DNA from: a virus
Strand: one strand, 5' to 3'
DNA: 64,000 bases
Virus record (IMG/VR): IMGVR_UViG_3300017917_003053
Coordinates: 64,001-128,000 of that record
Shown here: in pieces, positions 1 to 64,000 of the stretch
Numbering within the stretch: position 1 is the first letter of the stretch
Layout of the letters: the number at the start of each line of letters is the position of its first letter
Translations under genes and position numbers: made by a program
Notes under the pieces: model-generated
Databases searched by the model: none
The model's input: the letters and a program-made list of their open reading frames with translations, nothing else
What the model was told of the DNA's origin: nothing

Positions 1-222
1 AGATATGGACAAGGCATTGACAGATACATGGAACTTATAACTCTGGCAACTGATATTGGCTTAATTAACAAAGCGGGTGCTTGGTATACTTTGTCATTCT
101 TAAAAGATGAGAAAAACAAGTTTCAAGGAACAGAAAAAATTAGAAACTTTCTATTAGAGAATGATGCAGCATATCAGGAATTATACAAACAAGTCAAAGA
201 AATGTTAGGAACAAAGTTTTAA
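1..222 (+). CDS. recA: RecA recombinase, C-terminal fragment (gene starts before the window)
   Basis: Frame 1 is open from base 1. RYGQGIDRYMELITLATDIGLINKAGAWY...KFQG matches the RecA C-terminal YGxGI...LIxKAGAWY pattern. Confidence 0.85.
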   Translation, partial: RYGQGIDRYMELITLATDIGLINKAGAWYTLSFLKDEKNKFQGTEKIRNFLLENDAAYQELYKQVKEMLGTKF

Positions 223-223
223 T

Positions 224-634
224 ATGGTTGTTAAAGGTTTGGATGGTACAGTATCTACACTGAATTTGAAGGGTGGGATATCCAAAGGTTCCTCATTAAA
301 TAAATCTGCCATACATTTGGAGGCCAGAAATTTAATTAAAAAACTATATCCTACAATGCAGATTCTGGAAGAGATAACTATTTATCCAAGAAAAAATGAA
401 GTGATGTATTTGGACTTCTATATTCCATTACTTAAAAAATGTATAGAAGTGCATGGAGAACAGCACTACAAATTTATTCCATTTTATCATAACAATGTTT
501 TATCGTTTGTTAAGGCTCAAAAAAGGGACAGAGATAAAAAAGAGTGGTGTCTGATAAACGGTATAGATTATTGTGAATTACCATATAATCAAATAAATAA
601 CTGGGAGTCTATTATTAACCATGAAAACAGCTAA
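224..634 (+). CDS. Vsr/DUF559-like PD-(D/E)xK endonuclease
   Basis: YLDFYIP...CIEVHGEQHY...RDRDKKEWC motif pattern. Confidence 0.7.
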   Translation: MVVKGLDGTVSTLNLKGGISKGSSLNKSAIHLEARNLIKKLYPTMQILEEITIYPRKNEVMYLDFYIPLLKKCIEVHGEQHYKFIPFYHNNVLSFVKAQKRDRDKKEWCLINGIDYCELPYNQINNWESIINHENS

Positions 635-1115
635 AGAAGAATTACAACATTGGGATAATATTCTCGATGAATATGAACAAAATATAGGATTAAGTAAATA
701 CTCTGCTAATATAGAACAATTACCGGAGCATGAGTTAAATTCCTATCTTACAATGGATAGAAAAGTATTAGAAACGTTGACCCCAGAAGATTGTGGACAA
801 ATTGCTTACCGTCTTGGTCAATTTACTTTTCATATACAAAGAACAATAAACAGAGAAATAGCTAGATATAATTGGGCTGAAGAGGCTATTAAAGAAACTA
901 TAGCAGATGAAATTAATTCATACAAAGGATATGGCTTCTTAGAAAAGTCTTTACAAGCTATAAAACATAATGATAAAGCCACATCATTGAATAATATCAA
1001 AAAATATGCGAAACAAAGAAGTGACAGATTATCATATATAGCAAATAGTATTAAAAATTTATCTGATATTATCTTAGCCATTCAAAGAAATAAGGTGAAA
1101 AATGGATCTCAATGA
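621..1115 (+). CDS. Hypothetical helical protein (possible recombination mediator)
   Basis: 164-aa helical/coiled ORF overlapping its neighbours, between recA and dnaB. Function is inferred from context only. Confidence 0.5.
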   Translation: MKTAKEELQHWDNILDEYEQNIGLSKYSANIEQLPEHELNSYLTMDRKVLETLTPEDCGQIAYRLGQFTFHIQRTINREIARYNWAEEAIKETIADEINSYKGYGFLEKSLQAIKHNDKATSLNNIKKYAKQRSDRLSYIANSIKNLSDIILAIQRNKVKNGSQ

Positions 1116-1503
1116 CCTAAAGAATAATCCTGAGCAAATTAAAAATCTTATAGATATTTTATCTAGTTTATTGCCTGACTCAGATGTAAAGCCAAAAACT
1201 AAAGCAAAGAAAAAAACAACAAAAAAGACCAATCCTGGATCTTCTGCTATTAAGACTAACAGAAGCAAGGCAAGGTCTGATGGTATCAATATGTTTGATT
1301 CTATGAGAGAAAAAAATTCTCATAAAGAAGATATAGAGATTGACAAAAAATTAAATCGCTATCCCCCCACAGAGAGGGCTAGACCTATCGAACAGATCGC
1401 GGTACAATGCCGATGTTGCGGTAAAAAAGAAAAAATAAATCGTGGACTTCTCATAGAGAAAGACCGATATAAGTGTAACAAGTGTTCCATTTCTGCTGGG
1501 TAA
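1102..1503 (+). CDS. Zinc-ribbon protein with Lys-rich linker
   Basis: C-terminal CRCCG...CNKC motif. Confidence 0.6.
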   Translation: MDLNDLKNNPEQIKNLIDILSSLLPDSDVKPKTKAKKKTTKKTNPGSSAIKTNRSKARSDGINMFDSMREKNSHKEDIEIDKKLNRYPPTERARPIEQIAVQCRCCGKKEKINRGLLIEKDRYKCNKCSISAG

Positions 1504-1506
1504 AAT

Positions 1507-2952
1507 ATGACATTATCAGATCCTGCGATTGAAAGAGCGGTATTGGCTATTCTGTGCCAAACCGGAGATCAAGCATACGTTGAAGTCGCTGACATAGTAG
1601 ACGAACATTCTTTTACTATTGACAGTAATATACTCATATTCAAATGTATTAAAAAAATCTTTACAGAAAATGGACAAAAATCCATTGATATAGCATCTAT
1701 CTATTCTTCTGCTAAAGATTTAGGTTTTGATACTATCTTACAAAAGAAGGAAGAAACACAACACCTTAAGGCTATACTTGAATTCCCAGCAGATTATGGG
1801 AATCTACTACAGTTTTCTGCTAAACTCAAAAAGTTACAGATAGCCAGAAAATTACAAAACCAGTTAAGAGATATACAGAGTAAGATTAACCAAATTAATG
1901 GTTCTGAATCTATTACTCATATTCTAAGTATAGCAGAAGATCCTATACTTAATTTTAGTTCATCTCTTGATGATGCAGATAACAATCCTGTTCAAATTTC
2001 TCAAGGTCTTAATGAGTATATTGATCATTTAAAGAGTAATCCAATTGATCAGGTTGGTATTTCTACAGGGTTTCCAGCGTATGATTTTGCTATAGGTGGA
2101 GGTCTTAGAAAAAGCACAATCAATGTTATTGCTGCTAGACCAAAAACCGGAAAGACCCTGCTATCTGACAATATGGGATACAATATTGCTAAGATGGGTA
2201 TTCCTGTTTTGAATATGGATACAGAAATGACCAAAAAAGACCATATTCATAGAATCTTAGCTATGATGACAGAAATAGAAATTAATAAGATTGAAACAGG
2301 AAAATTTGCTGAAAATCCATCTTTATCTAACAAAATTGAATCGGCGGTACAGGAATTAGAAAAAATTCCACTTTATCATAAAAGTATAGCCGGGAAATCA
2401 TTTGAAGAACAATTGTCCATTATGAGAAGATGGATTATGAAACATGTTGGTTTAAACAGTGATGGCACAGCAAAACAGTGTGTTATATTTTATGATTATT
2501 TAAAGCTAATGGATAGTGCTGGCATTTCACAAGATATGAAAGAATATCAGGTCTTGGGATTTATGATGACAACATTACATAATTTTGCTGTTAAATATCA
2601 GTTGCCGATTATGGCCTTTGTTCAATTGAATAGAGATGGTATTACTAAAGAGAGCACAGATACTGCTTCTGGTTCTGATAGAATTATTTGGTTATGTAGT
2701 AATTTTAGCATCTTCAAAAAGAAGAGCGATGAAGAAATTGCTGAAGATGGACCAACAAATGGAAATAGGAAACTATTGCCGCTTATCAGTCGCCACGGGT
2801 CAGGTTTAGATGATAATGATTATATCAATTGTCATATGAAAGGCTGGTGTGCAAAAATTACAGAAGGTAAAACTAGGCTAGAATTACTAAACGGAACAGA
2901 CACAGAAAATGGCTTCTCAGTTGAAGAACAAGACAGCATCCCATTCAATTGA
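1507..2952 (+). CDS. dnaB: Replicative DNA helicase (DnaB family)
   Basis: N-terminal ERAVL, Walker A ARPKTGKT, DTEM, Walker B FYDYLKLM, and QLNR motifs. Confidence 0.95.
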   Translation: MTLSDPAIERAVLAILCQTGDQAYVEVADIVDEHSFTIDSNILIFKCIKKIFTENGQKSIDIASIYSSAKDLGFDTILQKKEETQHLKAILEFPADYGNLLQFSAKLKKLQIARKLQNQLRDIQSKINQINGSESITHILSIAEDPILNFSSSLDDADNNPVQISQGLNEYIDHLKSNPIDQVGISTGFPAYDFAIGGGLRKSTINVIAARPKTGKTLLSDNMGYNIAKMGIPVLNMDTEMTKKDHIHRILAMMTEIEINKIETGKFAENPSLSNKIESAVQELEKIPLYHKSIAGKSFEEQLSIMRRWIMKHVGLNSDGTAKQCVIFYDYLKLMDSAGISQDMKEYQVLGFMMTTLHNFAVKYQLPIMAFVQLNRDGITKESTDTASGSDRIIWLCSNFSIFKKKSDEEIAEDGPTNGNRKLLPLISRHGSGLDDNDYINCHMKGWCAKITEGKTRLELLNGTDTENGFSVEEQDSIPFN

Positions 2953-4003
2953 TCAAACCAAGCTTAAAATAGTTTGTGATCAATTATGCGATAATATAGA
3001 AGATTTGTTTAATTATTTTAACATAGACTATAAAAACAATGGAAAGTTTTATAGTATGTGTTGCCCTATACATGGTGGAGATAATCCATCTGCTTTAAAT
3101 ATTTACCATATTGGTGATTCTTACAGAGGAAACTGGAAGTGTAGAACTCATCAATGTGAAAAAGTATTTAAGGGATCAATTATAGGTTTTATTAGAGGAC
3201 TTCTATCTCATAGAGATAAAAATTGGACAGAGAACGGTGACGATACTGTTTCGTTCACTCATACAATGGATTTTATCAAAACATTTTCTCAGATTGATCC
3301 TAATAAAATATCTGTCTCTAGAGTAGAAAAAGACAAGCAAGCTTTTGTTTCTAATACTACAATCTTAAACCAAAAACAAAACAAAGTAGCCAATGCTGTA
3401 AAAAGGGAGCAAATACAAAAAGCCTTAAAAATACCAAGTCCATACTTTTTAAATCGAGGCTTCTCTGCGGACGTGTTGATTAAATATGACGTTGGAGAAT
3501 GTGCGACAGAGGGCAAAGAGATGTATAATCGTGCCGTAGCCCCTATCTATGACGCAAACCATGAGTACATGATAGGTTGTACCGGTAGAACGCTTTTTGA
3601 TAGTATAAAGCCAAAATGGAAACACAGTGAAGGATTTCGTGCAGAAGAATGTTTATACAATTTTTGGTATGCAAAAGAATATATTAAACAGTCCAAGATT
3701 GTGATTCTAGTCGAAAGTCCTGGTAACATATGGAGATTAGAAGAAGCCGGAATCCATAACGGTGTTGCTCTTTTTGGGGCAAACCTTAATGATAAACAAA
3801 AGATGATTTTGGACATATCCGGAGCGATGAAAATTATTACTATAATGGACAATGATCAGGCTGGAGAAAAAGCCAGAGAACAAATTCAAAAAAGATGTGA
3901 AAAAATATACAATATTGATCATATCTTAATAGATAAAAATGACGTTGCAGAGATGAGTATTGACGAAATCAAACAAATTATACTTCCAAGGATTATATTA
4001 TGA
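2909..4003 (+). CDS. dnaG: DNA primase (Zn finger plus TOPRIM)
   Basis: CPIHGGDN...WKCRTHQC zinc finger, ILVESPG and MDNDQAG TOPRIM motifs. Confidence 0.9.
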   Translation: MASQLKNKTASHSIDQTKLKIVCDQLCDNIEDLFNYFNIDYKNNGKFYSMCCPIHGGDNPSALNIYHIGDSYRGNWKCRTHQCEKVFKGSIIGFIRGLLSHRDKNWTENGDDTVSFTHTMDFIKTFSQIDPNKISVSRVEKDKQAFVSNTTILNQKQNKVANAVKREQIQKALKIPSPYFLNRGFSADVLIKYDVGECATEGKEMYNRAVAPIYDANHEYMIGCTGRTLFDSIKPKWKHSEGFRAEECLYNFWYAKEYIKQSKIVILVESPGNIWRLEEAGIHNGVALFGANLNDKQKMILDISGAMKIITIMDNDQAGEKAREQIQKRCEKIYNIDHILIDKNDVAEMSIDEIKQIILPRIIL

Positions 4004-4743
4004 CTGTAATTATAGGATTTTCTGGCAAAAAACAATCAGGTAAGACTACTAGTGCTAATTTTCTATATTCTATAGCTTTGGCTACTAAACCTGGAATAGA
4101 ACATGTTACATTAACAGATCACGGTACTATACAGGTTAAAAAAACTAATACCGATTATATGATAGATGTAGATGTGGTAAAATACTATAATAATATTGGC
4201 TTTATAGATGAAGACATTGCCAAAATTATAGAGTCAATAAGTCCACACGTTAAGATATACAGTTTCGCAGATCCACTGAAGCAGGATATCTGTATCAATA
4301 TGTTCGGTTTAACATATGAACAATGCTATGGAACAGATGAACAAAAGAATGAACCAACAGATATTTTTTATGATGGCAAATATTTGTCTGGGAGAGACAT
4401 TATGCAACTGGTTGGGACAGACTTTTTTAGGGCGGTAAAGTCTAATATCTGGCCAGAAGCAACTGTCAGAAAAATTCTCAAAGATCAGCCATATATCGCC
4501 TTGATAACAGATTGTAGATTTCCTAATGAAGTTGATGCTATCAAAAATAATAATGGTATAGTTATCAGACTAACAAGAGAATTGCCAAAAAATCCTGGAG
4601 AGATAGAACATAAATCCGAAACTGCCTTAGATAAAGAAGTATATGATTGGGCAAATTTTAATTATGTAATTGATAATAAAAATCTAGATATTATACAGCA
4701 ATGTAATATGGTTCATGAAATATTAACAAAGGAAGTTAAATGA
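4000..4743 (+). CDS. Deoxynucleoside monophosphate kinase (T4 gp1-like)
   Basis: IGFSGKKQSGKTT P-loop, SFADPLK, ITDCRFPNE, HKSE motifs. Confidence 0.85.
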   Translation: MTVIIGFSGKKQSGKTTSANFLYSIALATKPGIEHVTLTDHGTIQVKKTNTDYMIDVDVVKYYNNIGFIDEDIAKIIESISPHVKIYSFADPLKQDICINMFGLTYEQCYGTDEQKNEPTDIFYDGKYLSGRDIMQLVGTDFFRAVKSNIWPEATVRKILKDQPYIALITDCRFPNEVDAIKNNNGIVIRLTRELPKNPGEIEHKSETALDKEVYDWANFNYVIDNKNLDIIQQCNMVHEILTKEVK

Positions 4744-5777
4744 TTATTACTTATTTTCGTAGTTCATCCTACAACGCTCACAGTATGTGCGAGCAGCAAT
4801 ACTTCCTAGAATATGTCCTAGGGTGGAGAGGTCCATCTAATAAGAAAGCAGATAAAGGAACCATAGTACATAAAGTACTAGAAATTTTAGCTTGTATTAA
4901 AAAAGGACAGCAAGATAAACTTATAGCTATTAATGACGATGTTGTTGGAAATATTATTCTGTCTAACTATAATTTGGATGAAATTATAAAAGTGGTCTAT
5001 AATCATTATGCTCGCTCAAATCCTCATCATGTGTGGGTTGACAAAGACTTTGACGAGTGTTATCATTGGGTGTACAAGACCCTTAATTACAATCGTGGGA
5101 TGTTTGATCCTAGAAACAGGTTTATAGTACAACCAGAACAACATTTTGATTTTATCATAGAAAAACCTTGGGCTAAATACTCATATCAAACAGACGATGG
5201 AGTATTAGAAGGATATCTAGGATTAAAAGGAACTATAGATCTTATTACAAAAGTTAATGATGATCTTTACGAGATTATAGACTGGAAAACCGGTAAAAGA
5301 TTAAATTGGGCAACAGGAAAAGAAAAAACACAGAAGTGTCTAGAAAACGATCCTCAACTTAGAATATATCATTATGCTATTAGACAGTTATATCCTGAGA
5401 TAGCACATTTTATGGTTTCTATTAACTTTATTAATGATGGTGGAGTATTTTCCATGTCATTTGAAGACAAAGACTTGATAGAAACCGAAAGAATGTTGAT
5501 GCAAAAATTTGAAACTATAAAAAGAACCAGAAAACCACAATTGAAAAAAACTTGGATGTGTAGTAAATTGTGTCATTTTGGTAAAACTACTTTTGCAGAT
5601 ACTAATATTCCGGCTATGGTTGAATATAGAGATAATCAAGTTTGTGCTAAAGGATCGACTATGACAAAATGTGAACAAATTAAACACGACATAGAACTTC
5701 TTGGTATAGACAATGTGACCTCCAGTTACAAACATCAAAATCATACCTTTGGTCATTATGAGGCTCCCGGTCAATGA
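4740..5777 (+). CDS. Cas4/RecB-like PD-(D/E)xK exonuclease
   Basis: CEQQY, GTIVHKVLE, GTIDL, IIDWKTG, QLRIY, and C-terminal Cys cluster CSKLCHF. Confidence 0.85.
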   Translation: MIITYFRSSSYNAHSMCEQQYFLEYVLGWRGPSNKKADKGTIVHKVLEILACIKKGQQDKLIAINDDVVGNIILSNYNLDEIIKVVYNHYARSNPHHVWVDKDFDECYHWVYKTLNYNRGMFDPRNRFIVQPEQHFDFIIEKPWAKYSYQTDDGVLEGYLGLKGTIDLITKVNDDLYEIIDWKTGKRLNWATGKEKTQKCLENDPQLRIYHYAIRQLYPEIAHFMVSINFINDGGVFSMSFEDKDLIETERMLMQKFETIKRTRKPQLKKTWMCSKLCHFGKTTFADTNIPAMVEYRDNQVCAKGSTMTKCEQIKHDIELLGIDNVTSSYKHQNHTFGHYEAPGQ

Positions 5778-7651
5778 AACAATATATTCCACTACATGTT
5801 CATAGCCATTATTCATTGTTAGATGGTTTATCTAAACCACAACAAATAGCAGAAAGATGTCAAAAGATAGGGGCGGAATCTTGTGCTATTACAGATCACG
5901 GGAATATAGCGGGGACTGTCAAATTTCATTCAACTATGAGATCTGCTGGTATCAAACCCATTCTTGGTTGTGAACTATATATTTCTGATAATAGTGCTGA
6001 GATTAAAGACAATAGCAATAGAAATCTTAGTCATCTTGTGATTTTAGCAAAAAATTACAAAGGTTGGCAAACATTGATTAAGATAGTATCAGAATCTAAT
6101 AACCCCAATAATTTCTATTATAAGCCAAGATTGGATCTGGATAAGCTAGGCTATCTTTTAGATGGTAATATCATAGGATTTGCAGGACATTTAGGTTCTG
6201 TAGTTGCTAACAAGATAGTATCAGAGGATAATATTGATGCAAATTGGGAAACCAATGTTATACCCACTATTGATAAGCTACAAAATATCTTTGGCAAAGA
6301 TAATTTTTTTCTTGAAGCACAATTAATGGATCAAGAGTATAATCCTATACAAAAAGAACTCACTGAATGTATCAGAAGAGTAGCCAAGCATAAGGGCATA
6401 AAAGTTATAGCAACTCCTGATGCACATTATTGTGAAAAAGACGATGCTATAGATCAAAGAGTATTGTTGTGTAATAATTTGAAGACAACTTTTATAGATA
6501 TTAACTCTAAGATTCTCAATAAAGAGAATTTTGGAATGGACACATTCTTTATCTCTGATAATTATCATATTCTCAGTCATGAAGAAATGAACACTTTTCA
6601 TCCTGAAGAAGAACTAGAAAATACTCAGTATGTTAATAGTCTATGTGAAAATTTTGATATTAATCAAAAACCTAATCTTCCAGCATTTGATTGTCCTAAA
6701 GGATTTGATCAAGCAGAATACTTACGACAATTATGTAGAAATGGATGGAAAGATAAAATCAAAGATATCATTTCAGAATCTCAACAGCCTGATTATGTTG
6801 AAAGAATCAAATACGAATTGGAAGTTTTACAGGGTGCTGGGTTATCTAGTTACTTTCTGATTGTTCAAGATATTGTTAACTATGTTCGTGCAAATAAGTG
6901 GCTTCCTGGTCCAGGCAGAGGTAGTGCCGCTGGCTGTTTAGTATCTTATTTGGTTGGTATTACAGCAATCGATCCAATAAAATACAATTTAATTTTTGAT
7001 AGATTTTATAATGCTGGAAGAAATACTAAAGATCGTATTAGTATGCCAGATATTGATATAGACGTACCTATTAATAAAAGAGAAGACATCATCTCATATA
7101 TCAAGAATAAATATGGGCACGATAAAGTATCTCAAATGATTACTTTTAATACCATGAAGGGTCGTGGGGCATTAAAAGATGTGCTTAGAGTATATGGTAA
7201 TATTACATTCGATGAGATGAATAACATTACCAAATTTATTCCTGATGAAGCCAAAATTGCTGACGAACTACAAGAAATGAAAGAAGAGACTGGAGAAGCA
7301 TCTATTATACGTTGGGCATTAGAAAATCATGCAGATGATCTTTCTACTTGGTGCTCATTAAACGATAAGGGAGAATTAGTTGGCCCATTATCAAAAAGAT
7401 TTGAACAAGCAATAAGGCTAGAGGGAACCAAAACCAATCAATCAAAACACGCAGCCGGTGTGGCTATTAGTTCAAAACCACTTGGCGAAATGTGTCCTAT
7501 GGTCTATGATAATAGGAATAACCAAACCATAGCAGGTATGGAAATGCAGGATCTAGAGAGTATCGGTATAATTAAGTTCGATATTCTTGGTATTGCAATG
7601 TTAGATAAGATTATGACTGTCCAAGAATTATTAAGCAAAGGAGAAGAATAA
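5774..7651 (+). CDS. dnaE: DNA polymerase III alpha-like, N-terminal half (PHP and palm)
   Basis: LHVHSHYSLLDG, ITDHG, GPGRGSAAG, MPDIDID, SKHAAG. It ends just after IKFDILG. Confidence 0.95.
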   Translation: MKQYIPLHVHSHYSLLDGLSKPQQIAERCQKIGAESCAITDHGNIAGTVKFHSTMRSAGIKPILGCELYISDNSAEIKDNSNRNLSHLVILAKNYKGWQTLIKIVSESNNPNNFYYKPRLDLDKLGYLLDGNIIGFAGHLGSVVANKIVSEDNIDANWETNVIPTIDKLQNIFGKDNFFLEAQLMDQEYNPIQKELTECIRRVAKHKGIKVIATPDAHYCEKDDAIDQRVLLCNNLKTTFIDINSKILNKENFGMDTFFISDNYHILSHEEMNTFHPEEELENTQYVNSLCENFDINQKPNLPAFDCPKGFDQAEYLRQLCRNGWKDKIKDIISESQQPDYVERIKYELEVLQGAGLSSYFLIVQDIVNYVRANKWLPGPGRGSAAGCLVSYLVGITAIDPIKYNLIFDRFYNAGRNTKDRISMPDIDIDVPINKREDIISYIKNKYGHDKVSQMITFNTMKGRGALKDVLRVYGNITFDEMNNITKFIPDEAKIADELQEMKEETGEASIIRWALENHADDLSTWCSLNDKGELVGPLSKRFEQAIRLEGTKTNQSKHAAGVAISSKPLGEMCPMVYDNRNNQTIAGMEMQDLESIGIIKFDILGIAMLDKIMTVQELLSKGEE

Positions 7652-7830
7652 TGGATAAACAGTTTAAAGATTTATCGGTTGGCGAACAATTTGTACACAA
7701 TGCTGTGTCTTATACGAGAATTACAGATGAGAGAGTAAGTTGCTGTCATGTAAAGAATGCTATTAATAATCAAACCCAAGAAAAGGTTATGATCACTCCA
7801 TTAGAAATGGTAACGGTACAAAATTCATGA
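7651..7830 (+). CDS. 59-aa hypothetical protein (absent from the ORF track)
   Basis: MDKQFKDLSVGEQF...VQNS. AAGGAG RBS; its ATG overlaps the dnaE-N stop (TAATG) and its TGA overlaps the next ATG (ATGA). Confidence 0.7.
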   Translation: MDKQFKDLSVGEQFVHNAVSYTRITDERVSCCHVKNAINNQTQEKVMITPLEMVTVQNS

Positions 7831-8525
7831 AACAATATAATAAGATTTGTGTTTTTGACTTTGAAACAGACGGTGCGAATCCAACTATTTGCAGCCCTGT
7901 ACAAATAGCCGCTTTGATTATTGATCCGATCAAATTGGAAATTGTACCAAATTCAGAATTCAATTTGATGCTCAAACCAGATAAATTAGAAGATAATCCT
8001 GATCATACATACGATTCAGATATTTTAAGTTTTCACGCAAAAGTCAGAGGATGCGAACAGTCTGAAATTTTGAGAGGATGGAAAGAATCTATTTCTCAAA
8101 AGCAAGGATGGTCGATGTTTATAGACTATCTAGAAAAGCATCATTGTAAAACTAGTAAGAAGTCACAATTTAGTGCTCCTATAGCGGCTGGATATAACAT
8201 ACATAGATTTGATCTAAAAATAGTGCAAAGGCTATGTAAGAAATATGGCAACGTAAATAAAGAAGACGAATCTAATATCTTTTATCCTAGAGATATATTA
8301 GATATTATGAATTTGTTATATTATTGGTTCGCCTATGTTGATGATGTTAAGAGCCTTTCGCTTGACAACGTAAGAGAATATATGAGTATATCTTCAGAAA
8401 ATGCTCACGACGCTCTCAAAGACGTTAAGGATTGTGCTAATATACTGTTAAGATTCCTAAGACTGCACAAAAATCTATCTGCCAAAATTAAATTCAGAGA
8501 CGCTTTTAATGATATTCAACGCTGA
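7827..8525 (+). CDS. DEDDh 3'-5' exonuclease (DnaQ/epsilon-like)
   Basis: VFDFETDG (ExoI), AGYNIHRFD (ExoII), AHDALKD (ExoIII). Confidence 0.9.
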   Translation: MKQYNKICVFDFETDGANPTICSPVQIAALIIDPIKLEIVPNSEFNLMLKPDKLEDNPDHTYDSDILSFHAKVRGCEQSEILRGWKESISQKQGWSMFIDYLEKHHCKTSKKSQFSAPIAAGYNIHRFDLKIVQRLCKKYGNVNKEDESNIFYPRDILDIMNLLYYWFAYVDDVKSLSLDNVREYMSISSENAHDALKDVKDCANILLRFLRLHKNLSAKIKFRDAFNDIQR

Positions 8526-10065
8526 TATATCCACGATGGATTTGGATTGTCCTTTAACTTGGAACCTTATTTCTGCTGGAAATACCAAAGGTTGTTTTCA
8601 GTTAGAGTCTAGGTTAGGTAGAAGTATTGCCAAAAAACTTAAACCTTCTAACATAGAAGAACTGGCTGCATTAATTAGTATTATGAGACCAGGATGTTTA
8701 GAGGCTATTAGAGACGGTAAAAGCGTTACTAACCATTATATTGACAAAAAGAATGGGGTTGAGCCAACAGATTATTTTCATGAATCTTTGGAACCGATCC
8801 TAAAGTCTACTTATGGTGAAATGGTTTATCAAGAACAAGCCATGGAAATATCCAGAGTAATTGCTGGCTTTAATTTGCAAGAAGCGGATGAATTAAGAAA
8901 AAGTATTGGAAAAAAGAATGTTGAATTAATGGCGAAGGTCAAGACCAAATTCCTTGAAGGATGCAAAAAGACTCAGAAAGTTTCTGAACAAGAAGCAGAA
9001 CAAATTTTCGGCTGGATTGAAAAAAGTCAGAGATACTCGTTTAATAAGAGCCACGCTATTAGTTATGCTATGAATTGTTATTTATCAGCATATGCAAAAG
9101 CTCATTTCCCTAGAGTATTTTTTGCCTCATATTTAAGATTTGCTAAAGACAAAATTGACCCTCAGACAGAAATCAAAGAGTTGGTACAAAATGCAACAGA
9201 AATGAATATTGTTGTATGCAATCCTGATATCAGAATGATGAATGAATTTGTGGAATTAGATAAAAAATGCATATATTTCGGTTTAACTGATATTAAGGGT
9301 GTTGGTAAATCTGCGTTTGACAAGTTAAAAAATATAGTTGATAAATCCAAGTTAAATCTACGAAATATGACATGGATGGAGTTTCTATATTTACTTAGTC
9401 AGATAAATACTACGGCTTCTAAAGCATTAATCCAATCAGGAGCATTAGACTTTTTGAAGATTCATAGAAATCAAATGCTTTTTGAATACAACATATTTCA
9501 AGAATTAACAAATAAAGAGATGGAAAATTTACTCAAGATCATAAATGTTAAACAGAGCTTACAAAAGAATTTAGAGTCATTAATTGCTAACTCTAAGTTA
9601 ACTGCTAAAAGACAAACCTCTTTATCAAACTTAATTCAGTCTTTAAAAAAGCCTCCTTATTCATTAGAGGATACGATTGAATGGCTGGCTGACACAGAAA
9701 ATATGCTTATAGGTTGTTCTATTTCATGTTCTAAAGTAGATATGTATGATATGAGCATGGTATCTTCTTCATGTAAAGATTTTAAAAATGACAAATGTCC
9801 ATCTCACTCAAATATCATTTTAGCAGGAGAGATAGAGTATATAAGAACGGTCAAAACAAAAAAGGGCAAAGATGTCGGATCGGAGATGGCGTTTATTACA
9901 CTTAATGATGGAACAGCATCTTTAGATAGTGTTGTTTATTTTCCGGAATCATATCGTAAATATAGGAATCAATTATTTGTTGGAAATATTATTATCGTCA
10001 AAGGTAATAAGTCCAAAGATAAAGACTCTTTGCTCGTCGAAAAAACTTTTATACCAAAGGCTTGA
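8509..10065 (+). CDS. dnaE: DNA polymerase III alpha-like, C-terminal half (fingers, HhH, OB fold)
   Basis: TKGCFQLES, RPG, YQEQ, YSFNKSHA, FGLTDIKGVG, and KTKKG...MAFITLND OB fold. Confidence 0.95.
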   Translation: MIFNADISTMDLDCPLTWNLISAGNTKGCFQLESRLGRSIAKKLKPSNIEELAALISIMRPGCLEAIRDGKSVTNHYIDKKNGVEPTDYFHESLEPILKSTYGEMVYQEQAMEISRVIAGFNLQEADELRKSIGKKNVELMAKVKTKFLEGCKKTQKVSEQEAEQIFGWIEKSQRYSFNKSHAISYAMNCYLSAYAKAHFPRVFFASYLRFAKDKIDPQTEIKELVQNATEMNIVVCNPDIRMMNEFVELDKKCIYFGLTDIKGVGKSAFDKLKNIVDKSKLNLRNMTWMEFLYLLSQINTTASKALIQSGALDFLKIHRNQMLFEYNIFQELTNKEMENLLKIINVKQSLQKNLESLIANSKLTAKRQTSLSNLIQSLKKPPYSLEDTIEWLADTENMLIGCSISCSKVDMYDMSMVSSSCKDFKNDKCPSHSNIILAGEIEYIRTVKTKKGKDVGSEMAFITLNDGTASLDSVVYFPESYRKYRNQLFVGNIIIVKGNKSKDKDSLLVEKTFIPKA

Positions 10066-10089
10066 CTTGTGTCCGGTCAGAGGTATAAT
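10062..10089 (+). promoter_or_regulatory. Sigma70-type promoter upstream of ssb
   Basis: TTGACT (10062-10067), 16-nt spacer, TATAAT (10084-10089). It runs from the dnaE-C stop into the intergenic gap, with an AAAGGA RBS downstream. Confidence 0.75.
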
Positions 10090-10134
10090 ATGGTGCGTGT
10101 TGGCATTGGAAACTTTAACTAAAAGGAATAACTT

Positions 10135-10506
10135 ATGAATATTACTTTGTTACGCGGAAATTTAACAAGAGATCCTGAACTCAGGAAGATTGAGAGCAGT
10201 AATGGTAAGTCGGTATCTGTAGTCAATTTTACTGTCGCGGTATCAAGAGAGTATACCAAGGCTAGTGGAGAAAAGGACAAGGTTACAACCTTCATTAATT
10301 GTGAAGCATGGGACAGCGGTGCAGAGATTATCGCTGAATCATTCAAGAAGGGTGATCTAGTGATGGTAGAAGGATCTCTTAGAAATGATAATTGGGAAAA
10401 GGATGGAGTTAAGCATAGTACTCTAAGAGTTAGAGTCAATAACTTCTCTAAGATTACTAAACTATCAAAGAACCGCTCATCAGAAGCAGAAGCGGTAGCG
10501 TTCTAA
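10135..10506 (+). CDS. ssb: Single-stranded DNA-binding protein
   Basis: GNLTRDPELR, FTVAVSR, FINCEAW, KGDLVMVEGSLRNDNW. Confidence 0.95.
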   Translation: MNITLLRGNLTRDPELRKIESSNGKSVSVVNFTVAVSREYTKASGEKDKVTTFINCEAWDSGAEIIAESFKKGDLVMVEGSLRNDNWEKDGVKHSTLRVRVNNFSKITKLSKNRSSEAEAVAF

Positions 10507-10513
10507 TCAAAGG

Positions 10514-10552
10514 AAAGAGACTTGGGGCTGAATAAGCCCCTTGTCTTTTTTT
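10514..10552 (+). terminator. Rho-independent terminator after ssb
   Basis: GGGGCT-GAATA-AGCCCC hairpin, extendable by AGAC/GTCT, followed by a T7 run. Confidence 0.8.
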
Positions 10553-10557
10553 ATTCT

Positions 10558-12210
10558 ATGAAACCAAAAATACTAGTATGTTCTGAATCATCTAAGGTGG
10601 CCTCTGGTTTTGGAGTATATAATAAATATCTCCTAGAAGGTCTATATAAAAGCAATAAATATGAAGTTGCTGAATTTGCATCTTATGGTCTATTAGGAGA
10701 CAAGGAACGATATAATATTCCATGGAAATACTATCCTAATGCTGTGGGTCAAGATGATCCAAGAATAACGGAATATAACTCTAATCCAGAAAATCATTTT
10801 GGAAGATGGAGATTCGACAGAGTATTACTAGATTTCAAGCCTCATATAGTAATTGATATTAGAGATTATTGGATGAGTGCCTACCAAAAAAGATCTCCAT
10901 TCAGAAAACATTTTCATTGGCTATTAATGCCAACTATAGATTCTTATCCTCAACAAGAAGAATGGCTAGATACTTATATTAATGCTGACGGTATTTTTAC
11001 ATACTCTGACTGGGGAGCAAAAATATTAAAACAACAAACTTCCAATAATATAAAGTATATAGGTACAGCATCTCCTGGTGCTGATCTAAAAACATTTCAA
11101 CCCATAAGTAATGCTGCTGAAATCAAACAGTTATTAAGACTTGATCCAAACAGTACCGTAATCGGTACTGTCATGAGAAATCAAAAGCGTAAACTCTTCC
11201 CAGAACTTATTCGCGGTTTTGGAGCATTGTTAAAACACCTAAAAGACTCAGGTTCAGAAAAATATAACAGCACTGTTTTATATCTACATACTAGTTATCC
11301 AGACATGGGCTGGGACATGGCGAATTTGGTTAAAGATAGTGAATTTAGCAATAAGATATTTTTTACTTATCTATGTAAAAATTGTGCTACTATTTTTGCT
11401 TCTAATATGTCAGGACATGCACAAATTTGCTATAAATGTAAACAAAAAACTGCTGTTGTACCAAACGTTTCAAATTCTGTAGACTCCTCGATACTTGCTA
11501 AGATTATAGGCATGTTCGATGTTTATGTACAATATTCTATATGTGAAGGCTTTGGTATGCCTCAAATAGAGGCCGCTGCTTGTGGCATTCCTGTTGTAAC
11601 AGTTAATTATAGTGCTATGGAAGATGTTATAGATAAAGTAAATGCCTCCCCGGTTGATATTGGTTGTTATTTTAAAGAATTAGAAACATCTGCTATCAGA
11701 GTTTATCCAGATGAAGAGTCTCTGGTGGAGCAACTATCCAAATTAGTTAATCAACCGGAAGGAATTAGAAAACAAAGTGGGTTTAAAATTAGACAACTAA
11801 CAGAAAAATATTACGATTGGAATCACACCATAGCAACTTGGATATCTTATTTAGACACTATTAATGTTGAGAAATATCAGCAATCATGGGACTCTGCTCC
11901 TCATATGTTAAATGCTGTAGATGTTAATAGCTTATCTAATGCGTCTAATGCTTATGAAGCTATGTACAGTATTAAAAAATCTGTATTGGATCATTTAGGG
12001 TTACATTTAAGTGATCATTGGCTGTTAAAGCAAGTTCAAAATGTACAAAATGGATTCTATAATCAGGGCGTAGAATTAAAACCATTCCAAATCAATAATT
12101 TAATTGATATCATCAATGCTATGATTAATGCCCATAATCAAGCTGAAATAGGAAGAACCAATCCTCATTTATTAAACGCAGAAGATTTTATACAATATGC
12201 AAACTCCTAA
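10558..12210 (+). CDS. GT-B (GT4-like) glycosyltransferase with zinc-ribbon insertion
   Basis: SGFG, RNQKRK and CEGFGMPQIEAAACGIPVV motifs, with an inserted CKNC...CYKC. ATG at 10558 chosen because it follows the terminator. Confidence 0.9.
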   Translation: MKPKILVCSESSKVASGFGVYNKYLLEGLYKSNKYEVAEFASYGLLGDKERYNIPWKYYPNAVGQDDPRITEYNSNPENHFGRWRFDRVLLDFKPHIVIDIRDYWMSAYQKRSPFRKHFHWLLMPTIDSYPQQEEWLDTYINADGIFTYSDWGAKILKQQTSNNIKYIGTASPGADLKTFQPISNAAEIKQLLRLDPNSTVIGTVMRNQKRKLFPELIRGFGALLKHLKDSGSEKYNSTVLYLHTSYPDMGWDMANLVKDSEFSNKIFFTYLCKNCATIFASNMSGHAQICYKCKQKTAVVPNVSNSVDSSILAKIIGMFDVYVQYSICEGFGMPQIEAAACGIPVVTVNYSAMEDVIDKVNASPVDIGCYFKELETSAIRVYPDEESLVEQLSKLVNQPEGIRKQSGFKIRQLTEKYYDWNHTIATWISYLDTINVEKYQQSWDSAPHMLNAVDVNSLSNASNAYEAMYSIKKSVLDHLGLHLSDHWLLKQVQNVQNGFYNQGVELKPFQINNLIDIINAMINAHNQAEIGRTNPHLLNAEDFIQYANS

Positions 12211-13321
12211 AAACATACTATATATTGCTCCATATCGTCAAAATGATGGCTGGGGATTAGCCTCTAAAGATTGTTTGTTATCTTTGTTAACAACTCCAAA
12301 TGTTATTAGTGCTGTTCCCGTCTATCTAAATCATTCTGCTAGATGCGATATTACTAATCAAAAAATCTTAAAAGCCGAACAAACTAATTGTGATCACTAT
12401 GATGTGGTCATACAGGTGGCTTTACCAATGTCGTTGTCTTATAATGGAAACTATGGTAAAAATGTTGCTATGATTTTTTTGGAGAATAATAGATTATTTT
12501 CTGATAGTATCATGGCATTAAACAGAATGGATCAAATTTTAGTCTCTAGTACTAAAGAGATTAATTGTCTAAAAAATAGCGGAGTCAAGACTAAGATTAA
12601 TTCGATTATGCAGCCAATTGACACAGCATACATCAAAGAGTTTCCTGCAAAAAATCTTAGACTACAATTTAATGGGAAAAGCAGCGATGCTTATAAGTTC
12701 TATTATATTGGAGAAAATATACAACGTAAAAATATAGTAGATTTAATGACAGCATATTATTTAGAGTTTGATGAAACAGACAATGTATGTTTTATGCTAA
12801 AGACAAACTCGCCGGGACTGTCTGCACAGCAAGCATCTATTAAAATTCAACAAGAATTGACAGCAATACAAAAATCATTAAGAACTAAAAGAAGATTCCC
12901 TCAAGTGATTACTATTACTGAAAGGCTGTCAGACGATCAAATTTTTGGTATACATCAGGCTTGTGATTGTTTCGTAGTATCCTCTTTCGGAGAGGCTTTT
13001 TGTAGACCTGCGGCAGAAGCCTTATGTTTTGGTAACTATACTATTATGTCTGATAATATTGGTATCCAAGAGATGATAGATAGTAATGACTGTGGACTAG
13101 TATCTACACAAGAACAACCCGTAATTGTGAAAGATAGTACATATCTTGGAGGGTTAGATATGTATAATGCTGAAGAAACATGGTCTATACCCAGTATTTT
13201 AGATCTAAGAAAACAAATGAGAGCAGCCTTTGAAACCAAGGCACAAGTTGATGCTCAAAAATATCTGGATCGTTTTTCATACGAAAATATAGGATTAAAT
13301 ATATGTCATTGCATACAATAA
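12197..13321 (+). CDS. GT-B (GT4-like) glycosyltransferase
   Basis: DGWG, RKNI, CDCFVVSSFGEAFCRPAAEALCFG. Confidence 0.85.
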   Translation: MQTPKNILYIAPYRQNDGWGLASKDCLLSLLTTPNVISAVPVYLNHSARCDITNQKILKAEQTNCDHYDVVIQVALPMSLSYNGNYGKNVAMIFLENNRLFSDSIMALNRMDQILVSSTKEINCLKNSGVKTKINSIMQPIDTAYIKEFPAKNLRLQFNGKSSDAYKFYYIGENIQRKNIVDLMTAYYLEFDETDNVCFMLKTNSPGLSAQQASIKIQQELTAIQKSLRTKRRFPQVITITERLSDDQIFGIHQACDCFVVSSFGEAFCRPAAEALCFGNYTIMSDNIGIQEMIDSNDCGLVSTQEQPVIVKDSTYLGGLDMYNAEETWSIPSILDLRKQMRAAFETKAQVDAQKYLDRFSYENIGLNICHCIQ

Positions 13322-14145
13322 AAAATTTGATGGGTAGGTTTTCTGATAAAGAAATCAATATATTATATTTTCCATCATTGTCTGTATTGGATTCAATGAT
13401 ATTAAATATTCCAGTTAATTATTATGGAAATACCAATATAAGTCATCCAAATTTGACTAATTTGACAGAATTAAGTTGGGAAAATTATGACTTTATTTTT
13501 GCACACAATCTGAGCGATACTATCGTAAACCTATCTAATACTTTACATATACCAATCTTATATTATATTAATAGCAAAAATAAGATAAATAGAAGTTATC
13601 CAAAAAATATTGTTTATCTATATGATACAACATCCCCTATAGAATCAGAAAACGTTATTTCTATAAATCTAATACCAGACTTAGAGAGCATGAATGTTGC
13701 ACCAAAACAAAATTGTGTTTTTCTGAATTATCATATAGAAAAGATTAACCAATCTTTAAAGGCTGACATTCAACAGAAAATACCAGACGCTGTATTCATA
13801 GACGATGTACCAGAGTCAACTAGTGCTTTAGCCAAGATTTTTGCACAATATAAAGTATGCGTGGATTTTGGTTCTGTAGGACATCACGAAGCTTTATTGG
13901 CCCTACAAAATAGGTGTGTGTATTTAAAATTTAACAATGAAAATACCACAACAGAACACCAATATGATAATTTATTTGGCGTGGATAATTTGGATGATGA
14001 AACTTATAAAAACATTGTAACATTTTATAATATAAACCAATTTAATAATGATCTAAAATTAATAGAAAAACAAATTAACAAGAACGCCATACAAGATTTA
14101 TCATCAGTATACGGTTTTATGAAATTTAGGAGATATGTGCTATAA
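13303..14145 (+). CDS. Divergent glycosyltransferase-like protein
   Basis: Weak GT-B-like C-terminal segment (AKIFAQYKVCVDF...EALLA) and position in the cluster. Confidence 0.45.
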   Translation: MSLHTIKNLMGRFSDKEINILYFPSLSVLDSMILNIPVNYYGNTNISHPNLTNLTELSWENYDFIFAHNLSDTIVNLSNTLHIPILYYINSKNKINRSYPKNIVYLYDTTSPIESENVISINLIPDLESMNVAPKQNCVFLNYHIEKINQSLKADIQQKIPDAVFIDDVPESTSALAKIFAQYKVCVDFGSVGHHEALLALQNRCVYLKFNNENTTTEHQYDNLFGVDNLDDETYKNIVTFYNINQFNNDLKLIEKQINKNAIQDLSSVYGFMKFRRYVL

Positions 14146-14558
14146 TGTCAAAATACATTTATGTTTATTCAGTAGATAACAATCCTGTTCAAGACGCTAA
14201 AAAAGTCAATATTAGTGACATTAAACTTATATCCAATGGTTCAGCAGACAATATTATTTGTGACTGTTTGGATGTGTTAACTCTGAATGACAGAATTTTA
14301 CACACTAGTGAACTTTTAAAGAAAATCAAAGTGGGTGGCAAACTACATCTTAGATTTATTAATCTACAGTTGTTCTCTAAATACTGCTACTTGAATAAAC
14401 TAGAATTAGATAAAATCAATAATATCATTGCAAATATCAGATCTATTGTAGATGATAGTCATATAGAAGAAATTTTGTCTGTTAATAATAATTTCAAATT
14501 AGACTCTGTAGTATACGATGGCATGATACAAAATGTGGTTCTGGAAAGGGTGTCATGA
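14145..14558 (+). CDS. Truncated class I methyltransferase-fold protein
   Basis: NGSADNIICDCLD...LLKKIKVGGKL resembles SAM-MTase motifs, but there is no GxG motif I. Confidence 0.5.
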   Translation: MSKYIYVYSVDNNPVQDAKKVNISDIKLISNGSADNIICDCLDVLTLNDRILHTSELLKKIKVGGKLHLRFINLQLFSKYCYLNKLELDKINNIIANIRSIVDDSHIEEILSVNNNFKLDSVVYDGMIQNVVLERVS

Positions 14559-15271
14559 TTGTAACAAATTGTAACAAATGTTCATTCTATGAAAATCACG
14601 AATGTCAGTTTCATATGCCTGATATTCTTCTAAAAACTTTCCCTATGGTTTTTAATGAATCAAAATTTCAGAATGATCAAATCTATGATTTTTATTGTCC
14701 ATATGCAAGAACTGCTGAGTGGCTTAAGGTAAAAACCGACGCTGGATTAAGCGATGATGCTATTATGAATGAGGTTTTATCTCAAAAACCGTCATATACT
14801 ATTATATATTTTGTAGACGATAATCTGCAAAATTTTGAAAACAATATACAAATTTTGTCCTCAAATGACTATGGTTACATGTATTTGGTCTCAAAATCTC
14901 AAAATAATAATAAATTATATTTGTCTATCTTAGAGAAATATAAGACTAAAAATTGGAAATATCATGCTATTCTAGATCAAGAAATGACAGAGTGTGAGAT
15001 TATAGATATGATCTTAGATGCATCATCTATAGAGACAGAATTAGTCTATGTTATTAATAATAAATATAGTATTGATCAAGACAATATAGAAACTATATTG
15101 AATACATTTAATTTATTAAGATATCATCAGGTTGTATTCATTCCAGAAGACATTTTCACTTTTCATAATATTGTTATTCCAATGCAATTATGGAAGTATA
15201 AATCTAAGAGAATCGGTTTGGCTTTTGAAGAACTAGAAAATGATTCAACCATTATAAGATTTAGTATTTAA
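14555..15271 (+). CDS. Hypothetical protein with N-terminal Cys cluster
   Basis: CNKCSF...C...CPY; overlaps its neighbour (ATGA). Confidence 0.55.
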   Translation: MIVTNCNKCSFYENHECQFHMPDILLKTFPMVFNESKFQNDQIYDFYCPYARTAEWLKVKTDAGLSDDAIMNEVLSQKPSYTIIYFVDDNLQNFENNIQILSSNDYGYMYLVSKSQNNNKLYLSILEKYKTKNWKYHAILDQEMTECEIIDMILDASSIETELVYVINNKYSIDQDNIETILNTFNLLRYHQVVFIPEDIFTFHNIVIPMQLWKYKSKRIGLAFEELENDSTIIRFSI

Positions 15272-15273
15272 TT

Positions 15274-15963
15274 ATGACAAACATTATTCTATTATCTTCC
15301 GAAATTCCTAAAGGCATGAAATCTTATGGTCCACGGTCTTTAATCAGAATAGGCAAAAGCGAAGAACCTCTAGTTATTAAACAAATACGTCGTATTCAAT
15401 CGGTCTATAAATCATCTAAATATAAAATTCATATAGTGGTTGGGTTTGAAGCCGAAAAGATTGTTAAAACGGTTAAAGAATATAATTTAAATAAAAATAT
15501 TAATTTTATTTATGATGACTCTTATGAATCGTCTAATAATACTTATGGTCTGTATCAAGCATTAAACCAGATCAAAGGAAACAATTGTTTGATCATACAA
15601 AGCGGAGTAGTCGGATGTTATAAACCTATAAATACTAAAAAATCTAGTTTGGGTGTTGTAAAATCACACTCTAATATTTTTAATATAGGTATCAGATCAG
15701 AAAATAACAAAGCAATATATCTTTTTTATGACCTAGAGAATAGTTGGTCAGAAATGGCTTTTATAGGTTCTGATGATTATGATAACGTAATTACTATGCT
15801 AGGATCGGAACCTTTTGATAAAAAAATTAAGAGTTCATTCTTTTTTGAGATTATTAATCTATTGATAGAAAATAATATACAGTTCTGTTTGGAGCCCATA
15901 AACTTGAATCGTAATATTGCTAAATATCTACATCATAAAAACAATCAATCAACAATATGTTAA
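15274..15963 (+). CDS. Sugar-phosphate nucleotidyltransferase (LicC/GlmU-like)
   Basis: IILL...KGMKSYGPRSLI, IHIVVGFEAEKI, YESSNNTYGLYQAL. Confidence 0.75.
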   Translation: MTNIILLSSEIPKGMKSYGPRSLIRIGKSEEPLVIKQIRRIQSVYKSSKYKIHIVVGFEAEKIVKTVKEYNLNKNINFIYDDSYESSNNTYGLYQALNQIKGNNCLIIQSGVVGCYKPINTKKSSLGVVKSHSNIFNIGIRSENNKAIYLFYDLENSWSEMAFIGSDDYDNVITMLGSEPFDKKIKSSFFFEIINLLIENNIQFCLEPINLNRNIAKYLHHKNNQSTIC

Positions 15964-16694
15964 CATATAAAACGAACTTTAGTACCAGACCAGAAGATTT
16001 ATTTTGTCAGTCTTTACAAAGAGAATTTGGTTCTCAGATTTTAATATTTAATCCTGATGATATTTACGAAATAGTATTAAATCATAAGCCCCAATTTATT
16101 GTTTTGCATGATCATGATCTGAGTCACTATCATGTGCAACAATTTTTAAAAGACAAAGACAATGAAAATTTAAAGACAGTATTTATTGTACTAAAGTTCT
16201 TGAAGAAAAAACCTCCTGTTGTTCCATATAAAAATATCAACTTCATAGAGCAATCACAATATTTGCCTTATAATGAGTATTATTCAGATGCAATATCGGA
16301 TGATAACTTTGTATTGTGCGACTTGAATTGCACAGAAGAAAAGAGTAATGTCATTTTGCAGCCACTGATCTATCCTGTGAACAAAGAGATTCCTATGAAA
16401 TTGGTAAACTGTCATAAGGTCGGACACATCCAGAATCTAGGATTGGTTGATGAAGAGACAATGTTAAAACTCTTAGCCAAGTGTTCTTTATACATTAATC
16501 TAAATAATTCATACGTCTATGACGCTATGAGAATGAAAAAACCAATTCTAAATTTAACTGATAATAAATATCTCGATAAAATAACAGAACCAACATTGGA
16601 TAGTTTAAGGAACTTAGAGTTATCATACAATTTAAATATTGACAAATATAAAATATCAAATATCACCAAATATCTAAAATCAAAATATGAATAA
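15957..16694 (+). CDS. Divergent glycosyltransferase-like protein
   Basis: NLGLVDEETMLKLLAKCSLYIN...YDAMRMKKPI resembles a GT-B nucleotide-binding segment. Confidence 0.5.
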   Translation: MLTYKTNFSTRPEDLFCQSLQREFGSQILIFNPDDIYEIVLNHKPQFIVLHDHDLSHYHVQQFLKDKDNENLKTVFIVLKFLKKKPPVVPYKNINFIEQSQYLPYNEYYSDAISDDNFVLCDLNCTEEKSNVILQPLIYPVNKEIPMKLVNCHKVGHIQNLGLVDEETMLKLLAKCSLYINLNNSYVYDAMRMKKPILNLTDNKYLDKITEPTLDSLRNLELSYNLNIDKYKISNITKYLKSKYE

Positions 16695-17145
16695 AAAATT
16701 ATCTGCATTAAGCATACAACCTAAAACAGAATACGATGCTGCTATGATTTCTTGGTTTAATAGTTTAGCAACTATTGATTCGACCATTAACTTAAAATTA
16801 TTCTGTTCCTCTTTTGATATTTTGAATTCAGAAAAGAAATTTGCTGTACTGCCCATATACGAGGCCAAATATGAGTACGGCAATTTTTTTGTTTGGGATA
16901 TTTTATCATTAGAATTAGCTATAGATTTTCCAAACATTAATAAAATCTATTATTTTCAAAATAACAATCTTCCTTGGACTAAAGCATTTAATATCAGTTA
17001 TAATGACTGGGCCAACCTTTACGACAACGAAAAGGTTCATATCATTACTAATGATACCAATGTTCAAGAGATATTTAGTCTTACATGGAAGCATATTGAT
17101 ACAGTAGAAGGTACTCCGGAGAGTCTATATGAAGTCATACAATGA
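16687..17145 (+). CDS. Hypothetical protein (last gene of the GT cluster)
   Basis: 152-aa ORF overlapping both neighbours. Confidence 0.55.
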   Translation: MNKKLSALSIQPKTEYDAAMISWFNSLATIDSTINLKLFCSSFDILNSEKKFAVLPIYEAKYEYGNFFVWDILSLELAIDFPNINKIYYFQNNNLPWTKAFNISYNDWANLYDNEKVHIITNDTNVQEIFSLTWKHIDTVEGTPESLYEVIQ

Positions 17146-17923
17146 TTTAAATGATAACGATAAAAAACAATTATTAAAAAAAGAATATGAACAAAATTTA
17201 TTAAGTTTTAGTGAAATTGCTAAAAAATATGATACATATGCGAACAAACTTCGTAGAGACTCTATAAAGTTCAAGATTGCTATTAGAGATAAAAGTGAAG
17301 CACAGAAAGTTGCTTTGCAGAGTGGCAGACATAATCATCCTACCAAAGGCACTGAAAGACCAGAGCATACCAAAAATAAAATAGGAATGTCGGTATTGCA
17401 GTCGTGGGAGAACTTAGACAATGCCGAATTAGAAAGAAGAAAGTTGGTTGCTAAACAAAATTGGGAAAAATTATCTGATGATGAAAAAGCTAATATTCTA
17501 AGAAGTGCAAATACTGCTGTTCGTAAATCTAGTGATGTCGGATCAAAACTGGAATTATTTATATTAGAGCAGTTGGTGAAAAATGGCTATAAGGTTGATT
17601 TCCATAAAGAACAAACCTTATCGAATACAAAATTGCAGATTGACCTCTTCTTGCCTACTATGTCTGTGGCTATAGAAATTGACGGTCCTTCTCATTTTAC
17701 TCCACTGTGGGGAGAAGATACCCTCAAAAAAAATAAGACATACGATAATAAAAAGAACGGGTTGATCATAGGCAAGGGTTTAGTGTTGATTAGGATTAAA
17801 CAAACAAAGGATTTTTCAAAAAGTCGAGCAATGATTGTTTTTGATAAATTACAGGAACAATTATTGTCAATCTCAAACAAATTTCCAGAACCATCCAATA
17901 GACTAATAGAAATAGGAGACTGA
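17129..17923 (+). CDS. Free-standing endonuclease (HTH, NUMOD3-like segment, Vsr/DUF559 domain)
   Basis: SFSEIAKKY HTH, KGTERPEHTKNKIG basic motif, QIDLFLP...AIEIDGPSHF. Confidence 0.7.
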   Translation: MKSYNDLNDNDKKQLLKKEYEQNLLSFSEIAKKYDTYANKLRRDSIKFKIAIRDKSEAQKVALQSGRHNHPTKGTERPEHTKNKIGMSVLQSWENLDNAELERRKLVAKQNWEKLSDDEKANILRSANTAVRKSSDVGSKLELFILEQLVKNGYKVDFHKEQTLSNTKLQIDLFLPTMSVAIEIDGPSHFTPLWGEDTLKKNKTYDNKKNGLIIGKGLVLIRIKQTKDFSKSRAMIVFDKLQEQLLSISNKFPEPSNRLIEIGD

Positions 17924-17925
17924 TA

Positions 17926-18630
17926 ATGGCCAAGAAGGAAGAAGCAAAAGTGGCTCAAGAGACCAAAGTTACACCTAATGATTTAGGATGGAATGACTAT
18001 GTTCTGGGATTATTGAGCGAAGATGAAAAGATTGATGGTAATCCAACCACAGATGGTCTTCGTAGAATATTTGAAATAGCCTTAAATTGTGAGATTGTAG
18101 AGTCAACTAGTAAGGTTGTTCAAAGTCCTGAGCCTAGTAATGAAAAACGAGCCACCGTGGTTCACACCATAGGCTATGTTTTAAATAACGACACATCCCG
18201 CACAGGGACTTTAAATACAAAGGTTGTCAGCGGCGCAGCGGACGTTTATTGGGGTAACTGCGATAAAGTCTATCGTAACCACCCGGTTGCTGTTGCAGAA
18301 ACCAGAGCAGAGGGTCGTGCTTTAAGAAGAGCACTAAAACTACGCAAGGTTGTGGCAGCAGAAGAAATAGCCTCCTCTATTGAGGATAATCCTGACCATG
18401 ATTCTGTAAACAAGATTAGTAGTAATCAAATTAGTTTTATAGATAGTATTTCACAAAGACTAAATATTAACGTCAAATCACTACTTGCATCACTAGAAAT
18501 TGCTTCTGATAATATCTATGCGATGACACATAATGATGCTGTCAACGTTATTAGGGCTTTATCCACACATCAACAAAATCTGGATTCCATACCAAAATCA
18601 ATGTTGGGATACGAATCTAGTTGGAGGTAA
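17926..18630 (+). CDS. Rad52/Sak-like single-strand annealing protein
   Basis: GAADV...PVAVAETRAEGRALRRAL...AEEI motif; GGAG RBS. Confidence 0.55.
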   Translation: MAKKEEAKVAQETKVTPNDLGWNDYVLGLLSEDEKIDGNPTTDGLRRIFEIALNCEIVESTSKVVQSPEPSNEKRATVVHTIGYVLNNDTSRTGTLNTKVVSGAADVYWGNCDKVYRNHPVAVAETRAEGRALRRALKLRKVVAAEEIASSIEDNPDHDSVNKISSNQISFIDSISQRLNINVKSLLASLEIASDNIYAMTHNDAVNVIRALSTHQQNLDSIPKSMLGYESSWR

Positions 18631-18632
18631 TT

Positions 18633-18968
18633 ATGAAACTAAGATACAGAGTAAATAGTAAGTTAGAATTTGAACTAGAGGGTGAAGGACAAAAAGAAAT
18701 CTTTAAGGAGCTTGCCTCTGTACAAGAAATTTTTGGAGAAGAGAAGTGTGGTTTGTGTGGCAGTCAAAATTTAAAATTCGTTGTGCGAAATGTTGACGGC
18801 AACGACTTCTATGAGTTAAGATGTATGGACTGCAACGCGATATTGGCTTTCGGCCAACACAAAAAAGGAGGGACGTTGTTTCCCAAACGTAAGGACGATC
18901 AAAACAATTGGTTACCAAATAAAGGTTGGCACAAATGGCAAGGCACAAAGGATACAGAAGGCAAGTAG
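18633..18968 (+). CDS. Zinc-ribbon protein
   Basis: CGLCGS...CMDC; GGAGG RBS before the ATG at 18633. Confidence 0.7.
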   Translation: MKLRYRVNSKLEFELEGEGQKEIFKELASVQEIFGEEKCGLCGSQNLKFVVRNVDGNDFYELRCMDCNAILAFGQHKKGGTLFPKRKDDQNNWLPNKGWHKWQGTKDTEGK

Positions 18969-19960
18969 ACGAGATAGTATCTTGGGGTTTTAATAAAGGT
19001 ATATGGCAAAGTTTAATAATAAACACAGCTATACTTTTATTATTAGCCCTAATATATAGTGATATTCCTAAAAGTATCACAACTATAGCATTAACTCTTG
19101 GTACTACAGAACCATATGATGATGTAGATTTGTCTGCTCCTCCAGAGATACAGATCGAAAGTGTGACAAAATCAGATAATAGTGGCGATCACACTGATCA
19201 GTATATGGTTAATGATCCAGCCGAAGGAGAATTAGTATCTGTTAATCTGGATATTGATACTCCTGTAAATGTATCTTCGGTAAAAGAATTTGCTCCTACT
19301 GGTAAACAACTTATGGAGTCTATTAGTAATTCTCAAAACTATGCTGACCCTTGGAGTGAAACTACTTCTACAGGACTAGGAAAATCTTCCAGAAAAGGAA
19401 GTGGAGGAACTGGTGATGGTGCAGGTGGTGGACAGCCATCAAAGATAGAAAAAAGATTAGCCAAATATAGAGCAAAGACGGGTGACGTGCAGGTATCTAT
19501 TTCTTGGGATAATTATAATGATATAGATCTATGGGTGGCTTTTGAAGGACAGGGGTACTCGAATAATATTGGGTGGCAAAATAGATCAGATATATATGGA
19601 GGTTTATTGGATATAGATTGTAATGTTAATCCTACTACCAGAGAAGCAGTAGAGAATATCTTTTGGCCTATTGGTGGAGCGCCTCCGGGAAGATATACAG
19701 TCTATGTTCATAGATTTAAACAATGGGATAAGGCTTACAGCACCAAAGTAGATGTAAGAATACTATGGGATGGTAATGTAATAAATCGACACATTAATGT
19801 TTCTCATGGAGATATGATAAAAGTTTTTACCTTCACAAAAAAACAAGGATCAACCAGAGTTGTGGCAAAACCCCAAACCTTTTTAGACTCGTTAATGAGT
19901 CCTATGCCATCTTATGAGGATGTAGATACTGGACCCCATTTATTTACTGGACAAGATTGA
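18935..19960 (+). CDS. Membrane-anchored protein with YfaP/DUF2135-like C-terminal domain
   Basis: TM segment SLIINTAILLLLALIY, acidic and Gly linker, then VSISWDNYNDIDLWV...LDIDCN...VENIFWP...PGRYTVYVH. Confidence 0.7.
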   Translation: MARHKGYRRQVDEIVSWGFNKGIWQSLIINTAILLLLALIYSDIPKSITTIALTLGTTEPYDDVDLSAPPEIQIESVTKSDNSGDHTDQYMVNDPAEGELVSVNLDIDTPVNVSSVKEFAPTGKQLMESISNSQNYADPWSETTSTGLGKSSRKGSGGTGDGAGGGQPSKIEKRLAKYRAKTGDVQVSISWDNYNDIDLWVAFEGQGYSNNIGWQNRSDIYGGLLDIDCNVNPTTREAVENIFWPIGGAPPGRYTVYVHRFKQWDKAYSTKVDVRILWDGNVINRHINVSHGDMIKVFTFTKKQGSTRVVAKPQTFLDSLMSPMPSYEDVDTGPHLFTGQD

Positions 19961-20442
19961 TCAGCCCATAGGAGTTTATTCATATAATTACGCTCTCTAG
20001 ATAATGCACAACCGCACTTGAGACATGTATTATTTTGATAAAATTCACAACCTTTACAGATCTCCATTCTTTCATCAATTTGTTCCTGAGAGCATTGTTT
20101 TTTATTTTGATTTGGTGGTGTTTGAGGTATGGGATCCATTGGTTTAAGTGCTGGAGATGCTTCACCAAACCACCAATCATTTACTATAAAAGTTTTGCCT
20201 TTATTATTTTCTATTGTTTGTTCTGATACTACAGTACCATCCTGTTTCATAACAGTAACTTTATCCAAAGTAATTTGAGGATAAGAAGGATGCTGTGATG
20301 CTCTCTCTAAAAGAACAGGACATACACGCGATATTCGTACATTATTTTGTGGCTTTATTGTGACAAATTGACAGTGTTTGCAAACGACAAAATTGTTCTT
20401 GAGTTTAGAATCTTCAAACATGCAGTAAATAGATGTTTCCAT
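19912..20442 (-). CDS. Small Cys-motif protein (DUF6171-like C-terminal domain)
   Basis: ERMEICKGCEF...CLKCGC...CPVNKW plus an N-terminal CKHC; AAGGAG RBS. Confidence 0.7.
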   Translation of the reverse strand: METSIYCMFEDSKLKNNFVVCKHCQFVTIKPQNNVRISRVCPVLLERASQHPSYPQITLDKVTVMKQDGTVVSEQTIENNKGKTFIVNDWWFGEASPALKPMDPIPQTPPNQNKKQCSQEQIDERMEICKGCEFYQNNTCLKCGCALSRERNYMNKLLWADQSCPVNKWGPVSTSS

Positions 20443-20459
20443 AATTATCTCCTTAATCT

Positions 20460-20487
20460 ATAATAAATTCTAATATTGTATTGTCAA
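20460..20487 (-). promoter_or_regulatory. Sigma70-type promoter for the Cys-motif gene
   Basis: Minus strand TTGACA (20487-20482), 16 nt, TATTAT (20465-20460) in a 45-bp intergenic gap. Confidence 0.55.
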
Positions 20488-22185
20488 TTATTCTGTCGAT
20501 GGAGCACAAGGTTTGGTAGTAATCTTACAGAAAACCATAATTAATTTAATAGCTTTGGTTTCTAAAACTTCTTCTCCAACATATTTTATATTTTGAATTA
20601 AATTAATACCTTCTGTGTTACTAGGACATTTAGAATTTGGATCTTTTTCACACTCATCATTTCCTATCTTGTCACAACTATTGCATATTCTCCAATACTG
20701 TTTACCCTGTATGGGTGGATTATACCCATATACTGCATTAGAAAATGTCTTTATAATTCTATGACTTGGACAATATTTTGTGGAATATGTACACATATCA
20801 TCTGATCTTTCGTACATCAAATCAGTACCACAACTAGTAGCATCACATAATTTTTCTTCAGTTGTTTTGGTATACTGCGGCCCTTCTTCGGCACAACCTT
20901 CTGTAATTGTTTTTTGCATCGTATCTATAAAATTAGAATCGCAACAGTATCCTCTAGTATAAGTTTTAGAGTCTGGTATACATCTATTAGTACTCCCTGT
21001 TTCATCTTTTAAACAATCCTCCATACATACTCTATAGCTAGTATATGGACCAGTTTCATTTTCAGACTCTTCTCCCGGACCTTTTTGTGTGCATTCTTCA
21101 CCATCACACCACCACGGATTATCAGAACCGTCGCCATCTATGGGGCATGGTTGATTATAATATCCCTGCCATCCCCACCAATATCCCCAAAAATTATTCA
21201 TGCAACAATCGTCTCCAATATATCCTGAGTATCCATATCCTCCCCAATACCAGTTATTCCAAGATCTTAAATCATAATTACAGTCTTCTAAATCTTCGCA
21301 CTTATAACATGATGGACATGTATAGTATCCTGACTCATTTTTACCGCAGTCACATTCATCTAATTCCCACAAATTTTCTACAGATGTAGTGGTAGATGTT
21401 TTAAGTTCATATCCTTCTGGTACAGGTGGTGGATTACTTGGACATTTTGTTCCATAAAACCAATAGTAACCATTGTCGCATTTGGCCTCTGGAGAAGTTG
21501 AACACTCTTGTCTAGTTGTTGTACATGATTGGCTGTATACTGGGATGTAAGTAGAGCACGATTTTTCTGGGTATGTTAATTTTTCTGAGCATGTATATGC
21601 CGGTTTAACTAATTCATATTCTACTGTATATTCCTTTTTTACGATTTCATAATCATAATCACATTCACCTTCTTTACAAACAAAGTTTGATGGTGCCTTA
21701 CAACATCTTTCTTCTCTATCTTTTCCATTAATTAATGTGCAGTAATTGCTATCATTATAATCAGATATGCAATTAAAAGTTTTGCATCTGGCTATTCTTG
21801 GTTGTCCACAAGAAGATGCTTCCATATCCTCACAATTTTGACCATAAAAATTAAAACAATTATAATAACTGTAATAATTACCACACCTGTAAGCTTCTGG
21901 GGCATCAATTTCACTGTACAAAAAAGTTAAATTATTACCGTATACACTCCAATTATATCCCCAACCCCACCAGTTATTCCAGTATCCTGTATTCCACCAA
22001 TTGGTTCTACAAGCCATACCTCCGCCGACATAATATGCTGTAGCAATATCTGCTCCACTTTTTTCATCTGATGTGCCGACTCTTCTTTGTTTTTGACAAA
22101 CTTCATTAGAAGAAAAACATTTTTCAACATCATCTGATACCACATACTGGAGTTGGCCATTTTTATCAAAATAACTTTTAGACAT
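20488..22185 (-). CDS. Cys/Trp/Tyr-rich putative virion protein
   Basis: About 47 Cys by hand count and three W/G/Y-rich patches; GGAG RBS before the ATG at 22185. Confidence 0.7.
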   Translation of the reverse strand: MSKSYFDKNGQLQYVVSDDVEKCFSSNEVCQKQRRVGTSDEKSGADIATAYYVGGGMACRTNWWNTGYWNNWWGWGYNWSVYGNNLTFLYSEIDAPEAYRCGNYYSYYNCFNFYGQNCEDMEASSCGQPRIARCKTFNCISDYNDSNYCTLINGKDREERCCKAPSNFVCKEGECDYDYEIVKKEYTVEYELVKPAYTCSEKLTYPEKSCSTYIPVYSQSCTTTRQECSTSPEAKCDNGYYWFYGTKCPSNPPPVPEGYELKTSTTTSVENLWELDECDCGKNESGYYTCPSCYKCEDLEDCNYDLRSWNNWYWGGYGYSGYIGDDCCMNNFWGYWWGWQGYYNQPCPIDGDGSDNPWWCDGEECTQKGPGEESENETGPYTSYRVCMEDCLKDETGSTNRCIPDSKTYTRGYCCDSNFIDTMQKTITEGCAEEGPQYTKTTEEKLCDATSCGTDLMYERSDDMCTYSTKYCPSHRIIKTFSNAVYGYNPPIQGKQYWRICNSCDKIGNDECEKDPNSKCPSNTEGINLIQNIKYVGEEVLETKAIKLIMVFCKITTKPCAPSTE

Positions 22186-25100
22186 CTTTAGCTCCAGCAA
22201 AACAGTTGATACATTCTGAAGTTACATTATTACACATATATACTTCTTGTTCTGACTTAAAATCTATTTTTGGACAATTAAAAGATGATGATCTTATATG
22301 GTATATTTTATTATATTCATCATTATTTAGTATTCCAATAATTACATTATCATAAATTTCAAATTTAATATTTAGATTAATATCTGTTTTATTTTCACAA
22401 CATTCTTCGTCTTCTGGTATACACTTATTTTCACAGCATATCTCGTTGTCGGCACACTCAGAGCAATTAGTATCATCATGGTTTTTAAATGTGAGCTTAA
22501 ATTCTTTATTAAAAACTTTGACTGTGCTAACAGATGCTATTTTATCTTTTTGAGATAATAAAGTAAGCTTTTGTTTAAAATAGCTTTTTACGTCTCTAGT
22601 TAATACTTTATATGATGACTTTACTGTTTCTAATAGTTGAGCAGATATCTTCTCGCATTTGGAGTATCCATCTTTTATGTTTAATGAGGTCCAACCATCC
22701 TCATTAGTTTTACATTCATATTCTGTAGACCAATGTTGTAGTTTTACTCTTTTTTCTAAATCAGCACAAGCATTATAGTCACAACCTGTATCTGGGCAGC
22801 ATTGTCCTGGTGAACATCCTCCACCAGCAGAAGTTGATGAAACTATGCAGCTATCTTCTCCGCAATATCCACCCCAGCCAAAACCACACCAGTATCCTCC
22901 ATAACCAAAGGATAAAGCATCGCTAGTATTACAAAAACCATAACAGTTATAATATACAGTACGACTTAAGGCTAAAGCATTAATGCTGTTATAAAAATTA
23001 CTAGTGCAAGAACAGTAACAGGCATTTGCTGCTTTGGAACATGAATCATTATTACAGTCTTTGTATTGATCAGAACAACTTTGAAAACAATCATTATATG
23101 TTTTAGTAATTTTACTATATTCACAACATATTCTATAGTCTTCTTCTTGAGCTTTAAGGTCTAAGTTATGTGCAGCTTTATTGCTGCCATTTTCATCAAT
23201 ATATATAACTTGTTGATAAGAAGATCTGCTTACAGATTCTGTGCCTTTTGGACATGCTTTTTCGTATGCTTCCATAGCTTCTTTAGTTGGGCCGACTATT
23301 TCTCCAAAACAAGAGGGCGTTGCAAAAGATTTTACCGTTTTTGTGATAGGATCACAGGCATCAGGCTCATAGTCTGAATAATCTTGTCCATTACCAGGGA
23401 ATATAGTCAATATATCATATGTGTATTCACAAGTTTCAAACCCAGGTTCTCCAACTAAATTTGTTCCTGGAGGACAATGACACTCTCTAGGTAATGGATC
23501 ACTATAGCTAATTGAAGCATTGCAGTTAACATCTCCACACTGTCTACATGATAAATAATAATCTTCTGGAAGAGTAATCTCTTCGCATTTTATTAATTCA
23601 TAATTAGCATTGATGGATTTCAGATACTCAGCCGCTTCTTCACAACTCCATTCTTCGCACCCATATGGTTGACAGTCTGTTCCTTCTACGCATGGGTTTA
23701 AAGTAGATGAATCACAATCAAATTTGCCTTCGCATATAGTTTTATAAACAGTCATAGAAGATTCTGTTTTAGGATCTACTACAATATCATTAAAACATGT
23801 GCTCTGTATTACCAATCCAGAAGCAGTATCTAGAAGGTTAAAATCACACTTTAAATCATCAACAGATAATGTAAATAATTTACCTTCTCCTACGCATTTT
23901 TTACTCTTAATATCAAAACTATGGCTAATAATATACTTTGATTTAGAATCAGGATCATACTCATAAAATGGTTTAGAGATAACATTTGGATGATTAACTG
24001 AATCTCTATATCTAGATTCATTTTCCATTATCACAGAACTTGGTAAAACATTCAATTGTGCAGCATTCACATTCTCTTTGAAAGCTGATAAATCCACCAA
24101 GATACCTGGAATATATTGAGATCCTGCGCTATAATCTTCTGGAATAATAGTAGCACATTCTTTAGTAGCATCTGCACAGCTATAATTATATAAGAATGTT
24201 TCTCCAATATTTGGGAAACTAAGATCTGTACATGGAATATCTATAGAGTCGCTCTGAGGTAAAAATGTGAATGTAACTTGTTTTGGCGTTTTTAAATCTG
24301 GCTTAATATCTTTTTTAAGTTCAATAATATAATACTCTAAAGATTGAAATTGAATTGTTCCAGTAATATTTCCTGTGGGACAAATGTCAGTACAAGAAAT
24401 ATCTTTCTTTGAATCCTTAAACCAAAAATCTCTACATTCTTTAATTTTATCTTCTTGTTTTTCTAGACAAGCTTCTCTATCTGACAAACATGCTTCTCTT
24501 CTATCTAAACAGGCATCAATATCAGCCTGTTTTTCATAACTATCGCAATCCTCAGAGTTACATTCTTCTTCTGTCTTACAGCAATAATTTATAGCATTAC
24601 ATTGGGATGGGAAAGAGGTCTCTGTTATATTTAATAATTGTTGATCTTTTCCTACCAACCCAAGAATATCGTATATGTCAGCTTTAGTAATTTCATATGA
24701 TTCTTCGCATATATTAGTTGGATATCTGTCTGAGCATGTGCTAGAGTCTCCTTGGCAACTATATTCTATCTTTTTTGGTATCTTGTATTTTGTATTAGTG
24801 GTTAATAGAATATTTTTAGATGTTAATAAACTCCATGAATCATTTTCTTTGATGTCTATCCAGTATAAATTATCATTATATGGAATGGGCATTTTATTAT
24901 ACAGATAATCGAATGATTTGGGCTGAAAGAAATCTTCGAAATAGATAGTTCCACTGTTACTAATGATTGGTTTTTTAGAATTATCTTCTTCAAAAATATT
25001 TAAATCAATAAATGGATTGAAATCTTTATTCAAAGATCTTATATGAGATTGTTCTAAATATAACTTGTCATTTGGATTATTAACGGCGCTAGTAAGCTTT

Positions 25101-28100
25101 TGACCCAATGCTGGAGGAATAGGTTCGTGTTGATAGTAGGAGATTCTGGATCTATCAGAGACTTCAACATTATCTACTAGTACTGTGTATTCTTTGATAT
25201 AAAATGTTTTGGCGCTTGCTGTTACGTCAATCACAACGTCAATAGGTATACAAAAATCAGAATTTCCTTCTGCTATTAATTCTCCATATATTGGTAAAGC
25301 ATCATTTTTAGTATATGTAATAACAATCTCGTCATCATCATTAACGTCTTCAGCTTTTCCTCTAAAAATTTGTTTATTATTATATTTAAATATCAGAGAT
25401 CCGGAATTTCTTGCTTGGGTATTAAGCTTAACTTTAATAGTTAATGGTCCTGTGATTGATCCAAGATAGATCCATTCTTTATTATTATTTACCGTACCTT
25501 TTGCTATTATACTGTCTCCTGACAAATACATATTATCAGTTATTTCAAGTTTTTTATCATAGTTTAATAGTTGAAATTTACGTCTTTCATTATCTGTCAA
25601 TGAATCGAATAGTCTCACAGTGGGAAAGAAATATGTTTGTTTGTTTTTATCATAATCATTGACAAAACTGATAGGACATCCCCAAGTAAAAGATGTGTTT
25701 TTACTGACACTAGTACGTAGAATTGAGTTATTATACCACACATCATTAATTGGTTGTCCATACCAACTTTGTTTTAAAAATAAATCTTGACGATATAAAT
25801 CAACATCATTATATTTTTGTGCCATCTGAGCAGCATATCCATAGGACATATTCCCCCATTTGCCTATGGTTAATTTATTATCTAGTTCTGTTGCATTAGG
25901 CCGATAAATAACAATTGATTGATTATATTGACTACTATCTAAGGTCTTATATAGATATCCTCTTTGATAGTATCTTTCATCTGGAATTTTATTAATACGA
26001 AATTTGTTAGTATCTAATATTTCAACAACAGTAACTTGTTCTTTTTTATTAAAATCTATAGAAGATACAAGAGTAAGTTTTTCTTCTCTAATAAATGGAT
26101 CATCAATATAGTTAAGCATTCGATTTTGATTACTGCTAGAACTATTAATTTGAAGAATATCTGTGCCAGACTCTCTAACAAAACTAAAATCATTGTAAGC
26201 ATAACCATATGCGTAATCCATATTAATGTACTCAAAAGGCACATTTTCTAAAATCATAGATTCTATAGGATTATATTTAGTCTTTTTAAAACTGTTATTA
26301 ACGTAATATGAATTGCCTTCAGTTTTAATTCCCAGATATGTGCTATTGTCTATTTTATTTTTTTGTTGCTCTGTCATTCCACTAGTACTATACATAAAGT
26401 TATATCCTGGGAGATATTGTTCTTTATACATAGCTTTAGCGTTGTAAAAATAATTATTAATACTTTCTGCTAATTCAATAGTGACCAATACTTCTGTTCC
26501 TATACAACTATCAAATATTTTTTGTCCTTTATCATCAATGATCTGTGTCCATGCAATACCTCCGTGACATCCTCCTTCTTCATATGCACATTGAATGAAG
26601 ATATCCATAGTTTTACCAGATTTATTGCGAACTTTCTTTGGTAATGTTAGTACAGAAGTTCTATCTCCTCCTGGTACAGTTCCGGGGTCGTCTGGGCCTC
26701 CTCCGTTGTTTAAATTGGCCACTCCTATAAAAACATCATTAACAAATACATTAAATTTGGCTCTATCACATCCGTGTCCACCTGGGCATGGACCATCTGT
26801 ATTACTATATCTGATATACAAAGAATATGATCCTCCACCAGCATAAGATGGAGATGGTATAGATAATCCATTATGAATAGGAACAATAGGAGATAAATTA
26901 TGATATTTAGCATCATATGTCCATCCTGAGTTTGGATGAAAAAATCCTTTTAATCCAGATACCTCAAGTCCTGTTAAAATTGACTTTTTAGGATATTTCT
27001 GTTGAACGCCAGATACCTCTATCGCCCATTGTGTTCCCTGGCCCGTTGGAGGCACTTTTATTTCTATAGATACTTGTGTTGGTGATTGATTTTTTTTAGT
27101 TAAACACAATGCACCCGCTGTACTTGTAAAATAAGGATCTTCATTTTCTATAGAATCATTTTGCCAAGATAATTTAAAATGAGCACTTGTAGACTCATAA
27201 CTCATAAATAGTTCAGCAGGATAATCGAAGTTTAGACTGATATTTTTATCTCCACATCCTTCTATTTTATATGAACAATTTTGACCTATAGGAAATATGG
27301 GACTATGAGTTTTTGGTAATCTTGTTCCGGGATTGGGATGTCCAGAAGGTAAAATTAGACCATAGCTATTAACTTGTTGTTGAGTGAGTCCGCCATAGAA
27401 TTGTCCAGACGGCATATAGAATGTCGATGTGGATGGAACATACAATAATCCTGATTCATTAGAAAGAACTGCTTTCCCGCTAGCATTAGGGTGTAGATCC
27501 ATTAAAGAAAAACATTTACAGGTCGGACTACTCTCCGAAATAAATGGAGGACACGATGGTTTGGATTCTGATCTAAGATACGAGATAAAGATACCGCTGC
27601 TAAATTGCACTTGCGAATTATTATGTGTTTTTATTTTGATAAAGATATTACTAGGATCACCATCCATAGTTTCCGGAGACTCATCCTTTTGTATAAAGTA
27701 TGGTCCGATGAAAGTTTCTTCATTAATAGCTGAAGAACATGATACATCTCTTTGTAAAGATGTGACGAAATCAACACCTCCCAAACCATGTAGTTTGATA
27801 GTGTCAAAATCTGGTTTAAAAACACCACTATTTTTTTCTGATAAATTATATCCTATAATTTGATTGCCATATTTGACATAGTTTATATTATACTGGATTT
27901 CTGTTGGGTCATCACCTTCTTCTTCTGGAGGTTGTTCAACAGAAAAAATTTCATTAGATCGTACTGCCTCTAATTTTGTTTCATTGTTTAAATAAACAGC
28001 AATATCATAACCTGTAGATTGTTTTTTATCAGCTAAAAATAGATCCGTCTCCATCTTTATTTGGATATTTGGTCCGGTGGTACTTTGAAAATTTGACTTT

Positions 28101-28933
28101 AAAGTAGCTTCGGATCCTTCTGGAACAGTAACTTTAATATTGTATTTAGAGCTTAATTTATTAAGTAAATCTTTTTTAGTAGTAATATAATTACCTTGGC
28201 CTATGTCAGAATATGTTTTGTCTGACATTCCAGATAATTGAGGATATAATAAGCCTAATGGTGTCCTTTCATATATTAGACCATTAGATGGACCGGATAA
28301 TGTTTCGGTGATTCTATCTATTTGTGGACCAGTTGCTAAAATACCAGCATTGATACTAGCTTGTGTTGTATTATATCCTGCACTCAATAAAGATGATTTG
28401 ATTGCTAGAAATGTACCGCTTAGATTAGGAGTAATCATTGGCTGATCATTAGCAATAGCCATATCTCCATCAGAAACATATAAATCAATACCTGGAAATA
28501 ATCTCAGTTCTTTTTCTGGTAAACGACCCATATCGTAGTATCTGTACCAAAATAATACTCCGCTAGTATAGGTTTTGCAGCCATAGTATTTTGTTAAGTC
28601 TATTGGCCAGTCTAAAGCTAATTGTAACTTACCTGTGGTTGTCCAATTTTTAAATTTGGGATTGTCTATTAAAACAAAATTTTTAATTCCTAATCCGTTA
28701 GGAGTAGATGATGTGCATGGATTATTATTGTTGGTATCAACTTTAGTCCATGTTTTTCCGTTAGCGTTATTAATAAATTTATTGAATAATACCGGTTGCC
28801 AAATTCCACTAAATTTAGCATTAAAAGCAGGAATCAGATTCTTTAGATCATAATTTAACGTTGTATTATTATCAAACGCAGTAGATAATTCGTTAATAAA
28901 TGTTGTGTCTTTGACCCTGCAATCGCAATCCAT
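22178..28933 (-). CDS. Giant (~2250-aa) putative tail/adhesion protein with Cys-rich C-terminal third
   Basis: Long ORF in the tail module. Starts MDCDC after a GGAGG RBS and has many CC/CxxxC motifs. Confidence 0.7.
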   Translation of the reverse strand: MDCDCRVKDTTFINELSTAFDNNTTLNYDLKNLIPAFNAKFSGIWQPVLFNKFINNANGKTWTKVDTNNNNPCTSSTPNGLGIKNFVLIDNPKFKNWTTTGKLQLALDWPIDLTKYYGCKTYTSGVLFWYRYYDMGRLPEKELRLFPGIDLYVSDGDMAIANDQPMITPNLSGTFLAIKSSLLSAGYNTTQASINAGILATGPQIDRITETLSGPSNGLIYERTPLGLLYPQLSGMSDKTYSDIGQGNYITTKKDLLNKLSSKYNIKVTVPEGSEATLKSNFQSTTGPNIQIKMETDLFLADKKQSTGYDIAVYLNNETKLEAVRSNEIFSVEQPPEEEGDDPTEIQYNINYVKYGNQIIGYNLSEKNSGVFKPDFDTIKLHGLGGVDFVTSLQRDVSCSSAINEETFIGPYFIQKDESPETMDGDPSNIFIKIKTHNNSQVQFSSGIFISYLRSESKPSCPPFISESSPTCKCFSLMDLHPNASGKAVLSNESGLLYVPSTSTFYMPSGQFYGGLTQQQVNSYGLILPSGHPNPGTRLPKTHSPIFPIGQNCSYKIEGCGDKNISLNFDYPAELFMSYESTSAHFKLSWQNDSIENEDPYFTSTAGALCLTKKNQSPTQVSIEIKVPPTGQGTQWAIEVSGVQQKYPKKSILTGLEVSGLKGFFHPNSGWTYDAKYHNLSPIVPIHNGLSIPSPSYAGGGSYSLYIRYSNTDGPCPGGHGCDRAKFNVFVNDVFIGVANLNNGGGPDDPGTVPGGDRTSVLTLPKKVRNKSGKTMDIFIQCAYEEGGCHGGIAWTQIIDDKGQKIFDSCIGTEVLVTIELAESINNYFYNAKAMYKEQYLPGYNFMYSTSGMTEQQKNKIDNSTYLGIKTEGNSYYVNNSFKKTKYNPIESMILENVPFEYINMDYAYGYAYNDFSFVRESGTDILQINSSSSNQNRMLNYIDDPFIREEKLTLVSSIDFNKKEQVTVVEILDTNKFRINKIPDERYYQRGYLYKTLDSSQYNQSIVIYRPNATELDNKLTIGKWGNMSYGYAAQMAQKYNDVDLYRQDLFLKQSWYGQPINDVWYNNSILRTSVSKNTSFTWGCPISFVNDYDKNKQTYFFPTVRLFDSLTDNERRKFQLLNYDKKLEITDNMYLSGDSIIAKGTVNNNKEWIYLGSITGPLTIKVKLNTQARNSGSLIFKYNNKQIFRGKAEDVNDDDEIVITYTKNDALPIYGELIAEGNSDFCIPIDVVIDVTASAKTFYIKEYTVLVDNVEVSDRSRISYYQHEPIPPALGQKLTSAVNNPNDKLYLEQSHIRSLNKDFNPFIDLNIFEEDNSKKPIISNSGTIYFEDFFQPKSFDYLYNKMPIPYNDNLYWIDIKENDSWSLLTSKNILLTTNTKYKIPKKIEYSCQGDSSTCSDRYPTNICEESYEITKADIYDILGLVGKDQQLLNITETSFPSQCNAINYCCKTEEECNSEDCDSYEKQADIDACLDRREACLSDREACLEKQEDKIKECRDFWFKDSKKDISCTDICPTGNITGTIQFQSLEYYIIELKKDIKPDLKTPKQVTFTFLPQSDSIDIPCTDLSFPNIGETFLYNYSCADATKECATIIPEDYSAGSQYIPGILVDLSAFKENVNAAQLNVLPSSVIMENESRYRDSVNHPNVISKPFYEYDPDSKSKYIISHSFDIKSKKCVGEGKLFTLSVDDLKCDFNLLDTASGLVIQSTCFNDIVVDPKTESSMTVYKTICEGKFDCDSSTLNPCVEGTDCQPYGCEEWSCEEAAEYLKSINANYELIKCEEITLPEDYYLSCRQCGDVNCNASISYSDPLPRECHCPPGTNLVGEPGFETCEYTYDILTIFPGNGQDYSDYEPDACDPITKTVKSFATPSCFGEIVGPTKEAMEAYEKACPKGTESVSRSSYQQVIYIDENGSNKAAHNLDLKAQEEDYRICCEYSKITKTYNDCFQSCSDQYKDCNNDSCSKAANACYCSCTSNFYNSINALALSRTVYYNCYGFCNTSDALSFGYGGYWCGFGWGGYCGEDSCIVSSTSAGGGCSPGQCCPDTGCDYNACADLEKRVKLQHWSTEYECKTNEDGWTSLNIKDGYSKCEKISAQLLETVKSSYKVLTRDVKSYFKQKLTLLSQKDKIASVSTVKVFNKEFKLTFKNHDDTNCSECADNEICCENKCIPEDEECCENKTDINLNIKFEIYDNVIIGILNNDEYNKIYHIRSSSFNCPKIDFKSEQEVYMCNNVTSECINCFAGAKDV

Positions 28934-28934
28934 C

Positions 28935-31900
28935 CTATCCTCCACAAGAATTTGTACTTGTTAAAATCCATTCGTTTTTCATAAATGTAAAAATACCAGG
29001 TTGATTATTAGTAGATATATCATAATTTAAATAGTTATTAAATTGTATAATAATTTGTTCTGGAGTTTCAGGTTGTCCTGTCACAGCATCAAAACCTTTC
29101 GCATAAGCATTGGATATTGTAGCTGTACCATCGCTATTTATTGTTCCTAAAGCCACAATATTTTGTTTGGATACTGGTTCATAAAATCCAGAAGCCTCAT
29201 CATAGTAACATGTAAGTTTAGCTCCTCTAGGAGCGCCATAGTTTTCGGTACTATCTCTTACGAAAACCATTCTACGTAAATTATTAGCTAATGGTGATTT
29301 CTTATCTGCACTATTTAAAAATGCTCTGGCAGGAAATGGTGGTACAAGATCGTCTTCTAATTGAATATCTACTAATCCATAAGGCTGAGGAGTGGTCCAA
29401 ACTTTTCTTGATGCATCCCATCTTAAATCAATAGGGCCAACCGGCCACATATCTGGTCTTAATCCCCAACCCTTATAAAAATTGTTTTCTTTAACGGGTT
29501 CTGTCCACTGACCTTTTGCAGCGTCCCATGTTTGATTTTTCCCTAAAATTGTACCTTGATAATTTTCATAACCTCCTGTTTGATCTTTTAAATCCTTAAT
29601 ACGTAATGGATATCCATTATCATTTAGAGATTTAGGTTCTCCTGACGCATTTGGTACTGGGAAACCATCAGTATCAAATCCCCATCCGGCCATTACCAAT
29701 GGACCACGAAGCGCTAAAAACCTATGATTATTTTGGAAATACTCTACCTTTTTATTTCCCATAGTTACTGTTGATTGACTTGTTCCAACTCTGCCTGTTG
29801 CAAGGTCAAAGGCTACGGAGTTCCAGTCTCCGTCACATAAAGAATTATTTTGATCTAAATACTCAAATCCATTCTGGTCTGAATTTAGATTACCATTAAT
29901 TGATAATGAGCCTAATGGAGGCACAACGCTTCGTCCAACAATGTCTATATGGTGAGCAGTATAGTCTGAGTCTTGAGCATATTTATTACGCAATTCTCCA
30001 ACTGGCATAATGATAGGATTTAAATTGACATAATCTATTTTCTTACCTTTAGTAGTAGAGAATAATAATTGTTTTAATTTATTAGGATCTTTAATAATAG
30101 TATTATCTGCTTTATCAGATAAAATATATGGAGGTAGTCTTCCATTAGAAGCCAAAGAGGTATCTGATTCTTGTCCCGCCACTATATCTGAGCAATAATC
30201 ACAATATAATGTCTTATCAAACCATGTATATTGTTTTGTTCCTCTACAAATTGGACAACCAGAAATTTTACCATCATTAGTGGTAACATATGGTTTATAA
30301 GGAGTAGTTGAACTAAGCATTGTCGGATAGAAAGATACCGGATGTAGCAATCCATCCAAACTCATAAACGCTTTGGTGCTATACAACTCATCAAATTCTT
30401 GCACAATTTCTCTGGCTTCTTGTATACCAACCGTTGTCATTTGTTTTATAGAATTACCTGACCATTGTGCATTATTATTGTTTGGAGTGGGGAAGAAAGA
30501 CATTCTCCCATTAGGTTCCATTTTTCTACTATAAAATGGTGCAGAATATCCCACCAGTACATTTGCTGGACTATAACTTCTTAAGATTGAGTCCGATGCT
30601 GTGCTCCATGAACCATTTACTCTTGTTCCGGTAGCCAAACCATTTAATATTTCTGATATCTTATTAAATGATTCTCTAAATTCTTTGTTCAATTTTAGAG
30701 TTGCTTCTGAAGCTTGTTTTATTCTGTCTGCATTCTCTTTATTGAAGAGTGTAAACTTTTTAGTGAATGTTCTAAAAGTATATGTTGTACTTGCTCCTCC
30801 ATCACTAATTTGACATTGTATATTACTAACTGTTGGACCTCTAAAAACAACTCCGGCTGCTTTTAATTCGGATCCCAAATTAATAAATGGCACACCTTTG
30901 ATAGTTAAATTGCCGGTCTCTAACTTTTGTTGATAATTGTTATCTTGTCCAACTGTTAATAAAGCTATTTCATCAAGAACTCTCATTCCTCCATATTTCC
31001 ATGGAACAAAATCTGAATTAATTTCTAGTTTTACTCCTCCAATTAATGTTTCAATTTTTTTATTTTTTATAGTATCATTATCGAAAGGGAAAATAACATT
31101 CTTTAATAGATCAGGAGCACTAACCCAAGGGCCATATACTGATGTGTTATCAATAATGGGAATACCAGCAAAAAACGGAATTGCCGCCTTTGGAGCTACA
31201 CTTAAATTATTGAATTGTTTATTAGCTTTATTCTGACTCACAGCATTGTCTGCATTAGCACTGGAAAATTCTTGTGCTGTTGGCCTTCTAAACATAGAAT
31301 TAGCTAAAGCATTAATAGCTACATCTGATCCTGTATCATTGTATTCATTAATAAAATAGTCTGCAATAGCAGCTTGTACTGATAAAGACTCAGGATTAAT
31401 AGGATTAATAAGTACTGGTTGATTAACAGAAATAATAATTTTAGGATATAATTGTCCATTATATAAATATGTTTCAAATTCTTTTTGTACAGATGACTTG
31501 ATATAGACTTTGGAGACTCCTCCTTGGCTTATTGGCACTTGAGTTCCGAATGGATCTGTCAAAGATTTATTAGGTTGTGGTATTACTACACTCTCTCCGT
31601 CTTTTAATTGAAGTGCTGGTTCCCAAAATCCTAAAGATATAGAATCATCTCCGGATAAACTCACTACTCTAGGATTGGCACCATATGTTGCTCCAAACTT
31701 TCTAGATATATCCCATTTCCACATATGAATAGCTTGCATATTAGCATATGTTTCTAGAGACATATCATAAAGTTTTTTATATAACTCTTTACTATAATTA
31801 TATTGGACTGTATTATTAAATCCTAAAATAGGTTCTATAGATCCATCTTCTTTTAAGAGAGGATCCAGATTGGAATTACCAACTCGTAAACTATCATCAA

Positions 31901-34526
31901 TCCAATTACCCGGTTCTTCCCATGCAAATTCTGTTGGTTCAAAAGAGTAATATAACTTTTGAGATCCTGATCGCAAATAGATGGGTTGGCCAGCGTCATT
32001 GGTGCCTATTTGTATTAATAATGGAGAGCCATTTGTTGCTCTAAATGGTTCATCATCTCTCCAAACTTGTGGAGATGGTACATTAACCATATATTTTTTA
32101 CCATAAAATTCATCACCAATCTTTTTAAAAAATGTCTGAAGATTGTTTATGATAGAATAAACCCGTTCATCGTTCAAAATAGATCCGTTAGGAGTAATTG
32201 ATACCGATTCACTACCATTTTGTTTAGTTGCTCCACTAATAGCATTAATGTTAAAATTTCTAGATAATCCAGAAACTAATCCCTTAATCCAAGGGTCTGA
32301 GAAGCTAGTATAAGGTGTTATAGCAGAAGCTGTTCCCGTAAAAATAATCGGACCAAGAACATGCTTCCAAATATCTATAGGAAATCCCGGTTTTAGAATA
32401 GAATTAAAGCAATCATATTTACTACCATCTTCTAACATGCCTGTAAGAAATCCCATGTAAGCATCCAAACCACTCATGGCTGCTCTAATTTCTGTTTCGC
32501 TAATTCTTACATAAAAATCAGAATTACTATACGATACTCCTATAGCAGCTCCTATCTCTGCTAAACTAAAATAAACTAAATATCCTACGCCACCACCGTC
32601 TGGAACGGATCCTAATCTAGCATTCATATTTTTATGATGATGACTTACTGGTCTAATATATCCAGTCAATGGATCATTACCAAAATAAGGACATATAGAA
32701 TCATGAATATATGAAGCGTATTCGTTGCCTCCGGGTAATGCAACATTATCTTGTCCAAGAGGCGTCACAAATGTTGTTTTTATATTGGGAATATAGTTGC
32801 CTACTGGCCTAGAGGTTCCTCCAAAAATACTAGCTTGTGTATTAAAAATTTGGGAATATATCTCTACTCTGCCAAAAGGTGTTGCTGGAGTTTGATATGC
32901 TGCTGAATAATGATCAGGATTTCTAATGTTGGTTGTATCAAAAAATCTGTAATACTGTAATACATTAGGATCATTAGCTGTTTGCGGATAATGGCTTACA
33001 TTCAAAAATGCATTTACATAAGCATTATATCTTAATGTGGACTGTTTTAGAGCATGTTTAAAATTAGCAACTTGATATAGTCTTTGCTGTTTACCGCCAA
33101 CAATAACTGTTCTGATCGGATCATTATTACCTAGTTCTTCTCCCTTAGAGTATGATGTAACCGATAGACCTTGATTGGCTATATCCGTAATAAATCCTTG
33201 AACAATATTATCCGGACTATTGGTGAGTGTATTGATGGAATTAATTTTTAGATATGGATAAATATTTTCTCCATCAATTTGCAATTGCATAGAAATAAAA
33301 ACAGATTGTCCAGTATTTTCTGCAATATTATTGATAAAAGTTAGTATATCCATCTTATTTTCTGATATGCGATAATTATATGGTATAATGCCATTATTAA
33401 TGATATCAGAAAAATCTAATCTGTATGGTATTAGATATAACTGGAGATTTAATTTGTTATAAGTAGCATATAATGACGGTTGTATAAGACCAAACCTGTA
33501 TTTTTCTTTACCTTCAGCCGATGACAATAAGAAAACATCGTTCAGTGTAGACTTAAATTTTGGTGGTTTACTGACAATTCTACCATATGGTGAATATCTT
33601 AATATCTTGTTTTTCTGATTAGTTATAGGAGCATCAGAGTTGATTAATCCATCTAATCCTGTTAAAACATTAATAGCAGTGATACCTTGTTCGCTGCGTC
33701 CAGATCTACCGTATGAATATAAAGAATCTGTGCCAGCAGGTTTGTTTCCATATTCATCGCAATGATCTTCTAAATATCCATATACATTAAAAAGATTGGG
33801 AACATTTTGTTCTGCGATAGCACCAATATAATTACCTTCTGACGCTTTGGGAAAACCAAACTCTGTGCCAAATTGAGACCCAGCAGATTTAGAAAAAACT
33901 GCTCCGTTATAATCTCCCAAAATCATTTGGGATTGAGTTAATAAAAATGATGGTGCTTCTATATTAATTGAATATGTTAAAGTTCCAGATGATCCTCCTG
34001 TTCTCTCCCAACTTTTGACAATACCATGAAATTCAAAATCGTCATATTTAAAATATACTGCACACCCTACTATATCCACACTTCTAGATAAATCTATATT
34101 TCCATATATATCTAAAATTTCTCCATAAAATCCAGGATCAGCATCATACCAATATCTGGATACTAATTTTCCATTATATGGAATATAATATACTTTTCCT
34201 GGAATTAAAGAATTACCATTTTCATCTTTTTCAAAAGTATTGCTTCTTCTTTTATTTGTATAATCGTCATATGCTGTAGGACCGGGTCTTAATACTGTAT
34301 TTCCATTAATATTTGTTAATTCTGGATATATACATTTATCTACTGCTATTTCTACAGATAATTTACTGGCTTCGGTTCCCCATGCTAATGAAGCATTAAA
34401 AGATCGTATGCTGCCTCCTAAGAATAGCGTCTGAGCATAAACTTTAGCACAACAAATATTGTATGTGGATGATGATCCACCATTTTTTCCTTCAACGTCA
34501 AAAGTTGTTTGACATATAGTTACCAT
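28935..34526 (-). CDS. Large tail-tip/baseplate hub-like protein (1863 aa)
   Basis: Lies downstream of the TMP. Beta-rich N-terminus (FLGGSIRSFNASLAWG, FEFHGIVKSW) and a CPIC...CDYC knuckle. Confidence 0.6.
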   Translation of the reverse strand: MVTICQTTFDVEGKNGGSSSTYNICCAKVYAQTLFLGGSIRSFNASLAWGTEASKLSVEIAVDKCIYPELTNINGNTVLRPGPTAYDDYTNKRRSNTFEKDENGNSLIPGKVYYIPYNGKLVSRYWYDADPGFYGEILDIYGNIDLSRSVDIVGCAVYFKYDDFEFHGIVKSWERTGGSSGTLTYSINIEAPSFLLTQSQMILGDYNGAVFSKSAGSQFGTEFGFPKASEGNYIGAIAEQNVPNLFNVYGYLEDHCDEYGNKPAGTDSLYSYGRSGRSEQGITAINVLTGLDGLINSDAPITNQKNKILRYSPYGRIVSKPPKFKSTLNDVFLLSSAEGKEKYRFGLIQPSLYATYNKLNLQLYLIPYRLDFSDIINNGIIPYNYRISENKMDILTFINNIAENTGQSVFISMQLQIDGENIYPYLKINSINTLTNSPDNIVQGFITDIANQGLSVTSYSKGEELGNNDPIRTVIVGGKQQRLYQVANFKHALKQSTLRYNAYVNAFLNVSHYPQTANDPNVLQYYRFFDTTNIRNPDHYSAAYQTPATPFGRVEIYSQIFNTQASIFGGTSRPVGNYIPNIKTTFVTPLGQDNVALPGGNEYASYIHDSICPYFGNDPLTGYIRPVSHHHKNMNARLGSVPDGGGVGYLVYFSLAEIGAAIGVSYSNSDFYVRISETEIRAAMSGLDAYMGFLTGMLEDGSKYDCFNSILKPGFPIDIWKHVLGPIIFTGTASAITPYTSFSDPWIKGLVSGLSRNFNINAISGATKQNGSESVSITPNGSILNDERVYSIINNLQTFFKKIGDEFYGKKYMVNVPSPQVWRDDEPFRATNGSPLLIQIGTNDAGQPIYLRSGSQKLYYSFEPTEFAWEEPGNWIDDSLRVGNSNLDPLLKEDGSIEPILGFNNTVQYNYSKELYKKLYDMSLETYANMQAIHMWKWDISRKFGATYGANPRVVSLSGDDSISLGFWEPALQLKDGESVVIPQPNKSLTDPFGTQVPISQGGVSKVYIKSSVQKEFETYLYNGQLYPKIIISVNQPVLINPINPESLSVQAAIADYFINEYNDTGSDVAINALANSMFRRPTAQEFSSANADNAVSQNKANKQFNNLSVAPKAAIPFFAGIPIIDNTSVYGPWVSAPDLLKNVIFPFDNDTIKNKKIETLIGGVKLEINSDFVPWKYGGMRVLDEIALLTVGQDNNYQQKLETGNLTIKGVPFINLGSELKAAGVVFRGPTVSNIQCQISDGGASTTYTFRTFTKKFTLFNKENADRIKQASEATLKLNKEFRESFNKISEILNGLATGTRVNGSWSTASDSILRSYSPANVLVGYSAPFYSRKMEPNGRMSFFPTPNNNNAQWSGNSIKQMTTVGIQEAREIVQEFDELYSTKAFMSLDGLLHPVSFYPTMLSSTTPYKPYVTTNDGKISGCPICRGTKQYTWFDKTLYCDYCSDIVAGQESDTSLASNGRLPPYILSDKADNTIIKDPNKLKQLLFSTTKGKKIDYVNLNPIIMPVGELRNKYAQDSDYTAHHIDIVGRSVVPPLGSLSINGNLNSDQNGFEYLDQNNSLCDGDWNSVAFDLATGRVGTSQSTVTMGNKKVEYFQNNHRFLALRGPLVMAGWGFDTDGFPVPNASGEPKSLNDNGYPLRIKDLKDQTGGYENYQGTILGKNQTWDAAKGQWTEPVKENNFYKGWGLRPDMWPVGPIDLRWDASRKVWTTPQPYGLVDIQLEDDLVPPFPARAFLNSADKKSPLANNLRRMVFVRDSTENYGAPRGAKLTCYYDEASGFYEPVSKQNIVALGTINSDGTATISNAYAKGFDAVTGQPETPEQIIIQFNNYLNYDISTNNQPGIFTFMKNEWILTSTNSCGG

Positions 34527-34545
34527 ATAAAGTCCTATTTAATTT

Positions 34546-36318
34546 TTAGAGATAACATGCTCCTGATGTATATACCCAAGTTACATCCCAACTAAATCTT
34601 CCTTCAAAAGGATTCCATGTTTGTGTATCACTAGTCTTGAATACCAATCCCATATTTGATATCGAATAAGATGATGTTGGAACTAGTGTTGCAAACGCAG
34701 TTGCTCCTATTGGTTTAAATGCATCCATAAGTTGTTTTAATTGTTGATATTCTGGTCTTGATACATTAATAACGCACTCTGGTGATTGTGGATGACTTGA
34801 TTTAAATCCTGTTGGAGTAGGATAAACAACTTCAATATTAACTTTTCTTTCAGATTTAGAATTGCCAACTTTCTCTAAAACCGGCCCAAGTGGTCTTCCT
34901 AAAACGAACGTTTCTGCCACAACATCAGTCTGCTTATTATCTGTAACAGTTAAGGTTGAACTTAACACACCGGATAACCATGATCCAGGCTTGTTATTAT
35001 AAGCTACAGAATATGTAATGGAACCAGCAATTGGATTTAAAGTTTCAGTATATGATAATGGGGTTATATTTAATGGTGAAATATTTTTTGGACCAATCCA
35101 TTGTACAGGTAATGATCTTCCTACTGGTGCGTTAGGAGATGGAACTGTGGACAATGCTGTAGATGCTCTTTGATATAAATAAGGCTTTACCCCGGACATA
35201 TAGCCATATAAAGCATTAACAAATTTATTATTAGTACTAGTTTGGGCTGGAAAAGATGTTAAAAATTCTTTACTAATATTTCCTGTCATTAAAGAGCTTG
35301 GGAATACCACATAACCCTCTGGAGCTTGTTCTAGTCCTTTAATAGTTCCATTTAATGTAACGGTTTTTAAGAATTTTTCATCTGTAGATATTTCCCATGT
35401 AAAATCTTCTGTGTATCTGACCCCTGTTCCTAGTGCTAACCATGTATCTGTGATACCATAAGAACCAGCTGAAACATTAGATTCAATGGTTCTCATATGG
35501 TTGTATAGTCTTAAACCATCAGTTGTTGTAGTATATGGCTGATTGGTTAATTGCACACCAGTTGGGTTTGGGTTGGCTGTTGCTGTCACAGCAGAGACAT
35601 AGGCTATATTTGCTCTATCTTTGACCCATTTGGATGCTTCTACAAATGCGGAACTTTTTAAAGCTGGATTTAATGGATTGTTAGGATTGCTTCTGTCAAT
35701 AGCCTTACCAACGGCACTTAATCTATGGGTAATTCTATATTGTAAAAAATTACGCATAGAAAAATCTTGTATTTTAATCTCTATGTCTGTTTGTGATGGT
35801 GGTTTGGATGTGTCTATTGAAGAGCTAGATTTAAAATCATATAAAGTAGTGTTTTGTTTATGCTCAAAGTAATATACTTCTTCCAATGGTTCTATAGTCC
35901 AACTATCATCGTAAGATTCTATCAGTGCGTTTCCTGTGGATGAGATACTTTCCAAACTTATAGTATATGGTAGTGTTACCGCCCAGTTGTTTTCACTCTT
36001 TGAAGCATTACTAGAAACAAAATATGTTCCTGAATAATTTGTCAATTGTAGATTATTACAAATAACTTCAAAAGTAGAATTTTGTTTAGCGGGATCTTTA
36101 AAGTATGATTCTATACCACTATATTGAGCCAAACAGTCACTTAAGCCTGATCCTATAAGCGTACCTTCTAACTGTAGTGTTGTTTTGTATGACAGAATAT
36201 TATTATCTATATCTCTATTTGCTGTTGTATCAATGGTTAATAGAGGTATTGGTCTGCCACTGTTAGGCGGATTGCTAAATAAACTTCCGCCATATCTTAT
36301 ATTAACGGCATTTGCCAT
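34546..36318 (-). CDS. Tail structural protein (distal tail/hub-like)
   Basis: Beta-strand-rich 590-aa ORF in the tail-tip cluster. Confidence 0.5.
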   Translation of the reverse strand: MANAVNIRYGGSLFSNPPNSGRPIPLLTIDTTANRDIDNNILSYKTTLQLEGTLIGSGLSDCLAQYSGIESYFKDPAKQNSTFEVICNNLQLTNYSGTYFVSSNASKSENNWAVTLPYTISLESISSTGNALIESYDDSWTIEPLEEVYYFEHKQNTTLYDFKSSSSIDTSKPPSQTDIEIKIQDFSMRNFLQYRITHRLSAVGKAIDRSNPNNPLNPALKSSAFVEASKWVKDRANIAYVSAVTATANPNPTGVQLTNQPYTTTTDGLRLYNHMRTIESNVSAGSYGITDTWLALGTGVRYTEDFTWEISTDEKFLKTVTLNGTIKGLEQAPEGYVVFPSSLMTGNISKEFLTSFPAQTSTNNKFVNALYGYMSGVKPYLYQRASTALSTVPSPNAPVGRSLPVQWIGPKNISPLNITPLSYTETLNPIAGSITYSVAYNNKPGSWLSGVLSSTLTVTDNKQTDVVAETFVLGRPLGPVLEKVGNSKSERKVNIEVVYPTPTGFKSSHPQSPECVINVSRPEYQQLKQLMDAFKPIGATAFATLVPTSSYSISNMGLVFKTSDTQTWNPFEGRFSWDVTWVYTSGACYL

Positions 36319-36340
36319 ATTAAATCCTTATCTTAAATTA

Positions 36341-37627
36341 TCAAGGTGATCTAAGAGCCAATCTCCAGTTCGACCCGTCATGTATAAATGATGCGGCTGG
36401 ATAGGATCCATCGAGAGTTGTTAATAATGGATCTAAAGTAGTAGAACCATTATATATATTAATCGAATAAGATGAGTCCGTATTGCGGATCATAAATTCA
36501 GCACCTTCCGAAACATTTAATAGTAAGAACACATCTCTGCTTGTTCCACCCGGATTCAAAAACTGATATTTGTCTGAAGTAATACCAAGATTTAAGTTAT
36601 CTGTCAAAGTTATTGTTGTTACTCTTACAGAAGCTGGAATAACGGTATTTGTGATAGTTATTGTATCTGTAGAATTGTTTGCGTCTATTGATATTCCTGG
36701 ACCAGCTTGAATATTCAATGTGTCTGTATTAGAATCGGCAGAAATAGTCACCCCACTAACAGCTACATTACTAAAAGCAACATTATTGGTGTTATCAGAT
36801 GTTAATTTGACAATTCTATTAGAACTATTCAAACCTAGAGGAACAGCATTGGTTGTACTATCTGTTGGGCATTGATTTTCAATAATACCAGATACTTTAA
36901 AAATACTATATGAATTATCCCATTTCAAACTATTAGATACATCAAATCTATTGGCTGATGAGTTATAGAAAAATACATTGCCTTCACTAGGAGTTAAAGT
37001 AGATAAGTCTACTCCTATACCTCCCTTATTCACACCAACAGCCCCTGAGATTTTTACAGGTGGTAGACTATTGTCCGTAAGATTGGACATAAATGCTGTT
37101 GATGTAATACCGTATACATTTTGATTTAAACTACTCCAGCCCATAATCTTAAATGATGATACGAAGCCAGTTGTCCAATCATTTACAGTTTGTATTCTAA
37201 CATCTCCACCAACATCTAGGGTTGCTAAGGCTTCTGTGGACTTATTAACATTTAATCTTCCTGTACTAGGATTCCAAGTTAAAGTATCATTGACAGCTTT
37301 TTCAATGGAATGATTACCGTTATTATTGTAATTAAAGTATATTAATGGTTTTGAATTGCCTACAGAAGGTGCTGTAACTCCATCAAAAGAATTATTTGTT
37401 CCGCCATATTTAGTTTTGAGAGCTTCTTCACTACTGCCGGGTAGTCCTAAACCGATGAATCTCCTAATTTCTCCATTACTTAATTTAATATATAATCTAC
37501 CATTATTGAATCCATTAGAAGCAGCACCTAATGTAGATGCATTAATAGCAATTTCTCCTTCTGTTATTTCAGAAGAAGATGGAGTTGTGTTGGTATTTAA
37601 GTTTGTTCTATGATAATATTTAGTCAT
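36341..37627 (-). CDS. Tail fibre-like protein
   Basis: EGEIAIN, ATLDVGGDVRI, VNKGGIG and NIQAGPGISI fibre motifs. Confidence 0.6.
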   Translation of the reverse strand: MTKYYHRTNLNTNTTPSSSEITEGEIAINASTLGAASNGFNNGRLYIKLSNGEIRRFIGLGLPGSSEEALKTKYGGTNNSFDGVTAPSVGNSKPLIYFNYNNNGNHSIEKAVNDTLTWNPSTGRLNVNKSTEALATLDVGGDVRIQTVNDWTTGFVSSFKIMGWSSLNQNVYGITSTAFMSNLTDNSLPPVKISGAVGVNKGGIGVDLSTLTPSEGNVFFYNSSANRFDVSNSLKWDNSYSIFKVSGIIENQCPTDSTTNAVPLGLNSSNRIVKLTSDNTNNVAFSNVAVSGVTISADSNTDTLNIQAGPGISIDANNSTDTITITNTVIPASVRVTTITLTDNLNLGITSDKYQFLNPGGTSRDVFLLLNVSEGAEFMIRNTDSSYSINIYNGSTTLDPLLTTLDGSYPAASFIHDGSNWRLALRSP

Positions 37628-37638
37628 TTTAAAACCTT

Positions 37639-40410
37639 TTAACTATCTGATGTTCCTGAAAAAGCCCCATAGCCAGCCACCATAGTATTTGTATATGCCA
37701 ATTTATTAGTATTTGTATCAAATACAGTCATCTTGATTGTATTTACTGTAGTAGTAGTTGGATATGATGTAGCATATGTTTGTTCTGATAATATAGACTC
37801 TGATACTCCTTGACTGATATATAATCCTGATGAAGTGATCGAGAATCTGTTTGGTGATGACGGACCACTATCATAGGATACTGTGAATCTATCATTGTTA
37901 TACTCTACATAATAATAAGCAGAACTAAATAGTCTAGTTGTTCCGGATACATGTAGGTTATAGTTTGGAGTAGTATTAATGCCGATTCTATTAAACTCAC
38001 TATCTGCTATAAACAGATTATCTGTACCAGATCCAAGTATATTAAATGCTTTACTTAGAGGAGCCTTATTATTGTTGATCAATACAGTACCTTGTCCTGT
38101 TGGAAATACTGTATTACTACTTCCTAAGTATAAACCACTATTTGCATTCCAATATACTCCAGTTGTTGATACTAGATTGGTTCCATCATAAACCAGCATT
38201 GCATTATTTGTCATAGATGAAGACAGTTTAGCAAGATTATTGGGTATGATGGACGATGGAGTTACAAATGTTAAATAGCCATTTGGTTGATATGTGGCTA
38301 TTGCTCCTGATACCGGAGCAGACGAAGTACCAGAATTAATAATAATATTTTGGACATATATATTATCTGTAGATAAAGTGCCGCTTACATCTAATGAGTA
38401 TGATCCAGGAATTTTGTTTAATCCAATGCCATTATTTCTAATAAAAATACCAGAATTTTTGGATGCCCCATAGATATCTATATTAGATAATAAACCAGAA
38501 TTAACTACAATGTTTGTAGACGTAACAGCTAATGCTGGATTATTGATACCAATAACAATATTATTACCAGAAGTTGATAGATTTTGTCCTATTGCTATTC
38601 CACTATTACCAAGAATAGTATTACTATTACCTACTGAAACTGAATAATTTCCATTGATGAGATCGTTATTACCTACACAGGTTGTGTTAACACCACTAAT
38701 AACATTAGAGTTACCTATTGATGTACTATAAATACCAGAAACTACAGATTGTAAACCTACTACAGTAGTCAAATCTTTAGCATTATTGTTCAGTCCTACT
38801 ATTGTTCCAGATGAACCCACAAAACTATTATTTGATCCTATGTTAGTGATATTTGTGCCGCTAACATATGTATTATGTCCTATATCAACCATATTGGTTC
38901 CGGACACATTAGATCCATTACCAAAAACAGATATGTTTGATCCAGTTACTGTATTTGTGCCTATAGTATAAAGTTGATTGCCAGATACAGTAGCAGAGTG
39001 TGCCGCTACTATATTTCCACTGCCAACAAGTCTACTAGAGTTACCAAGTACGATATTAGTGTTAGATGATGCTCCAGATATACTAGAATTATTTCCTCCG
39101 ATTAAATTATTGTATCCACTATTTATAACTCGATTACCAATTAGAATGTTATTGTTATCAGTGCTTTGTGTACCAAGACCTAAACTTATCTTAGTAGGAT
39201 GAACAGAAACAATGTTTGTAGATACGCCAGAAAGATCTACATTAAATAGTAGCTCTCCACTAGTACTATTGATAGTTGTGCCTAATATTCTACTCTTAAT
39301 TTGAGCATAGTTTACTTGTTGGGCGTTGCTATTTCTACCAGCTAAATTAATAATGGCTGGATAGTCGCCAATTTCTGATCCGTTGGTAGAATTATGATAT
39401 AGTGTGAGTTGTGTGCCGCTTGGACACTCAGAAGATGTTTCTAATCTTAGTGTTTCATTCGCACAGCGACCAACTAAATGTAAAATAGAGGAGGGGTTAT
39501 TAGTATTAAGACCAAGGCGACCTGTTGATGCGTCATAATAAAGTTGATTGACAGTTCCCGTACCTTTTACTTGAAAATCAGCATTATAAGCTTGGTTATT
39601 AATAACTATGTTTTGTCCAGAAATTGCTGGCAAAATTATATTGGCAGATGATACTGAGGAGCTTCCCACCAATAAGTTTTTGTTATCCCAATGAAGATTA
39701 TTTGTTCCAGCAAAATCAACCTCGTTGAGTTTAAATTGTATATTTCCAGATGCTCCTGCTGGTAATCCAGCACTATCTACTTGAAGTTGATTATTCAGTT
39801 CATACCAGCCTGATCCATCTGATACTATAGAGGTATATTTAGTCTCTGGAGTTAAAGTTAGAGTGGAAGAACCATCAATTAGTTGTGATCCAGATGCTGT
39901 TATAACTATATCATTAGTAGAACTATTTAAAGATCTAAAAGATAGTATTAGGTTTTTGTTGCCAGACGCAGAAGGTAGATTGACCACCACGTTGGATCCA
40001 CTGGCAACGATACCATATGTTGTTTGTACAGTATCTGCTGTGAATGTTGTATTTTTTAGTGTGAAATTATTACCACCATGATTTATTCTTTCTGCATCTA
40101 TCACAGCGGTCACACTTTTTGTACCTGTGCTTAAAGTGACCTTAGCATTATTATTAGAAGATTTATAAATAGTGGTTATGCTATCATATCCACCTCTAGC
40201 AAGAATAATCTGACCAGCATTATTGATAACCTTACCTAAACCATATTCCCATTCTTCAGCAGAACTGTGTCTTAAATAATATGGGACATACTTATCTAAT
40301 AAACTAGATAATGATGTATGATAAGCTAATGGTGATCCTAAAAGTAGATCATTTAATCCATCGCTACTGGTTGTATTGCCAACATTATTATCATAGTAAT
40401 ATACTGTCAT
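37639..40410 (-). CDS. Tail fibre/spike with beta-helix-like (YadA-like) repeats
   Basis: WEYGLG N-terminal motif, RLGLNT/RIGINT fibre motifs, and ~14-aa SGxNxxxIGxN repeats at ~38550-39150. Confidence 0.65.
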   Translation of the reverse strand: MTVYYYDNNVGNTTSSDGLNDLLLGSPLAYHTSLSSLLDKYVPYYLRHSSAEEWEYGLGKVINNAGQIILARGGYDSITTIYKSSNNNAKVTLSTGTKSVTAVIDAERINHGGNNFTLKNTTFTADTVQTTYGIVASGSNVVVNLPSASGNKNLILSFRSLNSSTNDIVITASGSQLIDGSSTLTLTPETKYTSIVSDGSGWYELNNQLQVDSAGLPAGASGNIQFKLNEVDFAGTNNLHWDNKNLLVGSSSVSSANIILPAISGQNIVINNQAYNADFQVKGTGTVNQLYYDASTGRLGLNTNNPSSILHLVGRCANETLRLETSSECPSGTQLTLYHNSTNGSEIGDYPAIINLAGRNSNAQQVNYAQIKSRILGTTINSTSGELLFNVDLSGVSTNIVSVHPTKISLGLGTQSTDNNNILIGNRVINSGYNNLIGGNNSSISGASSNTNIVLGNSSRLVGSGNIVAAHSATVSGNQLYTIGTNTVTGSNISVFGNGSNVSGTNMVDIGHNTYVSGTNITNIGSNNSFVGSSGTIVGLNNNAKDLTTVVGLQSVVSGIYSTSIGNSNVISGVNTTCVGNNDLINGNYSVSVGNSNTILGNSGIAIGQNLSTSGNNIVIGINNPALAVTSTNIVVNSGLLSNIDIYGASKNSGIFIRNNGIGLNKIPGSYSLDVSGTLSTDNIYVQNIIINSGTSSAPVSGAIATYQPNGYLTFVTPSSIIPNNLAKLSSSMTNNAMLVYDGTNLVSTTGVYWNANSGLYLGSSNTVFPTGQGTVLINNNKAPLSKAFNILGSGTDNLFIADSEFNRIGINTTPNYNLHVSGTTRLFSSAYYYVEYNNDRFTVSYDSGPSSPNRFSITSSGLYISQGVSESILSEQTYATSYPTTTTVNTIKMTVFDTNTNKLAYTNTMVAGYGAFSGTSDS

Positions 40411-40412
40411 AA

Positions 40413-43400
40413 TTAATACCCTTCGTTTTGTCTGCTCTTTTGATCAAATGCGTCTCTAATTGCTCTTTGAACCAGATTTCCTAATGGTCCATTCAGAACA
40501 TCAGCAAGTACTGAAGCTCCATTAATTGTAACATTCACAGGAATTGGTGATGGAACCTCCAATGTTACAGTTGATGGTATAGCATTTTGCAGTTGTTCGA
40601 TAAATCGGTCTAGTCTGTTACCAAGTGCCTCTATACTGACTGATGGATTGATCTGATTATTAGATACACCGTTTGTGCGAACCTGTGTTGGATCAGGACC
40701 GGTTTCAGAGAGATTGTTTAATTTTTTAACAGCATTCATAAATGCCAGATTAAGACTCTCTGCACCCTTCTTGAGAATATCCGATAAATAGGTCATATTT
40801 GAATCTAAGGCAGATGTTCCCTGTGTACCATCGGCCAAATATGCTACTCCACCCTTAGAATAATAACCGTTATTGATAGACTGTAATAAACCTAAATGTT
40901 TTTGAGAAGCTTGTCTATTAACTACAAATTCTCCTGGGCTTAACATAGCTGGAACTGTGTCTGTTCCTTTTGGTTGATATGGAACTATTGTTCCACCATT
41001 AGCATAAATTGTTCCTCCGCGTTTTCTATATTGAGCAGGAGATAGGGTTGGGTTATTAAATCTTCTTATTTTTTCTTGTTCATATGATCGTTTTGCCTGA
41101 TCTTTTTTATCTTGAGCTAAGAATGATGCTTCTTCTTTTCTCCAGTCTGCAAAAAACTTTAATTCATCTTGTGTAGGATTGGCTCCTTTTCTTCTGGCTT
41201 TTTCTTCTTCAAATCTTTTGCGAGCATCTTCTTTTGCCTTTTGAGCATCTTCTTTTTTCCAAATAGGATCCCAAGTTGATAATACCATCTTACTTTTTTG
41301 ATCGATATCTGCTTGATTTCTTCTTCTTTCCATCTCTTTATCATTTGCAACTCTTCTATCATTTAATGCTTTGTCTCTAGGAGTTTTGAAAGGAATATAA
41401 CTGCCACCTTCGACATAAATTACACCTCCTTTATTAAAATAACTACGATCAGGCAAACTACTTGGATTAAGAGCATCAAATACGGTGCTAGAATCTCTTC
41501 TCAATCCTTCTGGAGGAGGACCATTTTCAAATTTTGTTCCATCCCATTTCACTCCATTTTTAATAGTTCCCCATACTCTATTTATAGCTGTTATTTCTTC
41601 TGTAGCTCGTTTATTTTGTACTCCAAGTACCTCGGCTGGTAATAATCTTGTATTCTTACCATACTGCATTTTACCATCTTGAGTATTAAAGGTTGGAGCC
41701 CCTCTACCCAAGCGTATTCCAAGACTGGTATTATTTTGAACTTGTCTTAAATAATTTTCTCGTTTTGTAGCTTTTCTGTATAGTTCACCAATATTAGCTC
41801 CTTGATTAATTTTTGAAAAAATATCTTTTACCTTTTCTCTATCATTCAACGTAGTGTTAAATGCATCAGGACCAAATAAATTAGGAGCTTCCATCATTTG
41901 ATCTTGTAATTCTGCAACTAGTTTTTCTCCAAAGTTTTTACTTTGTTCTTGACCAACTAAATAATTAATTTTAGGAATAATTCTATCAATTCCTGGTTTG
42001 TACCCATTTACTTCCTCTTTAGCTCTTAAAGATGCTTCTCTAATATTTTGTACTCCAGAAATTTCTCCTACATAATCACCTCTGGGAGTTAAAATAACAT
42101 AGTCGCCTGGTTGTGCTTTTTTAAATGCTCTGTTGAATCTTTGAGAAACAATAGATCTTTGGAAGTTAAGAGGACTTGGATCTACTCCTCCGAGTCTTCC
42201 TCCATCAGCATAATATCCCGAATTGATAGCTTGTAGCACACCTAAATTATCTTTAGTAGATTTTGCATTCACCACAAACTCACCGGGACTAAGCATAGCA
42301 GGAATAGTGTCTGTGCCTTTTGGTTGAAAATTAATATATTTTCCATCAGCAGCATATACTATACCACCAGTGCTCAAAGCTCTAGAACCTTTTATAGTTT
42401 CTGATAATCTATTGAGATTTCTGCCCAATGCAGAAAATTGTTGGTTATTAGTAGTTTGATTTTTATCAATAGATGTATCTAATGATGGAATCTGATTATT
42501 TTTAGTACTTAGAGTAGTACTATTTATAGTTTGAGATAATCCTTTAACGCTGTCTATTTTATTACTTAAAACAGTTTGGTTGATCAGGCCGCTTCTAGCC
42601 ATATCTTGCTGTTTAGCTTTATCTGTTCGTTCTGATACTCCAGAAAGATCTGGTTGACCGCCAGCAGCAAGGTAATTAATTTTTCCTCCTCTGCTATTAT
42701 TAATTGCTGTTAATAAACTAAGATTATCTTTTGTAGATTTAGCATTAACAACAAATTCTCCTGGACTGAGCATGGCTGGTATAGTATCTGTTCCTTTGGG
42801 AACAAAATTGACATACTTACCATTTGCAGCATAGACTAAACCACCAGTAGCAAAACCTCTACCTCCTCCGCCCTGTGGAGCAGCACCTAATCTGATTGCT
42901 ACATCATTCATAGCCTTAACAAAAGCTTCTTGAGTTTTTGCTAAACTATCTAATATGCTTTTACCAACTTTTTCTAATAAATCTTTTTGAATATTTCTAT
43001 CATTTTCATTTTGCAGTCTAACTGCCTCTACCTGAGCATTTTTCAACTCGTCCATGCGAGCTTGTAAAGCCTTTAATACTGGATCATTCTTTGCTCTATC
43101 TTCTGGATTTTGTCTTAATGTTGCTAATAATTTTTGGAAGAAAGGATTTCTCTCTAGACCAGCGCCTTGAGCCCTTGCAAAATTTTCTAACAAGTCTGCT
43201 TTCATTACATCCAATTCTGGGCCGTCCACTCCAGCAATTTGAGTTAATTCGCCAAAGAGTCCTAAAGCTTTTTTGTTTTCATTGGCAAATGCTGTTTGAG
43301 CATCGCTCATGGCTTCTTGAGCTGTCTTTCCTTGTTGAATAGCCTGTACATATGCTTGTTGTGCTACCTGGGATTGTTGAATAGTAGTAATTTGTCCACT

Positions 43401-46400
43401 TAATGTACTATTTAATAAATTAAATGTTTGTGATAGTTCCATTAATTCTTGTGGTGTACTACCAACTAATTTCTCTGCAAATGCGCCAGATGCTTGTTTT
43501 TGTGATTCCAGTTGAGAAACTCGTTTTTGCATTTCTGATGTGACATCGCTAATGGCTCCCTCTAAAGCACCTGGGAGATTTTCTAACTCTTTGGTAGTTT
43601 TATCTATGGTTGAATTAACTTTTGCAAGTTTTAATTGTAGATTAGCAACTTCTTTAGCTGCTGCTGGATTAACAGAAACTTCTGATGATTTTCTATCTAT
43701 TTGAGCTTGTAGTGCTTGTTGTTCTTTTTGAGCACGAGATCTCATATTAGCTATATTTTGTGGAGTAAAATCTCCTTGATTCTGTATTCCTAATCTAGCT
43801 CTGTTTCCAGCAAAACGAGCATTGATCCTTTCGCCTATAGAGACTTTTTGACCTAATGCTTCTTTTGTAGATAAACCACTCTGAGCTTGCATTTCTATAA
43901 GTGCTGATGTTCTATCAGCCCTTCTCTGCTCAATTTCTACTACTCTTTCTGCTACCTTGCCTAATTCATCTAGATGCTTGGCTACATTTTCATTGTTCTT
44001 GATAAGTAATTGTCCAGCTTGCTGTGCAGCTTTGTTTAATGGACCAGCAGCTTTATCTATTAATTCAGAAGGATCTATAGTAGTTCCAGCTTCATTTGCT
44101 TGTTTAACAGCTTCATCTACGGTATTTCTAACTCCAGCAACTAAAGTTTGTGCCATACTACTATTTGGCCCAAATGTAGCTAATATATTATTAGTTAAAC
44201 TGCGAGTTACTGATCCTCCAATATCTTCATTACTACCTCCAGCATTGTATACTGCGTTTGCATCTCTATTGGCTTGTTCTGTTGCTCTCGCTCCAAATTC
44301 AGCAACTTTGCCTACTAGTTGTCCTGATGTACCCATTCTAGCAGCAGAATTTGTTATAGCCGCTTGTCTTTCTCCAGCAGAATAAGCATTTGGATTTTGT
44401 AATACATTATTTGTTCTAGATAAAGTTGAACTAGTTAATGATGCTTTTCCACTAAAAATTTCATCAGCCTTATTGCCAATTTCACCTAATTCAAAACTGG
44501 ATCTATTTAATACTTCTTCCATAGCATTAAAAGATTTTTCTAAGCTAACAACAGCTTGCATCATTACTACAGAAAGTTTCTTAGAAGCTTCTGCTGCGGC
44601 TTTTGCTTGTGCGGCAGCGGATGCCTCAGCAAGGGATCTTTTAGCAATGCTTTCTGACATTACCGCTAATTCTTTATTGGTTTCTGCTTGTAAAGCGTCT
44701 GCTTCTGCTCCTCTTCCACTATCTCTTAATTTTTTAATTTCGTCTGCTCTTTGAATCTGGAATGTAGCATATCTTTCATCCGCTTCAGCAATATTAGATG
44801 TTAGCATCTTGAATTGATCAGGACTCATAGTTTTACTAACCTGATCAAAGGTTTTCCCAGTTCTCATCATTTCTTGAACTAAAAATTGTTGAGCTTGATC
44901 AGCTCCAGACTTTTGTGTATCTGCTCTTCGTTTTCCTGCGTCCATAGCAGTCTCGTCTGCATAGCCAAACATTTTACCAAATGTACTTGCTCTTTGTCTC
45001 TTTATTCCTGCTCCCGCTGAGGCTTCAGCAGATGATGCATCGCTGAAGGACTTAAGAAATGAGTTTCTTCCTGTAACGTTTCCAGGATTAGTCATATATG
45101 CTTGCAGAGCTTTACCGCTTTTATCTGTTGCTGTTTGAGATGCCGCTATCTTTTGACTCTGAGCGTATTCTTCATTAGCTTTTTCTGCTTCTCCAATACC
45201 CATAACAAAACCAGCTAATGCTCCTGTTGCTGCTCCGATACCTGTGCCAAGAGGACCAAACATACTGCCAACAGTGGCTCCTATAGAAGCCATATTAGCA
45301 ACACTACCTCCTATGGCCGCTGTTGATCGTCCTGCCTCTGTCTTTTCTCCTCCCATAGCCTTAGATATAGCATCAACGCCTAATCCTCCAACCATTGTGA
45401 GAGCCATACCAGCCATACCAAATCCACCACCTCCACCAGCACCGCCAGCCCCTCTGCCTCCAGAAGCAAATCTTCCTAAGCCAATAGCATTAAGTGCTCC
45501 TCCTCCTATACTGCTAATCAATCCTCCAGCACCTCTGCCAGCAGCCATAATGCTAGATTTACCAACTTGTAATAGGCCTGTTCCAGCATTTTTTGCAGCC
45601 TGTGTTAGCATCTGCAACGGATTAGTTGCACTTTTAAGACTTGCTGCAAATTGAAGTCCGGCATTAGACATATTAGAAACGCCAGATGTCATGCCCATAA
45701 CATTTGACCTACGATCAACAACATCTTGTCCTCTTTGATATTGTCCAACATTACTGGCTATTTGATCTATTCTGGCCTGACTAGCGGCAAAGCCTGTTGG
45801 CCCAACAGGACTTCTTACTGGTCTACTTTCTGTTGTTCCTGTGGCTAAGTTTGTTGGGCTTGGTGGTCCAACTGGAGGCGATGATCCAGCATTAGCAACT
45901 CTGACTTTTTTGCCTTGTCTACTTCCACCTCCTCCGGATTGTGCTAATGTAGCAGCTTCTGTAGCAGCAGCATTGATATCCGAGGCTCCTTTTTCTAATT
46001 TAGAAGTAAAGATTCTCATTGCTTTTAACATTTGGTCTGTTGGTAATCCACTTACCATAGACTCTAAAACATTGAAAGCATCAACATTATCCATGATGGC
46101 TTTACTGAGTTTTGCTGTGTCTTTTGGAGATAATCCACCCAAAGCTGGTGTTAGTTGAGCGGGAAAACCTCCAGCAGCAAACTTTTGTATGCCTCCAACA
46201 CTACCTCCCTTATTAAATCCTTGAATTTTATCTGCTCTATTTAATTGATGAAGTCTACTTGCTCCTATTCTGCTAGCAGCTTTTTTATTGATAACAAATT
46301 CACCAGGAGTTAATAGTGCAGGAACAGTGTCCTGTCCTGATATTCCTCCTCCTGTTGCTTTTCTTTTTCTTGTTTTGGTTTTAACTGCTGGAACAAGATT

Positions 46401-49400
46401 AGGATTTTCAGCAAATAAAAATCTATCTACTTGATTCAAAAATTTAGGTATTCCCTTGCCTCTTTCACCCTTTTTACCGGTATCTCCTACTGTTCTTGTG
46501 GCATCTGTTGGTATCATTGGAGGTATACCAAATAAAGATGCTAATTTAGTACTTAATCCTTGGCTAAAGTCAATAGCTTTAAATTCTTTAGATGAGTATG
46601 GATTACCAGCTACTCCTATAGCACCCTCTAATGCTGCTCCGATTACTCCTTCTACGCCAGCATCTTTCATAATTTTTTCGATGACTGGGCCGGTCTGAGG
46701 AACAGCACCAATCTGTTGTGCCATGCTTGATCCTACTCTAGAAATAGAATCTTGGAATCCTTTAATGATATCGTCTTCATATTGAGAACTAAAATTAGAA
46801 GGTAATACTCCACCCCATACTGTTACTTTATTACCTTTTGGAGTAATTTTTGGAGCACCAGCAACCGGAGTGCCGTATAATCCTACTAGTCCTACTGGGA
46901 TACCTGCTTGTTGTTCAGCGTCTAGGGGTACTTGAGAAGAATTTTTCTCTAATAATTTTTTAATTTCAAGTTTTTTAGCTTCTTTTTCTTCTTTAGACAT
47001 GCTCCTAATTTTACTACTACTATATTGTTGTTTAAAAGCAGAATTAATTTTTCCTGCTGTCACACCACCACCATTAATAAATCTGGACACTCTGGATGCT
47101 CTCGGACCTTTTGATCTCATAGCATCATATGCCTCTTGTTTACTTCCTCCTCCTGTAAATATCATATTGCCAATTGGAATGCCGAATAATTCATTAATAT
47201 ATTCTGCAAGTCCTGGGGTTCTTTTGGATTTACTAATAATACTTAAATTAGAAGGATTAACTTGTCCATCTTGAATAGATTTTTGAAGCATTCTACCAAA
47301 CTGGGTAAGTCTGGCATTTTTTGCATCTTCTAGTCTATTGGTAGGATCTCTGAAGTATTTAGATAATACAGCATCTTTTTGTCCAGAAGTTTTAGCTTTA
47401 CCATATGCGGCATCTCCAACAGTACGTTTTAGGGTTCTATCAAAATCTAATGCACCATAGCCGCTAGCAAGAATTTTGTCTAAAGCTATTTTGTTTGGTA
47501 ACATAGCTCCAGCAGCATTAGATGTTATATCATCTACTAATGGAGCATTTGCAAAACCACCTTTAGCAAATTGTTCAACATCCATCCATAAATTTTTATT
47601 AACACCTAATTTAACGAATTTAGTTTTATCAACTCTAAATTTTGATCCTGGTCTTAGGATAAATTCATCTTCACTCTCTGGTGGATTTTGATATAATGTT
47701 TGTCCAGTAATATTGTCTTTTTTAATACCTCCTCTAACTGCTGTTCCTTTTAATTGCTCAACAACATCTACTCCTTTAGCTCCTTTTTTAGTCTTAATAT
47801 TCATCATAGCGGCCCAATTATCTTCAGATCTTTCTGCATTATCTAAAAATATTTTGGCTTTAGCAAAATCTTTACTTGTTGATACAAAACCTGGGAGACG
47901 AAAACTTTTACCAATAATTTTCATCGTTTCTTGAGAATAATATTTCTCTTGATCAAAAAAATTGGTTCCTTTTGGTATGGCTGGATTTTTATTTAATCCT
48001 GTCTGCATAGCCATCATATCAAATGCTGATCTAGAAATAGAACTATATAGTTGTTTTGGAGCAGATGTTCCTAGTGATCTTAGATCTTTTGTTTCTTTAG
48101 CTAGTTGACTTCTTTCAGTTTTAGACAGATCTTTCTTTCTAGAAAATCTAGTATTGTCGAAATCTCCACGATAATAATTTTGTAATGTATCTTTGGCTTG
48201 TCCTCCATTAGCATATCTGTTCATTCTATGAAGATTGCCTACACCGATAGCTTTTACAGCATTTTTTCTTATAACAAATTCCCCCGGAGTCAACATCGCT
48301 GGAAATGTATCAGAGTTACCTTCTCCTGGAACAACACCTCCAGTAGCAAAACCTCTAACAAATCCACCATTGTTTTGACGGCGTAAACCTCCTGCAAAGC
48401 CAGCACCAAAGCGAGTTAAAGCAGAGACTCCTCTAAAAGCTGCAATGGCAGTTAATGCTGGTAATACTGTCTTAGCGCTATCTGCTAATCTGATAAGAGC
48501 ACTGGCTAAATCTAAACTTAATCTAACGAATGTTTGAAAAGTAGCACTTTCTCCTAATGATCTGATTAGTGCTGTAAATTCTTCTCTAACTTTTGTGATT
48601 TGATTTGCTAAACTTAATTGTGCTGTTGCAGCATCCTTGGCTAATGATCCTTGCCCTTGTTGTGCCACCTTCAATGCCGCCTGTGCTGTGGCGAATTGTT
48701 GGATAAGAGGAATAACTTTACCAATCTGACGGAAACCACCAAGTTCTTCAACAATTTGACTGAATCTTAAATCTCGTGGATCTAATTTACTTAAACCATC
48801 ACTTAGTCTACGTACAGCTTCATACGGTCCAACGAATTTTCCTTCTAAATCAGTTAATGTTACTCCATATTGTTTTAGAGCATCTATAGTATCTTTTCTT
48901 TGAATACGAGTAAAAATAGTTCTTAAACCGGTAGCGATAGTTTCTGCACTTTCACGGGTTGTAGCACGAACACTTGTAAATACTGCCAAGAATTCATTTA
49001 ATGCATCTTTGCCTTCACTAACCCCTCTACTAGCTGTGGCAAACACACCACCAGTACGTTGAATAGCTGTAATTAAGTCACTAGCTTCTACAGCAAATTT
49101 TGCAGCAACAGCGTTAACACTACCTAAAGCATCTTCGAGTTGTCCTGCACTAATACCAAACTGTCTCATCAAAGCAATAGAACCTTCTACAGTATCTGAT
49201 AAACTATCGAATGATGGAGCTAGAGCACTTAATGCCAAAGCTTTAAGGGCTTTCTCTGTATCTTTGGCTGTTAAACCCGCCTGAGCTAATGTACTAGATA
49301 CCGTAATTAAATCTTTAGAGGCTATGCCAAGGCCAGTAGAAAGACTAGTGATTTCTTTTACTAATGGACTTAACTGTGATAAACTAGAATCAGTAACTTG

Positions 49401-49925
49401 TGCCACTCTAACTAACTCTTTATTGAATCCGATAAATTCGCTTGTGGCGGATGAAAGAGCATTGGTGAACTTGTATATTACCCCAGTAACCGTAGCAAAC
49501 GCTGCGAATCTTCTTACTGCTAATGCTGACTGTCTACCGAACTCTTCAAAACCTGTGGCTGTCTGATTCAAGGTTCTATTAGTTTGAGTTAAAGTATTAT
49601 TGACATTTCCTGCACCAGCGTTAATTCTATTTAAATTTCTGGGTATATTGCCAATGTTGTTATTTGCTGCTGCGGCTGCTCTTCCAAAAGCACTTAATGA
49701 TGCTGCGGCATTTCTGGCTGCATTTTGTGTAGCATTTAAAGAAGTATTTAGTCTGTTGATAGATTGTTGTAAATTGTTAACATTTCTAGTAGTATTATTA
49801 TTGATATTAACATTTACATCTGCTGTAATACCAGATAATTGTCTTCTAATATTCGCAATTACTGGTCTGATATTTGCAGGACCTCTTAAATTTAATTCTG
49901 CGGTTAGATTAAATGATCTAGACAT
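40413..49925 (-). CDS. Tail tape measure protein (3170 aa) with inserted enzymatic domains
   Basis: TP901-type core (ETIATGLRTIFTRI, GGFRQIGKV), Gly/Ala hydrophobic segments, coiled coils, and position after the tail chaperones. Confidence 0.9.
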   Translation of the reverse strand: MSRSFNLTAELNLRGPANIRPVIANIRRQLSGITADVNVNINNNTTRNVNNLQQSINRLNTSLNATQNAARNAAASLSAFGRAAAAANNNIGNIPRNLNRINAGAGNVNNTLTQTNRTLNQTATGFEEFGRQSALAVRRFAAFATVTGVIYKFTNALSSATSEFIGFNKELVRVAQVTDSSLSQLSPLVKEITSLSTGLGIASKDLITVSSTLAQAGLTAKDTEKALKALALSALAPSFDSLSDTVEGSIALMRQFGISAGQLEDALGSVNAVAAKFAVEASDLITAIQRTGGVFATASRGVSEGKDALNEFLAVFTSVRATTRESAETIATGLRTIFTRIQRKDTIDALKQYGVTLTDLEGKFVGPYEAVRRLSDGLSKLDPRDLRFSQIVEELGGFRQIGKVIPLIQQFATAQAALKVAQQGQGSLAKDAATAQLSLANQITKVREEFTALIRSLGESATFQTFVRLSLDLASALIRLADSAKTVLPALTAIAAFRGVSALTRFGAGFAGGLRRQNNGGFVRGFATGGVVPGEGNSDTFPAMLTPGEFVIRKNAVKAIGVGNLHRMNRYANGGQAKDTLQNYYRGDFDNTRFSRKKDLSKTERSQLAKETKDLRSLGTSAPKQLYSSISRSAFDMMAMQTGLNKNPAIPKGTNFFDQEKYYSQETMKIIGKSFRLPGFVSTSKDFAKAKIFLDNAERSEDNWAAMMNIKTKKGAKGVDVVEQLKGTAVRGGIKKDNITGQTLYQNPPESEDEFILRPGSKFRVDKTKFVKLGVNKNLWMDVEQFAKGGFANAPLVDDITSNAAGAMLPNKIALDKILASGYGALDFDRTLKRTVGDAAYGKAKTSGQKDAVLSKYFRDPTNRLEDAKNARLTQFGRMLQKSIQDGQVNPSNLSIISKSKRTPGLAEYINELFGIPIGNMIFTGGGSKQEAYDAMRSKGPRASRVSRFINGGGVTAGKINSAFKQQYSSSKIRSMSKEEKEAKKLEIKKLLEKNSSQVPLDAEQQAGIPVGLVGLYGTPVAGAPKITPKGNKVTVWGGVLPSNFSSQYEDDIIKGFQDSISRVGSSMAQQIGAVPQTGPVIEKIMKDAGVEGVIGAALEGAIGVAGNPYSSKEFKAIDFSQGLSTKLASLFGIPPMIPTDATRTVGDTGKKGERGKGIPKFLNQVDRFLFAENPNLVPAVKTKTRKRKATGGGISGQDTVPALLTPGEFVINKKAASRIGASRLHQLNRADKIQGFNKGGSVGGIQKFAAGGFPAQLTPALGGLSPKDTAKLSKAIMDNVDAFNVLESMVSGLPTDQMLKAMRIFTSKLEKGASDINAAATEAATLAQSGGGGSRQGKKVRVANAGSSPPVGPPSPTNLATGTTESRPVRSPVGPTGFAASQARIDQIASNVGQYQRGQDVVDRRSNVMGMTSGVSNMSNAGLQFAASLKSATNPLQMLTQAAKNAGTGLLQVGKSSIMAAGRGAGGLISSIGGGALNAIGLGRFASGGRGAGGAGGGGGFGMAGMALTMVGGLGVDAISKAMGGEKTEAGRSTAAIGGSVANMASIGATVGSMFGPLGTGIGAATGALAGFVMGIGEAEKANEEYAQSQKIAASQTATDKSGKALQAYMTNPGNVTGRNSFLKSFSDASSAEASAGAGIKRQRASTFGKMFGYADETAMDAGKRRADTQKSGADQAQQFLVQEMMRTGKTFDQVSKTMSPDQFKMLTSNIAEADERYATFQIQRADEIKKLRDSGRGAEADALQAETNKELAVMSESIAKRSLAEASAAAQAKAAAEASKKLSVVMMQAVVSLEKSFNAMEEVLNRSSFELGEIGNKADEIFSGKASLTSSTLSRTNNVLQNPNAYSAGERQAAITNSAARMGTSGQLVGKVAEFGARATEQANRDANAVYNAGGSNEDIGGSVTRSLTNNILATFGPNSSMAQTLVAGVRNTVDEAVKQANEAGTTIDPSELIDKAAGPLNKAAQQAGQLLIKNNENVAKHLDELGKVAERVVEIEQRRADRTSALIEMQAQSGLSTKEALGQKVSIGERINARFAGNRARLGIQNQGDFTPQNIANMRSRAQKEQQALQAQIDRKSSEVSVNPAAAKEVANLQLKLAKVNSTIDKTTKELENLPGALEGAISDVTSEMQKRVSQLESQKQASGAFAEKLVGSTPQELMELSQTFNLLNSTLSGQITTIQQSQVAQQAYVQAIQQGKTAQEAMSDAQTAFANENKKALGLFGELTQIAGVDGPELDVMKADLLENFARAQGAGLERNPFFQKLLATLRQNPEDRAKNDPVLKALQARMDELKNAQVEAVRLQNENDRNIQKDLLEKVGKSILDSLAKTQEAFVKAMNDVAIRLGAAPQGGGGRGFATGGLVYAANGKYVNFVPKGTDTIPAMLSPGEFVVNAKSTKDNLSLLTAINNSRGGKINYLAAGGQPDLSGVSERTDKAKQQDMARSGLINQTVLSNKIDSVKGLSQTINSTTLSTKNNQIPSLDTSIDKNQTTNNQQFSALGRNLNRLSETIKGSRALSTGGIVYAADGKYINFQPKGTDTIPAMLSPGEFVVNAKSTKDNLGVLQAINSGYYADGGRLGGVDPSPLNFQRSIVSQRFNRAFKKAQPGDYVILTPRGDYVGEISGVQNIREASLRAKEEVNGYKPGIDRIIPKINYLVGQEQSKNFGEKLVAELQDQMMEAPNLFGPDAFNTTLNDREKVKDIFSKINQGANIGELYRKATKRENYLRQVQNNTSLGIRLGRGAPTFNTQDGKMQYGKNTRLLPAEVLGVQNKRATEEITAINRVWGTIKNGVKWDGTKFENGPPPEGLRRDSSTVFDALNPSSLPDRSYFNKGGVIYVEGGSYIPFKTPRDKALNDRRVANDKEMERRRNQADIDQKSKMVLSTWDPIWKKEDAQKAKEDARKRFEEEKARRKGANPTQDELKFFADWRKEEASFLAQDKKDQAKRSYEQEKIRRFNNPTLSPAQYRKRGGTIYANGGTIVPYQPKGTDTVPAMLSPGEFVVNRQASQKHLGLLQSINNGYYSKGGVAYLADGTQGTSALDSNMTYLSDILKKGAESLNLAFMNAVKKLNNLSETGPDPTQVRTNGVSNNQINPSVSIEALGNRLDRFIEQLQNAIPSTVTLEVPSPIPVNVTINGASVLADVLNGPLGNLVQRAIRDAFDQKSRQNEGY
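40827..41021 (-). repeat. TMP PGEFV module, copy 5
   Basis: RGGTIYANGG...PKGTDTVPAMLSPGEFVVN...YYSKGGVAYLADG. Confidence 0.9.
42198..42377 (-). repeat. TMP PGEFV module, copy 4
   Basis: LSTGGIVYAADG...PKGTDTIPAMLSPGEFVVNAKSTKDNL...YYADGG. Confidence 0.9.
42657..42854 (-). repeat. TMP PGEFV module, copy 3
   Basis: FATGGLVYAANG...PKGTDTIPAMLSPGEFVVNAKSTKDNL...YLAAGG. Confidence 0.9.
46167..46361 (-). repeat. TMP PGEFV module, copy 2
   Basis: KATGGGISGQDTVPALLTPGEFVINKKAASRIG...FNKGG...FAAGG. Confidence 0.9.
48201..48350 (-). repeat. TMP PGEFV module, copy 1
   Basis: FATGGVVPGEGNSDTFPAMLTPGEFVIRKNAVKAIGVGNLHRMNRYANGG. Confidence 0.9.
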
Positions 49926-49938
49926 AAAATATCCTTAT

Positions 49939-49980
49939 TAAAAATATAACGCCAAATCACCCATAACGATGATTGGCGCT
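49939..49980 (-). terminator. Stem-loop with T-rich tail directly upstream of the TMP RBS
   Basis: Minus strand AGCGCCAATCATC-GTTATG-GGTGATTTGGCGTT, then ATATTTTT. Confidence 0.5.
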
Positions 49981-50013
49981 ATATATAAAAATGCAAAAGT
50001 TAAATTATGAATA

Positions 50014-50886
50014 TCAAACTGTAGCATCACCACCGTCTGTTGATTCAACAGGAGTGGGAGCCTTGGTTTCTTGTTTGATTTCGTCTGGTGGCAATATTGG
50101 ATTGCCGTCCTCGTCCAAGAATGGTTTTGTTTCAACAACATATTCTCCTGTTTCGTTGACCCTATTGCCATCTCTGTCTACAAAATTACCATTTTCATCT
50201 ATTAATCTATTATTTTCGTCAATTAATCTTCCATCAGCGTCTATTAATCTACCCTTTTTGTCAATTCTTCTAAGCTTATCGTCAACAAACTTATACTTAG
50301 TTAAAAATTTATTTTCTGGTAAGTTCTTTTCAAAGTTATTATCTAAACCATAGATCATGTTAGCCAAATTTTGAGCACCTAAAATGGCCACAGGATCATC
50401 AGACTTATTAAGATACTCTTCCAAATTGCTAAAATATTTTTCTCCACTATCTTTATACACCACGCAGGACGATACTAAATAGTTAAATCTTGCATTATCC
50501 GCTTGACCTTCAGCACTATGATTATCTAAACTAGTGCGAACACTAATTAAGTCTTTAATTTTATCTCGAATTTCTTGCATTTCAAAAGCTAGTTGTTTGG
50601 CCTCATTTATTCCGAAACCTCCCTTAGCTAACCTTCTTTCTCCATCAAGTAATTGTTTTTGCATGTTAGAATATTCTGCTTGTTTTTCATCATTCCATAA
50701 TCCCTGATCTCGAAGCAGATCGTCTAATTTAGCTCTTACCACACTCTTGCTCTTTATGGCGTCTGTAAAGGCTTGATTATATACCTTCTGAGCTTCTCTT
50801 TGATCATTTAATGAAGGGGATTTAACAAGGAATTCCACATCTTTATCGTTAACTTTTGCAGTAAAGGTCTTAGTTTGCATTGTCAT
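50014..50886 (-). CDS. Putative tail assembly chaperone with short IDxxG repeats
   Basis: Immediately upstream of the TMP; contains RRIDKKG RLIDADG RLIDENN RLIDENG NFVDRDG NRVNETG. Confidence 0.55.
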   Translation of the reverse strand: MTMQTKTFTAKVNDKDVEFLVKSPSLNDQREAQKVYNQAFTDAIKSKSVVRAKLDDLLRDQGLWNDEKQAEYSNMQKQLLDGERRLAKGGFGINEAKQLAFEMQEIRDKIKDLISVRTSLDNHSAEGQADNARFNYLVSSCVVYKDSGEKYFSNLEEYLNKSDDPVAILGAQNLANMIYGLDNNFEKNLPENKFLTKYKFVDDKLRRIDKKGRLIDADGRLIDENNRLIDENGNFVDRDGNRVNETGEYVVETKPFLDEDGNPILPPDEIKQETKAPTPVESTDGGDATV

Positions 50887-51190
50887 TCTCCTTATTGGTT
50901 GGTCTCATTTTGAATTTATAATTATATCTAACTTCTGGTCCATTTCTTAATTGCTTAGAAATATCACTTGCCAAGCCTCTGATTTGCTGATTACCATGGT
51001 TCAGAATATTATTTCTTACATCCTGCCACATATTATCAAAATGTATTTCGGAATCTGATAGAGGCTCATCCATATTTTTATGATGCGCCCACAGATAGCC
51101 AAAAACATTCTCAAATCTGGCCAAAGCTCCTATCATGGTTGTTTCTAGTCTTTTGATTGCTAATTGTAGAATTATCTGTTCTTCATTCAT
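50870..51190 (-). CDS. Hypothetical protein
   Basis: 106-aa ORF coupled to its neighbours in the tail operon. Confidence 0.6.
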   Translation of the reverse strand: MNEEQIILQLAIKRLETTMIGALARFENVFGYLWAHHKNMDEPLSDSEIHFDNMWQDVRNNILNHGNQQIRGLASDISKQLRNGPEVRYNYKFKMRPTNKENDNAN

Positions 51191-51194
51191 GAGA

Positions 51195-52223
51195 TCATCC
51201 AGTTCTTACTGAGTTTGTTTGCATTAAAATTTGTCTTTTAACATCCGGTAAATGAAATTCGTCTAGTCCATCTGTAGATTGTGAAATAGCCCGTGCTCGT
51301 TGTTTAATGATTCTATTTGAGTCAGAAGAATTTAAATCAAAGATATTACTAGCGTCTTCTTGACTTGAAACAACAAATACTTCTTTAGCATTTTTATGTT
51401 TACTCAATAAATCTTCGCCGGTTTTTTCTTTCTTTAAGTTCTCCATTTTCTGTTTTTGATCCAACATCCATCCGTCAAGCATATCGTCATCTTCTATAAC
51501 AAAATCTTGAGGACATTCTGTATTCTCATAGATTCTATCATACATAATACTTATATTAATAAGTGTTTTTTGCTCGTCTGTCAATTGACATGCTGGTTTA
51601 TTAAAAACATTATTTTTATTGCTATTCCATAATGTCTTCCAATATTCGCTTCTAGCAATTTTTTTATATGTATCAATATTAATAAAGTTTTCTGTAATAT
51701 GTGATGTGATATTCATAAAAGATTCATGGTCAGGATCATTATCAAATACTCTCTCTTTATTATGTTTATAATAAATACTATGAATAAATATATATTCATT
51801 TTTTTGAAAAGCAGCATAGTCTTCCAAAGTTAGATAGTCAAAACTATGTTTTTTTTTGAAAAGTTTATTAATGGAATCTTTTGACCATTCGATATTTTTT
51901 TTGATCTTTTTCACTTTTTCTTTCTGTAGTCTGTTCAGATATAGACTAAGTTTTAATTTTTCCAAATTTTTTTCTGTAGTCTTTAGTAATTCCTCGTCCT
52001 CTGTTGTCCAAACTTCAATTTTTTCCAAAAATTTTTTAAGTCCTTCTTGTGTCATCCATGATTCGAATTTATTATTTTGTATGATTTCTTCATACAATAA
52101 TTCTGCTTCATATTTAATTTCAACTGATGGACTTATATATATATACTCAATATCATTAGTCTTAAAATATAAGTGTCCTAGAGATATCCTATGGACGAGT
52201 AACTGAATATTGTCCGTACTCAT
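51195..52223 (-). CDS. Putative tail assembly chaperone
   Basis: Charged helical ORF between the major tail gene and the TMP; VIEDDDMLDGW motif. Confidence 0.5.
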   Translation of the reverse strand: MSTDNIQLLVHRISLGHLYFKTNDIEYIYISPSVEIKYEAELLYEEIIQNNKFESWMTQEGLKKFLEKIEVWTTEDEELLKTTEKNLEKLKLSLYLNRLQKEKVKKIKKNIEWSKDSINKLFKKKHSFDYLTLEDYAAFQKNEYIFIHSIYYKHNKERVFDNDPDHESFMNITSHITENFINIDTYKKIARSEYWKTLWNSNKNNVFNKPACQLTDEQKTLINISIMYDRIYENTECPQDFVIEDDDMLDGWMLDQKQKMENLKKEKTGEDLLSKHKNAKEVFVVSSQEDASNIFDLNSSDSNRIIKQRARAISQSTDGLDEFHLPDVKRQILMQTNSVRTG

Positions 52224-52229
52224 TCATTG

Positions 52230-52379
52230 TCAGCTATCTTTTTTAACTAATTTTTCTAAGTCTATGATTTCTTTTTCTTTATCTTGCAGCTTTTTTTGTA
52301 ATACGTCTATTACTCTTTGTGCTGACATTATATCTATATATAGTCTACCTATCAGACTAAACATCTGTTCTTGATCCAT
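52230..52379 (-). CDS. 49-aa coiled-coil protein (absent from the ORF track)
   Basis: MDQEQMFSLIGRLYIDIMSAQRVIDVLQKKLQDKEKEIIDLEKLVKKDS with a strong AGGAGG RBS. Confidence 0.7.
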   Translation of the reverse strand: MDQEQMFSLIGRLYIDIMSAQRVIDVLQKKLQDKEKEIIDLEKLVKKDS

Positions 52380-52415
52380 TTGGTCCTCCTGTTTATTCCG
52401 TAGTTAATCGTCTAA

Positions 52416-53474
52416 TCAGCTTGCAGCAACACCACTGACTTTGAAGTCATTGAATGTTTGGAAGCTGTATGTTATAGTAGCATTTCCACCACCGGTGTCA
52501 CCACCAGTATAGTTAACTGAAGTTAGTTTATTTTTACTACCTAAATCTATAACATAATCAACACTACCATCAGCATTATTTGAATCGCAAATCATAATCT
52601 TAATTTGTTTATTAGTAAGATTACTTGCTGATGCAGCAGAGCATCCGCTTTGTGAATCAAAGTCATCAGCGTCGATCTTATCGCCTTCTGTTGCTGTGAT
52701 TTCAAATTCTGATGTGACTTCTACGGGGAACTGAATATATCTATAGTATGGTGATCTCTTACCAAGTTCATTGATAGCTTCACGACCAAGATTGCAACTT
52801 AATGTGATACTATTAACGTGTAAGCCTGAACCCGCAGCAAATGAGCCGGGAAGACCACCGCTACCGCTTGGAAGAATACTATTATCCTTATTTAATGACC
52901 AACGACGAGAAACTTTTCTTGTTTGGTCTCCATTATCAACAACTCCGGAATTAAAGGATGTGATACCACCACCAGTTGTTAATCCCCACTTCTTATGATT
53001 ACCAACTAGTGTCACATCTTCTGTAAAATTACCGTCTGATACTAGATTATAACTAACACTACTAACATACATACCTGTGCAAACAACATAGTATGCTGCG
53101 GCACCGCTAGCTCCTGTCTTTGTATCGTCCCAGATACCAAGAGCAAGGTCGCATCTGCGGTCAGCGATATTTGTTAATGTAAGATTATCACTGCTATCGG
53201 CAGTATTTCCGTCTAGAGCTAAATTATATACTGGACGAGTACCATCTAGAACCTTATTGAGTGTAACTTCAACGTCTGGTACTTCTTCAACGTTGTCATA
53301 AAGCTCTAATTGGCCTAATTGATAAACTTGTTCTAGATTAAAGTTGGTTGTCATACCAACACTTTGAATGCCTCTTAGTACTCTTTCAGTACCATACTGA
53401 TAAGAACCATTAATTGAACGGCATGGTTTGATTTTTACAGCTTGTACGGCATAGAAAATACGATTGTTTGCCAT
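52416..53474 (-). CDS. Major tail (tube) protein
   Basis: Beta-rich; GIQSVGMTTNFNLEQVYQLGQ and NLGREAINELG repeats; position; GAGG RBS. Confidence 0.65.
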   Translation of the reverse strand: MANNRIFYAVQAVKIKPCRSINGSYQYGTERVLRGIQSVGMTTNFNLEQVYQLGQLELYDNVEEVPDVEVTLNKVLDGTRPVYNLALDGNTADSSDNLTLTNIADRRCDLALGIWDDTKTGASGAAAYYVVCTGMYVSSVSYNLVSDGNFTEDVTLVGNHKKWGLTTGGGITSFNSGVVDNGDQTRKVSRRWSLNKDNSILPSGSGGLPGSFAAGSGLHVNSITLSCNLGREAINELGKRSPYYRYIQFPVEVTSEFEITATEGDKIDADDFDSQSGCSAASASNLTNKQIKIMICDSNNADGSVDYVIDLGSKNKLTSVNYTGGDTGGGNATITYSFQTFNDFKVSGVAAS

Positions 53475-53492
53475 GGTAACCTCTATTTTGAA

Positions 53493-54458
53493 TTAGACTA
53501 TAACTTCGACGGTTAATCTAGTGATACACCAAAACATGGTTGCTGTTGTATTTTTTTGAATATCAAGAAAATTGACTTCTTTAATATATAAACGATTCCA
53601 AACAAAATCATTATTACTAATAATTTGACCATAATTTAATCCATTAGGATTTTTTGATCCATTATTATTTAATCCATATAAATTATTATTGACAATTTTA
53701 GTTAAGTCATATAATAAAATAGTTTTGTCTTTTTGTAATCTTAATATGTCCATTAAAGTGTTGCAATCACTATAATTTTCAGTATATATGTGCAATAAAA
53801 TATCTTGTTGTCTATACGATACTAAAGATCCTAGCTCATAAGGAGAATTAGAATTCCTAGGAATTGTTTCTAGCACTATTGCTGGTAGTTGTACACGATG
53901 AGAAGAAGATACCGCATAATTCCCTTTATCTGGTTGTGATATTTGAGAATCTGGCTTAAATGCCATAGGCTGTAAAGTACTCCATAGATTATTATTAGAC
54001 TTGATAATTTCACACCATCTGTAACTATAAGACATTTCAACCTTTGTTGAAGCATTTAAAGGTTTTGCAAAAATAACTTGACCATTTTCATAGTCTAATC
54101 TATATTCTATAGCACCAGATCCTGATGGAGCAGGGTACAGGGTGTTGGCAATATATACTCCGCTAATATTGACAGGAGATGTATTTTTATATGATATTCC
54201 GGACTCCCAGACCCAATCTTTCTTCGGTGTCTGCCACACAGTATTGGCAAGATAAGATGGATCTTTGGTTGGTTTTAAGGTATGAAATGTTGTTTTGTAT
54301 AAGCCAGAAGTGGGGATATTTACATTTACGAATCCACCAACATGTAATAGTCCATAGTCTAGAAAACTTTTTAGGTTTTCTTCTACTGTTGGTATTATCA
54401 TGTTATCTTGCAGACTAGTCACTCCGTGAAGTCTGTACATATTTTGGTTGCAACTCAT
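53493..54458 (-). CDS. Tail terminator/neck-like protein
   Basis: VQLPAIVLE...YELG motif and position upstream of the major tail gene. Confidence 0.5.
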   Translation of the reverse strand: MSCNQNMYRLHGVTSLQDNMIIPTVEENLKSFLDYGLLHVGGFVNVNIPTSGLYKTTFHTLKPTKDPSYLANTVWQTPKKDWVWESGISYKNTSPVNISGVYIANTLYPAPSGSGAIEYRLDYENGQVIFAKPLNASTKVEMSYSYRWCEIIKSNNNLWSTLQPMAFKPDSQISQPDKGNYAVSSSHRVQLPAIVLETIPRNSNSPYELGSLVSYRQQDILLHIYTENYSDCNTLMDILRLQKDKTILLYDLTKIVNNNLYGLNNNGSKNPNGLNYGQIISNNDFVWNRLYIKEVNFLDIQKNTTATMFWCITRLTVEVIV

Positions 54459-55102
54459 ATATTTTGTTCTATATTTTTTTGTATAATTTGGAAAAATAAG
54501 TCTTCATTAATACTGGATATAGCTCTAGTGATCCAGTTGTTGTCTTTTACACCGGCAAACTGAGGCGGAACACCCCAGTTTTCATTAGATTCAACCATTA
54601 TGGCCATACCTGTTCTAGAATTAGGATTCGGTCCTAATTTTACTTCAAAATTTTTAACTATAGGAGCAGTCCCCTGTGTTAAAAGCCACTTTAACCAAGG
54701 TAATGTATATCCTTTGGCGTCTTGTACTATGCCGTCTGGACCACCCATAGATGCATTTACTTTATCTTCATCTATTAATATATATTTGATATTACCACTT
54801 ATTCCCTTGGTCCCTACTTTAACAGGATTTCTTAAAATTTTACCTTCACATATATCTTCTATTACTCTGTCAACTATAATAGTATCTGGTATTCCAAATT
54901 CATATCTTAATTGACCGGTTCTAAGTGAGGCATACTCTGGTTCTTTTTTAAGATTATCTATTGTTAGAGCTTTAAGATCTTGCTGAATTCTATTAAGAGA
55001 TTTTGATATAGCTGTATCTAATACATCTTTGATACTATCTAAGATAGCTTTTTTAATTTGTCCATCTGTTTCTAATAACTTAATATTTATACGCAGTGTC
55101 AT
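54455..55102 (-). CDS. Neck/tail completion protein
   Basis: LPWLKWLL and DNNWITRA motifs; ATGA coupling; position. Confidence 0.45.
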   Translation of the reverse strand: MTLRINIKLLETDGQIKKAILDSIKDVLDTAISKSLNRIQQDLKALTIDNLKKEPEYASLRTGQLRYEFGIPDTIIVDRVIEDICEGKILRNPVKVGTKGISGNIKYILIDEDKVNASMGGPDGIVQDAKGYTLPWLKWLLTQGTAPIVKNFEVKLGPNPNSRTGMAIMVESNENWGVPPQFAGVKDNNWITRAISSINEDLFFQIIQKNIEQNI

Positions 55103-55620
55103 GGCCTTGTCCAATTTGTAAGAATAAATTTATGCTCTCCCAAACCCATTGGAATAGGAGGTCCTGCTTTAGAGTATTGATTATTATCATATGCCTCGTT
55201 ATCTGCAACAACCATCTGTGTAGCATTTTGTAGTTTTGGCATAAGAGTGATAGAACACAGAGTCTGGGCCGCCAAATTGGGTATTTGTATATTTTTTGGT
55301 CCCCAATTTAACCAATATTTACTATCTAATATGACTCCTAGATATACCGTTTCTTCAGCATCATAAATAATTTTTCCAAAACCATTACATACTGGACATA
55401 TAGATCCTTCTGGAAAAGGTAACGGTCCTGATCCATTATATTTATTGAATGATTTATCAACAATTGGATTATATAAACAATTTGTACAAAAAGACTGATC
55501 TGTAGTATTATACTTTAATTTACATGGAACAGCTAATGCTGTAGATGATAGTAGACTTTCTATAGCTTGATTGTATAAGTTTTTAAAATTTGCATCAATA
55601 AGTCCACTAAAAATATTCAT
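55099..55620 (-). CDS. Head closure/neck-like protein
   Basis: CTNC...CPVCNGFG motif and position; likely start is MNIFSG. Confidence 0.5.
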   Translation of the reverse strand: MNIFSGLIDANFKNLYNQAIESLLSSTALAVPCKLKYNTTDQSFCTNCLYNPIVDKSFNKYNGSGPLPFPEGSICPVCNGFGKIIYDAEETVYLGVILDSKYWLNWGPKNIQIPNLAAQTLCSITLMPKLQNATQMVVADNEAYDNNQYSKAGPPIPMGLGEHKFILTNWTRP

Positions 55621-55621
55621 G

Positions 55622-55900
55622 TTATATTTCCGATAATGGTATTTTTTTCCACGTATTAGTTGCAACGCATAGATACATATACTCTCTGTCCCACCTAATT
55701 TCTCCTGGTTGACCAGCATCAACAGATGATTGCGGAGGTGTTCCTGCTATAATTCTAGACATAGACTGTAGACTAGTTTCTACAATTTTAATTTCTGGCA
55801 TTTTTTCTGTTACAATAGCATTGGTAGTCAAATTACCTTCAACATCAGACATTGTAACATTAATCAAAGACTGTGCTGTATTTACTATTACATTTGACAT
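55622..55900 (-). CDS. Small virion protein
   Basis: PPQSSVDAGQPGEIRWDREYMYLCVATNTWKKI motif, common in phage fibre and decoration proteins. Confidence 0.6.
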   Translation of the reverse strand: MSNVIVNTAQSLINVTMSDVEGNLTTNAIVTEKMPEIKIVETSLQSMSRIIAGTPPQSSVDAGQPGEIRWDREYMYLCVATNTWKKIPLSEI

Positions 55901-56337
55901 TAGCATCCCTCACATGGGGTTTCTTCTGTTGTCTCTGGAAACATCTCAGGAGATGTAGAATTAGATGGATTTACAGTCATGACACCTTTTACCAATTTAA
56001 TTATAAAGTCTCCAGCGCCACTATATAATTCATTTGGAGCTTTTAAATCCACATCATACAACGCACTACTAAAATCAAACTGACCGGTTGTAGACGATGG
56101 AAGTTTTAATGTAAGTTTTCCTTCATCTCCACTAATGGTTAAACTATAATTACTATTAACATTTCCGGTAAAATAAGTAATTGTAGTATTTGCTAAAGAT
56201 CCATCTATTGGAGTAAAACTAAATCTACCTTGCCAATTTGTTAAATTAATAATTTCATTAGTATCATCTAAATATGTAAATGATATATAAAAAATAGAAC
56301 CTCTATCTAATGGAAAATTATAAGTTGGTGCTGCCAT
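55900..56337 (-). CDS. BppU-N-like Ig-fold virion protein
   Basis: YNFPLDRG, INLTNW, GKLTLKL, ALYDVDL, KLVKG. Confidence 0.55.
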   Translation of the reverse strand: MAAPTYNFPLDRGSIFYISFTYLDDTNEIINLTNWQGRFSFTPIDGSLANTTITYFTGNVNSNYSLTISGDEGKLTLKLPSSTTGQFDFSSALYDVDLKAPNELYSGAGDFIIKLVKGVMTVNPSNSTSPEMFPETTEETPCEGC

Positions 56338-56351
56338 AATTTGTTACCTGA

Positions 56352-56867
56352 TTAAGAAAAAAATGTACGACCTCTTTGACTCGAATACATACCAAGAATA
56401 CTTGGATCAAATTTATTACCAGCAAATGGACTAAGAATAGCTTTGACAGATGACGCATTGGCCACATCCCAATGTTCCACAAAATCATTATACAAGGCAC
56501 ATGGGCCTTTTTCTAAAATTTCTTTCCATCCAGCTAAACTGCCACCAACAGAAAAAGCAGCCGGTCCTAAAGAAGCTCTTAATCCTTCCATAGCAGCTTT
56601 TGTTCTGAATGTGCTTTGGTCTATAATACATGCTGCTTTTAATGCTGTTAAACTAATAAATATCTCATCTCTATCAGAAGTAGGATCTGGAGTTATGGTA
56701 TTATTTAATACGTCTACTTCATATTGATGATCCAACACAACATCAAATTGTACATATTTAGCTGCCACTGTTAATACTTGCACAATTCTTTCATCAGAGT
56801 ATGATGGATTATCTGACCAATCATTAATCAGAGTTCTAACAATAACTGGCAATTCTAAATTCCACAT
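56352..56867 (-). CDS. Head-tail adaptor-like protein
   Basis: VRTLIND...YSDERI N-terminus and position. Confidence 0.55.
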   Translation of the reverse strand: MWNLELPVIVRTLINDWSDNPSYSDERIVQVLTVAAKYVQFDVVLDHQYEVDVLNNTITPDPTSDRDEIFISLTALKAACIIDQSTFRTKAAMEGLRASLGPAAFSVGGSLAGWKEILEKGPCALYNDFVEHWDVANASSVKAILSPFAGNKFDPSILGMYSSQRGRTFFS

Positions 56868-56893
56868 AATTATCTCCAGATTTTAAGGTTTCT

Positions 56894-56909
56894 TAGTATG
56901 ATATACACC
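56894..56909 (-). promoter_or_regulatory. 16-bp intergenic motif, copy A (candidate late promoter)
   Basis: GGTGTATATCATACTA, identical to 60718-60733 and upstream of a GGAGA RBS. Confidence 0.55.
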
Positions 56910-57275
56910 CTATTCTGATATGGTGTTTGGTGCAGGAGATGGCGGCTCTGGGTCTGGTTTTATGACAGTTACAGTGCCGTCCTCATTCATAGTAAACTGG
57001 CCAATTAAACTTAATCCTGGAATAATACTATCTGGTTTAATATTGCTAACAAATTGACCTAAAGCATAATGTAATTCAAACACTTCTTTTGCATTATTGC
57101 CTAACGCAGCGGCTATATCTTCTGGTGGAACTCCTCTTGGATTATCCCAAAATAATTTAGCTCCATCATTGAATGACTTTGTCATTATAGCAAAACAATT
57201 TTTTGCTTGACTGATGATTTGTCTGGCTGCCATCTCAGCCTCATTAGGCGACATGTTCAAGTCTAATATACTCAT
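56910..57275 (-). CDS. Hypothetical protein, fibre-associated
   Basis: 121 aa with a Pro-rich tail; GGAGA RBS. Confidence 0.6.
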   Translation of the reverse strand: MSILDLNMSPNEAEMAARQIISQAKNCFAIMTKSFNDGAKLFWDNPRGVPPEDIAAALGNNAKEVFELHYALGQFVSNIKPDSIIPGLSLIGQFTMNEDGTVTVIKPDPEPPSPAPNTISE

Positions 57276-57304
57276 ATTAAAATCTCCAGTTTAATTTGTT
57301 AAAT

Positions 57305-60300
57305 TTAAGAGCCTCCAGCACCGCTACAACAACTAATAATTTTCCAAACATAATAGCTTGTATTATAATCTTGAATGCATTGAACCATACATGATTGTCC
57401 AGGATAAAGAGCAAAATTGCTACCATTAGGTGTCATAAAACTACCATTAATTGTCGGATTATGACTTAAATATATAATATATGTAGAATCTACATTATGT
57501 AATATTTTGATTTCTCCTAAATTGTCAGGATCGCTAGGTGATGGAAAATAATCTATGGAAGAATTATTAAATAAACTATCTGTAAAGAATCCTATGGTCA
57601 TGTATTCTATTATATCTGGAACATTAGATAGATCATTATTGAGATCATAAAGTGGATAAAATATAAATTTACCAAATAATCTATTGATTTTAGTTCCTTT
57701 AAGCTCTGGCTCAACGCCATCTCCAGTAACATTCAATTTGCTAGAAATATTCACTCCATTAGTGGAAGATATAGTTACAGTGCCTCCGGTATTGGGATTT
57801 AATAACGTATTGTTTTCTATTCTAAGATTTCCCACATTTAATCTGGAAGATACGATCCCTGTTCCCACAACATGTAATTGTCCACTTGGAGTTACTGTAT
57901 TGATTCCAACATTTCCATCGTTACGAGCATATAAAAGTGGACTGCTTCCACTATTTGTAACAATCAATGCTGCACTAGAACTATTAGCCCCTGATCCAGC
58001 AATATGCAGTCTTGTATTCGCATAAGGTTGTCCAGCAAATAATTTAACTGAATTTCCAGCATATGATGTATCTGTTGTTGGCAATCCTATTCCAATTGTT
58101 CCTGATGTTGTCATTCTCATCATTTCTGTAGCTGCTGGTAAAAATCTAATAGTTTGACTAGTATTTGCAGCATTATATCCGTGACCAATATGAATTTGTG
58201 TTGACATACCTAACATATTGAGATAACCACCTTGGCTACTCAATTGGATATTAGCACCTCCTCCATTCATTACTAAATCGCCACCATTTGTGGCACCAAC
58301 ATATAATGTTTTGTCTCCAGCAGCTTGAGATTTAAAATATATTGTTCCCAAATTATTACCAGTACCTCTAACATAAATGTCTCCAGCAACATCAAGGTGT
58401 CCGCTAGGAGTTGTAGTACCGATTCCTAAATATCCAGAACCATTTAGTCTCATGTATTCTGTACTTGCTGGTCTGAATATAATACTTTGATTAGCGAGTG
58501 TCTGGGCCGATGCATGACCTATTCTGACAGGACCATTACCAGCATAAATATCTATATCTGCACTTTGATTACCAACTTTAACACTGGCATTTGATGCGTC
58601 TAGATACAAGTTACCATTTGTGTCTGCTCTTACCCTCAAAGAGGTATCTGATGATGCCGATGTTGATTTAAAATATACGGTTCCTAGATTATTGCCCGTT
58701 CCTCTAATATAGGCATCTCCGCCAACATCCAGTACTCCAGATGGAGTTGAAGTTAAATTAACACCAATAGCACCAGTAAAATTATTCACACGAGTTTTAG
58801 GTGTCCATACTCCAGCAGAATGGTATCCAAATTCTGTATATCTATTAGTAGAAGAATCATTAGAAGTAGATATAGCTAGATGATTACCTTCTTTACCAAG
58901 AGTATAATCATTAGCAGTACCTCCTCCTCTAAATAATTGTAATTTATTGCCTACACTTCCAGTGTAATTATCTGCTAATCTTAAATTACCATCTATTACT
59001 AGTCTTTCAGGAGGTGCTGTAGCTTGTGTACCACTACCAACTCCTATAAAACCATTTGATCTCTGAATATTTAAACAATCAATCCAACTTGTACTACCTC
59101 CTTTACGGGATAGTCTAAAATCTCCTTCTGTGCCACGATAAAACATACCCCAGCCAAAAGTAGATGAACTGTTGTCTGCATTTGTTACAGAAAAGAACGG
59201 ACTACTATCAGTATTACCGTATCCTAAAATTGTATTAGATGATGTTGCTCCAGAAATAAATACTGATCCAAAATTTGATACTTGTCCAGAAATATGTAGT
59301 ATGGATATAGGGTTGCTGGCAACATTTAATCCAACCCTACTTCCTGTATCATATAATATACTATTTGTTAGACCAGAAGTGCTACTGAATCTGCTAATAT
59401 ATCCACTAGTTCCAGTACCTGTAATTGGATTTGTGATAGTAGTCTGTAATCCGTTTGTATTTATAGTAATGGTACCTGGACCATTTGTTATAGAGATACC
59501 TGTGCCAGCACTTAATGTATTAACTATTAAAGATGTACCACTACCAATTAATAATTGACCATCAGAATATGATGTTCGGCCTGTGCCTCCCTTATTAATA
59601 GGTATGGTTGTTGCATTCCATCTTCCAGCATTGATATTTCCACTATTATCTACGGCAAAATCTGCTGTATCAATAGTTGTTATATTTTGTCCAGCACCAA
59701 AAAATCCATCATTTCTAATAGCAAACACAAGATTGCTATTTCTGTACACTCCAAAAGCAGTACCAGAGGCATCATTGATCGCTACTGCAACACCTAAACT
59801 ATTAGGGCTTATACTTACTCCTCTTAATGAGCTTAATCCACTATTAAAAACACTAGCATCTCCAAAAGTTTTGGGTCCGTTTACAGTTTGTGTTCCTGTT
59901 GTATATACTATTGTTGATGGTAATAATCCGCTTACGCTACTACCAAAATTACTTATATCTGAAGATGTGTGGATATGGCCGCTGATACTCACCCCAGTTC
60001 CATTGACTTGCAAAGCTTGAGTAAAATTTCCTGTTCCTATAACATGAAGTTGTGATGTTGGTGAAACTGTGCCTATACCTATTAATCCACTATTATTAAT
60101 CCTTAATTTTTCTGTTCCACTGGTGCTGATTGCCAACACATTTGCTGCTGGTGAAAATAATCCTGTATCAGAATCATTTACGAATTCAAAAGATGGATTA
60201 GCAGCACTTCCAGAACCTGCTATTATAGAACCCGTTGAACTAATATCTCCTGTAAAAGTGCTAGTTCCGACAACATGAAATTTACTAGCAGGAACACCCG

Positions 60301-60697
60301 TTCCAATGCCAATGTTACCTCCACTGGTAATAATAAGATCATTTTGTCCAAATCTCCCAGCAACTACTCTATCATCACTAAAAACTTCAAATACTGGTAA
60401 TCCAGCATTATTATTGACACTCATTAAACTACCACTTAAGTTATCAATAACACTAAATAGAGAACCATTAGTTCCTTCTATATTTAGTATAGTAGCCCCA
60501 GATATTGAAGAATAAGTGTGAAGAGTAGCGTTTGGAGCACTAGTATTTATACTTAGTCCACTACTTGATAGGACTAAATAACCAGATGGATTAGTAATAT
60601 TTATAACGTTACCAGATCCATCAATTCGGCCAACTCTGGTCGAACCGGGATAAAAGTCTATGATTCCACTAGTTGGTGTTATAATCACATCTGGCAT
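57305..60697 (-). CDS. Long tail fibre protein
   Basis: Repeated GIGTxxPxxxLHV motifs, INKGGTG, and an internal duplication. Confidence 0.8.
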   Translation of the reverse strand: MPDVIITPTSGIIDFYPGSTRVGRIDGSGNVINITNPSGYLVLSSSGLSINTSAPNATLHTYSSISGATILNIEGTNGSLFSVIDNLSGSLMSVNNNAGLPVFEVFSDDRVVAGRFGQNDLIITSGGNIGIGTGVPASKFHVVGTSTFTGDISSTGSIIAGSGSAANPSFEFVNDSDTGLFSPAANVLAISTSGTEKLRINNSGLIGIGTVSPTSQLHVIGTGNFTQALQVNGTGVSISGHIHTSSDISNFGSSVSGLLPSTIVYTTGTQTVNGPKTFGDASVFNSGLSSLRGVSISPNSLGVAVAINDASGTAFGVYRNSNLVFAIRNDGFFGAGQNITTIDTADFAVDNSGNINAGRWNATTIPINKGGTGRTSYSDGQLLIGSGTSLIVNTLSAGTGISITNGPGTITINTNGLQTTITNPITGTGTSGYISRFSSTSGLTNSILYDTGSRVGLNVASNPISILHISGQVSNFGSVFISGATSSNTILGYGNTDSSPFFSVTNADNSSSTFGWGMFYRGTEGDFRLSRKGGSTSWIDCLNIQRSNGFIGVGSGTQATAPPERLVIDGNLRLADNYTGSVGNKLQLFRGGGTANDYTLGKEGNHLAISTSNDSSTNRYTEFGYHSAGVWTPKTRVNNFTGAIGVNLTSTPSGVLDVGGDAYIRGTGNNLGTVYFKSTSASSDTSLRVRADTNGNLYLDASNASVKVGNQSADIDIYAGNGPVRIGHASAQTLANQSIIFRPASTEYMRLNGSGYLGIGTTTPSGHLDVAGDIYVRGTGNNLGTIYFKSQAAGDKTLYVGATNGGDLVMNGGGANIQLSSQGGYLNMLGMSTQIHIGHGYNAANTSQTIRFLPAATEMMRMTTSGTIGIGLPTTDTSYAGNSVKLFAGQPYANTRLHIAGSGANSSSAALIVTNSGSSPLLYARNDGNVGINTVTPSGQLHVVGTGIVSSRLNVGNLRIENNTLLNPNTGGTVTISSTNGVNISSKLNVTGDGVEPELKGTKINRLFGKFIFYPLYDLNNDLSNVPDIIEYMTIGFFTDSLFNNSSIDYFPSPSDPDNLGEIKILHNVDSTYIIYLSHNPTINGSFMTPNGSNFALYPGQSCMVQCIQDYNTSYYVWKIISCCSGAGGS

Positions 60698-60717
60698 TAG
60701 TATTCTCCATATTTAGT

Positions 60718-60733
60718 TAGTATGATATACACC
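60718..60733 (-). promoter_or_regulatory. 16-bp intergenic motif, copy B (candidate late promoter)
   Basis: GGTGTATATCATACTA, identical to 56894-56909. Confidence 0.55.
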
Positions 60734-61425
60734 TATAGACTAAAACGGCCTTTGATAGCATTATAATTTTGACTAATTTCTATAACCGATAAAACTTTAT
60801 TATATAAAGTTATATTTGATATATCGCCAACTAAATGTTGAGTATAAGCATCATCTCTAGTACCTACTCTTAAAGTTCCAGAAGCTGTTCCAGTAGCCGA
60901 ACCTCGTGTTGTTGAGGCAACTTGTATTCCATCAAAATATCCAATTAAATTTGTTCCGTCAAATGTTAATCCAATATTATGCCATAATCCATCTGTAGCC
61001 TTTGTGGTACTATATGTGGTATATACGTCGTTATAGCTCGTCCCTGCCGCGAACCATAAAGCGCTAGCAGTGTAAGCGCTTAATTCAAAGTCAGAATTAC
61101 TCATTCTTAATATAGTTTGCCAAGAATTATCTTGTAAACTAGTTCTATACCAAACAAAAATACTTAGTGCAGAAAGCGCTGGGATATTTGCAATATCAAA
61201 CCTACTATAATTAGTACCAACAATTCCTCCATTAAAAGTAAAATATCCATTGCTATTATATAAAGGATATGTTGGGGACTGAGATCCAGCTTTGGCACCA
61301 CTATAAGAACTTGAAATTAAATTATTCCATGTGCTACCGCTACCAGGATAGCTTTTAGTATTTTTAGCATCTAGGTACATGATTAAAGAATCTGTAATAA
61401 TTCTAGGGCCATTGCTATAACTCAT
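60733..61425 (-). CDS. LamG/concanavalin A-like lectin domain protein
   Basis: YLDAKNTKSYPGSGSTW, WHNIGLTFDG, YNKVLS...QNYNA. Confidence 0.8.
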   Translation of the reverse strand: MSYSNGPRIITDSLIMYLDAKNTKSYPGSGSTWNNLISSSYSGAKAGSQSPTYPLYNSNGYFTFNGGIVGTNYSRFDIANIPALSALSIFVWYRTSLQDNSWQTILRMSNSDFELSAYTASALWFAAGTSYNDVYTTYSTTKATDGLWHNIGLTFDGTNLIGYFDGIQVASTTRGSATGTASGTLRVGTRDDAYTQHLVGDISNITLYNKVLSVIEISQNYNAIKGRFSL

Positions 61426-61604
61426 ATAATTTCCTGTATATTGATAATAGTTTTAATATCATACAATAGTTTTATTTGCTCTATAGCCAACTCTTCTGAT
61501 TCTGATAGCAACGTAGTACATAACCGAATTTCACTTATCTCTTCATCTGACAATAAAGGATTGAATTTATCATATATAATGCATAATATTTCAAAAGTTT
61601 TCAT
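61422..61604 (-). CDS. Small hypothetical protein
   Basis: 60 aa with ATGA overlaps on both sides. Confidence 0.55.
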   Translation of the reverse strand: MKTFEILCIIYDKFNPLLSDEEISEIRLCTTLLSESEELAIEQIKLLYDIKTIINIQEII

Positions 61605-62977
61605 AATGTTGTTAATCTAATAAGTTGAGAAGCATTTAAATATGTTGGTACATAAAATATTTTTTTATAACAGGCCATTCCTGGCATACTCAATATATTA
61701 AATTTTTGTGGTATCAAACTATTTGACGAAGTGCCTGTTGTTCCATTCATAGCGCACATTAATGGAGCATATTGTCTATTTGCGATTATCATTTTATTAT
61801 TTATTGCAGAAATTTGTACAGGGGCGCCAGCATTAAAGTCAAACGCTGCTTGTCCTGGAGGTCTATATAAATACGTCACATATCCAGATGCTCCAGCATT
61901 AGTATTAATTCTCATTGTGGCCGTATTTCCTGAGTTATACTTAGAGGTGGATCCTAGTGCTATTACGTTTCCGACTATTGTAGATATAAAAAAGTAAGGA
62001 GTGGTAAACTCAACATATACAGAACAAGAATCAGCACTATATCCTGCTAACAAATTGTTTTCTGTTGCGTCTGTGGACCCTATGATGCAAGTATCTCCAA
62101 AGCAAGTCCCCGCTGAACCTGTAGTTTTGATATATGCTGCAAAACATGTGTGATAATTAAAAGTGGTTATGTATATATCAGCCATAGCTCCCCAAAATAA
62201 TAATCCATCATTAGCGTTGGTTAACGATATAGATGACGATGATGATGTGGGAGTGAAAGTAATAGTATAATTTGCTGAGTTAATTGTAATTGCATCTTCT
62301 ATACTTAGTATGCATCTGTACCAGCCATTTCCCATATTGCATATGTGTTTATATATAAATTGTAATCCATTTTGATTAACTGGTGTTGGATAATGTGCTC
62401 CAAGTCCATTAGTATTATTTCCTAAAGTTCCAGTAGATAAATTATAATAACAATCAACAGTATTGGTTCCGTTATCAATTTTAATGTTTAAATTTTGACA
62501 TTCTGCTGCTTTGGCCATTATACTCACAGTTAATTGTCTTTTAAGCGTAGTACTAGCATTACCAGCTGCTGTTAAAATATAACTTAAATTTCCTCCAGAT
62601 GATGATAAACTGAGTTTAGAACCATTTGATACTCCATCTGGAGACAGTGTGGATGTAGAACTTAGCGAAGAATTCGTCTTAACCCAAACAGCTTGAGAAA
62701 AATCTTCACTATAATTAAAATAGTTATATGAAGTTCTTTGATTATCAATATATAATCCTCTATATTGCAAAACTCCATTACTGTCATATTCATAAGTAAA
62801 TCTTGGTTCATTTGCTCCTGCTGTTTTTATATATCCATCACTGCCAACATAAGTTGCTATACTATTTCTACTAAATGTAATTGGACCACCAATAGCTCCT
62901 GCGCTTGGATTAATGCTCTGCTGAGATACAAAATCTCTATAAAAAGTAGCTTTTACATTTCCATATTGAGTCGCCAT
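61601..62977 (-). CDS. Spike/fibre protein with carbohydrate-binding-like domain
   Basis: TFSRNSIATYVGSDG...NEPRF, YSEDFSQAVW, GNGWYRC motifs. Confidence 0.7.
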   Translation of the reverse strand: MATQYGNVKATFYRDFVSQQSINPSAGAIGGPITFSRNSIATYVGSDGYIKTAGANEPRFTYEYDSNGVLQYRGLYIDNQRTSYNYFNYSEDFSQAVWVKTNSSLSSTSTLSPDGVSNGSKLSLSSSGGNLSYILTAAGNASTTLKRQLTVSIMAKAAECQNLNIKIDNGTNTVDCYYNLSTGTLGNNTNGLGAHYPTPVNQNGLQFIYKHICNMGNGWYRCILSIEDAITINSANYTITFTPTSSSSSISLTNANDGLLFWGAMADIYITTFNYHTCFAAYIKTTGSAGTCFGDTCIIGSTDATENNLLAGYSADSCSVYVEFTTPYFFISTIVGNVIALGSTSKYNSGNTATMRINTNAGASGYVTYLYRPPGQAAFDFNAGAPVQISAINNKMIIANRQYAPLMCAMNGTTGTSSNSLIPQKFNILSMPGMACYKKIFYVPTYLNASQLIRLTTL

Positions 62978-63681
62978 TATAATCCAAACCTTCCTTTGAG
63001 AGCATTATAATTTTGTAAAATTTCAGTCTGAGTTAATTTTCTATTATAGACTTGAGTAAAAGAATTATATCCTGCTAAATCTTTATATCCAGATTGATAT
63101 CTACGACCTATCTGAGTGCTAGTTAAGCTAGTAAAGTTTGGAACTGATGCGTGATTTTTGGTTGGAGAAAATACTCCATTTCTAAAATAAATACTAGTTT
63201 GTGCAGTTCTATCAAATATAACTCCTATGAATACTAATAAGTTATTTACAAAAGTATTAGCTCCAAAATTATGAGAAGTTCCACCGCCATAAAAATCTAG
63301 ATTTAACGATCCAAAATTGATTTGAAAGAATATTGATTGTCCAGAGGCCGATCCTCCTGATCCTCCTGACTGATAGAAAAAATTACCATAATTATCACCA
63401 AACGTAATTAATTGATGGGCGCATACTATAGTAAAATCACCCTGATCAATTCTCATAGCATTGGATGTAGGTAAAGATATATAATCATCTACGGTATCAA
63501 GATATATTGATCCACCATTTGTGCTGGAATAGACAGCACCATTCATTAATGTTCCATGATTATTTCTACCACTTAGATCATACAAAACAGTACCATTACC
63601 AGGATAGCTTTTACTGTTTGCAGCATCCAAATGTAAAATAAGACCACTATTTGCTATACTTGGCCCACCATAAATTGACAT
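62977..63681 (-). CDS. LamG/concanavalin A-like lectin domain protein
   Basis: LHLDAANSKSYPGNG, DDYI, YNRKLT...QNYNA; likely start is MSIYGG. Confidence 0.8.
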   Translation of the reverse strand: MSIYGGPSIANSGLILHLDAANSKSYPGNGTVLYDLSGRNNHGTLMNGAVYSSTNGGSIYLDTVDDYISLPTSNAMRIDQGDFTIVCAHQLITFGDNYGNFFYQSGGSGGSASGQSIFFQINFGSLNLDFYGGGTSHNFGANTFVNNLLVFIGVIFDRTAQTSIYFRNGVFSPTKNHASVPNFTSLTSTQIGRRYQSGYKDLAGYNSFTQVYNRKLTQTEILQNYNALKGRFGL

Positions 63682-63682
63682 T

Positions 63683-64000
63683 CTAGTTCTCCTTTTCGAC
63701 AACTAGACTCTCCACATCCTTACGAACTCCTGTAAGCGTCCAAAAGAATTCTAATTCTCCCAATGTTTTTGCTCTATTTGCTTTAACTATAAATTTATCA
63801 TTTTTTAGATCAATTTTATCAACATATATAGTTTTGGCATGTTTATAATTGGTAATCTGAATATTTAAAGTATCATCATCATGAATCAAGTCTTTTAAAT
63901 AATCAGGCAGAATGACGCTTCCTGCCCCTTTAATAACCTTACCTCGTCCTGTAAGACGAACTCCGTGATATGGACTTTCCAAACTTCCATACTCTAAACT
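63683..64000 (-). CDS. C-terminal part of a fibre/spike protein (gene starts beyond the window)
   Basis: Frame open to the window end. LEYGSLESPYHGVRLTGRG...ILPDY...FFWTLTGVRKD resembles chaperone-type fibre C-termini. Confidence 0.6.
   Translation of the reverse strand, partial: SLEYGSLESPYHGVRLTGRGKVIKGAGSVILPDYLKDLIHDDDTLNIQITNYKHAKTIYVDKIDLKNDKFIVKANRAKTLGELEFFWTLTGVRKDVESLVVEKEN

Follow-up and report, generated by a model that had tools for sequence, protein, structure and literature searches.

Can a phage tail tape measure protein (TMP) be more than a ruler, and what are the repeated glycine-rich motifs that segment the one encoded at this locus? The gene lies at positions 40413-49925, on the minus strand (as are all features described below), of the window, that is, the 64,000-nucleotide stretch of viral DNA analysed here, which corresponds to positions 64,001 to 128,000 of the IMG/VR record IMGVR_UViG_3300017917_003053. 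It is a single uninterrupted open reading frame of 3170 amino acids (aa), and an earlier note, made by reading the sequence, had described its product as a TMP built as a cargo-carrying polyprotein, in which five conserved modules alternate with unrelated inserts. Profile searches bore out the TMP assignment, with matches to PF10145 (aa 191-395, E 1.2e-22, 81.2 bits against a curated cut-off of 33.2), TIGR01760 (aa 151-461, E 1e-25, 90.6 bits against a curated cut-off of 28.8) and phrog_28 (E 7e-28), which identify the product as one TP901-type TMP.

The carrier is an uncultured long-tailed phage with a complete genome of 153 kb, and a megablast search of the TMP gene against cultured phages returned no match. 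Upstream of the gene are two overlapping reading frames of 106 aa and 290 aa and downstream are large reading frames, an order which is common to the relatives. None of these neighbours matched Pfam or PHROGs; the 106-aa and 290-aa pair are candidate chaperones, and the gene order looks right for a tail block.

Five copies of a module of the form GG..PGEFV..GG are present in the protein exactly where the earlier note had read them, and the string PGEF occurs five times. Module 1 (FATGG..PGEFV..YANGG) spans 48201-48350 (aa 526-575), module 2 46167-46361 (aa 1189-1253), module 3 42657-42854 (aa 2358-2423), module 4 42198-42377 (aa 2517-2576) and module 5 40827-41021 (aa 2969-3033). Module length is 60-75 aa, and an alignment of the five copies has 16 invariant columns. 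The short motifs which had been noticed at boundaries lacking a full module were likewise found in place, namely FAKGG (47556-47570, aa 786-790), FINGG (47067-47081, aa 949-953) and YFNKGG/YVEGG (41403-41441, aa 2829-2841; YFNKGGVIYVEGG). The last of these is a half module, which the profile detects at 41385-41444 (E 0.005; profile positions 9-28). The short joint marks include at least one truncated module. Across the whole 153-kb genome, a profile made from the five copies recovers those five and the half copy only. The 120 relatives compared have 10.3 [FYW]xxGG motifs per protein, where composition would predict 1.7.

The comparison set comprised 120 proteins of 2226-5539 aa, from a clade whose TMPs span 2226-7872 aa. 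Coverage of the TMP by the 119 relatives falls at module edges and separates a backbone of three parts from two variable bays. All 119 relatives cover aa 1-550, 19-37 cover aa 600-1150, 102 cover aa 1200-1250, 65-102 cover aa 1500-2400, 9-21 cover aa 2600-2950 and 50-94 cover aa 2950-3170. The first part of the backbone is the N-terminal TMP core (48378-49925, aa 1-516), which contains the PF10145 and TIGR01760 matches and is shared by all 119 relatives, most at 60-90% identity. The second (42855-46166, aa 1254-2357; segment family F1) has a glycine-rich hydrophobic stretch (about aa 1440-1600) and, after it, a long helical segment; it is found in 96 of the 120 proteins with a median length of 1004 aa. 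The third is the C-terminal tail with the stop codon (40413-40826, aa 3034-3170; family F2), which measures 115-149 aa and occurs in 45 relatives. It sits where lambda gpH, T5 pb2 and Douge gp16 have their tip-binding C-terminal fragments, and by analogy may bind the tip here.

The longest of the supposed unrelated inserts, that between modules 2 and 3 (aa 1258-2348), turned out to be mostly backbone and not cargo, since the stretch from about aa 1500 to 2348 is common to 65-102 of the 119 relatives; its glycine-rich start is poorly conserved. The bays proper are aa 576-1188 (bay 1) and aa 2424-2968 (bay 2). Full modules stand at the borders between backbone and bays and short [FY]xxGG marks between cassettes. 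From the N-terminus, the domain order in the relatives is core, module, cargo with short marks, module, central backbone, module, cargo, module, tail. A module comes next after the core in 118 of the 120 proteins and after the central backbone in 93 of 96, and the F2-type tail is directly preceded by one in all 45 that have it.

Within the two bays the earlier note's expectation was upheld: the unit of variation between relatives is the whole cassette, and its edges lie at the modules and [FY]xxGG marks. More than half of the mark-bounded segments (182/312, 58%) match another protein from end to end; moving the marks by 25-70 aa lowers this to 68-70 of about 300 (23%). Cassette order varies as well, being A-B-C here, B-A in relative P0003, and C-B-A in P0086 and P0057. 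On sequence comparison, the bays hold independently evolving cassettes which relatives gain, lose and reorder. A search with bay 1 as the query for related loci in viral contigs confirmed no relative. The proposal that the module is a recombination mark is weak at the DNA level, as the copies share only 66-75% nucleotide identity over 163 nt, and repeats of this kind are unlikely recombination substrates within the gene.

Cassette A (47571-48200, aa 576-785) is ADP-ribosyltransferase-like (ART-like). Its PF03496 score of 21.9 bits (E 1.3e-4) falls slightly short of the curated cut-off, 23.4; four of five cassette A homologues match the same family (best E 1.5e-5), and a precomputed PF03496 match exists for relatives P0084, P0085 and P0242. 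Residues R632, S682-T-S684 and E750-S-E752-D-E754 are invariant in five copies of the cassette and follow the order R, STS, ExE typical of R-S-E ARTs (VIP2/C3 type); the choice of the catalytic arginine is a putative one. Motifs and weak profile match together support the ART-like cargo that had been suspected. The AlphaFold2 model of the cassette is poor (pLDDT mostly <50), and an ART profile matched none of the PDB sequences. Matches to the cassette have their edges at aa 561-575 and at aa 790-826, mostly 790-792, and matches to its neighbour begin at the same FAKGG mark at which those to cassette A stop. In 10 relatives the cassette has moved and starts at aa 850-1734.

Cassette B (47082-47555, aa 791-948) is HAD-like, with the motif DFDRT (DxDxT). 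Its AlphaFold2 model (pLDDT 80-90) is closest to class C acid phosphatases (7cle_A, Z 5.6, rmsd 4.4 over 127 aligned residues; then Z 5.4 and 5.0), followed by the T4 Pnkp phosphatase at Z 4.5, with receiver domains tied at Z of about 5. The D-x-D-R-T of its GALDFDRTL is kept in every aligned homologue, LSIISKS is a possible HAD motif II, and there is no clear acidic motif IV. Comparison with Pfam HAD families gave no match at E up to 5. The HAD-like call made earlier is thus supported by the DxDxT motif and weak fold matches, and the name is used here on the strength of one motif and of predicted-model matches at Z of about 5. The cassette is found, in varying order, in 34 of the 119 relatives.

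The remaining cargo is helical to a large extent. Cassette C (46362-47066, aa 954-1188) is mostly helical, matched neither Pfam nor PHROGs, and gave weak helical-bundle matches only in a fold search; it is present in 32 relatives and precedes cassette B in P0007, P0086 and P0057. In bay 2, a short linker cassette (42378-42656, aa 2424-2516; family F19) is common to the closest relatives only. It is followed by cassette D (41442-42197, aa 2577-2828), a helical domain with pLDDT 70-90 over about aa 2588-2808, whose best fold match reached Z 7.2 among helical bundles, none of them clear, and for which Pfam, PHROGs and the Atlas offered no lead; it occurs in 9 of the 119 relatives. Cassette E (41022-41402, aa 2842-2968) is a charged segment predicted as long helices and is present in 13 relatives. 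The nuclease-like domain which the earlier note had considered possible was found in none of cassettes C, D and E by Pfam, PHROGs, fold search or the Atlas. No function can be assigned to three of the five cassettes, which could be structural.

A search for shorter proteins that contain the ART and HAD cassettes gave five matches, with no stand-alone homologue at that sensitivity. These five are probably TMP fragments, as four contain the TMP core domain and all lie on contigs of <=7.4 kb. Short multi-module proteins were likewise set aside as naturally split cargo genes, since several begin inside a module or without an initiator Met and look like truncated gene calls.

The module is an ancient, TMP-specific unit which has been multiplied in this clade. 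Ordinary TMPs such as those of lambda (gpH), Satis and Kikimora have a single copy near the C-terminus, and in a tblastn search against cultured phages every annotated match is to a TMP gene, with 5 of the 40 matches listed lying in unannotated records. The earlier note was right about a similar segment in lambda: residues 733-782 of gpH have the sequence FATGG..GEFV..IGVGNL..YATGG, and the module profile matches them at 25-27 bits (E 3.8e-5 against the PDB sequence set). Douge gp16 has two copies (E 1.9e-15), and gp17 of mycobacteriophage TM4 has one at aa 703-774 (35 bits). Nodularia phage vB_NpeS-2AV2, a cultured carrier, has a TMP of 3404 aa with two modules. Compared with domain models in isolation, the module matched no model of its own. 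NCBIfam TIGR01541 covers gpH 472-813 and so includes it implicitly; Pfam Tape_meas_lam_C covers gpH 627-701, upstream of the module, and is not an existing name for it. A literature search for 'GEFV' with 'tape measure' found no paper describing the module, and the 11-aa W/F repeats reported by Belcaid et al. 2011 are distinct from it. Matches of the profile in the PDB are confined to parts of lambda gpH and Douge gp16 that are not resolved, and no module structure exists. In AlphaFold2 models the modules have a pLDDT of 25-40 against 70-90 for cassettes B and D, which fits joints without an independent fold; the low values may also come from shallow alignments (9-17 rows) or from a fold that depends on a partner.

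We consider it probable that this TMP is a conserved ruler with two cargo bays, in which modules and marks are the joints and the cargo is stowed and delivered. The three-part backbone (aa 1-516, 1254-2357 and 3034-3170), common across a very large clade, would provide the ruler, and the bays would carry an ART-like, a HAD-like phosphatase-type and three further domains in this phage. As flexible glycine-rich joints, the modules and marks would allow foldable cargo to be stowed in extended form within the tail lumen, in register with the helical ruler. Along with the TMP, this cargo would then exit the tail before the DNA, refold in the envelope or the cytoplasm, and act before phage gene expression; cleavage at the joints could occur and is not required by the model. 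Stowage, delivery and enzymatic activity are what we infer, injection of this TMP by analogy with TMP biology. The model also has points against it. The lumen of a long tail is narrow, and 3 to 6 copies of about 1000 aa of cargo would have to fit in it. Furthermore, an ART requires NAD+ and must therefore reach the cytoplasm, an arrival established for no TMP segment.

Precedents exist for single enzymes carried in this manner. TM4 gp17 has a proven peptidoglycan-hydrolase cargo, Mt3, centred on W853, which starts about 25 aa after the module; its deletion shortens the tail, so the embedded cargo lies in the ruler. The C-terminal metallopeptidase of T5 pb2 (pb2C) is a TMP-borne enzyme which is kept in the tail and then expelled. 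Like the cassettes described here, both are enzymes inside a TMP, and theirs are delivered at infection; unlike them, each phage has one wall-degrading domain, whereas several cassettes, varying among relatives and including the non-lytic ART-like and HAD-like ones, are found in the present TMP. Lambda gpH has the same module, located between a glycine-rich hydrophobic stretch and the tip-binding C-terminal residues, but a single one with no cargo bay, in place of five and a half with enzyme-like cassettes between them. The gpH region concerned (aa 690-817) has never been resolved structurally.

Lambda also lends some support to the polyprotein reading of the earlier note, in which modules and [FY]xxGG marks are proteolytic sites and the TMP is cut in maturation or after ejection, freeing several effectors. 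The gpH cut is placed roughly at residues 690-730, in the glycine-rich region just before the module at aa 733-782. A hypothetical cut after FATGG would give 80.1 and 12.2 kDa, to be compared with the reported ~78 and ~14 kDa, but the mass estimates put the cut 10-40 residues upstream of FATGG and not at it. T5 pb2 is cut after R1127, two residues ahead of AEGGMMYPG, which resembles the module start GG-h-h-Y-x-x-G (h, hydrophobic) and has no second occurrence in pb2; however, pb2 has no module profile match and its pairwise alignments to the modules are not significant (z 0.3-1.7), and it was not accepted as another mapped case. Disorder is predicted for the joints, which would make them accessible to a protease, and viral polyprotein proteases such as adenain and ASFV pS273R use GG-X sites, which also speaks for cleavage. 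On the other side, no module cut site has been mapped in any phage, and cleavage at all joints prior to ejection would break the continuity that a TMP needs as ruler and channel former. Across the complete 153-kb genome PF14464 (Prok-JAB), PF02902 (Peptidase_C48) and PF03412 (Peptidase_C39) have no match at E up to 1, which leaves room for divergent or host enzymes. We regard the polyprotein reading as unlikely. More speculative again is the idea that the module is a self-contained processing and release device, one which would direct the cut of lambda gpH into gpH* and gpHC and which, once multiplied, would let one TMP yield several free effectors (e.g. ART-like and HAD-like) entering ahead of the DNA.

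Another view, that the bays are purely structural, appears improbable. It would make them length or spacer elements, the enzyme-like cassettes relics, and the modules docking sites for a chaperone, the tube wall or the tip that hold the chains in register. The shorter tail of TM4 once the embedded domain is removed, the range of clade TMP length (2226-7872 aa), the three helical cassettes of five without an enzymatic signature, and the constant position of the last module just ahead of a C-terminal tail expected to bind the tip are all in line with it, as is the place of lambda's module within gpHC, the end of which binds gpI. Against it, the ART residues (R, STS, ExE) and the HAD-like DxDxT are invariant across copies which share only 40-75% identity, and this points to selection for activity. 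Moreover, combinatorial shuffling of whole units is typical of conflict-driven cargo and not of a ruler.

Placed beside known delivery systems, a ruler with cargo bays has features in common with several families. In polymorphic toxins such as CdiA (VENN) and Rhs (PxxxxDPxGL), a short conserved motif borders a constant delivery part and a swappable cargo; there a single toxin stands at the terminus and its immunity gene lies alongside, whereas this TMP has internal arrays of several cassettes. Sle1-type effectors of contractile injection systems (PMC13277306) join a TMP-like helical N-terminal part to an exchangeable C-terminal functional domain, and thus share a TMP-like part loaded in a tail-like tube and a variable functional domain; they differ in having a single C-terminal domain, in belonging to a bacterial injection system and in having no role as a virion ruler. 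Polyvalent proteins (Iyer et al. 2017, PMC5512222) are described as packaged in the head or transferred by conjugation, often with a zincin-like processing peptidase; a Pfam scan of the present TMP showed no peptidase family. The likeness lies in a large polypeptide with several effector-type domains, including ARTs, in combinatorial shuffling and in delivery with invading DNA; in the polyvalent manner, one TMP here combines ART-like, HAD-like and three other cassettes. The carrier in our case is a TMP, a class of protein absent from that paper, and a dedicated joint motif stands between the domains.

TMPs are usually seen as rulers, sometimes with one wall-cutting domain, and this clade would make of them a platform for combinatorial enzyme-like cargo with fixed junctions. 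Reading the segments between modules gives a rule for spotting candidate virion-delivered effectors in uncultured phages, and if the module were indeed a processing device, the tail lumen would become a multi-shot effector magazine. Since lambda carries this conserved and so far unnamed unit next to the gpH cleavage region, the old question of where gpH is cut, and by what catalyst, becomes directly testable in a model phage. The material to which such a rule applies is abundant: a word-indexed search recovered >1000 large relatives of the TMP clade, and 16,212 cluster representatives match the module profile, 802 of them with an E value no higher than 1e-30; the number of modules reaches 11 and the length 7872 aa.

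The gene at window positions 40413-49925 (minus strand) is one uninterrupted frame of 3170 codons, and its product is, judged by sequence, a tape measure protein (TMP), matched by PF10145 (aa 191-395, E 1.2e-22), TIGR01760 (aa 151-461, E 1e-25) and phrog_28. PGEF occurs five times in it, and the five modules (units of 60-75 aa of the form GG..PGEFV..GG), together with the short marks FAKGG, FINGG and YFNKGG/YVEGG, were all recovered where the earlier note had located them. Alignment of the five copies gave 16 invariant columns (GG, DT.PA.L.PGEFV, L, N and A.G), and a profile built from them found in the whole genome only these modules and one half copy, at the YFNKGG site (window 41385-41444). 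Across the 120 relatives described below, the mark motif [FYW]xxGG occurs 10.3 times per protein versus 1.7 expected from composition, with the extended consensus GG-x-(V/I)-Q-(K/R)-(F/Y)-A-x-GG. Since the nucleotide sequences of the modules are no more than 66-75% identical to one another, a role in DNA-level recombination is unlikely to be their main point. All results on this TMP are computational, and the structure models are poor except for two cassettes. AlphaFold2 gave pLDDT values of 25-40 for every module and 70-90 for the neighbouring cassettes B and D; as the alignments comprised only 9-17 rows, the low module values are weak evidence, though they fit glycine-rich joints which do not fold alone.

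A search of 5.8 billion proteins, with 8000 candidates scored, yielded 1202 large homologues. The 120 listed measure 2226-5539 aa, come from contigs mostly of 10-235 kb, and all carry 2-8 modules. Coverage of the query by 119 relatives is sharply uneven, and its falls coincide with module edges: aa 1-550 are covered by 116-119 relatives, aa 600-1150 by 19-37, aa 1200-1250 by 102, aa 1260-1500 by 16-41, aa 1500-2400 by 65-102, aa 2600-2950 by 9-21 and aa 2950-3170 by 50-94. Each protein was split at its modules (M) and at every isolated [FYW]xxGG mark (g), and clustering of the resulting pieces revealed a single layout: core, M, cargo (g cargo)n, M, central backbone of ~1000 aa, M, cargo, M, and a C-terminal tail of ~126 aa. 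A module comes after the core in 118/120 proteins, after the central backbone in 93/96 and before the tail in 45/45. Modules had previously been described as alternating with unrelated inserts; coverage, layout and border counts amend this picture at one point, since the longest inter-module stretch (aa 1254-2357, including a glycine-rich hydrophobic part) is conserved backbone and not cargo.

The inserts, termed cassettes A to E, occupy the two variable bays and are shuffled among relatives. Matches to cassette A cover the query from aa 561-575 to 790-826, with most ends at 790-792; in ten relatives the cassette has moved and starts at aa 850-1734. Cassette B is shared by 34 relatives, from FAKGG through FINGG (aa 783-955). 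The order is A-B-C here, B-A in the relative P0003, and C-B-A in P0086 and P0057. Among segments with at least one isolated-mark boundary, 182/312 matched a segment of another protein end to end (85% or more of both), versus only 68-70 of about 300 when marks were shifted by 25-70 aa. Within the two bays, the segments between motifs do vary among relatives as whole cassettes. Four further relatives (P0054, P0071, P0080 and P0020) have precomputed EF-hand Pfam matches at the level of the whole protein, and one clade member carries the source name 'glutaredoxin 2', hinting at a cargo repertoire wider than that sampled here.

As to cargo identity, the ART-like assignment of cassette A (aa 576-785) is supported by motifs and by weak profile matches. 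Its PF03496 score of 21.9 bits is slightly below the cut-off of 23.4, the family is matched in 4/5 homologous cassettes (best E 1.5e-5), and a PHROG match to an ART family was obtained (E 0.0013). R632, STS 682-684 and E750-x-E752-x-E754 are strictly conserved across five copies that are 58-75% identical to the one in the window. The arginine of YYRGD is not conserved and is therefore unlikely to be catalytic. Cassette B (aa 791-948; predicted fold with pLDDT 80-90) keeps a D-x-D-R-T motif in every homologue. In the fold comparison it scored best with class C acid phosphatases (Z 5.6, rmsd 4.4, 127 aligned), on a par with receiver domains (Z about 5); T4 Pnkp phosphatase scored Z 4.5. The motif and the phosphatase matches at Z about 5 lend moderate support to the proposed HAD-like domain. 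Cassettes C, D and E are mostly helical, and family, fold and Atlas searches gave no lead for them and nothing in favour of the suggested nuclease-like domain. At the sensitivity applied, the search turned up neither A nor B in proteins other than TMPs.

The module itself is widespread. At E up to 1e-3 the five-copy profile matched 16,212 cluster representatives, of which 802 reached 1e-30 or better, some with up to 11 copies and lengths up to 7872 aa; the N-terminal core is present in 91 of the 118 top matches absent from the first search. In cultured phages, including those of Burkholderia, Ralstonia, Streptomyces, Nodularia and Brevundimonas, every match in an annotated record falls in a gene annotated as TMP, and the module is usually present as one copy near the C-terminus (Satis, Kikimora) or two (Nodularia 2AV2). 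Lambda gpH carries a single copy and Douge gp16 a pair, in regions not resolved by cryo-EM; the lambda segment given in the earlier note proved correct (gpH 733-782, FATGG..GEFV..IGVGNL..YATGG) and is matched by the profile. In the TM4 TMP, gp17, the single module (aa 703-774) is followed after ~25 residues by the experimentally proven wall hydrolase Mt3. Pfam and NCBIfam contain no model for the module alone: Tape_meas_lam_C was ruled out, spanning gpH 627-701, and TIGR01541 includes it only implicitly, as its span is gpH 472-813. A literature search found no paper naming the module.

We consider it reasonably probable that the TMP combines a ruler and bays for cargo. Its joints would let foldable cargo stretch out in the lumen beside the helical backbone, as implied by TM4, in which deletion of Mt3 shortens the tail; the cargo would exit with the TMP ahead of the DNA, as T5 pb2C does, then refold and act early. 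That modules and marks are instead proteolytic sites seems rather unlikely, even though the lambda gpH cut has been placed at about residue 690-730, immediately ahead of the module, and a cut after FATGG would give a computed 80.1 + 12.2 kDa versus about 78 + 14 kDa reported. The T5 TMP, pb2, is likewise cut, as mapped by mass spectrometry, between R1127 and AEGGMMYPG, just ahead of a GG-h-h-Y-x-x-G string (h, hydrophobic; once in pb2, site aa 1127-1136) like the module's first strand; however, neither profile nor pairwise alignment supports homology significantly, so the resemblance may be due to chance, and Pfam models found no JAB, C48 or C39 protease in the complete genome. A purely structural role of bays and modules is more doubtful still, weakened by the invariant catalytic-type residues of the cassettes.

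Already known are TMPs that embed a single lytic domain, polyvalent proteins delivered from the head (a survey of which makes no mention of tape measures), and the modular effectors of injection systems that resemble TMPs. Newly described here is a large clade whose TMPs bear series of cassettes, enzyme-like in part, that shuffle among members while the pattern of junctions stays fixed. Also new is the recognition of the junction unit as the same element which lambda carries beside the unexplained gpH cleavage region.

The source genome is a complete virus record of 153,002 bp. Megablast of the TMP gene returned no cultured relative, none of the cultured phages in the collection searched belongs to the multi-module clade, and genes neighbouring the TMP matched almost no Pfam or PHROG family. 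Directly upstream, two ORFs on the minus strand (50870-51190, 106 aa; 50014-50886, 290 aa), overlapping by 17 nt and without Pfam or PHROG match, lie (50014-51190) where tail assembly chaperones of the G/GT type, made as a pair by programmed frameshift, would be expected; relatives keep ORFs of ~100 aa and 285-296 aa at the same place. Downstream of the tail genes, two huge ORFs of 1863 and 2255 aa (22178-34526, minus strand), with zero Pfam matches, presumably encode very divergent fibre or tip proteins. A 230-aa protein among the structural genes (60733-61425, minus strand) has a clear concanavalin-like lectin domain (Laminin_G_3, E 1.8e-14) and may serve in decoration or receptor binding. 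G+C rises to 41.8% at 44000-46000 versus ~33% elsewhere. The rise coincides with the hydrophobic, Gly/Ala-rich segment in the central backbone (about aa 1440-1600), and this segment is similar to the glycine-rich part of lambda gpH ahead of its module.

What the first reader, a model, noticed from the sequence alone, without database searches (positions are those of the whole stretch)
47571..48200. ADP-ribosyltransferase-like domain embedded in the TMP
Seen: a ~210-aa insert bounded exactly by YANGG and FAKGG. It has FRLPGFVSTSKD (STS at 47874-47882) and ESEDEFILRPGSKFRV (ExE at 47664-47672). Known: STS and ExE are hallmarks of R-S-E clade ARTs (VIP2/C2/ExoS), and T4 Alt is a virion-delivered ART. 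Caveat: the strand that normally reads YRG appears as QLYSSI (48039-48050), so the conserved Arg may be lost. Inference: an injected host-takeover or anti-defence ART, or an NAD-binding pseudo-enzyme.
Basis: partly seen in the sequence, partly recalled or inferred. Interest (0 to 1): 0.82.

Follow-up and report, generated by a model that had tools for sequence, protein, structure and literature searches.

The report
ADP-ribosyltransferase cassette inside a phage tape measure
A 210-residue stretch inside the giant tail tape measure protein of an uncultured 153-kb phage folds like the ADP-ribosylating enzymes of T4 and of C3/VIP2-type toxins. It keeps their serine and glutamate catalytic motifs but always lacks their key arginine, so the tail itself may carry a host-modifying enzyme of an unusual kind.

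Summary
Window 47571-48200 (- strand) encodes residues 576-785 of a 3170-aa tape measure protein (TMP).

The ART reading holds.
- The AlphaFold2 model (pLDDT 83.5) matches only R-S-E ADP-ribosyltransferases in the PDB (CDTa and iota Ia, Z 14.0, rmsd 3.0 Å, about 162 residues).
- In BFVD it matches T4-type ModA/ModB and MuF-ART fusions.
- The window's copy scores just under the Pfam cut-off for PF03496. Four of ten orthologous cassettes pass it.

Profile alignment puts QLY-S-S-IS on ModB's QLY-R-G-IS. In all 26 TMP-embedded cassettes found, that position is S, T or N and never R.

Only 9 of 210 positions are invariant across the 26 cassettes. Four of them are the two serines of STS and the two glutamates of ExE.

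The cassette occurs only inside giant TMPs. It changes position and order between them and is absent from most close TMP relatives, so it is an accessory, mobile module.

Most likely it is a tail-delivered, arginine-directed ART with an atypical NAD site. A pseudo-enzyme is the main rival. I found no paper describing an ART in a TMP. I class it as a new variant of a known kind.

The parts
40413..49925 (-). 3170-aa tape measure protein (TMP) ORF that carries the cassette
   Evidence: Single open frame. PF10145 PhageMin_Tail E 1.2e-22 and TMP PHROGs 28/4211/1533/167. Same gene order (343 aa, about 100 aa, about 290 aa, then TMP) in related contigs.
48741..49355 (-). TMP core domain (PhageMin_Tail, residues 191-395)
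   Evidence: Pfam PF10145, 81.2 bits against a cut-off of 33.2. This core is shared by more than 2129 giant proteins.
48201..48350 (-). First copy of the repeated module (..FATGG..DTFPAMLTPGEFVI..RYANGG), ending in the YANGG boundary
   Evidence: Motif scan. Five copies in the protein, at residues 542, 1202, 2383, 2542 and 2992.
47571..48200 (-). ART cassette, residues 576-785 (P0001)
   Evidence: PF03496 E 3e-4, 20.6 bits. AF2 pLDDT 83.5, pTM 0.78. Foldseek and VIA matches to ARTs. 17 homologues at E<=1e-37, all inside proteins of 835-5762 aa, 16 of them 1917 aa or longer.
48030..48053 (-). Strand beta1 and the start of the next helix, QLYSSISR (domain residues 50-57). S53 occupies the canonical catalytic Arg position.
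   Evidence: hhalign aligns it with ModB QLYRGISK. Position 53 is S in 24, T in 1 and N in 1 of 26 cassettes.
47874..47882 (-). STS motif (S107-T108-S109 of the domain)
   Evidence: S107 and S109 are invariant in 26/26 and T108 in 25/26. Aligned with the S-x-S/T of ModA/ModB.
47829..47831 (-). R124, candidate second (phosphate-nicotinamide loop) arginine, 15 residues after STS
   Evidence: Invariant in the 23 close cassettes. The 3 divergent ones have an Arg 13-14 residues after STS (sequences). Its role is inferred from its spacing, which is like the second Arg R113 of CteC (PMC10810742).
47673..47738 (-). Long, variable loop before ExE (domain residues 155-176), in the position of the ARTT substrate-recognition loop
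   Evidence: pLDDT below 50 at 155-163 and 166-176. Length and sequence vary between cassettes.
47664..47672 (-). ExE motif (E177-D178-E179 of the domain)
   Evidence: Both Glu are invariant in 26/26. Aligned with the E-x-E of ModA/ModB.
47556..47570 (-). FAKGG boundary after the cassette
   Evidence: The Q-Q-[FY]-x-x-GG end is conserved in homologues.
47061..47555 (-). Neighbouring cassette (residues 791-955) with an invariant DxDRT. It lies next to the ART in 7 of 18 TMPs.
   Evidence: AF2 pLDDT 74. Only weak HAD-like or receiver-like fold matches.
45186..45431 (-). Gly/Ala-rich hydrophobic segments (residues 1499-1521 and 1556-1580), C-terminal to the ART
   Evidence: Kyte-Doolittle scan. 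That these are the membrane-inserting part of the TMP is an inference.

Best explanation
Residues 576-785 are a self-contained ADP-ribosyltransferase cassette of the Alt/VIP2/C3 (R-S-E) lineage, inserted between Gly-Gly-ended linkers of the tape measure protein of a large uncultured siphovirus-type phage.

Shown:
- It has the ART fold.
- STS and ExE are invariant.
- The beta1 Arg is replaced by Ser or Thr throughout this TMP-borne clade.
- The cassette is found only in giant TMPs and is mobile within them.

Inferred:
- The TMP fills the tail-tube lumen and is expelled into the host envelope ahead of the DNA. The cassette would therefore be carried in the tail, probably not fully folded, and enter the cell at infection.
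- There it would bind NAD+ through STS, the second Arg (R124) and the Ser/Thr hydroxyl at the old Arg position.
- It would then use E179 (with E177) to transfer ADP-ribose to arginine residues of host proteins. That would be an early host-takeover or anti-defence act like that of T4 Alt, delivered by the tail instead of the head.
For: Fold:
- AF2 pLDDT 83.5, pTM 0.78.
- Foldseek PDB gives 131 hits at E<=0.001; all listed are C3/VIP2/iota/CDTa/Certhrax-type ARTs, plus the ART-like domain of anthrax lethal factor.
- VIA Z 14.0, rmsd 3.0-3.1 Å over 161-163 residues, spanning model residues 1-210.
- BFVD top hits are ModB, ModA and MuF/portal-ART fusions.

Sequence:
- PF03496 at E 3e-4 for the window copy.
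- Four orthologous cassettes score above the gathering cut-off, at 33.1, 31.3, 28.5 and 23.8 bits against 23.4. P0107 scores 31.6 bits.

Selection:
- Across 26 cassettes that go down to 22% identity, only 9 of 210 positions are invariant. Four of them are S107, S109, E177 and E179. Random placement would give this with P = 1.6e-6.
- R124 is invariant in the 23 close copies.

Context:
- The ORF is a TMP.
- All 17 phmmer hits among 1.84 billion representatives lie inside proteins of 835-5762 aa, 16 of them 1917 aa or longer, and sit in syntenic tail modules.
- No stand-alone relative was found.
- The cassette's position ranges from residue 549 to residue 1751, and its order relative to the neighbouring cassette is permuted.
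- Only 8 of 114 nearest TMP-core relatives carry it.

From the literature:
- ExE is typical of arginine-modifying ARTs, and T4 Alt is injected from the virion (PMC8120803, PMC5512222).
Against: - The canonical beta1 Arg is missing. It positions NAD+ in R-S-E enzymes (PMC8120803), and its loss abolishes activity in CteC, where R65A shows no activity (PMC10810742). It is Ser here and never Arg in 26 cassettes.
- The nearby R57 is not universal: it is Ser in P0017 and P0035, and K or D in the P0107 copies.
- The window's own copy scores below the Pfam cut-off.
- No activity, NAD binding, virion location, processing or host entry was tested or could be tested.
- A folded 23-kDa domain in three or more copies is hard to fit in a tail-tube lumen, so storage in an unfolded state is assumed, not shown.
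- The ART lies N-terminal to the hydrophobic segments. Whether that part of a TMP reaches the cytoplasm, where NAD+ is, is unknown.
- The host is unknown.
Confidence: 0.55

Rival explanations
1. The domain is a pseudo-enzyme. It keeps the ART fold, and perhaps NAD or target binding, but transfers nothing. It would serve as a structural, spacing or binding module of the tape measure, for example to dock on a host protein or to plug the channel.
For: The canonical Arg is lost in all 26 cassettes, and Arg-to-Ala mutants of related enzymes are dead (PMC10810742). ART folds without activity exist among the structural neighbours: anthrax lethal factor appears among the Foldseek hits, and the weak sequence hit XopAI is, from my own knowledge, a non-canonical ART. 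The window copy is below the Pfam cut-off.
Against: Known pseudo-ARTs lose several catalytic positions. Here the two Ser of STS and both Glu of ExE are 4 of only 9 invariant positions across cassettes down to 22% identity, and the second Arg is kept. The replacement of Arg is itself constrained to Ser, Thr or Asn, small hydrogen-bonding residues, which points to a remodelled site and not a decayed one.
Confidence: 0.28
2. The domain is an active NAD+-using enzyme with a different reaction or target. It could be an NAD+ glycohydrolase, or a transferase acting on nucleic acid, a small molecule or an envelope component, not on protein arginine.
For: The altered NAD-positioning residue and an ARTT-position loop about 30 residues longer than in iota or C3 toxins (the comparison of loop length rests on motif spacings recalled for iota Ia) could go with a changed substrate. 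R-S-E-clade enzymes that modify DNA or RNA are known (PMC8120803, PMC12340436).
Against: The first Glu of ExE is invariant. That is the signature of arginine-directed protein ARTs; the DNA-directed R-S-E enzymes listed in the review (Scabin, SCO5461) have Q-x-E (PMC8120803). The closest folds are protein-modifying enzymes. NAD+ is not available outside the cytoplasm, which argues against envelope targets.
Confidence: 0.1
3. The enzyme acts in the producing cell, not in the newly infected one. It would modify phage or host proteins late in infection or during tail assembly, and its place in the TMP would be incidental.
For: The TMP is made late, in a cytoplasm that contains NAD+. No ADP-ribose eraser (Macro, ARH, NADAR) is encoded in the 153-kb genome, so nothing restrains activity there.
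Against: The cassette is found only inside TMPs and never free-standing. A late cytoplasmic enzyme would not be expected to be confined in that way. All known phage ARTs fused to virion proteins are read as delivered cargo (PMC5512222, PMC9503650).
Confidence: 0.05
4. It is a chance combination of short motifs in a non-globular part of a tape measure protein.
For: STS and ExE are short and common. The TMP is long.
Against: A confident ART-fold model, Z 14 structural matches over the whole segment, Pfam hits above the cut-off in orthologues, and 50-60% identity of the window's cassette to the first 17 homologues (40-99% pairwise among the 23 close copies).
Confidence: 0.02

Closest known systems
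T4 Alt, ModA and ModB (Alt/VIP2 family, R-S-E clade ARTs of phages)
   Same: Same fold: the BFVD top hit is a ModB (E 2.6e-8). The three motif regions co-align with ModA/ModB, including ExE. Like Alt, it is part of a virion protein and so is a candidate for delivery at infection.
   Different: Alt is a head-internal protein, and ModA/ModB are free early proteins. This domain is an internal cassette of the tape measure protein. The catalytic Arg (ModA R72, ModB R73) is Ser. Sequence similarity is marginal (hhalign E 1e-3, probability 20%).
MuF-VIP2 ART fusions and polyvalent proteins of phages (Iyer et al. 2017 PMC5512222; 2022 PMC9503650; Jacobs-Sera 2020 PMC7302621)
   Same: An ART fused to a virion structural protein, read as cargo injected with the DNA. 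MuF/portal-ART fusions are among the structural hits. Like polyvalent proteins, the TMP strings several exchangeable modules in one polypeptide.
   Different: The carrier is the tail's tape measure, not the head proteins MuF or portal, and no MuF was found in this genome. Neither survey mentions tape measure proteins: the word 'tape' occurs 0 times in both. No zincin peptidase of the polyvalent-protein type was detected.
C3 exoenzymes and the enzymatic components of binary toxins (iota Ia, CDTa, C2-I, VIP2, Certhrax)
   Same: These are the best structural matches (Z 12-14, rmsd 3-4 Å, about 160 residues). They share the STS motif, ExE as in the arginine-specific binary toxins, and a second Arg after STS.
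   Different: 13-19% identity. There is no beta1 Arg. The loop before ExE is longer. There is no secretion signal or binding component. The setting is a phage tail, so the expected target is bacterial.
Tape measure proteins with embedded enzymes (SPbeta YomI/CwlP; and, from my own knowledge, mycobacteriophage TM4 Tmp and T5 Pb2)
   Same: A globular enzymatic module inside a TMP, presumed to act when the TMP is expelled. The TMP core here is distantly similar to SPbeta-group TMPs annotated as lytic transglycosylase.
   Different: Those modules cut peptidoglycan outside the cytoplasm. This one needs NAD+, so it implies a cytoplasmic site of action.

Membership tests
R-S-E clade ADP-ribosyltransferases (Pfam PF03496 ADPrib_exo_Tox; Alt/VIP2/C3 type) | ART fold (N-terminal helices plus a split beta-sandwich NAD cleft) | tested here: met
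   AF2 pLDDT 83.5. VIA Z 14.0, rmsd 3.0 Å, 161-163 aligned residues to CDTa 2wn6 and iota Ia 1giq. All 50 top entries are ARTs. 131 Foldseek hits at E<=0.001.
R-S-E clade ADP-ribosyltransferases (Pfam PF03496 ADPrib_exo_Tox; Alt/VIP2/C3 type) | Score above Pfam's gathering cut-off (23.4 bits) | tested here: inconclusive
   The window copy scores 20.6 bits, E 3e-4, and covers only profile positions 93-191. Four of ten orthologous cassettes pass (33.1, 31.3, 28.5, 23.8 bits) with profile coverage of about 21-190.
R-S-E clade ADP-ribosyltransferases (Pfam PF03496 ADPrib_exo_Tox; Alt/VIP2/C3 type) | Arg on strand beta1 (the R of R-S-E), which positions NAD+ | tested here: not met
   QLY-S53-S-IS aligns with ModB QLY-R73-G-IS. 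The position is S in 24, T in 1, N in 1 and R in 0 of 26 cassettes.
R-S-E clade ADP-ribosyltransferases (Pfam PF03496 ADPrib_exo_Tox; Alt/VIP2/C3 type) | S-T-S motif | tested here: met
   S107-T108-S109. S107 and S109 are in 26/26 and T108 in 25/26.
R-S-E clade ADP-ribosyltransferases (Pfam PF03496 ADPrib_exo_Tox; Alt/VIP2/C3 type) | Catalytic Glu in a (Q/E)-x-E motif | tested here: met
   E177-x-E179 is invariant in 26/26 and aligned with the ExE of ModA/ModB.
R-S-E clade ADP-ribosyltransferases (Pfam PF03496 ADPrib_exo_Tox; Alt/VIP2/C3 type) | NAD+-dependent ADP-ribose transfer | not testable with these tools
   Needs a biochemical assay.
Phage tail tape measure protein | TMP core domain and position in the tail gene module | tested here: met
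   PF10145 at 81.2 bits and TMP PHROGs. Conserved gene order upstream (343 aa, about 100 aa, about 290 aa) in related contigs. Hydrophobic Gly-rich segments.
Virion-delivered ART of the T4 Alt type | Packaged in the head as an internal protein and injected with the DNA | tested here: not met
   The domain is internal to the TMP, a tail component. No MuF carrier was found in the genome. Actual delivery is not testable here.
Polyvalent proteins (Iyer et al. 2017) | Several effector domains in one virion polypeptide, usually with a zincin-like peptidase that separates them | tested here: inconclusive
   Several exchangeable cassettes are present. No peptidase family was detected by Pfam on the whole protein or on its segments. 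The other cassettes have no assigned function.
Pseudo-ART domains (e.g. anthrax lethal factor domain 2, N-terminal domains of VIP2/iota) | Loss of the catalytic motifs as a set | tested here: not met
   Only the Arg is lost. STS, ExE and the second Arg are conserved.

The most novel reading that the evidence does not exclude
Giant tape measure proteins of a large, uncultured phage group act as tail-lumen effector carriers. The ART cassette would be an active enzyme with a previously undescribed Ser/Thr-S-E catalytic arrangement. It would be injected ahead of the DNA and released at the Gly-Gly boundaries to modify host proteins. That would be a second route of virion effector delivery, tail-based and distinct from the head-packaged Alt/MuF route.
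Probability: 0.3. Interest if true: 0.85.

Novelty: new variant of a known kind. Interest (0 to 1): 0.62.

Why it matters
Phage ARTs that act at the moment of infection are known only as head cargo: T4 Alt, MuF or portal fusions, and polyvalent proteins. The main surveys conclude that siphoviruses rarely use the NAD/ADP-ribose toolkit.

An ART built into the tape measure would show that the tail lumen can also carry cytoplasm-directed enzymes. The tape measure is the one protein certain to leave the virion first. This would bear on two open questions: how much of a TMP enters the cell, and in what folded state.

The clade-wide replacement of the NAD-positioning arginine, with STS and ExE strictly kept, is a natural experiment on what the R of R-S-E is needed for.

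The cassette moves within a family of more than 2000 giant TMPs. That points to a large, unexplored pool of exchangeable tail cargo modules.

Tried and rejected
- Sequence searches of the PDB with the domain, with the family profile and with one orthologue gave nothing at E<=10. A second orthologue gave only a marginal hit to the ART-fold effector XopAI (E 0.02). A residue-level alignment to a solved ART was therefore not available from sequence.
- tblastn of the domain against 50,697 phage records found no match. The DNA matched only a 58-base stretch of the repeated PGEFV module in Synechococcus phage S-SCSM1.
- A viral-contig scan with the single domain found no relatives. A profile search for stand-alone relatives of 110-375 aa also found none.
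- I could not decide which Arg (R30, R57 or R124) might replace the lost one, because model coordinates are not exposed. R57 fails as a universal substitute, being S, K or D in some cassettes.
- The adjacent cassette (residues 791-955) was tested as a possible partner such as an eraser or immunity domain. There was no Pfam hit and no Atlas lead (best score 0.78). Foldseek gave only weak HAD-phosphatase resemblance (E 0.02). VIA-wide gave generic receiver/Rossmann-like matches at Z<=6.6. This is inconclusive.
- Macro, ARH, NADAR and MuF families were sought in the whole 153-kb genome and not found.
- The chance-motif explanation is rejected.
Full report
**1. Observation**

Window 47571-48200, read on the minus strand, gives 210 residues without a stop. 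They are residues 576-785 of one 3170-aa open frame at 40413-49925.
- The pentapeptides YANGG (48201-48215) and FAKGG (47556-47570) flank the segment exactly.
- STS lies at 47874-47882.
- E-D-E lies at 47664-47672.
- QLYSSI lies at 48036-48053.

**2. The host protein**

The ORF is a tape measure protein (TMP).
- It has PF10145 PhageMin_Tail at residues 191-395 (E 1.2e-22) and hits several TMP PHROGs.
- It has two Gly/Ala-rich hydrophobic segments at residues 1499-1580 and contains no cysteine.
- It sits after genes of 342, 106 and 290 aa. The same order is seen upstream of its relatives in other contigs.

The window is bases 64001-128000 of a 153,002-bp IMG/VR virus record that CheckV rates as complete. 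The record also encodes DnaB and a split DNA polymerase III alpha. No cultured phage is close: the TMP core finds only 24-28% identity to TMPs of Rhodococcus phages and Bacillus SPbeta-group phages.

**3. The domain is an ART fold**

Sequence evidence:
- The domain alone hits PF03496 (ADPrib_exo_Tox) at E 3e-4 and 20.6 bits. This is under the 23.4-bit cut-off and covers only the STS-to-ExE half of the profile.
- PHROGs gives weak hits to an ART-bearing head protein family and to the Bxa ART.
- phmmer against 1.84 billion representatives found 17 relatives. All have E<=1e-37, are 49-62% identical, and lie inside proteins of 835-5762 aa, 16 of them 1917 aa or longer. Nothing else scored down to E 1e-3.

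Structure evidence:
- I fetched the DNA of ten of these relatives and aligned the cassettes (A1).
- An AlphaFold2 model built on that alignment has pLDDT 83.5 and pTM 0.78.
- Foldseek against the PDB gives 131 hits at E<=0.001. Those listed are C3, C3larvin, Plx2A, VIP2, iota Ia, CDTa and Certhrax, plus the ART-like domain of anthrax lethal factor.
- VIA-align gives Z 14.0, rmsd 3.0-3.1 Å over 161-163 residues to CDTa and iota Ia, spanning model residues 1-210. All 50 top entries are ARTs.
- In BFVD the best hits are ModB and ModA of T4-like phages, and ART domains fused to head morphogenesis (MuF) or portal proteins.
- Scanned one by one, four of the ten orthologous cassettes pass Pfam's cut-off (33.1, 31.3, 28.5 and 23.8 bits) with nearly full profile coverage.

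The ART fold is predicted.

**4. The catalytic residues**

I took T4 ModA and ModB from the T4 record, added six ModB relatives, and aligned them (A2).

Profile-profile comparison of A1 with A2 aligns all three motif regions in register:
- AP.QLY-S-S-IS with P.QLY-R-G-IS;
- GFVSTS with the S-x-S/T strand;
- E-x-E with E-x-E.

ModB alone gives the same beta1 match, with 8 of 18 identities. The aligned Arg is the R of R-S-E (ModA R72 in PMC8120803, Table 1). The canonical arginine is therefore Ser53 of the domain (residue 628 of the TMP).

A search with the TMP core found more than 2129 giant relatives. Among the 114 newly listed ones, 8 carry an ART cassette. These include three divergent copies at 22-27% identity to the window's: one in P0105 and two in P0107. 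P0107 passes Pfam at 31.6 bits.

Across all 26 cassettes:

| Domain position | Residues seen |
|---|---|
| 53 (canonical Arg) | S in 24, T in 1, N in 1, never R |
| S107, S109, E177, E179 | invariant |
| T108 | 25/26 |

Only 9 of the 210 positions are invariant across the set, and four of them are these catalytic residues. If invariant sites were placed at random, the chance of this is 1.6e-6.

A second Arg, R124, lies 15 residues after STS and is invariant in the 23 close copies. The three divergent copies have an Arg 13-14 residues after STS. Its spacing resembles that of the second, beta-phosphate-binding Arg of CteC (S97, R113; PMC10810742). That equivalence is an inference.

R57, just after the old Arg site, is common but not universal.

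**5. What this pattern means**

Reviews state that the Arg positions NAD+, STS stabilises the pocket and the Glu drives catalysis (PMC8120803). Arg-to-Ala kills CteC (PMC10810742). By analogy the loss of Arg argues against normal activity.

Against that:
- A decaying pseudo-enzyme should not keep STS and both Glu as its most conserved residues across cassettes that have diverged to about 25% identity.
- It should also not restrict the old Arg site to small hydrogen-bonding residues.

I therefore favour a remodelled but working NAD site (about 0.55 for an active, delivered enzyme). A pseudo-enzyme stands at about 0.28, and a changed reaction or target at about 0.1. ExE, as opposed to QxE, points to arginine as acceptor (PMC8120803).

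**6. A mobile, accessory cassette**

- In the relatives, the cassette starts anywhere from residue 549 to residue 1751.
- The neighbouring cassette (window residues 791-955) lies after the ART in the window and in P0006. It lies before the ART in P0005, P0011, P0014, P0015 and P0018.
- The closest TMP relative (P0026, 90% identical over residues 1-578 and 66% over 1186-3170) has different sequence in between and no ART.
- Both ends of the cassette fall on aromatic-x-x-Gly-Gly. This motif recurs 15 times in the protein and also closes each of the five GxDTxPAxLxPGEFV modules.
- A profile search found no free-standing version of 110-375 aa.
- The genome has no Macro, ARH, NADAR or MuF family match, and the TMP cassette is its only PF03496 match.

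**7. Mechanism, with its inferred steps marked**

Shown: an ART-fold cassette with an intact S and E machinery sits inside a TMP.

From established knowledge of siphovirus tails: the TMP occupies the tube lumen and is expelled into the envelope before the DNA.

Inferred:
- The cassette travels in the lumen in a non-native state and refolds after ejection.
- It reaches the cytoplasm. NAD+ is not available elsewhere.
- It ADP-ribosylates host proteins early, as T4 Alt does.

Unknown: whether it is cut free at the GG boundaries, and whether the part of a TMP that lies N-terminal to the hydrophobic segments enters the cytoplasm.

**8. Comparison with the literature**

Known virion-borne phage ARTs are Alt (head internal protein), MuF- or portal-fused VIP2-like domains, and the H-Y-D ARTs of polyvalent proteins (PMC5512222, PMC9503650, PMC7302621, PMC9206674).
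- The two systematic surveys never use the word 'tape'. One reports the NAD/ADP-ribose network in only 16% of siphoviruses.
- Of 14 papers in the library that hold both 'tape measure protein' and 'ADP-ribosyltransferase', I opened two. I also opened two found with 'VIP2'. None places an ART in a TMP; the other twelve I judged from title and abstract only.
- Enzymes embedded in TMPs are known, but they are cell-wall hydrolases (SPbeta YomI is annotated as a lytic transglycosylase; TM4 and T5 from my own knowledge).

I class the finding as a new variant of a known kind: a known enzyme lineage and a known strategy (virion-delivered ART), with a new carrier and an atypical active site. An earlier first-stage note of this scan (e1-5881983) had already read the whole TMP as a string of [F/Y]xxGG-bounded cargo modules. 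My results support the modular part of that reading but not any function for the module after the ART.

**9. Limits**

- The alignment behind the model has 11 sequences.
- Model coordinates could not be inspected, so no residue-level statement about the NAD pocket rests on structure.
- The ModA/ModB profile alignment has low overall probability (20%, E 1e-3). It is trusted because three independent motifs fall in register.
- The 8-of-114 figure comes from the 120 best-scoring of more than 2129 relatives and is not a census.
- The host is unknown.

Noticed in passing
window 40413-49925 (-); TMP residues 542, 1202, 2383, 2542, 2992: There are five copies of a roughly 45-aa module, GxDT[FIV]PA[LM]L[TS]PGEFV[IV]...GG. 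The DNA of copy 1 (about 48256-48313) matches at 83% a gene annotated lysozyme/endolysin in Synechococcus phage S-SCSM1. Its function is unknown. It may be the common linker at which cassettes are exchanged.
   Followed up: partly
window 47061-47555 (-), TMP residues 791-955: The cassette next to the ART has an invariant G.LDxDRT, SIISKS and FGIP..NM.FT.G.SK. The AF2 model has pLDDT 74. It gives only weak HAD-phosphatase resemblance (Foldseek E 0.02) or generic receiver/Rossmann-like resemblance (VIA Z<=6.6), no Pfam hit and no Atlas lead. It lies directly beside the ART in 7 of 18 TMPs, on either side.
   Followed up: partly
proteins P0003-P0139 (relatives of the TMP): The TMP core defines a very large family: more than 2129 proteins of 1743-5548 aa at E<=1e-10, on contigs of up to about 230 kb. 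The middle regions are mosaics of shuffled cassettes.
   Followed up: partly
protein P0107 (3965-aa TMP relative), residues about 1480-1680 and 1930-2170: This one TMP has two ART cassettes, with motifs LYTG/STS/ENE and LYSG/SSS/EGE. It also has a weak hit to a cytidyltransferase-related region, PF16581 at E 4e-4.
   Followed up: partly
window 40413-49925 (-): The 3170-aa TMP contains no cysteine at all. This fits a protein that must cross the periplasm or travel unfolded.
   Followed up: no
window 5774-7651 (+) and 8509-10065 (+): DNA polymerase III alpha is split into two ORFs. The PHP and NTPase domains are in the first. The finger, HhH and OB domains are in the second. About 850 bases containing other ORFs lie between them.
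   Followed up: no
window 10522-13321 (+): Two adjacent GT4-type glycosyltransferase genes lie in the replication-side block. One also gives a below-cut-off match to the 'GT4 in conflict systems' family.
   Followed up: no
window 22178-34526 (-): Two further giant ORFs (2255 and 1863 aa) lie downstream of the TMP in the tail module. Relatives have neighbours of 3878-3947 aa with weak FG-GAP hits. I did not examine them.
   Followed up: no
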